The notes: a model not told the origin generated them from the letters alone. DNA of 64,000 bases from Dimorphilus gyrociliatus (GCA_904063045.1 CAJFCJ010000034.1:62001-126000); one strand, 5' to 3'. Numbered from the stretch's first letter, positions 1 to 64,000 are shown. Program-made: numbers and translations.

Positions 1-228
1 GAGGAAAGCTCGAAAAGACTCTGTGAAGATTTGGTATTTTTAAATTCATACACAACATTATCAATTATAATCTTGGAGATAGTATATCTCTTTTGAAAGA
101 AATACATAATAATGTAATATATTGTATAGTGTATATTATATATGTTAGCATTTTACTATGAAACTAGACGTCAGATTATACCTAAAGCGAAGATTTATAC
201 ACTAATGGATTAAGATAGAACGAGACTG

Positions 229-3200
229 TTATAAAAGTAATATCTAGTTTCGTAGAATGATGCCAGCATATAGTAAAATATAGGAAATATTCACATTTTT
301 CTGAAGAAGCGTCTCGTTTATAACGCATGTGATATAGCAATGTTTTTCCTGAAGACAAGCAATTAGAGATATCCAACTTTTCGCAAATTTCCGTATATAT
401 CTAATATTATGAATATTATTTATGCATTCATCATAAGATATCATTGAATTTACTCCATTAAGTATTAATACATCTAAAACTGATTATATAATACAATTAG
501 AAAGATAACAAATGAAATATAAACGCTTATATCTACTTTTGAAGATTGTATTTGCATAAAAGTTATTCAACATCTCTTTCCTTTAAGAGTTTAATATTAG
601 ATTACACTATTAATATCTTATGTAATAAACTAACCTCTGTGTGTCAGCTTTAAGCATAATATGGTTTATATGTTTCTTAAATTTCGAATAATAGGGAAAT
701 GATAAAAAAGTATAGAATGGAATAATTTGAAAGATTAAGGTTCTATAGCCAATATTATTTCTTAACGATACATTTTCTATTCTTACTGTTAATGAACATT
801 AAAATATATCTATCTATATATATATATATATATACATATAAATTGATCTATATATATAACAATTTACTCAATAAAATCAAAGTAGTGAACAGGAGAAAGA
901 AGGAAATGATACGTAATTCATCTCTTGTTATTTCGTACTTGTTCTTCTTAAATATGAAATTTAATACAAATAAAGATATAAATAATAAAGATAGTAAACT
1001 ATAAAGAATTATGATAAAATAGTATTTCGATTCAAAAGTTATTCTATCAATAAAAAATATATTACACTTTATAATAAACCATTCATTTTTCTATGAAAAA
1101 ATGTTATAAACAGTAATTTTGATGTATTTCTTGGAATTTTAATAAAAAAAAACTCACTTTAATTGTTAAAAGTGGTATTAATAATATAAATATTAATAAA
1201 TTCAATACAATCATTACAATCGTTTTTAAAAATAAACTATTTCTCTTTTTCAATATATTTAATTTCAACAATGGTTTTATAATGTTATATAGGCCGATAA
1301 ATAATGAAAATCCAATTCCAATTGAATTAAATATTCCAGATATTTGGCAAATACTACCATATTTTAGATATATATACTTTATCTCAGAGGCTTTTACTAT
1401 TTTTAGATTGTTAATAACAATTAAAACGTTACTAAAAACTAGTGAAAAATCACATAAGAAATTCAATATATTAAAACCGTTAAAGTCTCTTTTCCAAATA
1501 AAGTGGATAAGGATATCGACTATCCATAATATATAAATCAATAATCCACTTAAGAGTATGAAATATTGATATATTGGATGTGAAATTAGTTCTCCACAAC
1601 TGTAAGAAGTTTTAAAAGTTGATTTACAGTTAACATTACTTTTACTTTCACCAATTATGCAACATATATCGTATTCGTTTACTTTTAATTCTTGAAGAGA
1701 ATTAAGCGTAAGAAAAAAATCGGAAATAATTTGAATATTGTCATGTTTTATTCGGTCTAGATGAAGAACCTTTAGCTTTTGGTTTTCTTTAGATTTAAGA
1801 TTTTTTAATAAAATTACATTAAGTTGACTTAAAATTAAAGTTTTGATAATTGTCCCTTTATCGAAGAGAAATTCAATAAAATCTTCTTTCGCTTCTACAT
1901 GTTTTAGTTCAAGATAAATAAGAGATTTAAAATGTGGAAGAGATTGAAAACTAAAATTATGAATATAACGAAAATTTAATTGTAAATGTTGAATTCTGTT
2001 TGGATGAATAAAGTAATGAGAAGAGAAATGATGCAATTGTTTGCCTTTTAAGATTAATATTCTTAAATTTGGTAATTTTTTCAATAGATTTCCAATATTC
2101 GCGAAATGTTCGTATCTTAAATTCAATGAGATTAACTCGTATAAAATATTCGCAGATTCTTCGTATTTCGGGTGGAATTTCAATGAAAATTCAATATTTA
2201 TCGATTTAAACGACGATTGAATAGTGTTCAAATCATTTGTGAAATTTCTACAATATACTTTTAAAACATTTGGACAGATGCAGCCTGTTGGACAACTGAA
2301 CGACTCATTACAATGATTTTCATCATCTCCCAATGGACAGTTGTAAATTCCATCGCAAACTCTGTCGATTATCAGATGAGTACCGTATTTTCTACACTTG
2401 AAGTATCCTTTAATCACAAATGAATCTATAGAAATTGAAATATTGCCAATTGTTTCTCTCTTAACAACCAATGTTTAACACTCACTACAACCAATTTCAT
2501 CATCGGAAAGTGGACAATGAGAAATTTCGTCACAAATCATTAGTGAATCAATACAATATTTGAATCTTTTACATTGATATTGTCCAGGTAGACAGGTAAT
2601 GTTTTCGCAATTGATTACATTAATTGAAAGATCACCTGTAGTAGTATATTTAATAGATCTGAAATAACAATCTGAAAGTTTTGAACAAGTTGGTGACCGT
2701 TCGTCTTCGCTTCTCAAACAATCTGCGTAGGAATCGCATACCATAGTTAAAGGAATACAATCCTTATTATTACACATAAACTGCTTGTTTGAACAAGCAC
2801 CTGAATATTTACCATTAACAAATTCTTATGAATATACGATATCAAAAGTTTTAAGGAATTACCTTTACAACTTTCATCAGAAAAGTCAATACAGTCTCGT
2901 TCATTGTCGCATAATTTATCTTTAGTAATACACTGTTTATTCCAACAGATACTTAAAAATATCAAAGGAATGTTTTCAATATAGTCTAATCTTTGAAATA
3001 AATGTAAAGTTGCTACCTCTCATTAACAAAACATGAATTAAAATCTGAAATTGAATTAAATATTAAATAGGAGAATAACAGTATGTCTTAGTGTCTTAGT
3101 GATATATATCTTTTATTCTCAACTAACCACAATCTATTTCATCTTGACCGTATTCGCTATCATTCCGATAATCGCAAAACAGTGAAGCATCAACTGAAAG

Positions 3201-5827
3201 TATATCAAAATTGAAAATGTCATTCAAACAATTTCTTTCGTCCGATTGATCGTAGCAGTCAATAATTCCATCACATTGATATTGTTTACTAATACAGTTT
3301 AAATCTTTTTGACAAACGAAACCAAGTTTATGACACAGAGTTAAATTACTATCCGACAAATATTTAGATGGTAAAAGCGATAATTCTTGATCTATTTCAT
3401 TTTTGCATTCAAGTTTTTATTTGTATATACAGTAAATGAAGTTTACACATGATTACGAACCTGCTAATACGTGTATACAAATTATTCTGATGTCTCTATA
3501 AGGGCCACTTGAACATTTAAAATAGAAGAAAAATGGTTTGTCAGGAGCGGTTGATGTGTACTCTAAATAAATGCATTTATCCTCTTCCAAAAGTTTAGCA
3601 TTCGTTTCATGACTTTAAAATATAACAAAAGTCTTTTTGGAGTTAGTAAGCAAAGAGTAAAATACAAACTTTTTATTGGAAACTGTTGCGTTATCTAACG
3701 CTAAAACTGCTGGTCGATTATTATTTAAAAGAGTTATATCTTTGTTGAAATGATTTTTGAATGTCTTTTTCTCTATAGGATTAATTAAAATCGTTCAATT
3801 TTCAATATAACCAGCAGTAAGTAAATATAGGATATTTTAATATTTTAGTACAATACCTAATTTTATATATAGTGTTTGACCTATGTGCGATAGTTCAAAG
3901 ACACCTAAAGAAATCATACTTAGGTCAAGCTGAGCGTGCGTGAAAAATAGCGGTGATAGATTTTTTGTTTGGCAAAAATTGTCCTGTTTGCTATCTGTTT
4001 TATATACGTAATAGCAAAGATTTTGAATTGAAAAAGTGTTGATTGTATTTTCGATGAATGGACATTCTAAATTTGGAATAATCTTTTATAAATATACAAT
4101 ACACAGCATATAAAGTATTATTTAAAAATATTACCGCTAGGTGGATAATTTGTGCAATAGAGTTCAATGTCAACAGTTCGATAAACATCTAAATCACTAG
4201 TTAGGAAATCGGTAATTGAACAGTTATATATATTGTCCACATTTCTTGGACAATATATAGAATAGATGTATCGTCTTATATTTTCAACGTCAGAGTTAGT
4301 AAAAATTGATCCACTTTTAAATCCAAACATGGTGCAAACTAACTAATACAATTAAATAAGTTAATTATAGGAGAATAATAATGAAAGGATAATTTATTGA
4401 AAAGTACATTTGCTTCGTGTTTACCAAACTTTTTCAAGAATACTAATTGCCAAGTTGATTTGTAGTTTACTTCCAAAATTCCTTTAAATTCTTCTAACCT
4501 ATTTTGATAATTTAATTCTTTACTTTTAAGACGAAATTTCTGACCTAAAAGCAATTTTTCATTAAAATATAGTTTTAACTATAAATTAATTAATATTAAT
4601 ATATAATTTACCAAATACTTGTATCAAACTATTCCTTATTGTTGCTTGTTTATTAGTTGTTTGTTCAGTACAAACTACTGTCACAACGTCGATTCCTCCA
4701 CTGAACTTTTTGTTTTTCAAACAATCGTAAAGCGTAAATGAATTATTAGAGCAGTCTAAGACGAAATTATATCTTGACATATAAAATTCACTAAGACCCA
4801 TAAATGTAGATCTAGGTGAAGATTCTACTGTTTTGTTGAAAGTTTCGCATGCTATAGCCATACGTGATATCTCTTTCTCTTTTTTTGTACTAGTAAACAG
4901 ACTAACAACAGGAAAATTATTAATAATTTGTGTAACAATTTTTATGTTTGAATTAACAAGCGTAAAAGGAGAGAAAAACTGCTTATCCACAAGTCTAAAT
5001 TCAATGTTATAATCAAAAAAACATTTAAAATTACATTTAATTATTCCTAGACTAATGGAATCTTCTTCCATTATAACAAATCTCTCTTTTTCGTATAGCA
5101 TAATTAAATCCTTTTCTATACCGACTTTATCGTTAAAACCATCTAGATTTTTAACATTTTTCTTACAGAATTGCGTCCAGTTATTAGTGAAATTAGACTT
5201 TGAACAGAATCTATAAGATTTTTGATTATATCGAGCAAAAACGACAGATCTTTCATCGAATCTTTCACTTTCGGGAAAGTAGTACAAGTCTATGAGAAAA
5301 CAGTTTGTTTTAAAAGTAACATTTATATAAAATGATGAAGCCAATACACGTATGATTCCTTCTCCAACATTTAACACAAACTGATAGAAGATAAAAATCT
5401 AGTTGTTCTTCTACTGAGATTGAACTTTTACAGCTCTCTTTGAAAAAATTTTTACATTCAACATCAACATTAAAGGTTTTCCGTTCTGGTAAAAGTGAAA
5501 ACAACATTAGATTAGGAATTAAGATTGAAAACAATATTGAAAAATACCCTGTAAACAAACGTATCCATGGCCGTGAAGCTGATCGAAACCGCTACTATTG
5601 CAAACAAAAGGTATATGATGAACAACATCTTCTCTTCCATGAAGAAAATAGTTTCTCCCTGATAATTTGAAAACAGGGGGTCCTCTACACGAAATATCAT
5701 CACAAATGACATAGTCTTTTAATAGTTGCCAACTTATATTTTTTATTGGATATCTACGATATCTATCATAAAAGCATAAATTTATAGATAAAATACATGA
5801 TAATAGTATAAATTGAACAACGTTCAT
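229..5827 (-). CDS. G1: multi-exon GRL101-like receptor (signal peptide, SRCR-like, degenerate CTLD, LDLa repeats, LRR, degenerate 7TM, kinase-like tail); 3' end uncertain
   Basis: Signal peptide MNVVQFILLSCILSINLC at ATG 5827. SRCR-like exons (KGILEVNYKSTWQLV...MFGFKSG...IYCPRNVDNIYNC). LDLa repeats (CDGIIDCYDQSDERNC, CDSYADCLRSEDE, CDEISHCPLSDDEIGC, CDGIYNCPLGDDENHC). LRR and TM1-4 in 1104-2471, TM5-6 at ~850-1090, TM7 at ~700-760, tail exon 244-444. The simplest splice ends at TAA 229, but further exons are possible. Confidence 0.8.
810..838. repeat. (TA)n microsatellite in a G1 intron
   Basis: Visible TA run. Confidence 0.8.
1899..2611. repeat. Near-identical block shared by G1 and G3 (copy 1)
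   Basis: Matches 14186-14898 at a constant offset of 12287. I noticed only about 3 substitutions. It includes an identical intron. Confidence 0.95.
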
Positions 5828-5992
5828 TCTGAAAAATTGATTAAATTATAGTTAAAAGTTGTGTTTCTTTTTGTCTTTGTTCAAAATGTATTCAATTTCA
5901 ATTTTAACGAAAAATCGATTTAATTAAAAAATTTCATTATTCCTATAAGAAAGCAAATTAATTAAAATAGTCTCTTGTCAAAGATTGAAAAA
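5828..5992. promoter_or_regulatory. Putative bidirectional promoter between G1 (-) and G2 (+), 165 bp ATG-to-ATG gap
   Basis: Divergent start codons at 5827 and 5993, so both 5' UTRs and core promoters must fit in or overlap this gap. Individual elements were not identified. Confidence 0.6.
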
Positions 5993-8900
5993 ATGTTATG
6001 GAGAATTTTGATGTTTATCACCGGTTGTCATTGTTTTTCAACTTATCATTTCAGATATGCTCCTGTAGGTAAATGCTTGGAAAATTATTGTCAAGGTCCA
6101 ATTCTTATGTCAGTTGATAATGATGATGAAGTTTTAATGATGCATAAGTCATCATTCTTTTCAAGAATAACTCTTCAAGAAGTTTGTTCTAGGATGGGCT
6201 TTGATAAATTAAGGGTTGAAGCTTTCAATTGTGACGAGTATTACAGTATAAAATATTACTATAAATTTATATTATACTTTAATTAATAAGTTTATCTTTA
6301 AAATATCTTTAAAGGTGATTTTCAGCATAAAAAAGCATTTTATTGTAAAATCTTATGGGGTAGAATAGATTGCAATGATTATATAGGTAAATGACCATTG
6401 TTAAATGATTACCAACCGACTAATGTAAAATGAAATAAACAGATACGACTACAATCATTCCGTGTTTGAAGTGTTTTAGACTAAATTTCACATGTAAGAA
6501 ACAAACAAATCACTTTAATTGATCAATAATTTATATGCCTAATTAATTAGATTATTATGCAATCATTCCATATGATCCAGTAATTAATAGCAAAACTATA
6601 ATATATGAAAGATTTAACAATACTTCAACTGTTAAATGCATTTTCAAAAACTTTGATTATCTCTGTTTAAATGTCTATAAATTATATGATCACTTCAAAG
6701 AAATTAATAAACCACTCTACTCGGAAATAACTTCCATAAAGGAGAATATTAATATGTCTTCTCTTAATGAATGTTCAAACTCTTTATGCCAAAATTTATC
6801 CACTCGGCCTATATATTACGTGAAAAGTTTTAGTAATTTTACAAAACATTCCGACCCCATAAGTCAATTTGTAATGCCGGTAACTTTTAACGAAAATAAT
6901 GAAATTCAACCAGTTGTCATACCAAAAAAGAGTAAACATTACGAAGAGAAAATTGCGTCTTTCTTCTGTAAAGAAAATGGACTATTTTGGCAACCAATAA
7001 AAAATGGAATACAGCAGATTAAAAGACAAAATGTATGGACTATTGAAGCATCAGAAACAAGAGTTGAAAGTTTTGATTGTTTGGATATAAATTCACAAAT
7101 ATCCTGGGGGCGATGTTCAAATTTTGTCTATAATAGTGAATATAGTTTTTACGACAATCAAAGTCTTAGTTTCGCTTGCTCATCGAAAAATGATTATTTA
7201 AATTCAAAATGTAAAGTATTTTCATAAATAGTCCAAAATTTTGGCTATATTTCCATAAATTCGTTAATTTTGCAGTAAATCTAAAGTATCGTCTAAAAAA
7301 TGGAAATTTAATATTGGAAAAGCAAAATTTTTCATCCAATCACGAGCATTTTACCGGCTCGTTTCAAATATTATATGCAAAAGAATGGTACTTGGTTTCC
7401 AGTCTCTTTCAAACCGAACATCAAATTATTCTAATATGCAAACATTTCGGCTTTAAATATGGAGTTGTCGAAGATTTTTTCCCTGATGATGGCTACGCTT
7501 TACTAGCTTTAGAATGTTCTAATAAGAATGTAGATATCTCGCAGTGTTCAATTCGTTTCTTTAAGGAGTCGAACTTAAATTCGTTAGTTGTAAAAGGATT
7601 AAAAATAACTTGCTTTCGAGAAATATCAGGTAAAGATAATATAAACTACATTTCCATTCTAATAAGATAAAATTGGAGATTGTTTTAGGAGGAGGGTGTA
7701 AGGGATTGTTCGGAAAAGAAAGAATCTACTATGCTTACAGGACGAGTTGTTATTATGTTTTAAAATTGAAACAATCCATTACCCATATTCAAGCAAATGA
7801 CAAATGTAAAGCAATAAATACAACATTGCTTGGTATTAGCACACAAGACGAAGCAAGATTTATAGATTATATGTTAAAATCAAGTAGAATCAAATATAAT
7901 CAGACTAATTTAGGAAATATTAGAGAAAATTTTGAAATTCCTTTAGGTTATTGTTTGTAATAAAGCTTTAGTATATCTTAAAATGAAACTATATCATTTT
8001 AAATACGTATCTAGGACTGGTAAATAAAAAGAGCTACCGTCAAAAGGATTATGAATTAAATACTGATATGATTCCATTGAATGTCATAGGTATGTGGATG
8101 GCTTACGAGAGCATAGATGAAGGGTAATTAAAAATTTATTTAAGAAATGCTCCATTCAAAAAAGGAAACACTTTAAATAGATGTAGAATTAATACGTTTG
8201 AACCCAGAAACTATTGGATACAAAATAATAAATGCATGTATATTTCACCCTATAAATACTTAAGTATTTATGGATTCATATCAATTAATTGTAAGGAAAG
8301 ACGATTTAAAACTATTATTTGTGAAGGAAAAAAAAGTAATTTATTCATAATTTGTAGTAACTTTGTTTTTTTACATCAAATTAACTCCAAATATTAAAAA
8401 GAGTTATATAGCGTTCAAAGAGGAAAGCTTTTCCCTTTAGTACCAAGTAGACATGAAAAAAACAATACATTGTTCCTATGTAAAACTAATAATTATTATA
8501 TAAATATAAAATACAAATGCGACGGTCAGAGAGATTGTTCTGATGGTTCTGATGAAGAAAATTGTCCACAAATGCTTGATTATATGTGTAGAAATAATGA
8601 AAAAAAAATGGCTACCAATTTAATTTGCGATTACATAAATGATTGTTCAGATAATTCAGATGAACACTTATGTGGTAGTCAATTTTCTTATCCTATTTAT
8701 AACTTTTAGTATATTCATTACAAGTGTCATTTTCACCACAGATTTTCCTTCTTGCACTGGAGATACCAGTTTGTTAGTCTTCACTCGAAACTTTTGTTGC
8801 TTACAATTACAATGATTAACTTTTAAATTTATAGTAGATGCAATAATGGAAAATGCCTACCTAAGTCAAGTCAATGCGATAATACAGCCGATTGCCTGGA

Positions 8901-11900
8901 CGGAGCCGACGAACACAACTGTAGAAAGCGTAAGATTTTAACAAATTTGTAAAATTTTAACTACCCTTTACATTCATAATTAATCGATTGATAGCTTTTA
9001 CGGATCGCATATCAGCTCGTGTTGACAGTAAATCCTACTGTAAATATGGGAAGCAAATACGATTACATGAATTTTGTGATAAAAAATACGATTGCGCAGA
9101 TAAAACTGATGAAACGAAAGATGAATGTTCAAGTTGAAATAGTTTTTTTTAATGAAATGAACGATTATTACAACATTAATTATTTTTATTTATTTAAATT
9201 AGAACCTTGGTCAAACAGGTTTCTTGATAGAAAAGGAGGTGTTCACTGCTCAGATTTGTATACACTAAAATTTCCTTCCTCAGCTATGTACACGACTTCC
9301 TACAGTATTCTTATTAAATAGTATTTTTGTTTAATGCACTAACAAACAAATTTTGAAATCGATCAGAATTTTTGGAATATCTTATTTATAATATCAGACA
9401 CAAAAGATCTTATTCTAGTATCTTTTCTTATTAATTTTAATAATATTTCTATTTCAAAATTGCTTACAGTTTCAAAAACCAAATTTCTGATTAGAACTGA
9501 AATCATTACAACTGAATGCTCTCTAACATATTATCCATCAGAAATTATTAACACAAAAACACATCCGCCTTATAATGAAATTTCTAATTGCGATGAAACA
9601 ACAAATTGTTTCCCAGGAAGTTATCGATGTAAAACATATCACTATTGCATACAGAATATTCATATTTGCGACGGTATTAATCATTGCCTCCTCGGTGATG
9701 ATGAAGAAAATTGTGGTAAAGTAAATATTTATAATAATTATCAGATACACAATTTTCGAATCAGATCAAAGGAACGTTTCTGGTCTATATAAATGTCATA
9801 ATACGGAAATATACATTCTTACTCAATACGTGTGTGAAAGTGAAACAAAGTATACAAACTGTAAATCATTTTGTGGGACTTTACAATCAAGGAAAGAATT
9901 CTGTAAACAAAATCAAAAAGATTATATGTCAAAATGTATAGACTCCATGATAAAAATTTGTACAGAGACATCACTTTTGTGCGGTAGTCTCGACTGTCCT
10001 GAAGGAGATGACGAAGACGAATATACCTGTTTTAAAAATGTAATTTGTCCGAAAGGCTGTACGTGTCCATCTTCTGTTTATATTTCATGTACAGAACCTT
10101 TTCAAGAAGTCGGATTTTTTAATTTCACATTCAAAGAATTACTGATTGAAAACGTTGATTACGAAGATTATTTAACTTATTTTACTTATCAAAATCATTT
10201 TCAGCACATTATCATTAAAATTTCTATTAAAAGTGCAAATTTTAACCAAATTAACCTTTTGAATAATTGTAAAAATTTGAAATATTTGATTTTGTATAAT
10301 AATTCAATTGTTGAATTGATCGATAATCAATTTCAATATCTTCAAAATCTTATTTACCTTGATTTAAGTAGAAACAAAATCACAAATATTGGAAAAACGG
10401 CGTTTCAGGCACTCGATCATCTTCTATTCCTCGATCTATCACACGTTGTTTTAACACAACTAATCACATCAACATTCATCAACCAAGCGCAAGTTGAAAC
10501 CATGATTTTACAATACTCAATCATACATGATGTTAACGATATATTCAAAGGAATGACAAATTTAAGGAACCTATCGTTAAGAGGAACGTCATTAAACGGA
10601 AATGATAGAATTCCAATAGATATGTTTTCAAACACCAATTTGAAATACTTGAAAAGCGACTATTTCTTTTATTGTTGTTTTGCTAAAAAATATCAAGATC
10701 TGGAAGAATGTTTTCCCCAACAAACTTCATTCAATTCTTGCGATAATCTCTTATCTTCGATCGGATTACGAAGTAAGTCGTTTGAATAGTTCAATCTCTT
10801 ACATTTCCCTACCATTTAGGGAGTAGTTTGCGAATGATAAATATTTGTATATTTTGCAGTTTTTCTATACATAATGCTGTTTTTCGGATTGTTTGGCAAT
10901 ATATCGACCTTTCTTCATTCTATAAAATCTTTCAAACGACCTTCAAATTTATTTCAAATTCAACTAGTTTTATCAAATCTGTTAATGGCTTTATATGTAT
11001 TAATCATTGTTGTTCAAGATTTGAGATATTCCGGAAAATACATCGAATACGATAGAAACTGGAGACGGAGTTTTCTTTGCAATTTAAGTGGAACATTGTG
11101 TTCAACATCCTCAATCCTTTCTCTTTGTAGCATTCTCTTTCTAACATTTGAGAAATATTACGTCATCGTCTTCGGTTTAGGTTCTAAATATTTTAATCTA
11201 TTACGAACAGTTTGTATGGTTTCTATGGCAATATTTTTTTCAATATTGTGTTCAATTTTACCTATATATCTATTTAAGGTGTGTTTTACATTAACATATC
11301 GTGTTTTTGACACTTTATTCACATTATTTTAAATATGTTTTGGTATAAAAGAACTATTATGGAAGATATTCATTGTGCTTTTCTCTTCATCTAACAAATG
11401 AAAAGTCTAATGGATGGATTTATACATTTTGTCTATTTTCTGTTCTGCCGTTACCATTATTATTTGTTAATATTTATTTTTATGCAATTACAATAAGAGT
11501 CATTAATAGATCGAGTAAAGTATTGACAAATAAGCAGATGATGGCAAGATTTTTTCAAATATTGACAACAGTTGCTATAGCTCTTATTCCATATTTTACT
11601 ACGTGGACACCATTTTTTATTTTAGGTTTATGGAGTATTTACGTTGATTAGATTGTTTAAATTGAAATGTTTCTTTTATAATTCTTAAAGGATTTCTAGC
11701 CTTATTAGATAAAAGTTCATTAACAAATGACAATTACAAGTTTATTTTTCTACCATTTATATCGATAAACCTGTTCACTTATCCAATAGTCTACTTTTTT
11801 ATTAATCTTAAAAGGAAAGTGACAAATAGTAGAAAAGATCGCTTCGAATATTACGATAAATTAGCTGTTGAACATTTAAATAATTGTAAGTGTTCTTCTA

Positions 11901-12368
11901 CTAATCTAAATTGTTTAGATTGTAAAACAAAAATCTATATAGGTATGGAACTATTTAGAATTAACTCAAACAACGTTGTATTTTCAAGTATTGAAAAAGT
12001 GATTCAATCTAGAAATATTTCTTATTTAACAAAAGACGATATGAAATACTTGAAAGATTTAAAATTTATATCAATTCAATTAATGATTAGTTTAAATTAT
12101 CTTCATTCAAAATATATTCAATTGAAGAATATTTATCCTCAACAAATATATATTAACGTGTGTATATTTATAAATAGATTGAAACGTATTCTATTATTGT
12201 TCACTATTCAATTTTTAGACTAAACTCTCTAAATATAGAAAAGTATTTCTTTTGGTAGAAAGTGAAAATTTATTATTAGAATTTGAAGAAGAACATCAAT
12301 ACGAAAATATTTATGAATTTGGTAAAATTCTACAAAAATTTTTGAATTACGTATTGAAAAATCTTTAG
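5993..12368 (+). CDS. G2: multi-exon GRL101-like receptor (SRCR-like, CTLD, ~6-7 LDLa, LRR, 7TM, pseudokinase-like tail)
   Basis: ATG 5993 ([14 protein letters not shown]). SRCR-like 7314-7630 ([11 protein letters not shown]...[13 protein letters not shown]). CTLD from 7690 (SCYY...[24 protein letters not shown]). LDLa exons 8470-10030. LRR in 9830-10789. TM with FEKY and WTP. Tail [13 protein letters not shown]...[10 protein letters not shown], stop TAG 12366-12368. Confidence 0.85.
9978..11449. repeat. Near-identical block shared by G2 and G4 (copy 1)
   Basis: Matches 22413-23883 (offset 12435, then 12434). It covers the LRR, TM1-5 and two introns. Confidence 0.95.
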
Positions 12369-12390
12369 AGATTCTCTTTTCTTTAAGTTT

Positions 12391-15300
12391 TCATGTATTT
12401 CTTTTACTTTCAGCAATTCGAATTTGTAATAGTTTTCTTAAAATAAATGTTAAATCATAAACATTTCTTAAATGCATATTCTTTTCCTTTGAAAACGTTA
12501 AATTCTTTGAAATATTGTTAATTTGTTCAAATATCTATAATTTAAGTATATACAATAGAAAATACACATTAAACTATGTAAAGTGTTACGTCATCCTCAA
12601 AAAATTCCTGTTCAATTTTACAATTAATAAAACAGTTTCTTTTATGCATTTCATTAATCAAATAAAACCAATTCTTCGTAAACTTAAACAAGAAATTAGT
12701 ATTTGCCACTTTATTATAGCAATTATTATATGAAATTGCTAGATTTTTACATTGAAAAGCTAAAATCTTCATAACTTTTTCATATTTATATAAAAATTTA
12801 TCCTATTGAATTCAATACTAATTGAATAACTTACTTGGATATATAACAGTTTGATAGAATTTAGATATAGCTTTTTTCCTTTATAAATATATATGTATAT
12901 ATATTTAGACAGTAAATCTAATATTTATTTAAAGCATACAAACTTTTCTCTTATTCTTCTTTCTTTAAAATAGATATAATAGAATTTGAAATTAGAAACA
13001 AATGGAAATGATAAAAATACCATATTTGGTAAAATTTGATACAATAATATATTCCATGAGTAAAGTTTTACAAATTGTCCTTTTGGTAAACTAACTAAAA
13101 ATTTAATAAAACAATCAATCAATTATCTTAATATTAAATGAAAATATTGGAGATTTTAATACTAACTTGTAATAATCAAGAAAATATAAAACAATAATAA
13201 TATTATTATTCGAATTATGTATTTTTTAATCATTTTGTTACGTTTCTTTAGCGATAATAGCAATATAACTAAACATATTTTAATAATTAATACATATATT
13301 GTTAATAAAACAGAGAATAGTATAGGACTTGATTGTCGTTTTAGAAATAGAGGTTTACAATTAGCAATAAACCAATTATTTCTCTAAAAGTATAAGAATT
13401 AATAACAAATCAATTTGATTTCAAAACAAACACAAACATAGTCTTACCTCTGCTAAAATAAACAAAAGTAATATACATATTAATAAACTATAAAAAGAAA
13501 CGTTTAGTAATAATTTTAATCTGGAGCGTCTCTTCTCCAATAATAAAATTCGGTCAAGTAGAGGTGCAATCATTGTATCATAAAGAAAAATAATGTGAAC
13601 AATAATATTAATTAAGCCTAATATTCCAGATAGCTGACATATTCTATCATCTTTATATAGAATATAGTTTATTCTTAAATTGTTTCCTCTATAAACATTA
13701 TATGATACCATCATAATATTATTAATAGCTAAAACGATATTGTTGATAAGATATACGTAAGTCATTCCTTTATACTTGTATTTTATAAAACTTTTCATAA
13801 GAAGTTCTATAATTACAAGAATGAATACAATAATTCCAAAAATGATTGAAGTGTATGAATTAACATCATTTATAATTAGAGTATTACATGAATATTCACT
13901 TTCATATTTCCATTTACATTCAATATTTGGCAAATTTTCAAAAGTAGCACAACAAATTTCATAATTATTCGTTTCTAATAGTTTTAAATATATAAAATTT
14001 GACATTATTATTGAAATATCTATTATATTTTCATATTTTAATGTAGCTATTGAGAGTACTTCTAGTTGATTTTCCGTTATAGAATTATTGCCATTTTCAT
14101 TCAATTCATTCAAATATGATATTTTCATTGTTTTTAACTTTAAATTACTTAGTAACATTTTCAAATGGATGGCTTTTATCTCTATATGTTTTAGTTCAAG
14201 ATAAATAAGAGATTTAAAATGTGGAAGAGATTGAAAACTAAAATTATGAATATAACGAAAATTTAATTGTAAATGTTGAATTCTGTTTGGATGAATAAAG
14301 TAATGAGAAGAGAAATGATGCAATTGTTTGCCTTTTAAGATTAATATTCTTAAATTTGGTAATTTTTTCAATAGATTTCCAATATTCGCGAAATGTTCGT
14401 ATCTTAAATTCAATGAGATTAACTCGTATAAAATATTCGCAGATTCTTCGTATTTCGGGTGGAATTTCAATGAAAATTCAATATTTATCGATTTAAACGA
14501 CGATTGAATAGTGTTCAAGTCATTTGTGAAATTTCTACAATATACTTTTAAAACATTTGGACAGATGCAGCCTGTTGGACAACTGAACGACTCATTACAA
14601 TGATTTTCATCATCTCCCAATGGACAGTTGTAAATTCCATCGCAAACTCTGTCGATTGTCAGATGAGTACCGTATTTTCTACACTTGAAGTATCCTTTAA
14701 TCACAAATGAATCTATAGAAATTGAAATATTGCCAATTGTTTCTCTCTTAACAACCAATGTTTAACACTCACTACAACCAATTTCATCATCGGAAAGTGG
14801 ACAATGAGAAATTTCGTCACAAATCATTAGTGAATCAATACAATATTTGAATCTTTTACATTGATATTGTCCAGGTAGGCAGGTAATGTTTTCGCAATAT
14901 TCCAAGTTAACGTACTGATATCCAAGAGAATTGTATCTTGTGGTACAATTCGCAATTGGCATTCCATCCTTTTTGGCTATAAATTTAAATTAAAGTTAAC
15001 GAATATCAACTGTCTGTTTATAAGGAATTACATGAGTTTTCAATAATATCTTTGCAATATTTTTCTTTGTCTCTGAAGTCATAGCATTTGTTTTCTGAAC
15101 AAATTTTATTATTCTTGGAGCAATTTGCTTTTATTAGGAATTAGCAAACTTTTACTAATTAGCTATTTATTTGAAAATAATTTTTACCACTGCAATCTTC
15201 ATCGCTGAAATCTAAACAATTGCGGATATTGTCGCATACTTTATTAACTTGAATACATTGGCCATTTTTACACGTCCTTTAAATGAATAAACAATACTTA

Positions 15301-18051
15301 AGTTCTTTTTATGGTTTGAAAATAGTTTAACCTTTGCGAAGGTGAAATACAAGTTGGAAAATCTTTACGGCCAATTTTAAGTGTACTATTGATTATATTA
15401 TTTTCTTATTTATTGTGTATCTACCGCATAATTCTTCATCAAATGCATCTTCAGAATCCTGAAGAAAGTCACAAATAAGTGTAACATCCGTTGATTTGAC
15501 TTGAACAGAGAATATTTCTTCTAAACAACTTTCTTCATCAGAACCATCGAAGCAATCAGTTTTCATATCGCACACGAACTTTTCACTTATACAATTTTGA
15601 TCTGTCTTACAGAGAAAAGTATGATGTTTACATTCTCTACTTTCGCTTTGAAAATCAAGTTGAGAATTTGTAAAAGAATACTCTATATATTTGTGTATAT
15701 TTGTGTATTAAAAAGACTGAAATATCTTTAAATATAGATAATAATTACTTTGTAAAAGTTTTTTCTCACAAACAATTCTAGGAACCAGACGAAATAGAAA
15801 ATCACAATAATAATTTGCATAATTTGAAATTTTTACTGCAAGATGAACTGGTAAATAAAAACAAACACCATCAGGCAACCATCTCGGATATTCATAAATA
15901 CTTAAAAATATATAATAATAATAATTAAGAAACTTGTAATACTGTATAATCTAATTATAATTACTTGTACATAAAATGATGTCTATCAAAGAGATTTTGA
16001 TATAGCATTGATATTGGAATATTATCCCCCGTGCTAACGGTTAAAGTTTTATTGTAATAGTTTCTCTTATTAGTTGTAGCGATAGAATGATATTCAGCGA
16101 AATATAAATGGTTGAAAGTATTCAAATTGTAAAACAATAGTAAAGATATATATAACTTTTCTGAAGTGTCTGATATTGAGAGGGCGTTTAATCCTTTATC
16201 TTTGCAAATCTTGTTAGAGTCTGTACGAGGATTTACATCTAGCTTTAAAAAATAGTAACAACTATCTTCAAAAGTTGTGATGAGGCTAACTGAATGTTTT
16301 ATAGGACAATCTTAAAAATATATCAATCAGTTTCTAATTCTTTCTTTTGCTATAGTAAAATTAAATATACTTTGAGGTGGATCATTATTGCATAATATTG
16401 CAATGGGTATGGAAGAATAGAAATTTAATTCGTATCTTAAATATTGTGTAATTGAACATTCATTTAAGGTGGTTGTATTTTTTGAACATGATATTGCAAA
16501 TAGATATCTTTGGTTATCAATACTGAAATCACGATAAATTAACGATCCACTCCGATATCCGAAATATTGGCAGATTATCTAAAAAGTTAATATTTTTTAA
16601 ATATTTACAACTGAAAGAATATTTATATATCAGCTCTTATTTAACATTTGTTTCTCTCTTCTGAAAATTGGATACTGAGACATAATGCCACAAGTTCAGC
16701 ACTTTAACTTGTAACATTCCTAAAATTTCCTTTTTAAACTTTTCTCGATAAGGTTGAAAGCTATTCAATCGAAATTGATAACCTTATTTAAAAAATACAA
16801 TTGAATAATGAAAGATAAAGAACCAATAAAAAATTGAATACATTTTACCAAGTGTTATTTGTAGATTGTCTTTCGTATATTGATTTGATGAGTTTTGTTT
16901 TCCGCACACAACTACAAATGGCATATATGATTCATTTGCAGTTATTCTCATCTTATTACATTGTTTAATTGATAATACATTATTAAAACAATTAAGAGCA
17001 ATTTTGTAGCTTGTAGCGTAAACTTCACTCACAAATGCAACTTGAAACTTTTTACCCTCGTAAACAAGACCAAATGAGTTACATATTATATTTTGTAAAC
17101 TGTTGGAAATTTCGAATGTTTTTTTTATAGCAAAAAGGACCATTACAGGAAAATTATTAATCACTTGAACAAGAGTCTTTGTCTTTTCAATACTTTTAAA
17201 CATATTGTTATATATATATGCATCATCTAAACTATATTCAAAATCTTGGTTGAAGAAACATTTCCTTTCACAATTTGTTAAATTAAAACTTTTATTCGTA
17301 TTATTAAATATGGAATTATCATTTTCGTATATGATTATTGAATTATTTTCTAATGAAAAATTTGACTTGAAACCATCTATATTTATTACTTTATCTTCGC
17401 AGAAATTTCCTGTTTTATCATAAAGAAACGTGTCTTCCCCAATACAAAACCTATAAGACTTTTTATTATATCTAGCAAAGAGTACATTCCTTTTGTTTAA
17501 TTGTAAAATTTCAGTTGAATAGTATATATCTTAAAAATAAAGGAAGAATATTCATAATTAAAATAACAAACATTCATTAAAAATTGTTCAATTCTTTGTA
17601 CATGTATGATTCGTTTTCCAGCATTTGACGCACAAGGCTTCACCATCCGTCAAAAATAAATCAATTTGACAACTTTTCGGTGAATTTACACATGTTACAA
17701 CACTTTTGTAATAATGCGTATCTTCAAAAATTTTAAAAGGAAAATATATAGTAACCTTAGAACGTAATTAACAACATTGTTACTTTTTGGACATACATAT
17801 CCATGACCGTGAAGTTGATCGAATCCCATCTTTTCGCAAACGTAGGATATAGCGTATGGCAAGGAATCTCTAGCGAAAGGTAGAACGGATATAGGCAATT
17901 CATATCCTGAATCAAAGATAAACGGTTGTCCTTTACAGGAGCTTGAATCGCATTCCAAATTTTTTTTAAGAAATCTCCATTCAAAATCTTCTTCCATTGT
18001 CGATTGATTTATATAGACACATACGAAAAATAGAAAAAGAATAATCGCCAT
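12391..18051 (-). CDS. G3: multi-exon GRL101-like receptor, paralog of G1
   Basis: Signal peptide MAIILFLFFVCVYINQS. N-terminal domain shares GFDQLHGHGYVC with G1. CTLD ~16140-16310 (DSCYYFLKL...SNKICKDKGLNALSISD). LDLa at 15393-15575, ~15190-15280 and 14762-14900. LRR/TM in 13421-14758. Last exon IFEQ...RNVYDLTFILRKLL...RNT*, stop at 12391. Confidence 0.82.
14186..14898. repeat. Near-identical block shared by G1 and G3 (copy 2)
   Basis: Direct-repeat partner of 1899-2611. Confidence 0.95.
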
Positions 18052-18335
18052 ATTTGATAAATAAAAAATAGTAGATAAAAGGAGGAAAAGAAGGAGAAAG
18101 ATAAGAAAAAGGCGAATGTTAGGAGGCTGACTCTTAGGACTAATTATTCAATGCAAACACTTTGCACTACAGTTTAGATGTATAGAATAACAGGTAGGAT
18201 GATTGGTTCTTTTTTCTTACAATAGACTTTTATTAATCTTTAATTAAATGTAATTTTACATTCTCATTTTCAACAAGGAAATACTATATCTTTTTCCTTT
18301 TTCTCATCATTTTTAACTGTTTAATAATAAAAAAA
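18052..18335. promoter_or_regulatory. Putative bidirectional promoter between G3 (-) and G4 (+), 284 bp
   Basis: Divergent starts at 18051 and 18336, with a purine-rich tract at ~18060-18120. Confidence 0.55.
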
Positions 18336-21300
18336 ATGTTCAAAATGGTTCTAGTTAAACAAAATATAGATATAATGTTAATTTCTTTAATATTTCTTCA
18401 ATGTTTCTCCATATTCTTCAATTTTATTCAATGTCAAGATGTTTTAAGTTTTAAATTTTCATCAGATGCTCATTGCACTAATGAATTTTGCCAAGGTTCA
18501 ATTATTAGTGACGAAGATGGGAGTGTATTATGTCATCAGTCGACAGAATATTCAAGATTTGTATTTCAATTAATTTGTTCAAGAATGGGCTATGATGAAT
18601 TAAGAGTTAATGCGTTTATTTCTAATATACATCCAAGTATTTCCTAATTATTCATACTTTTTAATTTAATTATCAGTTAAACTTTACAGTTTTCCAATAA
18701 ACAACTCTATATTTCAGGTATTGTAAGAGAATGCTTTAGGTGTAAATACAAGGACAATAGCTATTTAAAGTGCAGAAAATCTGATGGTAATTACAGTTTA
18801 ATTAATTAAAAGTAATTTGAAAAAGAATAGGAAATTTTAAATTCAAAAACTTTGAATAGATTATAATATATTTGTTCCTTTCGTAAAGTGCTATAAAGTT
18901 AATGTTCCATGTAAATAAAACAAATTTCATCAGGACTATAAATGAAAAGTTTTATGATTGTTCTATTTGTTTTCTATTAGATTTTTTTGCAATTAGATCA
19001 TATGACGAATACGTTCAAAATTCTACTATTATCTATGAAAGAGTAAACAATTCTATGAAACCTCATTGTAGAATACAAAGCTTGGATTATAATTGTCGAG
19101 CTACATTTATAATTTATGGCTCAGTGGCATATTATGATTTTATACAACCTCTTAAAAGATATAATAATATCAAATCTTTGAAGCAATGCACCTCTGAAGT
19201 CTGTCAGGGGCTCATAGATACAGCTATAACTGGAATATCAAGTTTAAATTTTTATTCAGATAAGAAGGGGGATAATTTCAAATTTCCCGCTCTCAAAAAT
19301 TTCAATAATAACTATCAACCAGTATTCGTTTCTTTAGTAAATACACGAAATCTTTTTGACTTTTTAAACTATTTCTGTATCGCAAGTGGAAAAGTCTTTA
19401 CTCCCGTTTTAAATGGAATACTACAATACAGATTTCATTCGAAATGGTCACTTGACATAACGGAGCATGGAGCTTTGAGTTTTGATTGTAGTAATGATGT
19501 TGAAGAAGTGAATTATAATACATGTTTAAATTTTATAGAAGCTGAAAGATATAGTTTTTATGATGATAAAACTGTATCAGTAAATTGCAGTAGAGATCAT
19601 AATTTTTATAAATATAATAAATCAAAAGGTTTAAAAGTGTATCTTATCTTTTTAATTTATTATAATTAATCTCTTTTTAGTTGAAAAATATCGATTAAAA
19701 AACGTAACAAATGAAATATATGAACATACTAAAATGTCTTCTGAAAGCCAATTTACTGGTCATTTACAAGCATTACACTATTCAGAATGGTATAACGTTT
19801 CAAATTTATTTATGAATGAACACCAAGTAAAGCTTATATGTAAATACTTTGGATTTAAAAATGGATATAGTAATGATTTTAATCCTGATAACATGTTTAC
19901 TCTCCTTGCTTTAAACTGTTCAGAAGATTTGCTTCATTTAACTGAATGCCAAATAAGATATTTTAAAAAGCCAGAATTGAATTCTTTTACGGTGAAAAAT
20001 TTTAAAGTAACATGCCATAACAAGCCTATAGGTTTTATTTTTTAAATAAACATTCATTTATACTTTCGACTAGTCTTTCCTTTTCTATTTCTTTTCTTTA
20101 AAGAATGTAGAAAACCATCTGGAGCAAATACAAATGCTTTTTTTGCATATTTTGATAGCTGCTATTATTTACTTGAATTTAAAAATTCAATTTCATACCA
20201 ACAGGCTTCTAATGAGTGTGATAAATTTAATATGACCTTGTTGGGAATTAGTTCTCAAGATGAGGCAAGATTTATAAGCTATGCTGTAATTTCAAAAACT
20301 GCTGGTATGGATGTTCCAGATGAAAAATCACTATCGCAATCTCTAAAAGTCCCTTTGGGTAAATAATTTGTATTTTCTCTAATAGAAAATTAAATACGTA
20401 TTCATCCTTTACGTTTTAAGGTGTGAAAGATGCAAAGGATACCTTAAATACAGATAATGTACCTTTAAATGTAATTGGTATGTGGATGATATATCCTCAA
20501 GGGTATCTATTTCTCAGACTTATAAATACATATATAGTGTAATTAAATCTAACAATTCTCCCCTATTTTCTTTAATATTAGATGCAAAATAAGTACAGTT
20601 TTTGAACCGGCATTTAGCTGGAATAAAGAAAAATGTATGTACCTATCAGCTTATGAAAATATGATTTATTACGGTTTTAAAGCAATTAAATGCTCTAAAT
20701 TATTATTCACTAATGTTATTTGCGAATATAGAAAGGGTTTTCAAGGTTTATTTTCATATTTGAAAGAACATTATAATTCTAATTATAATAAGATATAATA
20801 GATACTTTTTTCAAGGCGTAGAACTTGTCGGAAATTTGATTCATAATAATATAATAAATACAAAGAACGATTCTAAGTTCTCATTCAAATGTGAAATTGA
20901 TGAATTTTTTATAAATGTTAAATACAAATGCGACGGTCAGAACGATTGTTTTGATGGTTCTGATGAAAGTAATTGTCCCGTTATACATTATTATAATTGC
21001 GATAATGATACAAAAAGGATTACGGTTGGTCAAATTTGCGATAACATAAGAGATTGTAAAGATAATTTTGATGAGAAAAATTGTTGTAAGTAATATAATA
21101 ATAGTATTCCGTTAGCTTGATTTCAATATAACATACTATAAATTTATACATCTATTATTCTTTTGATAGTAGAAAAAGAAGATTGTAATCTTCAGATAAA
21201 CTAGTAGGATATTTCTTAATCTCAATGTCTTATTATCAAATCTATCTAATTCAATTAGTAAATGCAAGAACAATGAATGTGTGTCAAGATCAAGTGTATG

Positions 21301-24300
21301 CGATAAAATTAGAGACTGTATGGATAATTCAGATGAGGAAAACTGTTATCAACGTATAATTTCTTTTCAACAATAAGTTAATATAGAATATACTATATTA
21401 AATTAATTCACATTCAATAGCTTACTATGAGAATATATTTGCTCGAGATTATATTTATTGCAATGACGGAAAATACCATGAAATTGAGGCCACTTGTGAC
21501 AAAAGATACGATTGCGAAGATAGAAGTGACGAAGATCTTAGACATTGCACAAGTTAGAAAACATTGACAGATAAATTCTATAAATGTCATAATCTTTGAC
21601 AAAAACAAAAATATTTAGTGAAAAGTTATATAAAAACCTTTGAAGTATGTTCAATACTTTATACGGATAGAAAAAATATGAATAATCATTTTACATCTTT
21701 AAACGGTAACAGTATAGTAGGCTAACAATTGCAAATTAAATCTAATTTCTTTAAATAGATATTCTAATAGAACGTATATTCCAAAACAAACTTTCAAGAT
21801 GTAATCATTTTTATTAAAGTGTTGGAAGTTTACATTAACTTTTTTATTTTTTATAATAAAGTTCCTCTAAGCATTTTCACTCGTTTAAGACCTGCTAAGA
21901 GTTCATTAATGAAAATCGACTGTTCTTTAACATACAATAGCATGGGAGAATTATTATCAAAACCACACCCACCTTTTAATGAACTATCTCAATGTTTAAA
22001 ACAGAATAAATGTAGTCCTAAAACATATCAATGTCAGAAATATTACTATTGTATTGATATTACCAATGTATGTGACGGTATCAACCACTGTATTTTAGGA
22101 GATGATGAAATTAATTGCGGTAATACCTGGAATTTTTAACGACTTAATGCTAAACAAATCTAATATTAAATACAGATCAAAGAAACTTCAGAGGCCTATA
22201 TCGCTGTCATAATACAAATAAATTTATCTCAATGAGCGATGTATGTGAAAGTATACATGCACAAAATTTCACATCCTGCAAAAAAATTTGTATCAAATCC
22301 GAGGAACAAAATGAATTCTGTAAAAAACTCTGCGCTGCATATAACAGAACAAATTGTTTTGGGTACTTTTGTGATTATCACATAGGCACAATATGTAATA
22401 AAAAAATTCATCTGTGCGGTAATCTCGACTGTCCTGAAGGAGATGACGAAGACGAATATACCTGTTTTAAAAATGTAATTTGTCCGAAAGGCTGTACGTG
22501 TCCATCTTCTGTTTATATTTCATGTACAGAACCTTTTCAAGAAGTCGGATTTTTTAATTTCACATTCAAAGAATTACTGATTGAAAACGTTGATTACGAA
22601 GATTATTTAACTTATTTTACTTATCAAAATCATTTTCAGCACATTATCATTAAAATTTCTATTAAAAGTGCAAATTTTAACCAAATTAACCTTTTGAATA
22701 ATTGTAAAAATTTGAAATATTTGATTTTGTATAATAATTCAATTGTTGAATTGATCGATAATCAATTTCAATATCTTCAAAATCTTATTTACCTAGATTT
22801 AAGTAGAAACAAAATCACAAATATTGAAAAAACGGCGTTTCAGGCACTCGATCATCTTCTATTCCTCGATCTATCACATGTTGTTTTAACACAACTAATC
22901 ACATCAACATTCATCAACCAAGCGCAAGTTGAAACCATGATTTTACAATACTCAATCATACATGATGTTAACGATGTATTCAAAGGAATGACAAATTTAA
23001 GGAACCTATCGTTAAGAGGAACGTCATTGAACGGAAATGATAGAATTCCAATAGATATGTTTTCAAACACCAATTTGAAATACTTGAAAAGCGACTATTT
23101 CTTTTATTGTTGTTTTGCTAAAAAATATCAAGATCTGGAAGAATGTTTTCCCCAACAAACTTCATTCAATTCTTGCGATAATCTCTTATCTTCGATCGGA
23201 TTACGAAGTAAGTCGTTTGAATAGTTCAATCTCTTACATTTCCCTACCATTTAGGGCGTAGTTTGCGAATGATAAATATTTGTATATTTTGCAGTTTTTC
23301 TATACATAATGCTGTTTTTCGGATTGTTTGGCAATATATCGACCTTTCTTCATTCTATAAAGTCTTTCAAACGACCTTCAAATTTATTTCAAATTCAACT
23401 AGTTTTATCAAATCTGTTAATGGCTTTATATGTATTAATCATTGTTGTTCAAGATTTGAGATATTCCGGAAAATACATCGAATACGATAGAAACTGGAGA
23501 CGGAGTTTTCTTTGCAATTTAAGTGGAACATTGTGTTCAACATCCTCAATCCTTTCTCTTTGTAGCATTCTCTTTCTAACATTTGAGAAATATTACGTCA
23601 TCGTCTTCGGTTTAGGTTCTAAATATTTTAATCTATTACGAACAGTTTGTATGGTTTCTATGGCAATATTTTTTTCAATATTGTGTTCAATTTTACCTAT
23701 ATATCTATTTAAGGTGTGTTTTACATTAACATATCGTGTTTTTTGACACTTTATTCACATTATCAAATATGTTTTGGTATAAAAGAACTATTATGGAAGA
23801 TATTCATTGTGCTTTTCTCTTCATCTAACAAATGAAAAGTCTAATGGATGGATTTATACATTTTGTCTATTTTCTGTTCTGCCATTACTTCTACTTGTAA
23901 CAATTTTTATATTATACGGTTTGATATTTAAAAAAATATCTGAATCTAGTAAAATATTATCAAATAAACAAAGTAAAAGTAGAAAATTAAAAGTTATTAA
24001 AGCTGCATTTTTAATTATTTTCACCAATTCAATGATGTGGCTACCATTAACGTTTTTGGGTATATTAATTACTTTTAATAATATATTATGAAGCTTATAA
24101 AACCATTCTTTTATATGTTTTTTAAAGGTATGTTGTCCGCTTTCGGTAAAAGTTTTATTACGCAAGCAACCTATGTGTTTATTTTTATTATATTCATACC
24201 ACAAAATTCTTTTATGCAACCATTTATGTTTTCATTTGTGGAATTGAAAAAGAAAGTAAAAGCATACGAATTCACAAGGAAAAAGATTAGAGATATTGTA

Positions 24301-24804
24301 AAGAAGGAACATTTCACAAAGAGTAAATCATTAATTTATTATTTAAATCAGTAATTTCTTAATATCCTCCTTTTTATCGTAAGCCTTAAAACTATTTTCT
24401 GAAGATTCCATTTCTGAGGGTATTATTTTTCGTAATAAGAAAGATTGTAATTTCCATAACAGAGGATTTGAACGATTTCATGGAAAACATATTAAAAATA
24501 TTAGCGATATAGCAATGTTTTTTAAACGATTTGCACAAATTCTGAATACACTTCATTTAAGTCATATTCAGATAAAGCATTTCAACTTTAATCATTTGCT
24601 TGTTTGTATCAATTATAGTAGTTTGTTTATCTTAATTACTGAAAATATGTTTTATAGATTTCTTCAGTGAATAAGCAATTAATATTTGAAATGGAGAAAG
24701 AGAATATACAGTTAAATATATCTGAATTGGCTAACAAGGAGAACATTCTTCAATTTTCTAGAATTATGAAAACAGTTTTAAGAGAATATATGAAAAAAAT
24801 ATGA
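18336..24804 (+). CDS. G4: multi-exon GRL101-like receptor, paralog of G2
   Basis: N-terminal CTNEFCQG...LICSRMGYDELRVNAF matches G2. SRCR-like 19734-20030. CTLD from ~20100 (DSCYY...ASNECDKFNMTLLGISSQDEARFI). LDLa 20836-22460. LRR 22460-23200. 7TM 23309-24240. Tail ILNTLHLSHIQIKHF...KENILQFSRIM, stop 24802-24804. The start may instead be a later Met. Confidence 0.85.
22413..23883. repeat. Near-identical block shared by G2 and G4 (copy 2)
   Basis: Direct-repeat partner of 9978-11449. Confidence 0.95.
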
Positions 24805-25513
24805 GATTAAATATAGATAATTACTTAATCTGATTTATTTATTTTAACATTTAAGAGTAAGGGTATTAGACAAAACGTTGACAATTTTAACGCTTTATCT
24901 GAACCCTAATCAAACAGCGATTAAATAGTTTATATTTGACGAGATCTATATTGAAGATCGGCTCTTCTATGACCAAAAAAATAACAGCTTTACTGTTTGT
25001 AAATATATCAAACGGGCTACTGTATTCTTTAAAACATCAACGCCAAAAGTACGTGATCGCTTGATTGCATAACTAACTGTATGACACGTAGCTAGGCGAA
25101 ACATTTAACAAGATATAACTTTTATACAGTCTTCAGCCTCTTTTTAACTAACAGTAGTGTTTAGTAGCAGTTCTATAGAAGTTAAAAAATAACAGATGAA
25201 TCATTATATATTAACTATTATATATGAGAATAGGTGTACCTCTACTTCCATTTTCTAGTTTAAATTCATGTCGAGGCACGACATACATACGATTGTACGT
25301 ATGAATTTACAGGTTTCAACAGCTATAATCATATGTCTTCTATTACTCATTTGAAAATCAAATTTTACTTCGTTATTTCTCAGTAGTCCTTAAGGATCTT
25401 CTAGTAAGTACTTTAGCCTGATTCATATATCTTAAATAGTTTAGATTGTAAAAATTTATCTTTCATTTAAGACATTAAACTCTCTATGATAATTATTTAT
25501 AGTAATTTCAAAA

Positions 25514-28500
25514 ATGGAAAATAAATTGGTAAAAAATCCGTTAGTTATCTTCTTAAAAGATAAAATTGAAGAGATTTATTTGTCATATAAAGATCTTTTG
25601 TTACGTATATTGTCCAATTGTGATAATGAATTGAATATTGAAGAAGATAAGGATAATTTTGAAAAATTATTTAATAATTACATTTCTTATTTATCGATTG
25701 AAGATTTTAATAAAATTTATGAAAATCTTAAACAAGTAACTCCTTTCGATGTTGAAAATGATATCAATAAGTTTAATAATAAAGTTATAGATGAGATTAA
25801 GAATGAGCTTAAAAACAATATTAAACTATCGAACAAAACTACTCCTATTCAACTTTTCTCCTATCAAAGTAAAATCTGTTTATCTAATGAATTTGAATTT
25901 CTTGACAATGTTAAAATGAACGATGAAAGAATTCTTATTCGAGGTGAAGCTGGAATCGGTAAAACATATCAATTCAAGAATATTTTATACTCTTGGGCTA
26001 CGAATAATATCCTACATGATCGAATATTGTTTGGAATTCAATTAAACGAAATTCAAAGACAGACAAGCCTATTTGACGAAATTTTCTATCAAAATGTTCA
26101 ACATGAAACATGGTTAACAAAAGAATTTTTTGAATCTTATTTCTCTATACAAATCAATAAATCTCCCGCTCAAGTTATTTTACTTCTTGACGGAGTAGAT
26201 CAAATCAAATATGAAAATAGGCATTTCAATTTTATAAGCGAATTACGTCAGCTAAACTTTCCTATAATTGTTTGGTGTAGAAAATGGAAAGCTCAATTAA
26301 TAGATAAAACTTATAATAAAATCTATAAAATTCTTGGTTTTGATGAAAATAATCTTAGAATCTATTTAAAAAAACTCTTCAGAGAAACAGACATATTTCC
26401 CGAATATACGGCAAATATTTCGAATATTGTAGTAAAGAAATCCAAGAAAACTAGACGTATATCATATATGTTTGAGAGTGATATACTTATAGAATTTCTA
26501 CGCAGTCACAGTAGCGAACTGTTAAAAGCTTCCCGCCATCCAATTATTGCGTATATGATTGCCGCTATGTGGAGAAAAAATGAATTAGAGATATCTAGTA
26601 CGAAAGATTCAATCTATCAGGATTTCATAATGTTTCTATTGAAAAAAAATGACGTAAAGTCTTTAGATCATCAAGACATATTAAAGAATATCTCTACTTT
26701 TGCTTTTTCCAATTTCTTGTATGATGAACAAATTTTGGTAAAAAAAACTGATAAAACTGATACAAGTTATTATGATAACATACTTTATCCTTATAAAACC
26801 CATGCGGATGATAGTACAGAGTTGAAATTTGTTAATAATATCTTTAAAGAATATTTTGTAGCTTATTACATCATACAAAATATAAATACAAATGTTATAA
26901 ATGAGATTAACTTAAGATCGAAAAATTCAATAGCTGTTGATTTAAGGAATGTTTTAAAGTTTATTATTCAAATGGACAGTTATACTTTTTCCATATTGAT
27001 TAAAAAGTGTTCCAATATTTTAGATTTTTCGGAAATAGATGAAAAAATTACTAAAAATATTCAATGTACTACATCAAAAACCATTGCTATTTGCCTAAGA
27101 TATACATCATTATCAACAACGGCCTTCAAATTTCTAATTAATTACTGTAATTTAATAAATATAATCAATTTTAATTTTGTTCGTATTGATTTTATTGAAT
27201 TTTTTAACCATATGGCAACAAATATGAATAATTTAACCGAAATAACAATAAAAGGTGGTGTTGAGAAATATATTCCTATACAACAACTGGTGAAAATTAC
27301 AGAGAATTTTCGAAAATTAAAAACTTTAAGCATATCCACTATTTTCTTCAACAGTACAGAAAATAATCGCATAACCATTCAATCAGATTTATTGGAAAGT
27401 TTAACTCTATCTCATTGTGATCTTGGTCAATTTTTCAACCAGAAGAAAATACTATTGAAATGCGAAAGTTTAAAATCCTTAGACCTTTCACACAATGGCA
27501 TTACAAGTAGGTTTTTGTTTTGTATTTTTTTATCCAATCATAGTATATCTCTCTTTTCTTTACTCAAACCTCTAATCTATGCATTGAATGTACTTTTTCC
27601 TTAAGATATGGGATTACACTATTTATTAAATATGCTCAATTTGTCAACATTTCCGGAAAGTGGCCATGGAGCTTCAAAAAATATGAATTATATGACAAAC
27701 CTTAGAGTTCTACATTTGTCAAATAGTCCTCTCGAAAATTGTAATCTTCAAAGTTGTATTGGAGATGCGTTTTATTATCTTCATTTCTTGAATAAATTAG
27801 AAATGAATAATTGTAGTGAAATTCTCATTTCAAACACTATGGCTGAATTTGTAGAGCAATCTATTCATTTGGAAACCTTGTCGTTACTTGGAAACTTCTT
27901 AGAAGAAGTGGAGGATTTGAGATTTTGTGAATCTATCTTACTTTCTAAATCATTAAAATATCTAAAATTACCAACTATTCAATTTCCCAGCAAAACTTAC
28001 CTTACACCAATTAAAATTGAAACGGGAAAGTACCATTTAAATTTAATATCATTGAGCGCATCTGATATTGATTTGAATCAATCTATTGCATTAATATTTA
28101 TATCAAGAATTATAACAAATTCGCAAAAATTAAAGATTTTAGAGCTCAATAGCTGTAAGTTAAGTGATAGTATTTTGAAAGTTTTAAACAATCAAAAAGC
28201 TGTAAGAAATTTAAGAGAAATTGCTTTGTCTAATACAGAATATGATAATAATATATTGCTTGAAGAAGATATACTTAAAATCTTATCAGGTTTGGAGATA
28301 TCAGAAACAGAAGACATTGAGCTGACCTGTGTAAAATGTTACTTATCGAATAGTTTATTTGCACAAATACCAAACAATTTAAAATTTTCGTACATGAATT
28401 TATCTTTGAACGATTTGAGAAATATCTCAATGAAAGATATTCAATTCATTTCTGCTTCAAATTTAAGAGAGCTTCATTTATACGATTCAAATCTCGATTC

Positions 28501-31500
28501 AAATCATTTGGCAATGATAACACAGTCAAGTTGTGAATTTAAGAACCTTGTACGGCTTAATCTGTCCAAGAATAGATTTTCTGGAGAGGAGGTTATTAAT
28601 TTTATGAAAAACTTGTCAAATTTCAACGGATTAGTTGAACTATATATGTATGAATGTTCAATAGAAATCAATTATTTTCTACGAATAGCATCCGTTATTC
28701 ACAAAACAAAGCAATTACAGATTTTCAATTCTCTTTGTTTGCCGTGTAATGAAATGAAATTGAAATCTTCTGAATTGCAGATTCAATTGAATTCTAAAAG
28801 CTTTAATCTCGGATTAATAAAAGAATTAATGGACGAATATCATGATATAATGACTTTTCAATCATACATTTGCAGAGAGCCAGTAACTCTGTCTCTTGAA
28901 TGTAAACTTGAATTATTGAAAAAATGCGGAATTCAATTGAGAAGTATTGATATTGATGATTATTTATGGAGGGTAGAAAAAGAAAAGCAATTCCTTTCAA
29001 TGTTAAAACATCAAACCAAACTGAATGAGATAACAATAAAAATATCGCACTGTAGCAATTTCGTAGCCAATAGAAAATTTATAACTAATATTAAAGCAAT
29101 GCTCAGCCATTTTGCAGAGCTAAAAACCATTACTTGTATTAAATTCAATAGAATAGTACAACGCTTTCATGAGAAAATGTTAAAGGAAAAAATTTCGAGT
29201 TCGAATCAAGACTATCAGAGTCTTTTAAAAAGTGTAATGGAAGAGAAGATCTCTAAAGATCATTTGGCATTCTCAAAAGATGCTGGCAAATCAATTCTCG
29301 ATATTATTAATTCTAATAGAAATCTTCAATATCTTAGTATTGAAAATAATTATTTTCCATATAGTCTGGTGAAAAATATAATTTATACTATAGGGGAAAA
29401 ATGTCAAAAGTTAACTGCTTTGAGATTTTCGTTCATAGATATAGAGAAATATGAAAGAGAACAGTTAAGTACGAACTTTAAAACTGAGATGGAAGAACAA
29501 CGCAACTGTAAAATATTATCTAAGAACAAATTAGAAGAATTCTATTTTCATGAAAAGGATCTTGGATCTAGTATTGGTCTATCATTATTTGATGATATGC
29601 AGCAAAATTCTTATAATCTTAAAAGGCTATCCTTACCAAATTGCGGGAATACCAGCAATATTGAAAACGTTGTTTGTGATATAATTAAATCAAACAAAAA
29701 TTTGCAGTCGTTAAATTTTAATAACAACAAATTCACATCAAAAATTGGAAAATTAATATTTGATGAACTTCAGAGAAATTGTTCATCGCTTACCGCCATT
29801 GACTTTTCAAATTGTTCATTAGATTTTACAATTGCGAAAGGAATAAGTCAAACAATCGAAAGAAATCAACAATTAAATACGATTTGTGTTAGTAATAATA
29901 AACTGACACCGGAAGTTGGTATAGCGCTTTGCAAAAGTATTATGAAAAATTGTTCGAATATTGTTGTACTAGATCTTTCCGATTGCGATTTTGACGAAAC
30001 AATTACTGATGTTTTGGGAAAAGCTATTGGAGCAAATTCACACCTAACACAACTCTTTATTGAGAAAAACAAACTTGGATCAAAAGTTTCAAAGTCAATA
30101 TTTGAAAATATTAAGGAAAACTGCTCTAAATTAAATATACTAAATACTTCTTATTGCAATATTGACGAAAGTATTGATAAGTCTATTAAAGAAGCTATTG
30201 AAAATAATCCATATTTAACTGAGCTCTATTTGCAAGGGAATAAATTTGGATCAAAAGTTGGAATATCAATATTAAAAGCAGCTAGAAATAAATTATCCAG
30301 GTTAAATATCCTTAATCTTTCTAATTGTCAAATTAATGTACAGATAAAGAATGATCTTTGGAAAACGATTAGATCAAATCCTAATCTTCAACAAATCTAC
30401 TTGAACGAAAACAGTTTTGGATCTGACATCATTAATTCTATTACTGATGTTATTAAAGACAAAAATCAAATGACACTAACGGTACTTGCTCTCTCAGATT
30501 GTAAAATTAATGAAGAGGTGCAAAAAAAGATTGCATATGCGCTTCGTTTTATGCCTAAACTTGAAAAGTTACTTTTGAATCTCAACAATCTTGGTTCAGT
30601 CGTTGGGCCAACTATTTTCGAAACTATAAAAAATCATTTTACCTCCTTAATAACTATTAACTTTAGCAATTGTCGGTTTGATCAGAGCACTGGAGCACTT
30701 TTGGGTGAAGCAATTGGTAAAAATGTCAATTTACGCGAAATTTATTTAAGAAATAATCCTTTGGGATCAATTGTTGGATCATCTATTTTTAAGAATATTA
30801 AAAACAATTGTCAAAATTTGAATATTATTGATTTCTTTAATTGTAAATTTGATGGAGATACTCAATGTATTGGAGATGCAATAGCAAGAAATGTATATTT
30901 ACAAGAGCTTAATTTAGGTGAAAATAATCTAGGAGTCGAAATTAGAAAATACATTTTGCATACTATCAAAGCTGCTGGTATTTACCTATCAACCCTTAAT
31001 TTAAGCTCGTCTATTGAGAATGTTCGTTCTGATGATGATAATTTACCCAAGAATTTTTGGTCAAATATATCATTGTCAGTCGACTCTTCTCCCTCTTGTA
31101 AGGAAATTTGTTAAAGTTTGATCAGATTATATTAAAAACCACTATCTTCAGGTATAAATAAGAAAACTTTGAAATGTACCTACAAGCCAACTCGCCCATA
31201 TATTGAAAAGAGTCATTCTTCCGAACCACAACCTGAAATACAGCAAACAAAACCTCTCGACTTGGAAAATATCGCGAAATTTACTGAAGGTAATTTATTA
31301 CATCTTCAATAAAACCTTTCAAAAACATATTAACTTTTTAGCAGGTAATTCTTTGAATTTATATTGTAATTGTCTTCAAAATGCAATACCTATTCATAAA
31401 TCTACGAGTCAAGCTAACTTCGATACTGAATATTCATTTCCCAAATTTGAAAATGATTTACACGAAAATTGCCTAAGAAAGTCAATATTAGATAATTACA

Positions 31501-34260
31501 TTCGTCGATCAAAAGTAGTTTGGCAGCATCAATCATTTCAAATTTACATTTGGTTAAAAACAAATGACGAATACATCAACTTAGAATGTGGCTTACGAAT
31601 TTATTTACGAAAATGTATATTACACAAAGATTTATTATTGAAAATCAACATTTCTGAAGAGAAAATATCATTTGAGGGAAAAATTGATAATGACGATTGT
31701 ATTGGTTGGTTAACTGTACCAGTTCAAAATTATCCTTTAGATTTCGTACAGAAAAATAATGACTATGCCATTTCAAAACAATTTATGCGTATAGAAATTT
31801 CATGGAAAACAATTTCTAAAGACTTTCCATTAGGCATAGTCGAAAGGAAAAATGCCACATTGTTTATTTGTATTCAAGCCCAAAGGATTTGCCATGATGA
31901 TATTTGTTGCTTAGTGACTATTAGAGATAATTCTACGGAATTAAATAATTTGAAAAATCTAGTGTATCTTAAAGAGATTGAAATGAAGAATTGCGTTGAA
32001 GATAGTTTACATTTATACATAAATAGCCATCATGAAATGAAAGTCATTAATATCAATTTACTGAGCCGAGGTTACATATTTGGAGAGCATTTCTTTGTAA
32101 ACCGAAAAGATATTCACATTAATCTCACTTCAAATAACAAAAACATTTTAAAAGATCAATTTCCTTTGATGGAGAGACTGGAAAGTGAAAACTGCAGATT
32201 TTCAATCAAGTATTACATTGGTAAAAAACTAACATTAAAAATTCATAATGCAAAATTGGTCCTCACTGAGAATGGTTTGGACAAACCAACAGTTTTATCA
32301 ATACAAAGTAAATGTTCGTATGAAATTGACAAGTCATCAGGCACAATTAGATTTCAAAACTTTGTGGACTGTCGACCAACAGGACTTTGCTTTTTTCAAC
32401 CTGTCGATTTATACATCAAACCGCTGTTGGTTTATAAAAATGGCGCTGAAATCTCAACTAACAATGTTTCTAAAAACGCAATTTTTCACAAGGCTTCAGG
32501 ATTTGCCTGCCTAAAAATCACAGGCTTTAGTGATCATGGTCTACTTGAAAATTGGGAAAAGGACAAAATGCTTTACATTCACTATTTCATTTCCATTCAA
32601 AATATGAACAGAGGTTCAAGATTAAACATTTATTATAGTCTAAACGAACCACTCGGCGTAGTAAGACAAATTAAATAAAAGCAATATCTTTTAAACGTTT
32701 TTCTAATGAAATTAATTGAAACATCAGACAGGCACCGCCAAGAATGTACAGCATTCTAATTCAACGTTGAAGTTACACTTCCGTGAGCAGTTTAAACATT
32801 TAAAACAATATGGAATTCAAATTACCTTAACATCAGAACCACACAAAAGTTGTCATAAGAGTTTTTATCAAATTTTCAGCAATTACACATCTGGTAATAT
32901 TTCTATTCAAACAAGCAAATAAACTAACCTTTTCAACATTTGTCACTGCTCCATTCAAAGGTGAAACGGCCTCGATAACTTTACCGTTGGACATGTCAAT
33001 GGAAAATTTGCAGTCCGACATTCAGTTCCAAGTAAAGCCAGATATTAGAAATTACAACGGTCTGTTTGAAGAATTCATCTCATACAAAGAAGCAATTGCA
33101 GAAAATCTCACGCAACAGCAATTAGATGAAAACTTTCAGAAATTTTTCTGCAAATTCGGTAAAAAAATTGATCTTCAGTAATGTTTTCAATTCCTTTTAC
33201 AATTCTTCTTTTCTTTCTGTTTAGAAAGAAATGTCTTCCTTTCCTCAGCAATGCAACACTGCGAGATTACTAGCCAGCATGACATCAGACGTGGCTTGAG
33301 CGATGGCGTAGGCTTTTTGCTAATTTTATAGAAATTAACCGTAACATAGCTAACAGCAACATCATCTTTCTGACAGAACATTTACGATACAACATCAAGA
33401 AACCAGGTCGTTGTAATAATCATTGACGATGGGAACGGAGCAAGATCGGAAAACGACTGGATAAATCTGAAAATAATCTTCGCAAACCTAAAACATGAAA
33501 TAGTACTGTGGAGAAATATTGACAGAGACGAATGTGAAAGGAAAATTCGATCACTGAAAACGAATCTTTCAACGTCGAATGAAAATGAGATGAACGTTCA
33601 ATCTCTAATATTCTTTATTTTAGCCGACGGAAACAACAACTTGTTTTTCCTAAGCAACAATTCCACGTTCGAATTTAATGAATTTATAAATTACGTCGAC
33701 AGCGACTTTCACCAATTCCAGGGAAAACCAAAGCTATTTTTCTTTCAAGTTCACAATCAACGTAAGATTTCTTTCATCTTTTCTTTTATTTCAAAATAAT
33801 AACACACTTTTCGAAAAGTAGAAAACTCCGAGAGGGATCAATCATTCGTTGATCAAAGAGTTGCAATCAAACCCATCCCTTGCGATGACCACGTTGCCTG
33901 CCCACGGAACGTCACAAATAGATATGTATCACACGCAGCCAGAGATATCTTCTCGGTTCTTTGTACTCTTAAAGGTAAGCCAAGCGAACGGCAGTAACAT
34001 CCTGTAATAAATGATTTGATGCATTGTTTCCTACAGACTCTCCATCACCCGCAAATAACTACGGCAGTAAATTCATTAGATCGTTTGTTCTCGCTATGGA
34101 ATTTATTGGTAAAAATCAACCTCTCGACAAAGTTGTATACTTCATGTCCGAGTATTTGAGGCATTTTGGGGAAAGCAACCATCTGCCTTTAAGAGTTCAT
34201 TCCGACGAGTTTTCTAGAAAATATTATTTCTTTCGAAATGAAAATTGTATAAACTTATAA
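25514..34260 (+). CDS. NLR1: NACHT-LRR protein with C-terminal ZU5/UPA-like (FIIND-like) region and catalytically dead caspase-fold domain; multi-exon
   Basis: Walker A GEAGIGKT and Walker B LLLDGVDQ in 25514-27604. RI-like LRRs in 27608-31098. In-frame GT-AG splices traced by hand from ~31099 through the 31345-32660 exon to the caspase exons. ZU5-like VDCRPTGLCFFQPVDLYI...ITGFSDHG. Caspase-like VVVIIIDDG...IFFILADG...GKPKLFFFQVHN...RDIFSVLCTLKG...GSKFIRSF...FSRKYYF. The simplest stop is 34260; extra low-complexity exons to ~34730 are possible. Confidence 0.8.
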
Positions 34261-34834
34261 ACAATACACGCTGCCAATCATCACAAAGCACAGCTCGTTC
34301 TCTTCATCCTAGCCCCGTGCACAGTGAAGATACGCTGAGACTAAATTCGTCGGCTGTGAAACCGGCCAACAAAACGTCATCGCGCCCATCAAATTATAAA
34401 AGTCACCTTGACAAGAGTCAACAAAAACAATTTACCATATATGGATTACTTTAATCAGCTTTCACCGCTGTACCACATCTAGTCTATTATTACTTTCCAC
34501 TTGCTCTAGTTTCAAACCAGCTCGGTTTATCCACAACAGGGAGCTTATACGGCTCACCATTGCCCTACACCCCTGCACTAGGCCCAGCACTGCAGATTTA
34601 CCTTGCTTTCTATTGACAGAGACAACATTGCGCAGACAATTTCATTTCATAGATGTTGGTGTGACACAGCAAATTCACTTAAATCCGTACCCAACTAACA
34701 GCCGGATTGTTCACAATCAATCCGATTAATTTCTATAATTAACCAACATTCGTAGATTAAGCTAAAGCGGTAATTCGCTATTTAAGGAATAGTTGCCATG
34801 AATTTTCGTTATTACTTCAAAAAGCATCGAGAGA

Positions 34835-35273
34835 ATGAGCTCGACTTGCGCAATAGTACTTTCTCTAGTTCTCTCTTTGTGCTTGTTCAGCAGTACGCAT
34901 TCCAACAGTTCAAACATACGAAGAATAATCAACTCGGTTAGTTCAAGGAAAAGTGATGAAATGGCGAAAATTCAACGTTATTTGAATGAAAAAGTAAGTC
35001 GCTACTATAAAGATTGTATTTCTGTCAAAACTCAGTATCTCCACTTTTACAAAACAGAGACGGGACAATCATAGTCTCAACGGTTTTTGGATAAAATGCT
35101 ATAATGACAAACTATGGATCAAAAACTCCAGTTGCTTTGTGCTGGGTTCTACGATATTTCAAATTTCCGGCATTGGTCCGTCGGATTTTACCGAAATTTG
35201 CCAACAAAATAATTATTTGAACTGCAAAGAAATTAATGAATTTGCTACGGTTTATTCAAAAACAGTCACGTGA
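34835..35273 (+). CDS. Small secreted prepro-peptide-like protein (2 exons, 124 aa)
   Basis: Signal peptide MSSTCAIVLSLVLSLCLFSSTHS. Exon 1 ends at 34993 (gtaagt), acceptor aaacag at 35057. Splicing creates NEK-RR followed by a 69-aa segment with 4 Cys. Stop 35271-35273. Confidence 0.65.
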
Positions 35274-35357
35274 CTCATACATTTACAAGATATCAAATAT
35301 GGCCGATTTCTTAATAAGCATCCTAGTTTCTATAGACAACTACAACAGTTGTTTAAG

Positions 35358-35967
35358 TTATAAAAGCCTTTGAAATACAAATGCCATCAATGTCAAAAAC
35401 GGAACAACGCCAAGTCTGCAGCCTGCACAAGGTTTATCATACAAAAGCTCCTTGGCCAAGTCGTTGAAAGCGCCACATTTCTTAACGGCACCTAATTCGC
35501 AGCAGTATCGCTTCGTGCTGTCCTCCTTAATTTTTTCATTACACTTTTTCAACTCGTCTCTACAGCCTAACGAAGTAGAAATTTCAATCAATCTCTAATA
35601 GAACAAGGAAACGAAACCAACAAAGTCAACTAACCTGTTTCGCAAAACTTGGTCGTATAGCTCAAAGCCTCTTTCCTCTTTTCAGCCGAGCAAGAAGGAG
35701 TCTCATCTTTAAAGCACTTTTCTACTTCAGTTACAATTGGACAAATCTTTTCCATATCGTATTGATCTGTAGCGATAATATCCAATATCTCATTCCTCTT
35801 TTCTTTGGCACAGTCTACACCTTCGTCGTAACATTTGTCAGCAAGCGCATTTGGAAGAGCCGACACTTTTCAATAAAATCAATCTGAAGCTGTTATGTTT
35901 TGCAGTGTATTTTCGCTTCAAACTTACCCACACAAAGTAGTCCAAACAAGAAGTACATCGCTTCCAT
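35358..35967 (-). CDS. Small Cys-rich secreted protein with probable GPI-anchor signal (3 exons), copy 1
   Basis: MEAMYFLFGLLCV/VSALPNALADKC signal peptide, Cys-rich core, and hydrophobic C-terminus LGVVPFLTLMAFVFQRLL*. Canonical GT-AG introns. Confidence 0.75.
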
Positions 35968-36043
35968 TCTGATGAGTGAATATTCGAAAACATCTCGATT
36001 TGCCCGTTTTATACGGTTGGTAAATAGTATGGTTTTGAATGTG

Positions 36044-36053
36044 GGGAAATTCC
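36044..36053 (+). promoter_or_regulatory. Candidate NF-kB/Rel site GGGAAATTCC
   Basis: Exact match to the GGGRNNYYCC consensus, ~77 bp upstream of the ATG of the GPI-type gene. Confidence 0.5.
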
Positions 36054-36120
36054 AATTTCGGGAAAGCTATTTGCAGGTGGCGCTAAGTTCCTTTTTAGGA
36101 AAGTCAACAAAGGTAATGTG

Positions 36121-36130
36121 GGGAAATTCC
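36121..36130 (+). promoter_or_regulatory. Second candidate NF-kB/Rel site GGGAAATTCC, created by the 77-bp duplication
   Basis: Same motif in the second tandem unit. Confidence 0.5.
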
Positions 36131-36287
36131 AATTTCGGGAAAGCTATTTGCAGGTGGCGCTAAGTTCCTTTTTAGGAAAGTCAACAAAGGTTTTATTTAT
36201 TCACCAGCAGTGTGAATATTCGTTTCATTTATTCAGTAATACTCAAGATAACATGTGTAATTTATGAAAAATAGTGTCCACTACGGC

Positions 36288-37860
36288 TCAATTGCGGCAG
36301 TTTTTCAAGCAACAGTCGTTAACGTTGTTTGGTGAACTGCTGGTAGAGTTTGCTGACGATTGGGCTACAATTGCGAATGGGTCGATTATCTCCAGGTCTT
36401 CTCCATTGTCTTTGAAATCAAAGTAGCCCGAGTAACGTGACGCCTTCAACGCCTCGCTGACCAAACCGGAAATTGGCACAATTTCATTTCTCTACTTGTT
36501 GAAAAATGAGTTTATTTTTGGAATGTTTAATTTTATTGATAGATAAAATAACCTTGAAAATGTTTGAGTAGTCAAACTTGAAAGCTTCTTCGTAATCCTC
36601 TATTCCTCCTTTGTACACGGTATAGCAAGTGTGCGGCGTCGCCTTCTCTCTTCCCACTTTGAAAAGTCTGTAGGTTGCAGACACGAATTTCGCGTCACCT
36701 AGTCGTTTCAAAAATAATCATTACTTGTCAACACCGCTATTTTAGGGGCTTACTCACCAACAACTCTCTGCAACTCCTTATTCTTCAGGTCAATGACACT
36801 GGCGTTAACTAAAAGTGGAGTGCTGAATCCCACCCTTGTCGCTATATCAATTAGGTCACGCCAATACAGTGCGCCCGCAAAACACTCGCCTAAACAGCAA
36901 TTCAATCAGTCAAATGCCTATTACTCTCTTTAATAAACGCATTTACAAACCCCATAAAGTTTTATGCTTTAGAATATCACCCGACAAACGACGATCCGCA
37001 TAGACATCGCTAAAATACAACTCGCCTCCTTCCTGAAAATCATTTTTGCACTCAATTAACGCCGTGTAAACATTTTAAAGTGATTGTTACTTTTAGAACT
37101 TTGTAGGCCTGCCATAGAACGGCTTGTTTGTCCGGCGACAGGTTCAACACGCAATTTGATCTGAATAAGTAAGCAACTTCATAGTTATTGCAGCCAAAGT
37201 CTTATTTCAACTTTCGAAAGAGTAACGCTTACACAATGACGTCATATGAATTTTCCTCAATTCCGGCATCAGTCAATTTCTCTATAAATCCTCGTTTAAA
37301 TTCTACATTTGGTTTAGAATAGCCAAATTGTCTCGTATGATAATCTATGTTTTCATCCGCCACGTCCAGCTAATCAACAAACATTGTGTATTTTAACTGA
37401 CCAACTAATCGGGATACAGCTTACTATACTGTATCTTATCTATTAGTACAATTGCTTATCTATCTAAACAACTACTAGTCAACATATTAGGGGTCAAGGT
37501 TGTAGTAATGTGAACAAATTGGGAACAAAATTGCAATGGGAAAGCTACCTGCTCTTGTGTCATATCCAAACCAGTAACAAACCCATTTGGTCCCACCAAC
37601 TTACTCAGACAAAAGCAGTCCCTACCAGCTCCACATCCCAAATCTAGAACTGAACAACCTTCAAGTGCAGGCGGTATGACTATACCACAACCGTAGTATT
37701 TTTCGTGAACCGCTCCTGCCACCTGGCTTAGAGCCTTCTTCACAGATTTTGTCATCACTTCTCCTTGTCCTGTTGTGCAGGCGGTTGTTTGCAGATCGTC
37801 GCTTTTCTGCAATACGTTTCCGTAGTAGTCTTTGACGTTTTCATAAATTTCCTCCGACAT
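36288..37860 (-). CDS. AS3MT: Arsenite methyltransferase, copy A (multi-exon)
   Basis: MSEEIYENVKDYYGNVLQKSDDLQTTAC, YYGCG, SAM motif VLDLGCGAGRD, SNCVLNLSPDK, GECFAGALYW, SATYRLFK, and a C-terminal CC. All four Cys equivalent to human C32/C61/C156/C206 are present. Confidence 0.95.
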
Positions 37861-38820
37861 TTTTTCTTCTCTTCTTTTGCCTCGACGAAAATTTCGACAA
37901 ATTTTCAAATATTTCCAATTTCTGCTTTCCAGTCTATAGACTAAAGCCAAACTATAAAATTCAACAGCAAAACAGCTGCCTTAAATACTTGTAGAAAATC
38001 TAGTTATTGCCGATTTAGGCCTAAGTGAGTTGCGATAAAACGCGATAAAATACTATTATTAGCTTTCTCATTTTTCCCATTAGCTTTTAACCGAATTCTC
38101 ATTTCTTTTTGTCCCATTCAAGTTCTGCTTTCTCAATTTTTTCACAAATCAATTTCAATATTTAGAATAGCGATTATCTAGACAAGTTCAATTCGACCTC
38201 TGCTACGTATTTCGCAGGAAACGACCCTTCAATGTTTCAACCATTCGGTGACAAAGCAAAAATAAATGCCAACGCTTACGTTAATATTAATGCGGCCAGT
38301 AGAATCTTTTTGAATATACAATAGGCAAAATGCTGATATCTTATCCCGTTTCTTGAATTGTTCATTCATGCGATACCCTTTTTGATGTTCTGTCTAATGG
38401 AATATTGTGGCATTTTTTTAAGATTTTCGAGTGCATTGGGGATAAACTAAAAGTAGTTAATTTTTTTATTTGTTCAGGTGAATATTTAATTGTCCTTTCT
38501 TTAGAATGTTTATATTTAAATGCTTCAAAACAATTCTTAGACGATATAGGTCACTGCCTAATCTCAACCACTACTGGGAAGGTACTACTACTCTGTAATT
38601 CTCAGTTTTTTTTATAATGTTAACATATGAATATGATTTTAAATTAAGTTAATTTTATTATTTATGGTTTTCTATTCAGAAACTATTCACAGATGAAGAA
38701 ATTAATACGATATAACAAAGGTAACCATAGGAATATGAATATTTATTATAATATAGACTCTATATATTTGCATCTTACATTCTTAGAACATCAAAGTGTG
38801 TTTTTCCAAATGAAAGAAAA

Positions 38821-41800
38821 ATGTTCTCAATAAAAGAAACAATTTATTTAGTTCATTTTCTATTATTTTTATTTCGAATGGAATGTCTATCGTATTCATT
38901 TAAGACTTTTATCAAACTAGAGATTTTTAAAGATGATGATATATTTGTTATTGGAAATTTAACTGTTAGGCAATATATTCTTCCAATAAATGCAATTGTA
39001 ATGAAATCATGCCATGACCGAGATCTCAATATTCTATGTAAAGATTTTGGTTATGGTTATGGTTATTCTAAATATCACTGCCAGAAAAGTAAGAGAGGAA
39101 AAAATACGAAAAATCTCTTGCATATAGATTAATAATTTGAATTTATTAATAGTAACAGATCGTTTTTTATCAACGAAAACCTTAGAATTGAAAACAAATC
39201 GTGTATTTTGCAGCACGTGATTAATATTAATATAATTGATTTTTTTTTGTTTTTTCTAATATTTCTATATATACATTCAAAATAGATATGTTCAAGTATG
39301 TTTAAGATGTTTCAAGATGAATTCCTCTTGTATTCACATAGTTTTCTTTATCCTTCATCTGTATTCATTTATAAACATATATATGTTTCTTTTTTTTGCA
39401 TAGATATGTTTGCCATGTTGAATGTAATGAACTCAAATTTCAATATTATTTTAAAGCGGAATAACGAATTTTACTCTGTTAAATCATATAAAAATATGAC
39501 AAGTAAATTATGTGAAAAAGCTGAATTCATTATAAAATCTAAGCTTAATGTGATAAATTCAATAAATCTTATAATATATAACAAGACTATAAAATCTATC
39601 AATCGTTTACCAAATTCCTTTCCGGTTGTATGTTCAGAAAATGAAATTGATGGTAAAGTCTATTTATTTATTGAAAATTATGTCTTCTTTTCAAATTTAA
39701 ACAAACTATTAGATATAAAGATTATTGAACTTTCAAATTCTTACTCTTTTTCAAAGAATATAAGAAATGTATCTATCGTTTTCCATTCAAGGATATATGG
39801 AACTATTTATCCAGTTTTTGTTAAATTGCAATTTTCCTCAACGACTGAAGAGCTGTTTTGGTTGAAAGAAACGGCTACAGTCATATGCAAGGAAATGTCA
39901 ATGGTTCTTAAACCAGTATCTATTCGTAAAGTGGTTGTTGAAAACTATCCAGTATAGTAAAACATTAATAACAATTAATAGAAAAGTCACTGTTACAGTT
40001 TAATAATTAAATATACATATATATATATTTATAGAAGAGAGTTGTTACTGCTTTATTTTGTAATTGGAAAATTGGTAACTTTAAAGAATGTCACGCTACA
40101 CTTGTAGATAACTTTCAAACTCTTTTATACATAAAACCCGAATGTGAACGACGATATTCTTTTAAAGGTGTTTTGTATTGTAAAATTATGTAATACTCTA
40201 TATATAATTTAAATTGCTATTCTATGAAACAATAGATTTTCAAGTGAGATTGTACAATAACAAATTGAATCATATATACAATAAGTCTCATAATTTCAAA
40301 GAGTTCTATGGTTATTTTCAAATAGTTATGTTTTCAAAATGGCTGTTGTTTCCTATCCAAGTTATAGACTATTTTCATTTGAAGCTAATCTGTAAATACT
40401 TTGGATTTAACTCAGGAACGTTAATTGCGCTTGAGAAAGAATTTTATCAATTACATTCATATCTGGACGAATACGTAATTGCTGAGATGCAGTGTGAATT
40501 AAATTCTACATCTATAAAAGATTGCTCGTATTATGAAACCTTAAATCAATTCTTTTCAAGTTATTTGAAATTGATATATGCTATAAAATGCAGTAATGAT
40601 GTATTTAAAGGTAAACAATTTCATATATTTATGGTATTATCTAAATTATAAAAAATCATATATTGTTATCCAATAAAGAATGTACAGAGCCAACTTCCTA
40701 TCGATTATTTCATACATGCTTTTATTTATATTTGTTCGATGGCAAGTCTATTTCAGCATTAGATGAGGAAAAAGAATGCGAAAGATTAAATCTAACAACA
40801 ATAGACGTTTTACCAAGTTCCAACATTTATCTTCATTATGCACTAGATATATTTATTAGGTTTCTTTCCTTACCAAATACATTTTTTACAAAAGATAAAA
40901 CAACTGGTAAATAGTTAATACTTGAACAATTAATATCTGATAATAAGAAGTAACTTTAATACCATTTTAAAGTTTTAAAAACTTTTAAAAAGAATAACGA
41001 AATTGAAATGTTAACACCTTTACGAAGACCATATCATTTTCTAACTGTGCTTGAACGGAGACATACTTATAACAATTATGTTGCAGATGTGACACAGTCT
41101 AATATCAATACATCTTTTCATCAATATTTCATATCTCTTAATCCAGAAAAGATTTTTACTCCTTCAACAAAATGTATAAGTTTCACTAGCAATTTTGATG
41201 GTACTACAGAAGTCTTTAGTTTAACAGAGTATAATTGTTTACTTAAAACAATTTCGCATTTAACTTGCCAGAGTTTACCATGTAAACAATTACAATTCTA
41301 TTGTAAATTCTTCTGATTTAATCTTTCTTCTTACGTATCAATCTATATATAGATGAAAGAGAGTATGCCAGTATTTACGATTCAATACAATACCATGAAA
41401 ATTATAATTGCTCACTAATTGGATTTTATTGTTTTATTAACCGAATATGTATCAATGAAATTCATGTTTGCGACGGAGTAAATGATTGTTTATCAGGCGA
41501 AGATGAATTGAATTGTGAATCAGTTTTGGAATATTCTTGTTTACTTTCAAATGAAAAAGTAAAATATCAATATATTTGTGATTATAAACAAGACTGTAAA
41601 GATAATTCTGATGAAGAATTCTGCAGTAAATAACAACTTCACTTAATTAACATATATTAATATTATTGCATATTTTTAAATAATTAAGCAAGATCTCAAT
41701 GTCCATATAATTTTCAAAGGTAGATTAATTAATAGAAGACTTAATTCATTCATTTCATAATATTTACCAGATGTACAAACAATCAATGTATTGAATACGA

Positions 41801-44800
41801 TAAATTCTGCGATAATGAATATAATTGTTTTGATAGAAGCGATGAAGATTGCATTAATTTTATACATTTTAACAGTGGGAATAAAACTAGTAAGAGAAAC
41901 AGTTTTTCATTCATCTCTTATACAAAATTCTATTTATTCTATGTTTCTTTTTTTATATAATTTGTTAACGAAGCGTGTCATCCTACTAAACAACTATTTT
42001 GCGATAATAAATGCAAACCAATAAGTTATAAGTGCGACCTTTTTCCTCATTGTGAAGATTTAGCTGATGAATATTTAGATAATTATGAAGAATGCTTTAA
42101 AAGGTGGAACACAATGTCCTTTTTTCTTATAGATTAATAATTAATTGGTTCATAGTCTGATTATTTTTAAAACAGCTTATCATACGATGCGCTAATGAAT
42201 AATCCTTATCGATGTCGTTTAAAATACGATTCTGTTGGAAATCATTTGACAAAACAGTATTTTCCTTTTTATGATTTAAAAAACTGTTCGTTAGAAAAGT
42301 GTAAAGTTGGTGAATTTTTATGTAAAATAGAGAAATTTTGTATATCAATTGAACAAGTGTGTGATAACATTAATCATTGCTGGAATAATGAAGATGAACA
42401 TAATTGCGGTATATCCAAGACCTTATTTCAATCAAAATAAGTAAAATAATTATGTCTTTCTTTAAAACTTTAATAAAATTAGAAAATTTTGCAATTGCTG
42501 GCTTTTTTAAATGTAAAAATGAAAATCTGTACCTAAATTTTAGCAGTGTCTGCAATGGAATAACAAATTGCAGAGAGGGAAGCGATGAGCAATATTGTGA
42601 AAGAAGAAATATTATTTGTCTATTAGACTGTAAATGCTTCCCACTATTTTATTTACATTGCAATAGTTTCACAGAGCTTTCAAACAAGCTTTTAAATTCA
42701 TCTATAGAACTATATAAACATATTACTTTAAACAATCAAAAGATTATTGAAGGCAAATATGATACATACCAATTAACTGTTCTACGTATAAAAAACAGTC
42801 GTTTCAATGTCAGAAAATTTCAATTGAAAGCTCCAAATTTATTCCTTTTACACATAACAAATTGTGAATTGACAAATATTCAACTGTTGAAACGTAATCA
42901 ATGGAATATATTGCAGCATCTTAACCTTTCGCATAATCCTCTTAGAATAGATGAACAGTTAACATTTGAAATATTTCCCAATCTCTTACAGATGGACATC
43001 TCTTTCACAAATATTATCTATCTTCATAAAAATGTCTTTAGAAACCTGAGCCGTCTACAATTGTTGAAAATCAATCATTGTATTATTAGTAATATGGATT
43101 TAGACGTGTTTAGATATTTCGAAAATCTCAAAGTTCTTTACATGAAGAGAACAACGTTTATGAGGATTTTGAGATATGATAATATGAAATATCTCGTTAA
43201 TATTCGAGTTCTTCATACTGAATACTTTAGGATGTGTTGTTTGGGATGGAAATTTTCGGCCCAACTGTACGATTGTTCACCTGCAAATGCCCTATTGAAT
43301 ACGTGCTCCGACCTGTTGATTTCGAATCTGGTGAGGAGTATATTCTGGATATTTGGATTCACTGGATTCATAGGCAACGTATTCTCATTGACGTATAGAA
43401 TAATTTCGATGAGTAGACCTTCTCATTTGTTCTACATCATGTTGTCTGCCGGAGATTTCTTGACGTCATTGTATTTTATATCAATGTCTATAGCGGATTT
43501 GTATTTTAAAGGGAAATTTCAGGAAAACGACGACAAATGGCGATACGGAATTACTTGTAAATTGATTGGAAGCGTAATGAATTCATCACTAATCCTATCA
43601 TCTCTAAGTTTATTACTAATAAGTATTGAAAGATATCACGGCATTGCATCACCTCTAAGTTCAAGATTTTCCATGAAATTTGTATCACTTGTATGTCTTG
43701 TATGTGGGATATTTTCAATTATGATAGGAAGTCTTCCAAATCTTATCTATGAAGTAAATTCTAATAGAATAATGTTTAAACATTAATTATCGACAGATTG
43801 AACACAATAATTTTATTCCATAGAATTTCTTTGTAGAAACTCCTATATGTTTTAAACTGCAGTTAAGATCTCAGAAAAACGAAGGCTGGTTTTATTCATT
43901 TATAATCTTTGACGTTGGAATGCTTTGCATATCATTAATCATAGTTGTATTATATTGTAAAATTTTATTAGAAATAAAAAAGAGCATAGCAACTTTTCAT
44001 TGTCGTTCTAATGAGAAATTTTTAAGTAGCGCTTCAAAAATAACTCTATTTATTATCTGTACAAACTTGATGTGCTGGCTTCCTGTTTCTCTTATTGGTT
44101 AGTGTTATTTAACTTTTAATAATATAAAATACTATAAACAAAACTTTTAAAAAGGCATATACTCTGTTACTGGGCATTTTAATCTTTCGAATGATATAGT
44201 TATATGGTTTATCGTTACACTTATTCCAATTAATTGTGCTTTAAATCCATTAATTTATTCATTTGGCGAATATTTAAAAAGTAAGAAAGTTAAGAGAGAA
44301 GAAAGAAAGAAAACAAAGTAAATATTTTTTGAAGAATATAGTAAATTAGTTAATATTTTCAATGTTAATTCATTAAATAGTACAAGTATTGAAAATGAAA
44401 TAATTGATAGAACGAAAGAGAAAAGTAACATTTTGAAAGAAAATACTTTTATTATACTTTAATCTTTTTATGTATTGCCTTTTATATTCCAGTTATTGAA
44501 TTTTTTATGAATTATGAAGAAAGCCACTTTATTCTAACAGTACTGGATATAGATTTATGTAAATTGAAATTTAATACTGAATTCTTTACAAATAATACAT
44601 ATTTTAATTGTATTAAACATCTATGTTCTGCTATTACATTCCTTCATTCAAAAAAACTATCAATAAATGGGAAATTTGAACTGGATGATGTTCATAAGAC
44701 TAATGTTTATTATTATATTTTCCTAATTAATGGATTGTTTATATTAATATTTTCTTTATAGGAAAACTTTGGAAAAAATATGGAATTTTTCCTTATCCCC

Positions 44801-44905
44801 AAGAAAATGGAGACTTTAACTAAAAGTCGAGAATTTAAAGATATTTGGGCATTGGGTTTCTTCACCAGAATGATTTTGCAGAAGAGAATGTATTACTACT
44901 CTTAA
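38821..44905 (+). CDS. G5: multi-exon GRL101-like receptor with the most canonical 7TM and a pseudokinase-like tail
   Basis: Signal-like N-terminus. SRCR-like LCKDFGYG and LICKYFGFNSG. CTLD-like 40680-41300. LDLa 41400-42620. LRR-TM4 in 42404-43786 with IERY, then TM6 CWLP and TM7 NPLIY. Tail IKHLCSAITFLHSKK...DIWALG, stop 44903-44905. Confidence 0.87.
42831..43808. repeat. Near-identical block shared by G5 and G6 (copy 1)
   Basis: Matches 49400-50377 at a constant offset of 6569. I noticed one substitution, near the 3' end. Confidence 0.95.
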
Positions 44906-45226
44906 TAAACTATTAATAAAAAGGATGACTATTTGTTGTTTAATGTTTATTAATAGAATTTTATTATTGAAAAAGCGTGTTCGTCTTGTCGAATTAATCT
45001 ATTATAAATTCAAAATGATCATAGCATCTCGTAGAGTGAGGATTAGAAGGAGTATGAGAGTATAGCCTTGTTATAGTCTAGACTTATTATATTAAAAATA
45101 AACACGACTTTATTGTAATTTAACTGGAACAATTAAATTAATGAAAATAGTTTATTTAATATTCCTTTAACTATATTTCTCATATATTTCTCATTGTTTT
45201 AAAATTAAATAGAAATATTTAATAGC

Positions 45227-48200
45227 ATGGTTAACATGAAAATTCTGTTTAACCTTGTTATCTTATCAAATCTATTAACTATGACTTGTCAACAAACATT
45301 AATTAGACTGAGAAAATGCGTACCTAAACTCAATGTTGTTTTTGAAAGTTCAACCTATATTATTGGCCACTTAATATGCTACGATAATAAAATGATGTAT
45401 CCAGTGGCTGTAACAAATTGTATTAACTTTGATTATAAGAATATTTGTAATTTATTCAATTACGATCACATTTACATGCGGATTGATACCTGCAATTATA
45501 CAAAAGGTACGTAGATTTAATGTCAATCGTTATATAATGTTATATAAATCAATCAATTTAAAGATAATGACAAATTTATTGGGTTTGAGAAATGGAATTT
45601 ACATAATTCATCATAGTAAGTTATCATTTCCAATTTCTATTTGTAAACATTTTCCTACTGTTAAAAACAGCTATTTTATAAATAATCCACATTACGATAT
45701 GTGCTTTAAATGCTTTAAGAAGAATTCAACTTGTAATATATATCTATATATAATTAAATCTATCAATGTCGTATTAAATATAGAATTCATTTAATAGATA
45801 TATTTGCTCATAAATTAAATTCAAACAAGTTCGTTCCCTATTTAAGGCATAATCAAAGAATTTTTCGCCTTAATACATTGAAAAGATTAAAAGAAAAAGT
45901 ATGCGTTTCCGTTGAGTTTTATTTGGATTATTTAAAATTATTGAATATTGAAAATTCTACTATAAAAGTAAAAGATTTTCATGATGATAAACCAATTTTT
46001 TCAATGAATTCTTCAAATATTCATAATGATATGAAACAGTTTTCTTGTTCTTTCAAACAAATAAGAGGTAGAATAAAGCAACATTATATAACTTTGAATT
46101 AGTATAGTACAGTATAAATTGTAGATTTAACATTTAAAAGATTGAATAAAAGTGATTCATTACGTTTGAAACATAATCAAATTAAAGAAATATCTATTAT
46201 TATGTTCTCAAAGACTTATGGTAGTCTTCCTCCTGTGTTTGTCAATAATTTCAACTTTAACAGACAAATTAGACTATCTATTGGTAAAATGATTTGTAGA
46301 CAATTGTCCATGAATGTTGGATCTCACCGTATAAATTTTATTAGATTAGATAAAGTAAGAAATATATTATGGGTATAATTGATTATCTAAATATATCGTT
46401 ACAGGATGTTAATATTGCTCAGGTAATTAAATTGGAAGGATAGTGAATGAGAAAATTCAAAGTTAATTAGAGAGTTATTTTTTGTAGAATCGTCTCTGTT
46501 CCTCTCTTCCAAATCCACACTTTTATAGCTTTGTACTTGAAATACTTAATTATTATTAATATTTTAAAAAGAACACTGTTCAAAATTACTATTTCAGAAT
46601 GGTTATGTATTAGATTTCTGTAAGGCAAATAAAGAATTCTATTCAAGTTGTTCACCGATAAAGTCTAATACTAAATACTTACTGGATGTCAAATGCCTAA
46701 CTGAAACTTATATTGCCTCTAAATTTCGATTATATAATAATCAAAATGACTATATTTCTAAAAGAAGGATACATTCTAACAGCTATGTAGGATATTTTCA
46801 AATATTCTACGATTCAAAATGGTATATGATTGATCGCTACTCATTAACAAGCCATTTACTTGAATTAGTTTGTCAGTATTTTGGATTTTTAACAGGATCA
46901 TTTGTTCGTAATGATAAAAAACATTATAAAACGAAAGAAGATTTCGATTTTGAATATATTTTAAGTTTACATTGTCCTTTGAATGTAACAAAGATAAGCG
47001 ACTGTTCATTTACAGAAATGTTAGTAAAAGACCAAAAAGGAATTAGAATTATTATATTTCCAATAAATTAAATGCTAATATAGATATATTCTTTAAATAA
47101 ATAGATTAAATAACGATGGTATTGATTCAATAAAAATTGAATGTACCGTTGCAAAGATTCAAAGTTATTAGTTTTCAATTTAAAATTTTTGGGGTAACTA
47201 GTTAAAATTAGTATTATCGTATAGTAAAACGGCGTCTAAATTAGCTAATAACACTAGTTACCTCTAACGAATACTTAATTCAACATTTATAAATATTGTT
47301 ACAGAGTGCTCCCATCCCGATAGTTATAGAATTCTTAATGATTGTTATTACTTCATAAGACATAAAAAGAGAATAAGTCCTGTTCAAGGAAATCAAATAT
47401 GTTCAAATAAGAATTTAACGCTTTTTGATCAAAATGAGGATATGTTTCTTTTATATGATTTTTTCTACAAGTTAATCATAAAGGGAAAAAATGAAAAATT
47501 GGTATTTTTTTCCGGTTGGCATATTTTAATAGATTATTAATTGAACGCTTTGAAAATGATTGTTCAATTAATTTAAACAGTTTTACGTAATAAAACAATA
47601 AACGATGATGAAAGTTTTAAAGTAACATCAACTGGTAGACCACTAAGATATTTATCACACTATTTAGTTAAACATGATGGAGACGAAAAATTTCACAAGA
47701 CTGATAAAGTATTAGTCTTTACAAAACACTATGAGAAATTGAGTCCAAGAGACAATTGTTTTATTACCTCATTCATTCCACTTGATTATTATAATAGTTC
47801 AAAAATTGTACTGAAAGCTATTCCTTGTAATTTGAAAATATTTTCTTATCAAATCTGTCATAGCTTTGCTAGTATAGTATTCGCAAATTAACTAATTAAT
47901 ATATTACATTGCATATTTTCTAGGCTACTTGAATAATGATCCTCAAGAACAACTTATTCAATATGATAATAATTTAAATTATTCAAAATTAGCGTTCTAC
48001 TGCTTTTTGAGTAGAATATATGTAAATTATATTCAAGTTTGTGATGGAATAAAAGATTGTTCCTTGGGAGAAGATGAATATAATTGTGATGAAATTATTA
48101 CATTTTCCTGTTTTAATTTAAAAGCTAAGATTCCTTATCAGTATACTTGCGATTATAGAGAAGATTGCTCTGACGGATCTGATGAGCAATTTTGCGGTTA

Positions 48201-51200
48201 ATAAAAAAAGTATTTAAAACGAATTTATACTTTACTTTTCAAAATTTAATCCAACAACAAATTAGAGAGAAGACAATGCAAAGATAACTTTAGAAAGTAA
48301 AACTTCCTTATTATTGTGTAATACCATTTTGTCTTTTATACGAAATATGTCGTTCATCAGATGTAAAAGTAACGAATGTTTACAAATTGAATATTTCTGC
48401 GATAATGAGTATAATTGTCTTGATAAGAGTGATGAACAATGTCTTTTTTATAATTTCAATAATTCCATTACAAGTTAATAACTCATAATATTCAATTTCT
48501 AGGTGATTGACTATATAAGTTATATTAAATATTTCACTTTTATCAGATTGTAATGAAAAGAATCAATTTGCGTGCAGTAACGACTGTATACCTATTCGTT
48601 ATAAATGTGATACTTTTAATGATTGTATGGATTTAAGTGATGAAATTTCCAACATATGTCTAGGAAAAATGTATATATTCAGGTATTTCAAACATTATAA
48701 TTCCATGTAAACAACAACGGAAAAAGAATACATTATAATAAAAACATAGGTTTTTCAATCTGATTCACGATGCAAAACAAGAATGTTCCATAAACTATGA
48801 TTCAAAAGGGAATATGTTCAGCAATATGAATCATCCATATATCAATTTCAAAAATTGCAATAGGGCTAAATGCGATTATGGTGAATTTTTATGTACAACC
48901 TATAAATTTTGCATTCCAATAGGACGCGTTTGTGATGAGGTTAATGACTGCTTCAATAACGAAGATGAAACGAATTGCGGTAAAATAAATCTATTTCGTA
49001 TATATCTAACCTATTATTAATCTAATTTAATTCGAAATATAGAACATTTTGTTGCTACTGGTTTCTTCAAGTGCAGAAAGCAAAGTCTTTATATCAATAT
49101 AAGTAGTATATGTAATGGAATTATTAATTGTAAAACTGGTAATGATGAACTATATTGTCAGGGTAAAATGCAGCTATGTCCATTAAAATGTGACTGTTCT
49201 ATTAAATATCATCTAAAATGTGTTTTTAATACAACATTCTTTGGAAATAACATCACTTTGAATAATCCATCTCTGATACAAACTAAAAAGATTACGCTTG
49301 TTAACGTTAATCTTGTTCAAAAGCAAATAGATTCAATTGATTTGGCAATATTGTTTCTAACTAATACAAAATTCAACAATTCATTTTTGCGTATAAAAAC
49401 TCCAAATTTATTCCTTTTACACATAACAAATTGTGAATTGACAAATATTCAACTGTTGAAACGTAATCAATGGAATATATTGCAGCATCTTAACCTTTCG
49501 CATAATCCTCTTAGAATAGATGAACAGTTAACATTTGAAATATTTCCCAATCTCTTACAGATGGACATCTCTTTCACAAATATTATCTATCTTCATAAAA
49601 ATGTCTTTAGAAACCTGAGCCGTCTACAATTGTTGAAAATCAATCATTGTATTATTAGTAATATGGATTTAGACGTGTTTAGATATTTCGAAAATCTCAA
49701 AGTTCTTTACATGAAGAGAACAACGTTTATGAGGATTTTGAGATATGATAATATGAAATATCTCGTTAATATTCGAGTTCTTCATACTGAATACTTTAGG
49801 ATGTGTTGTTTGGGATGGAAATTTTCGGCCCAACTGTACGATTGTTCACCTGCAAATGCCCTATTGAATACGTGCTCCGACCTGTTGATTTCGAATCTGG
49901 TGAGGAGTATATTCTGGATATTTGGATTCACTGGATTCATAGGCAACGTATTCTCATTGACGTATAGAATAATTTCGATGAGTAGACCTTCTCATTTGTT
50001 CTACATCATGTTGTCTGCCGGAGATTTCTTGACGTCATTGTATTTTATATCAATGTCTATAGCGGATTTGTATTTTAAAGGGAAATTTCAGGAAAACGAC
50101 GACAAATGGCGATACGGAATTACTTGTAAATTGATTGGAAGCGTAATGAATTCATCACTAATCCTATCATCTCTAAGTTTATTACTAATAAGTATTGAAA
50201 GATATCACGGCATTGCATCACCTCTAAGTTCAAGATTTTCCATGAAATTTGTATCACTTGTATGTCTTGTATGTGGGATATTTTCAATTATGATAGGAAG
50301 TCTTCCAAATCTTATCTATGAAGTAAATTCTAATAGAATAATGTTTAAACACTAATTATCGACAGATTGAACACAATCATTGAATTTTATTCAACAGACT
50401 GTTTATCTTAAAATGCCATATTGTTTTAAATTGATTTCGTTCACTAATCGAAAATGGTTTATAATTGTTTTCATTTATGAAATTGCATTAATTTTCCTAC
50501 TGTTTTTGGCATTACGTCTGAGTTATTCAGCTGGAAAGTTATTGAAGAGAGACATAATGAAAATGAGCGTTTCATTTGAGAAAAGTTTATATTTAAGTAG
50601 TTTAAAAATGTACAACTATGTTGATATATCAAAATTAATTGGCTGGTTTTTTATCGCAATTACAGGTTGATCTATCTATAGTAAAATCAATAAAAGCGTA
50701 TATTTATATAAATATATATATATATATATGTTTATAGATATCGTTATATATATATATCCTTCTAAATTGAATAATGGCATATACTTGTATTGTATTATTA
50801 CTTTTAGTGTGTTGACCATATATTTTCCATTATCATTTCAATGTAAAAGTTCAATTGTTCTTTATAAAACTAAAAGAAAGAAACTAAAATGGCAAAAAAA
50901 GTAATTATTCTCTATTTCTGTCTTTATTAATATATCTATACGTATATTTATATTGGATTTATATTATCAAATATAGACTTGAATATCAGCATGCTAATGA
51001 GTTGAAGGCAACGGCTGAAAGTAAGTTGCGTAATAGTTTATTATATATCCTATAAATTTTTTTATCTTTTAATTGACAGTGCTAAGTTTCTGGCTTCTTC
51101 ATCGTAAAGAAAAATTGCAGTTTAGCCATTGCAATTCAAAAGTTGAAAGAATGAAGATAAATGATGATTTTTTAAAAAATTTCAACTGTTTTATATGCAT

Positions 51201-51511
51201 TAAACACGTTATTCTAGCATTGAAGAAATGCCATAGTCTAAAGTTTTCTTTAAATGGGTCATTGGACGAGAATACTATTTTTACTTCAGTAAAGTCTACT
51301 TTCATTGATAATGAAATAGTTAAAATATTATTGATAAGTGTTTTGTTTATAGATGCATAATAGGCCTAATGTTAAGTTCTATGTAATGGCAAAAAGCTTT
51401 GTTTGTTTAGATGCGTTAACTGAAAAAGAAGATATGTTAAAGTTTGGACGATTTGTCGCATTCATTCTTTCAAAGATAAAAATTATTTATTCAAAGAATG
51501 AACGAAACTGA
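45227..51511 (+). CDS. G6: multi-exon GRL101-like receptor, paralog of G5
   Basis: Signal peptide MKILFNLVILSNLLTMTC. SRCR-like VCQYFGFLTG...LHCPLNVTKISDC. CTLD ~47300 (DCYY...GNQICSNKNLTL). LDLa 47929-49160. LRR/TM 49168-50355. Tail IKHVILALKKCHSLK...TEKEDMLKFG, stop 51509-51511. Confidence 0.85.
49400..50377. repeat. Near-identical block shared by G5 and G6 (copy 2)
   Basis: Direct-repeat partner of 42831-43808. Confidence 0.95.
50700..50757. repeat. Interrupted (TA)n tract in a G6 intron
   Basis: Visible TA runs. Confidence 0.75.
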
Positions 51512-51575
51512 CTAGCTAAAGTATTTGAATAAATTTTATTGCTAAAATGTATTTACGTAACGTGACAATTCACTA

Positions 51576-53840
51576 TCAGTAATATAGTTCACAAACATGA
51601 TAAGATAAATCCTTTATACGATCGTTCATATTGCAGCTGTTTAGTTTTAAAACCTTTAATTTAGTATTTAAACTTTTTAACAAAGTAATAAGACTGTTCA
51701 GTGCTTCTGGGCCGAAATCATTAAAACCTAAATCAAAGTTTTCCAAGTATTTAAAATTTATCATTTTTTTGCTTAATGCATCGACAGCCTTCGGTGTGAT
51801 AAAGCACTTGGCCAAGTTGAAATTTTTCAGGTAAACTGTTGATTCCTTTAGCGATTGACAGAATAGGTTTATTCCTTTTTCACCTAATTCATTATTTTCT
51901 AAATACAACTCCTCTAATTTGTTATTTGTAGCGAAATATTCACCAAGATATAATCCTCCTGTTTCCCTTAAACAGCTGTCTTTCAAATTGAGTATCTTTA
52001 ATTTTTTAGCAAATAAATGCTCCAAAATATATTTAAGCCCTGTATCCTCAATTTTATTCCATCCCAAGTATAATTCCTCCAAATCCTTTAGAAAGTGAAG
52101 CGATTTAGACAATTCAATAGAACCTTTAACTCCAAAATGACAACTGGAAATATTTAGAATTTTTAACCTATGGTTAGTCATTCTTAAAGAGAAGGCTAAC
52201 GACTTAATTCCGCTATCTTCAATCTTGTTTCGATTAATTTGTAGCTCTTCGAGGAAAATTGTTTTAAGTAACGCTTGAGATAAAAGTTTTGCTCCTTCAT
52301 CAGAGAAACCGCAATTGGTCAATTTTAAGATCATTAATTTAGTCTTATCAATGTAAAAATAGTCATGAAAAAATTGTAATCCAGTGTCTCCAATATCGTT
52401 CCAGCTAAGATCAATTTCATTAAGATATCTTAGATAGTTTAGTGCTTTTGACAAGTTTAACATTCCTTTAGAAGAAATATTGCATTTCCATAACTTAAGA
52501 CTTTTCAAATGATAATGATTTTTATTAATTGACGATGAAATTAAATTTAGGCCATAGTCTTCTATTTTATTCCATGAAAAGTCCAACATATTTAGACTAT
52601 TTAGTTCGACAAAACTCTCTACAAAATACTGCACTCCAAATTTCTCTATTTGACTAGAGCATATTTTGAAAATCTTTAATGTTGATCTGACGTCTAAAAG
52701 TGCTGGAGAAACCTTTTTCATACCTACTACACCTATGTTATTCCAACCTAAATTAAGCTCTTCTAGATGTGAAAAATGCTTAAGTATATCCTTAAAAGCA
52801 TCCATTGCTGCCTCTTCAAGAGCACAATCAGAAAAGTTTAAAACTCGAATAATATACGGTGATATAGAAAGGGAAGATGAAAGGTTTGTTAAACCACTAT
52901 TACCAAGTTCAATTTGACTGAGATCCAGACTTTCGAAATAAATAATTTCTAATAGAGTTTCTGCTAATTGATTGTAAGTAAAATCGGGATTATAATCAAC
53001 TTTCTTCGCCAAAATTCCATTTAGAACTGGGAAGAAATCCTTGTTTAACAGTTTCTCTTCAATTCTTATTAAGATAAGAACGACTAACGCAATCAGTGGA
53101 ATTGAACTTAGTCGAAGTGTTTTTGGTCGTTGCTTTTCTAAGAATTCTACAATAGAATAAGCTGCAGTTTCACTTACTAAACAAGTGTAGAGTTGACAAA
53201 TTTGACGTTTTTCCAATCCTTCAATTTGAACAATAACATCACAAAGAATATCAAGCTTTTGAAATTGTATTTCTCTACTCCAAATAAACATTGGAATATC
53301 TAATTTATTACTAAAAATAAGATTTTTAAAGTAGCTACTGCTAGAATAATCGAATCCATCGAATAGTAGAAATGTCTTAAATTCTTTACTTCTAAGAAGG
53401 AAATGCTTTATTGTTTCTTTTGGTATTCTATCGTATTCGTGGAAATTCTGATGTAAAATTACATCAAAAATATCTTGATTTTGTTTAGCATCTTTCAAAT
53501 CGACTAATAGAAAAAGGACATTAACTGGAGAGAAGTTTCTTTCATTATTAGCCCAAATTGAGAGTAATTTTTTGATTTGAAAAGATTTTCCAATTCCTCT
53601 TACACCTTTTATCAAAACTTTTTTAAAATCTTTTCCACATAGATCAAATAGAAAGGAAAATTCAACATTTGTTTCCTGTTTGTCATTGTTTGTCGTTACT
53701 AGATTCTTAATTATTCGATATTTTGGTAGAATATTTATATTTTCAGGTGAGAATATTAATTTTTCATTATGTAATGATAGATTTACTTGCCTAGGATGTC
53801 CCGAATGATATTTTTTCACTAAATTAACTAATTTATCCAT
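51576..53840 (-). CDS. NLR2: single-exon NACHT-LRR protein (754 aa) with no evident effector domain
   Basis: Walker A GVRGIGKS, Walker B LLFDGFD and IPL motif, followed by RI-like LRRs (LNLGWNNIG, LDLSWNDIG, LYLENNELG). Confidence 0.9.
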   Translation of the reverse strand: MDKLVNLVKKYHSGHPRQVNLSLHNEKLIFSPENINILPKYRIIKNLVTTNNDKQETNVEFSFLFDLCGKDFKKVLIKGVRGIGKSFQIKKLLSIWANNERNFSPVNVLFLLVDLKDAKQNQDIFDVILHQNFHEYDRIPKETIKHFLLRSKEFKTFLLFDGFDYSSSSYFKNLIFSNKLDIPMFIWSREIQFQKLDILCDVIVQIEGLEKRQICQLYTCLVSETAAYSIVEFLEKQRPKTLRLSSIPLIALVVLILIRIEEKLLNKDFFPVLNGILAKKVDYNPDFTYNQLAETLLEIIYFESLDLSQIELGNSGLTNLSSSLSISPYIIRVLNFSDCALEEAAMDAFKDILKHFSHLEELNLGWNNIGVVGMKKVSPALLDVRSTLKIFKICSSQIEKFGVQYFVESFVELNSLNMLDFSWNKIEDYGLNLISSSINKNHYHLKSLKLWKCNISSKGMLNLSKALNYLRYLNEIDLSWNDIGDTGLQFFHDYFYIDKTKLMILKLTNCGFSDEGAKLLSQALLKTIFLEELQINRNKIEDSGIKSLAFSLRMTNHRLKILNISSCHFGVKGSIELSKSLHFLKDLEELYLGWNKIEDTGLKYILEHLFAKKLKILNLKDSCLRETGGLYLGEYFATNNKLEELYLENNELGEKGINLFCQSLKESTVYLKNFNLAKCFITPKAVDALSKKMINFKYLENFDLGFNDFGPEALNSLITLLKSLNTKLKVLKLNSCNMNDRIKDLSYHVCELYY

Positions 53841-55047
53841 AATAGCCTTCTTTCTTTATAATTATTGTTTAATAATTATAAACAAACATTCGAATAATCA
53901 ATATTTGTATCTTATTAGATAAAATATTATTGGTTATAAAAGAAATGGAATATTAATCTTTACTATTCAATTTCCTTATTTGGCCTGTTTAAATTCTCTT
54001 TATCAAAGTTTACAACATATTATTTATCGATTTAACAGAATTGATACGTTAAAGTTCTCCTTTTGTTGATTATTTATTTCCTTCCTTCCCTTCTCTTCTC
54101 CTTTTCTTTTCTTTTCTCCCGTGGAAATAGGATAGAATGATAGCTTAAATTTTACCTTTAAAGCGCGATGTTTCGTTCTATTCTCCTGATAATCAAAGAT
54201 ATCTCTTCCTATTCTACCATCTCTTAGAACTGTATCGATTTTTCTAATCTCTATATTATGATTAACGACAATCGCTATCTTTAGATAGTTAATGTTGAAA
54301 GAAAGTAACCACAGACTAGGCCAAAATTTATTGAATTTAAGGTAAAATGATCAAAATATTGCCGAAATAAACTGGTATAAATGATAAAAAACGACAATAC
54401 AGTATTAATTAAATGTTTAAAAATAGATTTCCAACCAAATTTCTAGAGTTATATATAGAATTGAATAAAATCAATTAAACTATAATAAAATATACTATTA
54501 TTTAACATTTCTAATTCAACTATTCTGTCTCTTAATCATTCTGATTAAGTTGTATTTGTAATACTTCAGTTATAGATTTACGAAATAATTATTAGCTTAA
54601 TGGAAACTATTAGTCAGTTGTTTATTTTAATTGATCTACGAATAACAATCCCCATGCGGGGATTATCTATTATAGTAACAACATAACAATTGAAATGTTT
54701 AAATGGGGATTAAAACACAAAAATGATGCTTAAATAAATGGCAATGCTATGAAAGTTATTAATTGATATGGTAATTTAAATACAAAAATAGAGAATAAAT
54801 ACAAAGAAGATTGTCAACCAAGCAAATGAATCATTCAATTAAAAAAGCCTATATTTTAAAATATTCGAATAGTTAGACTTTGTATGTTTAATGTTATTTT
54901 CAATACTATATACAACTATTTTTTGTTGTATCAGTATCAAAAGTGCGTAAAACTAAGATTCGTAGATTTTGAGAATAATAAGCATTAGAAAAGCGGAAAG
55001 AAAATTGTTCATATTTGTATTTTTAACAATAAAAAAACGAAAACAAA

Positions 55048-55918
55048 ATGGTATCACTGTTTAGATTTTTTGTTAAAACTATTGTTCTTCCAAATGATGA
55101 TAGCTTTAATCCAAGCTGCTCTGCTCCCACTCCTCGAAATACCAATGTTACAATACGTTTTATGAAAGAAGATGATATAGATCATGTTCATAAATTAATA
55201 TATAAAGGCTTTTGTGAAAAATGGGAATTTGCTTACAATGAAAAAGCATATGAATACATTAAATTCTTTTCAGTAAATCGATACAAGGGTGAACACAGTA
55301 AAAGGAACGATGTTTTAGTTGCCGAATTCGATAACAAAGTTTTAGGAGTATGCCAAATATCTGTTTACAAACCGTAAGTCACAATAAGCAAAGACTTTAA
55401 TATATCTCTTTTTACAAGCAGAAATGAGAAATTCTTTACTTTACAATTGATAAAACACCTTTCAAACTTTCCATTATGGTCTATGATTACAACAATTACA
55501 TCTTCTGGAATGGTAACTTATCTGAAAAGACGTGATCCGGATGAAGCTTCTATTGAACTTGTAACTGTTGATGAAAAGGCAAGAGGATTAGGCATTGGTG
55601 ACCAGCTGTTAACTAAGGCACATGATGTATGCCGAGAAAGAAATATGAATGTTATTATTATTATTATCATTATTATTATTATATAAAAAAACTAATGATT
55701 GTTTTTATATATAGAAAGTTTCGCTTATAGTTGTGTTATCGAACGTTTATGCTAGAAGACTTTATGAACGTCATGGCTATCGCACTTTAAAAATTCATAT
55801 TACTTGGAAAATGTTTTTATGGGGAACAGAGGTATAGTTAAGTTATTTGAATCTAATCATCGCCTTATTTAAGAATACCTTGTAGGGTTGTTATAAAATG
55901 GAAAAGAAGCTTAATTAG
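55048..55918 (+). CDS. GNAT-family N-acetyltransferase (multi-exon)
   Basis: TIRFMKEDDIDHV, VLVAEFDNKVLGVCQ, acetyl-CoA motif VTVDEKARGLGIGDQLL, then NVYARRLYERHGY. Ends YKMEKKLN* at 55918. Confidence 0.85.
55651..55682. repeat. (ATT)n microsatellite in a GNAT intron
   Basis: ttattattattattatcattattattatta run directly after the splice donor. Confidence 0.85.
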
Positions 55919-56323
55919 TTGAAGGTCAAAACACAGATTTCAGAAGAAATAGAAGAAAATTTAATTATCTTTTTATGATCATAACATCAATTAAAAATAT
56001 GGAATGAATTATCATGGCCCTAAACGTCGGTAAGACAGACGGTAGGTATGCTTTCCAAAGAGACGAGCGCTCAAGTGTTGAATTGCTACTATAAAAATAA
56101 ACCGATTAATCATATATCAAAAAAAATTGGACGTTTAACTATTGATATGAAAGAGTAATTGTACTAATTCCCTTATGTTTGTTCCTATACTTCTCAAACG
56201 TATTTGCAGTAGGATATTTTATAAAATAATCGTTATCAGTATTCTATATAAATGTAGTTGATGGTAATAATGCTTACATAGCGGACTCCGTACCAGAAAT
56301 TACAGATCAAGGCATGACCTCTT

Positions 56324-56860
56324 TTGAAAAAAGAGCCAGGTACCATCCCTTTGTATATAAAAAAATATTTTATAATATCTGGAACTTATTCCCTACCCAG
56401 ACTCATGCCAACACCCAGTGCTATCCCCATATATGATGTCACATCAGACATTTCATACGAAACCGCCGTATATGCCATAAATGATAGCTATTATAATCTT
56501 CTAGCGTCCACCTCCCATATTATTTTCCTCTCGCTGAACATCAATCCCTCGAGTAGAATTGACAACAGCGTTACAAGCCGCAAATTTTATTGAACCCTAC
56601 AATAATATTTTCCCTAACACTCATATTAGAGTATTTATCGATAGTAAAATCGTCTTCAGCTATCTGGATAATAGGAAACTAAAACTATCAAATCATATAC
56701 GTCATGTAGTGAAATCACTAATGGCCACGGAATCAAAGTCTATATAAGATCCGAAAACATATCCGTTGCAAATGGGATCAAAAGGGTGTTGAAGAGATGC
56801 AAATTATGCCTTGCGAAGAACTAAACAAGAACAGTCCTGCGAATGGCTAATCTACCAAAC
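56324..56860 (+). mobile_element. Degraded BEL/Pao LTR-retrotransposon pol fragment (RNase H and integrase Zn-finger remnants)
   Basis: DVTSDISYETAVYA resembles HxFxDASxxAYxAxVY. After a frameshift come TSIPRVELTTALQAA (TIPRLEL motif) and RVFIDSKIVFSYL (WTDSxIVLxWI). Then IKRVLKRCKLC...MANLP (integrase CxxC...MxxLP). Stops and frameshifts are present and no LTRs were found. Confidence 0.75.
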
Positions 56861-57109
56861 TGGTGTACTGGGGAATTTGTCAGTCCACAGACGCCATCGA
56901 CTTATATCTATAAGAGATGGCAAGATTACTTTCAGATAATTAAAAGACGAACTCCAAAGAGATTTATTGTTAACAATCAGTGCAAATGATCAATTCTACT
57001 AAGGGGAAATTGAATATGTACCCCTAGTACATTGAGTAGTTGGCATAATCATATACGTTAATCATTCTATAGTTTTCCCTTAGCTAGGTTAGAACCACAA
57101 TGTTCCATT

Positions 57110-58559
57110 TCACTCTTCATAAGCAATGGAAAAAGGATTCGTCTTTTCCAAAGTATGCTCGTATTTTTCAATTCGAAAGTATTTTGCATATCTGGTTGTT
57201 GAAAAAATTAAAGACAGTTCTTTGGACACTAGGTGTCTTTGATTCGTCTGAATATTTGAATAGACGTTGTATTAATTGCATATTTGATTAATCAATCAAC
57301 TAACCTTGAAGTTGTTGTAGATATCAAACTTGAAATTATGTTCGTGTCCTTCAATATTACCACAATAAGTTACTAGCATTTTAGGGACGTTGTGTTTAGG
57401 TAGTTTGAAAAGTCTATAGGTTGCGGAAATGAATTTAGCATTGCCTGGAAGGAGATTTCAACGAGAGTGTAAACTTCAATCTGTTTCTATTCAGTATTTG
57501 AAATACTTTCAACTGACCGACTCGTGTTTGAATGTGCTTGTCTATCAAGCATATGGGACTCGCTTTATACAAAATTGGAGTAGTAAAGCCTATTCTCTTT
57601 GCCATTTCTAAAAGATCTTGCCAGTGTAAAGCGCCTGCTATACCTTCACCTAACAAGACATTTACAAGGCTAAAGGCTGAGTATGCTGAGAATATTAGAG
57701 TGCCGATGGAAAATGCTTACCCCAGAGGATGCTATCGTTTTTTATTTCGGCCGAAAGTTTCGAGTCCGTATACATGTCACTAAAATACAACTCTCCACCT
57801 TCCTGTGTATAGTATATTAACTCTGATTAGCTGTTACCTTGAAGTAGTCGTGTTAACTGTTCAAGTTGATCATGGTATCATTGCTAACCATGATTAGTTT
57901 ACCTTTAGAGCCGTAAAGGCTTGTGATAAAACAGCCTCTTTGTCTGGTGAAAGGTTTATCACGCAATTTGAGCTGATGGTTTGATAAATGAAAATATAAG
58001 TGACAACTAGAGAGTACAGTGTAGATGGACTGCTTACACAATGACATCGTAAGACTCTCGCTCTATTCCGGCTTTGTCTAATTGCTCGATAAATCCACTT
58101 TTGAATTCGACATTGGGCTTAGAATATCCGAATGTCTTTGTATGGCAGTCCACATTCTTCTTTGCAATATCCAACTGTGGATGTGTTTTTAGGGTTTTCA
58201 TTAATTTGTATTCAGTAGTCTGTTGATTTAAATCAAAAAAAGTGTATTACCAGTTCGGGAGTCATATCTATACCAGTAACACGTCCATTTGGACCAACCA
58301 ACTTGCTGAGACAAAAGCAATCTCTGCCAGCGCCGCAACCCAAATCTAGTACTGAACATCCCTCTAGCGCTGGCGGAAGAGTAATACCACAACCAAAGTA
58401 TCTTGAGTTGACTTCTTCGTTGATCAAAGAGAGTGCTTCCTTGACAGATTTTGTTAACGCATGTTTATCTGCCGTGCAAGCAGACGTTTTCAAATCACGG
58501 CTGCTTTCAATAACTTTTCCATAATAATCCTTAACATTATCCAAAATCCTTTTTGTCAT
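57110..58559 (-). CDS. AS3MT: Arsenite methyltransferase paralog B (divergent; Cys206-equivalent replaced by Gly; no C-terminal CC)
   Basis: MTKRILDNVKDYYGKV...LKTSAC, YFGCG, VLDLGCGAGRD, SNCVINLSPDK, GEGIAGALHW, SATYRLFK. Last exon ends NPFSIAYEE* at 57110. Confidence 0.9.
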
Positions 58560-59193
58560 ATTGAACGATGGATTCTTTTAGCGAAGCATAAACAAGGCGA
58601 CGGCTCAATAAGAGAATATTTGAAGCCTTAAATAGTCATTTCTTGCTAGATTTCTATTGGAGAGAACACAGAAAAGGGCATCGGACGGATGAACAGTTCA
58701 AGAAACGGGATAAGATATCAGCATTTTGCCTATTGTATATTCAAAAAGATTCTACTGGCCGCATTAATATTAACGTAAGCGTTGGCATTTATTTTTGCTT
58801 TGTCACCGAATGGTTGAAACATTGAAGGGTCGTTTCCTGCGAAATACGTAGCAGAGGTCGAATTGAACTTGTCTAGATAATCGCTATTCTAAATATTGAA
58901 ATTGATTTGTGAAAAAATTGAGAAAGCAGAACTTGAATGGGACAAAAAGAAATGAGAATTCGGTTAAAAGCTAATGGGAAAAATGAGAAAGCTAATAATA
59001 GTATTTTATCGCGTTTTATCGCAACTCACTTAGGCCTAAATCGGCAATAACTAGATTTTCTACAAGTATTTAAGGCAGCTGTTTTGCTGTTGAATTTTAT
59101 AGTTTGGCTTTAGTCTATAGACTGGAAAGCAGAAATTGGAAATATTTGAAAATTTGTCGAAATTTTCGTCGAGGCAAAAGAAGAGAAGAAAAA

Positions 59194-60766
59194 ATGTCGG
59201 AGGAAATTTATGAAAACGTCAAAGACTACTACGGAAACGTATTGCAGAAAAGCGACGATCTGCAAACAACCGCCTGCACAACAGGACAAGGAGAAGTGAT
59301 GACAAAATCTGTGAAGAAGGCTCTAAGCCAGGTGGCAGGAGCGGTTCACGAAAAATACTACGGTTGTGGTATAGTCATACCGCCTGCACTTGAAGGTTGT
59401 TCAGTTCTAGATTTGGGATGTGGAGCTGGTAGGGACTGCTTTTGTCTGAGTAAGTTGGTGGGACCAAATGGGTTTGTTACTGGTTTGGATATGACACAAG
59501 AGCAGGTAGCTTTCCCATTGCAATTTTGTTCCCAATTTGTTCACATTACTACAACCTTGACCCCTAATATGTTGACTAGTAGTTGTTTAGATAGATAAGC
59601 AATTGTACTAATAGATAAGATACAGTATAGTAAGCTGTATCCCGATTAGTTGGTCAGTTAAAATACACAATGTTTGTTGATTAGCTGGACGTGGCGGATG
59701 AAAACATAGATTATCATACGAGACAATTTGGCTATTCTAAACCAAATGTAGAATTTAAACGAGGATTTATAGAGAAATTGACTGATGCCGGAATTGAGGA
59801 AAATTCATATGACGTCATTGTGTAAGCGTTACTCTTTCGAAAGTTGAAATAAGACTTTGGCTGCAATAACTATGAAGTTGCTTACTTATTCAGATCAAAT
59901 TGCGTGTTGAACCTGTCGCCGGACAAACAAGCCGTTCTATGGCAGGCCTACAAAGTTCTAAAAGTAACAATCACTTTAAAATGTTTACACGGCGTTAATT
60001 GAGTGCAAAAATGATTTTCAGGAAGGAGGCGAGTTGTATTTTAGCGATGTCTATGCGGATCGTCGTTTGTCGGGTGATATTCTAAAGCATAAAACTTTAT
60101 GGGGTTTGTAAATGCGTTTATTAGAGAGAGTAATAGGCATTTGACTGATTGAATTGCTGTTTAGGCGAGTGTTTTGCGGGCGCACTGTATTGGCGTGACC
60201 TAATTGATATAGCGACAAGGGTGGGATTCAGCACTCCACTTTTAGTTAACGCCAGTGTCATTGACCTGAAGAATAAGGAGTTGCAGAGAGTTGTTGGTGA
60301 GTAAGCCCCTAAAATAGCGGTGTTGACAAGTAATGATTATTTTTGAAACGACTAGGTGACGCGAAATTCGTGTCTGCAACCTACAGACTTTTCAAAGTGG
60401 GAAGAGAGAAGGCGACGCCGCACACTTGCTATACCGTGTACAAAGGAGGAATAGAGGATTACGAAGAAGCTTTCAAGTTTGACTACTCAAACATTTTCAA
60501 GGTTATTTTATCTATCAATAAAATTAAACATTCCAAAAATAAACTCATTTTTCAACAAGTAGAGAAATGAAATTGTGCCAATTTCCGGTTTGGTCAGCGA
60601 GGCGTTGAAGGCGTCACGTTACTCGGGCTACTTTGATTTCAAAGACAATGGAGAAGACCTGGAGATAATCGACCCATTCGCAATTGTAGCCCAATCGTCA
60701 GCAAACTCTACCAGCAGTTCACCAAACAACGTTAACGACTGTTGCTTGAAAAACTGCCGCAATTGA
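59194..60766 (+). CDS. AS3MT: Arsenite methyltransferase, copy A' (duplicate of copy A)
   Basis: ORF translations are identical to those in 36288-37860. ATG at 59194. Confidence 0.95.
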
Positions 60767-60939
60767 GCCGTAGTGGACACTATTTTTCATAAATTACACA
60801 TGTTATCTTGAGTATTACTGAATAAATGAAACGAATATTCACACTGCTGGTGAATAAATAAAACCTTTGTTGACTTTCCTAAAAAGGAACTTAGCGCCAC
60901 CTGCTCGTTTTAAAAAATGCAAATAGCTTTCCCGAAATT

Positions 60940-60949
60940 GGAATTTCCC
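60940..60949 (-). promoter_or_regulatory. Candidate NF-kB/Rel site (single copy) upstream of GPI-type gene copy 2
   Basis: GGAATTTCCC on the + strand, which is GGGAAATTCC on the - strand. Confidence 0.5.
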
Positions 60950-61025
60950 CACATTCAAAACCATACTATTTACCAACCGTATAAAACGGGCAAATCGATA
61001 TGTTTTCGAATATTCACTCATCAGA

Positions 61026-61635
61026 ATGGAAGCGATGTACTTCTTGTTTGGACTACTTTGTGTGGGTAAGTTTGAAGCGAAAATACACTGCAAAACATAA
61101 CAGCTTCAGATTGATTTTATTGAAAAGTGTCGGCTCTTCCAAATGCGCTTGCTGACAAATGTTACGACGAAGGTGTAGACTGTGCCAAAGAAAAGAGGAA
61201 TGAGATATTGGATATTATCGCTACAGATCAATACGATATGGAAAAGATTTGTCCAATTGTAACTGAAGTAGAAAAGTGCTTTAAAGATGAGACTCCTTCT
61301 TGCTCGGCTGAAAAGAGGGAAGATGCTTTGAGCTATACGACCAAGTTTTGCAAAACAGGTTAGTTGACTTTGTTGGTTTCGTTTCCTTGTTCTATTAGAG
61401 ATTGATTGAAATTTCTACTTCGTTAGGCTGTAGAGACGAGTTGAAAAAGTGTAATGAAATAATTAAGAAGGACAGCTCGAAGCAATACTGCTGCGAATTA
61501 GGTGCCGTTAAGAAATGTGGCGCTTTCAACGACTTGGCCAAGGAGATTTTGTATGATAAAACTTGTGCAGGCTGCAGACTTGGCGTTGTTCCGTTTTTGA
61601 CATTGATGGCATTTGTATTTCAAAGGCTTTTATAA
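61026..61635 (+). CDS. Small Cys-rich GPI-type protein, copy 2
   Basis: Same 3-exon structure as 35358-35967, with 9 amino-acid differences. Confidence 0.75.
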
Positions 61636-61719
61636 CTTAAACAACTGTTGTAGTTGTCTATAGAAACTAGGATGCTTATTAAGAAATCGGCCATATTTGA
61701 TATCTTGTAAATGTATGAG

Positions 61720-62158
61720 TCACGTGACTGTTTTTGAATAAACCGTAGCAAATTCATTAATTTCTTTGCAGTTCAAATAATTATTTTGTTGGCAAATTTC
61801 GGTAAAATCCGACGGACCAATGCCGGAAATTTGAAATATCGTAGAACCCAGCACAAAGCAACTGGAGTTTTTGATCCATAGTTTGTCATTATAGCATTTT
61901 ATCCAAAAACCGTTGAGACTATGATTGTCCCGTCTCTGTTTTGTAAAAGTGGAGATACTGAGTTTTGACAGAAATACAATCTTTATAGTAGCGACTTACT
62001 TTTTCATTCAAATAACGTTGAATTTTCGCCATTTCATCACTTTTCCTTGAACTAACCGAGTTGATTATTCTTCGTATGTTTGAACTGTTGGAATGCGTAC
62101 TGCTGAACAAGCACAAAGAGAGAACTAGAGAAAGTACTATTGCGCAAGTCGAGCTCAT
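61720..62158 (-). CDS. Small secreted prepro-peptide-like protein, copy 2
   Basis: Inverted copy of 34835-35273. Confidence 0.65.
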
Positions 62159-62732
62159 TCTCTCGATGCTTTTTGAAGTAATAACGAAAATTCATGGCAA
62201 CTATTCCTTAAATAGCGAATTACCGCTTTAGCTTAATCTACGAATGTTGGTTAATTATAGAAATTAATCGGATTGATTGTGAACAATCCGGCTGTTAGTT
62301 GGGTACGGATTTAAGTGAATTTGCTGTGTCACACCAACATCTATGAAATGAAATTGTCTGCGCAATGTTGTCTCTGTCAATAGAAAGCAAGGTAAATCTG
62401 CAGTGCTGGGCCTAGTGCAGGGGTGTAGGGCAATGGTGAGCCGTATAAGCTCCCTGTTGTGGATAAACCGAGCTGGTTTGAAACTAGAGCAAGTGGAAAG
62501 TAATAATAGACTAGATGTGGTACAGCGGTGAAAGCTGATTAAAGTAATCCATATATGGTAAATTGTTTTTGTTGACTCTTGTCAAGGTGACTTTTATAAT
62601 TTGATGGGCGCGATGACGTTTTGTTGGCCGGTTTCACAGCCGACGAATTTAGTCTCAGCGTATCTTCACTGTGCACGGGGCTAGGATGAAGAGAACGAGC
62701 TGTGCTTTGTGATGATTGGCAGCGTGTATTGT

Positions 62733-64000
62733 TTATAAGTTTATACAATTTTCATTTCGAAAGAAATAATATTTTCTAGAAAACTCGTCGGAATGAACTC
62801 TTAAAGGCAGATGGTTGCTTTCCCCAAAATGCCTCAAATACTCGGACATGAAGTATACAACTTTGTCGAGAGGTTGATTTTTACCAATAAATTCCATAGC
62901 GAGAACAAACGATCTAATGAATTTACTGCCGTAGTTATTTGCGGGTGATGGAGAGTCTGTAGGAAACAATGCATCAAATCATTTATTACAGGATGTTACT
63001 GCCGTTCGCTTGGCTTACCTTTAAGAGTACAAAGAACCGAGAAGATATCTCTGGCTGCGTGTGATACATATCTATTTGTGACGTTCCGTGGGCAGGCAAC
63101 GTGGTCATCGCAAGGGATGGGTTTGATTGCAACTCTTTGATCAACGAATGATTGATCCCTCTCGGAGTTTTCTACTTTTCGAAAAGTGTGTTATTATTTT
63201 GAAATAAAAGAAAAGATGAAAGAAATCTTACGTTGATTGTGAACTTGAAAGAAAAATAGCTTTGGTTTTCCCTGGAATTGGTGAAAGTCGCTGTCGACGT
63301 AATTTATAAATTCATTAAATTCGAACGTGGAATTGTTGCTTAGGAAAAACAAGTTGTTGTTTCCGTCGGCTAAAATAAAGAATATTAGAGATTGAACGTT
63401 CATCTCATTTTCATTCGACGTTGAAAGATTCGTTTTCAGTGATCGAATTTTCCTTTCACATTCGTCTCTGTCAATATTTCTCCACAGTACTATTTCATGT
63501 TTTAGGTTTGCGAAGATTATTTTCAGATTTATCCAGTCGTTTTCCGATCTTGCTCCGTTCCCATCGTCAATGATTATTACAACGACCTGGTTTCTTGATG
63601 TTGTATCGTAAATGTTCTGTCAGAAAGATGATGTTGCTGTTAGCTATGTTACGGTTAATTTCTATAAAATTAGCAAAAAGCCTACGCCATCGCTCAAGCC
63701 ACGTCTGATGTCATGCTGGCTAGTAATCTCGCAGTGTTGCATTGCTGAGGAAAGGAAGACATTTCTTTCTAAACAGAAAGAAAAGAAGAATTGTAAAAGG
63801 AATTGAAAACATTACTGAAGATCAATTTTTTTACCGAATTTGCAGAAAAATTTCTGAAAGTTTTCATCTAATTGCTGTTGCGTGAGATTTTCTGCAATTG
63901 CTTCTTTGTATGAGATGAATTCTTCAAACAGACCGTTGTAATTTCTAATATCTGGCTTTACTTGGAACTGAATGTCGGACTGCAAATTTTCCATTGACAT
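62733..64000 (-). CDS. 3' exons (pseudo-caspase) of a second NLR1-like or stand-alone gene; 5' part lies outside the window
   Basis: Inverted copy of 32993-34260 with identical ORF translations. Confidence 0.75.

Follow-up and report, generated by a model that had tools for sequence, protein, structure and literature searches.

An expressed NACHT-LRR gene of Dimorphilus gyrociliatus joined to a predicted ZU5 module with a candidate Phe-Ser self-cleavage site and to a caspase-like domain lacking its catalytic residues

The DNA analysed was a 64,000 bp stretch of the Dimorphilus gyrociliatus genome (CAJFCJ010000034.1, 62,001–126,000), hereafter the window, in which positions are counted from the first nucleotide. 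Between 25,514 bp and 34,260 bp the plus strand encoded an NLR-type gene of ten exons, and the gene lay next to, and partly within, an inverted duplication. The features of the locus were as follows.

25,514–27,506 (+): exon 1, with the start codon, an N-terminal region of about 138 aa with no recognisable domain, a NACHT NTPase (about 25,928–26,386; Walker A GEAGIGKT from 25,943, Walker B LLLDGVD with the Asp at 26,189–26,191) and the first leucine-rich repeats (LRRs)
27,507–27,605 (+): intron 1 (99 nt, GTAGGT..AG, phase 1), holding the stop codon that splits the two long ORFs
27,606–31,097 (+): exon 2, about 1,160 aa of ribonuclease-inhibitor-type LRRs
31,152–31,289 (+): exon 3, a 46 aa linker rich in Pro, Glu, Gln, Ser and Lys between the LRRs and the ZU5 module
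31,342–32,660 (+): exon 4, three predicted beta-sandwich domains, D1 (ZU5-like, about 31,500–31,844), D2 (UPA-like, about 31,845–32,189) and D3 (a ZU5, about 32,190–32,558), the last followed by the first 44 residues after the Phe-Ser site
31,781–31,787 (+): probable breakpoint of the duplication (31,781) and first in-frame ATG of exon 4 (31,785–31,787)
32,526–32,531 (+): candidate autoproteolytic site F2270|S2271 (TGF|SDHG)
32,728–33,307 (+): exons 5–7 (32,728–32,893, 32,961–33,158 and 33,225–33,307), about 150 aa between the ZU5 and the caspase fold, presumed to be the rest of a UPA-like domain plus a linker expected from its sequence to be helical
33,377–34,260 (+): exons 8–10 (33,377–33,761, 33,822–33,974 and 34,037–34,260), a p20+p10 caspase fold without a catalytic dyad, with Asp2547 (33,626–33,628) in place of the His and His2589 (33,752–33,754) in place of the Cys; stop codon at 34,258–34,260
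32,993–38,402 (+): arm 1 of the inverted duplicate, carrying exons 6–10, the 3′ UTR and a small Cys-rich gene on the minus strand
58,652–64,000 (−): arm 2 of the inverted duplicate, a second copy of the pseudo-caspase exons (64,000 down to 62,736 on the minus strand), the 5′ part of which lies beyond the window end

Alignment of the contigs of one RNA run (X1) to 28,500–34,499 bp revealed eight GT..AG introns, at 31,097|31,152, 31,289|31,342, 32,660|32,728, 32,893|32,961, 33,158|33,225, 33,307|33,377, 33,761|33,822 and 33,974|34,037. Intron 1 lies outside the aligned stretch and was read from the sequence, although it fits the length of the first, NLR-specific contig. When joined, the exons gave a single uninterrupted ORF of 2,716 aa from the ATG at 25,514 bp, encoding the NACHT domain, about 1,150 aa of LRR, the linker, exon 4, about 190 more residues and then a Peptidase_C14 fold. 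In DNA of 27% G+C, a 2,716-codon frame kept open across ten canonically spliced exons is not a chance event. The NLR-specific contig covered 28,500–31,097 bp with no mismatches and continued through exon 3 into exon 4 as far as 31,834 bp. Its length, together with the presence in the RNA run of 0.90 of the sampled words of 25,200–28,499 bp, places the NACHT exon on it. Additionally, exon 4 had no in-frame ATG before 31,785 bp, so its 5′-part needs an upstream exon. All joints of exons 5–7 were found on the second contig.

The observation made in the preliminary description, that one reading frame runs from NACHT through LRR and a ZU5-like region into a caspase fold, was confirmed. Its Phe-Ser junction at 32,528/32,529 was exact, as F2270 is encoded by 32,526–32,528 and S2271 by 32,529–32,531. 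However, the 138 nt exon 3 had been missed and exon 4 starts at 31,342 bp rather than 31,345 bp; the frame is kept either way. Exon 3 was also present in the annotated protein of this locus, P0001. This annotated model is otherwise wrong here, as it starts inside the LRR, replaces exon 5 with 42 residues translated from non-exonic sequence (part of exon 5 out of frame plus the following intron) and has a false C-terminus.

Everything 3′ of about 31,781 bp lies in a near-identical inverted duplicate, so RNA from this part cannot be assigned to one copy. Self-alignment of the window showed that 32,993–36,075 bp matched 64,000–60,918 bp at 99.68% identity and that 36,150–38,402 bp matched 60,904–58,652 bp at 99.5%, with the arms identical over 32,993–35,431 bp. 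The RNA contained a loose end at 31,781 bp, where RNA of the second, non-NLR copy joins a different 5′ sequence that carries in-frame stops before the ATG; the 30-mer of this loose end was absent from the window. An alternative spliced 5′ exon was rejected as its source because there is no AG acceptor at 31,779–31,780 bp. Depth was 54.8 on the NLR-specific contig upstream and 368 on the shared contig downstream, about 7 times deeper, and the two contigs overlapped by only 30 nt. A pure assembly artefact was also rejected, as the RNA shows a second 5′ flank and the ten differences between the arms cluster in one small gene.

A Pfam search identified NACHT at residues 139–291 (2.5e-13) with both Walker motifs intact, and LRR_1, LRR_4 and LRR_6 on the same chain. 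No CARD, PYD or death domain was found by Pfam in residues 1–138, where the best atlas feature score was 0.50, although without a predicted fold a divergent death fold is not excluded. There was no Death hit in any tested piece from 31,203 bp on. Sequence searches with the 443 aa exon-4 piece found little: Pfam and a PDB sequence search gave no hit, and with the family profile the PDB search gave only the ZO-1 ZU5 at E 0.4. Pfam FIIND and UPA-FIIND gave no hit at E up to 10 for the window piece, nor at E up to 1 for any family member, whereas Pfam ZU5 hit 3 of 14 family members (best 9.5e-6). A full HMMER scan of 1.8 billion cluster representatives found only 13 relatives. Word-index protein searches with the exon-4 piece, with P0001 residues 1282–1962 and with a second annotated protein, P0003, returned nothing, and therefore no correctly spliced database protein was found for the C-terminal part. 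P0003 appears to be a chimera of a ZU5-pseudo-caspase gene and the next, true caspase gene, so its layout of a ZU5 plus an active caspase is not evidence. Atlas feature and shape searches gave only weak leads.

The fold of exon 4 was examined with a structural model, the absence of a ZU5 fold having been named beforehand as a result that would overturn the description. The ZU5 fold was confirmed: the best PDB hit by Foldseek was the ankyrin-B ZU5-ZU5-UPA-DD tandem (probability 1.0), and 21 of the top 25 AFDB Swiss-Prot hits were the ZU5/UPA proteins SH3BP4, MACC1, ankyrins, CARD8, UNC5, NLRP1a/b and PIDD1. An unbiased structural scan (VIA) ranked ZU5 first, followed by the GAIN and Nup98 autoproteolytic domains, which are the published ZU5 superfamily (PMC3482391). 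The module is not a plain NLRP1 FIIND, as a further ZU5-like plus UPA-like pair precedes the candidate cleavable ZU5. Alignment with hhalign of D1, D2, D3 and the segment after the site, and of an exon 5/6 family alignment with D1–D3, showed no internal repeat signal. Of the segment after the site, only the first 49 residues were modelled; these formed four strands that aligned with the start of the UPA of UNC5b and CARD8. Pfam gave no UPA hit, nor any other hit in exons 5–7, although exon 5 was conserved in relatives. A UPA after the site is therefore only partly supported.

F2270 is the family's only invariant Phe (15 of 15 members), and the next residue is Ser in 9 and Cys in 6, as expected of a nucleophile. 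This F|S is the most conserved feature of the family. In the model it lies between the last two strands of the ZU5. Structural alignments to Nup98 (1ko6_A, ..863) and GPR56 (5kvm_A, ..382), which are N-terminal cleavage products, and to rat NLRP1 ZU5 chains (7crv), taken to be one too, end on model residue 120, which is this Phe. The window protein has Gly where 8 of 15 relatives have the His of HFS. However, the residue two before the scissile Ser is not essential in CARD8 or Nup98 (PMC3210808), so this Gly does not argue against cleavage.

Peptidase_C14 was found at 1.3e-4 on the p20 exon alone and at 3e-7 on P0001, over HMM positions 22–191 of 233. A BLAST alignment with the true caspase part of P0003 was colinear through the p10 region. 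In this alignment and one with relatives that keep the His, Cys and Arg, ILADG and QVHNQ of the window protein aligned with MAHGD/SSHG/LTHG and NCCRG/ECCRS/QPCRK, so that the His, the Cys and the Arg that follows the Cys are all lost and the domain is a pseudo-caspase. No true caspase lies in the window. Two relatives in another organism retain the residues. In the first, L002, LRR-like sequence and the ZU5 module lie in one ORF, followed by a caspase exon with SHG and ECCRS; the C-terminal KYYFF block is shared with the window protein. In the second, L007, a NACHT-homologous ORF, a ZU5 module and a caspase exon with THG and QPCRK are colinear.

Taken together, the analysis establishes the exon structure and single ORF, the intact NACHT P-loop and Walker B with long LRRs, the ZU5 fold of the third sandwich, the family-invariant Phe followed by Ser or Cys at the structural position of known scissile bonds, and the loss of the caspase His, Cys and following Arg. 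What is inferred, by analogy with PIDD1, NLRP1 and CARD8, is that the ZU5 cuts its own chain between F2270 and S2271 by an N-O acyl shift, that the 446-residue C-terminal piece (UPA-like segment plus pseudo-caspase) stays non-covalently bound, and that it is freed or clustered when the NACHT-LRR part is activated or degraded. There is no biochemical evidence of cleavage. As the caspase fold cannot cut, its likely role is protein-protein: it may pair through the caspase dimer interface with a true caspase, as the pseudo-caspase cFLIP does with caspase-8, and so activate or block it, or it may act as a decoy. The pairing partner is pure inference. The ancestral form probably carried an active caspase, since the relatives in another organism keep His, Cys and Arg. 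We hold this explanation with moderate confidence. The interpretation in the preliminary description was thus partly supported. Its proposal that sensor and effector are collapsed into one chain does not hold for this gene, as a caspase fold without His and Cys cannot be the protease effector and is at most an adaptor or regulator, but it may hold for the relatives that keep both residues.

The strongest alternative, which we consider possible but less likely, is that the architecture is as described but the ZU5 does not cleave. The ZU5/UPA sandwiches would then form a rigid supramodule, as in ankyrin or UNC5, that holds the pseudo-caspase against the LRR for autoinhibition or docking, and signalling would run through NACHT oligomerisation of the intact chain. 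The best structural matches of D3 were the non-cleaving ankyrin, ZO-1 and UNC5b ZU5 domains, which agrees with this view, as do the missing His of HFS and the lack of a Pfam FIIND hit. However, a single invariant Phe followed only by Ser or Cys across 15 divergent sequences (19–33% identity) is hard to explain without a nucleophile role, UNC5b has Leu at the Phe position (PMC3210808), and the alignments to Nup98, GPR56 and rat NLRP1 ZU5 chains end on this Phe.

It is unlikely that the working unit is a stand-alone ZU5-pseudo-caspase gene (the second copy, or an internal start at 31,785 bp), with the NLR-fused message a minor by-product of a recent duplication that placed the module behind an NLR gene. 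The deeper shared contig, the loose end at 31,781 bp, the existence of stand-alone paralogues (L001) and the many 99% duplicates in the window speak for it. Against it, the NLR-linked copy holds the complete module, with D1 from its start as in the L001 and L002 relatives, whereas the RNA of the other copy starts inside D1, so that copy is the truncated derivative. The LRR exon is also precisely spliced in frame through a dedicated linker exon, and the arrangements of L002 and L007 place LRR-like or NACHT-homologous sequence before the module in another organism. Least likely is that the caspase-like part is a decaying relic with no function of its own, from a formerly active NLR-ZU5-caspase on its way to becoming a pseudogene, as suggested by the loss of His, Cys and Arg and a low Pfam score (22–31 bits), because the frame is open through all ten canonically spliced exons, the gene is transcribed, and at least three pseudo-caspase versions (the window, L001 and a further one, L004) keep the conserved blocks of the fold (KSLIFF, G, PK.FFF), which speaks for retention as a pseudo-enzyme.

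NLRP1, CARD8 and PIDD1 all need a death-fold domain, and usually an adaptor, to reach a caspase. Here the same sensor-plus-self-cleaving-ZU5 logic, with cleavage inferred, is joined directly to a caspase fold in a spiralian, in a dead version in this gene and with the catalytic residues kept in L002 and L007. If cleavage occurs, functional-degradation and induced-proximity models could be tested on one polypeptide, and the FIIND principle would be older and more modular than its vertebrate examples suggest. The repeated loss of catalysis (the window, L001 and L004) points to pseudo-caspase regulators attached to sensors. A further, doubtful possibility is that, in a lineage where a published survey found no PIDD or ASC, a family of sensors (here a full NLR) may signal without death-fold adaptors. 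In this view a ZU5 would cut the chain and release a UPA-caspase-fold fragment that directly seeds caspase dimers, and the window gene would be the regulatory, cFLIP-like member wired to a NACHT-LRR sensor, amounting to an adaptor-free inflammasome or PIDDosome logic built by domain fusion.

Among known systems, the ankyrin and UNC5 ZU5-UPA supramodules do not self-cleave, end in death domains and belong to cytoskeletal or receptor proteins. NACHT and ZU5 occur on one chain in proteins of sponges, ctenophores and cnidarians, reported as recurrent but of unknown function (PMC12909245); that paper describes neither a caspase fold after the ZU5 nor a conserved F-S/C site, and lists CASc only in a figure legend of domains seen in sponge NLRs. 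cFLIP-L, a regulator of caspase-8, likewise has a complete caspase fold without the catalytic Cys and acts by dimerising with a true caspase, but it is recruited by DEDs and is not attached to a sensor or a ZU5; for the worm domain, binding to a caspase is only inferred. CARD8 (FIIND-CARD) has no NACHT or LRR and ends in a CARD. PIDD1 (LRR-ZU5-ZU5-UPA-DD) shares LRRs followed directly by several ZU5-superfamily sandwiches with an HFS-type site, the family consensus here being I.HFS.HG, and, for the worm protein by inference only, a pathway that ends at a caspase. PIDD1 has no NACHT, however, and ends in a death domain that recruits caspase-2 through RAIDD, whereas here the order is ZU5-like, UPA-like, ZU5 and the chain ends in a caspase fold; a published survey found no PIDD in lophotrochozoans (PMC11463336). 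Compared with vertebrate NLRP1 (PYD-NACHT-LRR-FIIND-CARD), the worm protein has no PYD or other recognisable N-terminal domain and no detectable sequence similarity to Pfam FIIND, an extra ZU5-like/UPA-like pair precedes the candidate cleavable ZU5, and the CARD is replaced by a whole caspase fold that lacks its catalytic residues. The two share the order NACHT, LRR and ZU5 with an F|S-type site, then a UPA-like continuation, only partly supported in the worm protein, and a C-terminal signalling domain, and in both the C-terminal fragment would be what is released.

Analysis of the base composition of the window revealed AT-rich animal DNA (23-30% G+C over most of its length) with very short introns, in which tandem LRR-GPCR genes and, on the other strand, a second NACHT-LRR gene were encoded. 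The annotated protein of the window (designated P0001, 1,962 aa) is found in NCBI on a 197,648-bp contig, whereas the nearest named relative (designated P0003), which is DgyrCDS14409 of Dimorphilus gyrociliatus, is encoded on a 203,736-bp contig of similar composition. The second NACHT-LRR ORF (51579-53840, minus strand) was 754 aa long, with matches to LRR_6 (4.5e-33) and NACHT (3.3e-6), and was 25% identical to the NACHT of the gene studied; a tblastn search of the whole window with the ZU5 module and the caspase fold found neither downstream of it. Three direct duplicates with more than 99% identity were also present (1894-2611 and 14181-14898; 9978-11454 and 22413-23888; 42827-43812 and 49396-50381), two of which covered exons of LRR-containing GPCR genes (LRR_8 plus 7tm_1, one with an LDL-receptor class A domain). 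Together with an inverted duplicate described below, these make the region a nest of very recent segmental duplications.

The gene studied contained two long ORFs in the same frame that were separated by one stop codon, which was located in a 99-nt intron. Run X1 consisted of contigs that skip introns and is therefore RNA; alignment of its contigs with positions 28500-34499 gave eight GT..AG joints and no mismatches. The features of the gene and of the two main RNA contigs, which we refer to as record 1 (6,285 nt, depth 54.8) and record 2 (3,098 nt, depth 368), were as follows:
25514-27604, first long ORF
27507-27605, intron (99 nt, GTAGGT..AG) that holds the separating stop codon
27608-31114, second long ORF
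28500-31097, 31152-31289 (exon 3, 46 aa) and 31342-31834 (from the acceptor of exon 4), segments covered by record 1
31805-32660, 32728-32893, 32961-33158, 33225-33307, 33377-33761, 33822-33974 and 34037 onward, running past 34499, segments covered by record 2
34258-34260, end of the joined ORF

Record 1 extended a further 3,056 nt upstream, which reaches approximately 25345 if only the 99-nt intron is removed, and in line with this X1 held 0.90 of the sampled words of 25200-28499. Depth per bin equalled exon length multiplied by contig depth, so no intron-retaining contig was present. Two further RNA loose ends, at 30123 and 30704 inside the LRR exon, belonged to low-depth contigs that diverged from the window sequence and probably come from paralogous LRR transcripts. 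Joining the exons gave one ORF of 2,716 aa. The preliminary description had stated that the exons keep one frame, which was right, although it had missed exon 3 and the true acceptor of exon 4 is at 31342. Exon 4 had no in-frame ATG before 31785, so its 5′ part must be read from an upstream exon. The public gene model, P0001 (27839-34613), was found to be wrong in four ways: it starts at an internal Met of the LRR exon and so drops the NACHT, it replaces exon 5 with 42 residues translated from non-exonic sequence (part of exon 5 out of frame plus the following intron), it leaves exon 10 early, and it ends in 55 residues of 3′ UTR translation.

Comparison of the window with itself showed that positions 32993-38402 recur inverted at 64000-58652, a 5.4-kb duplicate with 99.5-99.7% nucleotide identity that is cut off by the window end. 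The two arms were identical over 32993-35431, which includes pseudo-caspase exons 6-10, and the first ten differences between them (all those in the 32993-36075 block) fell in 35432-35994, inside a small Cys-rich gene on the minus strand. G+C rose to 36-39% in both arms (34000-38000 and 56000-64000), against 23-30% elsewhere. The RNA had a loose end at 31781, and the 30 letters preceding it were not found in the window. No AG acceptor precedes 31781, and when read in frame these 30 letters carried two TAA codons before the ATG that corresponds to 31785. The simplest reading is that the duplication breakpoint lies at 31781, in which case the second copy would be a stand-alone, 5′-truncated gene starting at MRIEISW and record 2 would be the collapsed product of both copies. 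This would explain both the contig break (a 30-nt overlap at 31805-31834) and part of the sevenfold jump in depth, to which 3′ bias may add. The RNA demonstrated that NLR messages are spliced through exon 3 into exon 4 and continue 53 nt past the breakpoint; that they then continue as the identical downstream sequence dictates is an inference. The NLR-linked copy is the complete one, as relatives on the contigs designated L001 and L002 start the module at its first domain, D1, which the RNA of the other copy lacks.

The 443-aa exon-4 piece showed no hit in Pfam or in a sequence search of the PDB. A full HMMER scan found 13 relatives with 23-30% identity, and alignment of these revealed the shared blocks Y.G.E..LK..NA.L.LP and C.P.G..F....L.MKP and the consensus I.HFS.HG. 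Three members reached Pfam ZU5 (best 9.5e-6), and the only PDB hit of the family profile was the ZO-1 ZU5. AlphaFold2 with this alignment predicted three beta-sandwiches (pLDDT 74, pTM 0.74). The best PDB hit of this model with Foldseek was the ankyrin-B ZU5-ZU5-UPA-DD tandem (E 7.6e-4, probability 1.0), and 21 of the top 25 hits in AFDB Swiss-Prot were ZU5/UPA proteins, namely SH3BP4, MACC1, ankyrins, CARD8, UNC5, NLRP1a/b and PIDD1. The third sandwich, D3, reached pLDDT 81 when folded alone, and its comparison with 48,161 PDB representatives without a prefilter ranked ZU5 domains first, followed by GPS/GAIN and Nup98 domains, which together are exactly the published 'ZU5 superfamily' of autopeptidases (PMC3482391).

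The candidate cut site, between F2270 and S2271 (nt 32528/32529), was located where the preliminary description had placed it. In 15 family sequences the Phe was invariant and the next residue was Ser in 9 and Cys in 6, whereas the residue before the Phe was His in 8 and Gly in the window. An invariant buried Phe followed by an interchangeable Ser or Cys is the signature of an N-O/N-S acyl-shift nucleophile. In CARD8 the Phe and the Ser are essential whereas the residue before the Phe is not, and the same holds for that residue in Nup98 (PMC3210808). In the models the pair was positioned between the last two strands of the ZU5. Structural alignments to three sets of chains ended on model residue 120, which is this Phe. 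The first was Nup98 1ko6_A, which ended at residue 863; the His of HFS is placed at 862 in the paper, so the Phe is 863. The second was GPR56 5kvm_A, which ended at residue 382, the cleavage site of GPR56 being between L382 and T383. Both of these chains are N-terminal cleavage products. The third was the rat NLRP1 ZU5 (7crv), which we took to be the N-terminal cleavage product. Cleavage of the worm protein itself is inferred from sequence and predicted structure alone, and the closest structural neighbours, ankyrin and UNC5, do not cleave. The 49 modelled residues after the site formed four strands, which aligned with the first part of the UPA of UNC5b and CARD8. The remaining roughly 150 residues (exons 5-7), which lay outside the model and where the annotated protein is wrong, were conserved in relatives but had no Pfam hit. 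The statement that a UPA follows the cut site is therefore only partly supported.

Peptidase_C14 was hit by the p20 exon (1.3e-4) and by P0001 (3e-7). The caspase-like domain comprises residues 2464-2716. Alignment with relatives showed that the window domain lacks both catalytic residues and is therefore a pseudo-caspase, as did the domains on contigs L001 and L004, whereas those on contigs L002 and L007 and the caspase part of P0003 retained both.

Table. Residues at the catalytic positions of the caspase fold in the window and in relatives.
Sequence; His position; Cys position
Window; Asp (ILADG); His (QVHNQ)
L001; Ser; Tyr
L004; Pro; Phe
L002; His (SHG); Cys (ECCRS)
L007; His (THG); Cys (QPCRK)
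P0003 caspase part; His (AHG); Cys (NCCRG)

Conserved blocks (KSLIFF, G, PK.FFF) remained in the window domain, and its exons were intact and transcribed, which favours a retained pseudo-enzyme over decay.

In D. gyrociliatus contig L001 (CAJFCJ010000036.1, 9974-14100), a stand-alone ZU5-module exon (9974-11188) was followed by an unannotated pseudo-caspase exon (11829-12143), and only after that by a separate true caspase gene. The annotated P0003 skips the pseudo-caspase exon and appears to be a chimera that fuses the ZU5-module/pseudo-caspase gene with the neighbouring true caspase gene. The adjacency of a pseudo-caspase gene and a short-prodomain true caspase may represent a functional pair. 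In genomic contigs from runs SRR23372216, SRR23372229 and SRR23372231 (22-26% G+C), L002 had LRR-like sequence and the ZU5 module in one ORF, followed by a caspase exon with both catalytic residues. L007 encoded a NACHT-homologous ORF (tblastn 1e-6, degenerate P-loop), then a ZU5 module with an F-C site and then a catalytic-type caspase exon, all colinear on one strand. For both L002 and L007 the arrangement is one of ORF order on DNA only. In the same organism, a Death-TIR protein gene (851 aa; L004, 157-2712, minus strand) was located head-to-head approximately 4 kb from a ZU5-module/pseudo-caspase gene.

FIIND has been described as ZU5-UPA with an SF/S site, the slash marking the cut (PMC3210808). 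NACHT-ZU5 architectures of unknown function have been reported in sponges, ctenophores and cnidarians, with CASc listed among sponge NLR domains (PMC12909245), and no PIDD, ASC or TRADD was found in lophotrochozoans (PMC11463336). Full-text literature searches, in a collection that does not cover all journals, found no description of a fusion of a ZU5 carrying the F/S site with a caspase fold, with or without an NLR.

Taken together, what had been observed in the preliminary description was confirmed with small corrections. Its interpretation, an NLR with an NLRP1-like FIIND (ZU5-UPA) fused directly to a pseudo-caspase, was partly supported. The gene is an expressed NLR with a FIIND-like ZU5 module, for which self-cleavage is probable but inferred, and a directly fused caspase fold, and a non-NLR duplicate shares its 3′ half. 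It is a variant of the NLRP1/PIDD arrangement, in which the module is ZU5-like/UPA-like/ZU5 rather than a simple ZU5-UPA and the fused caspase fold is dead.
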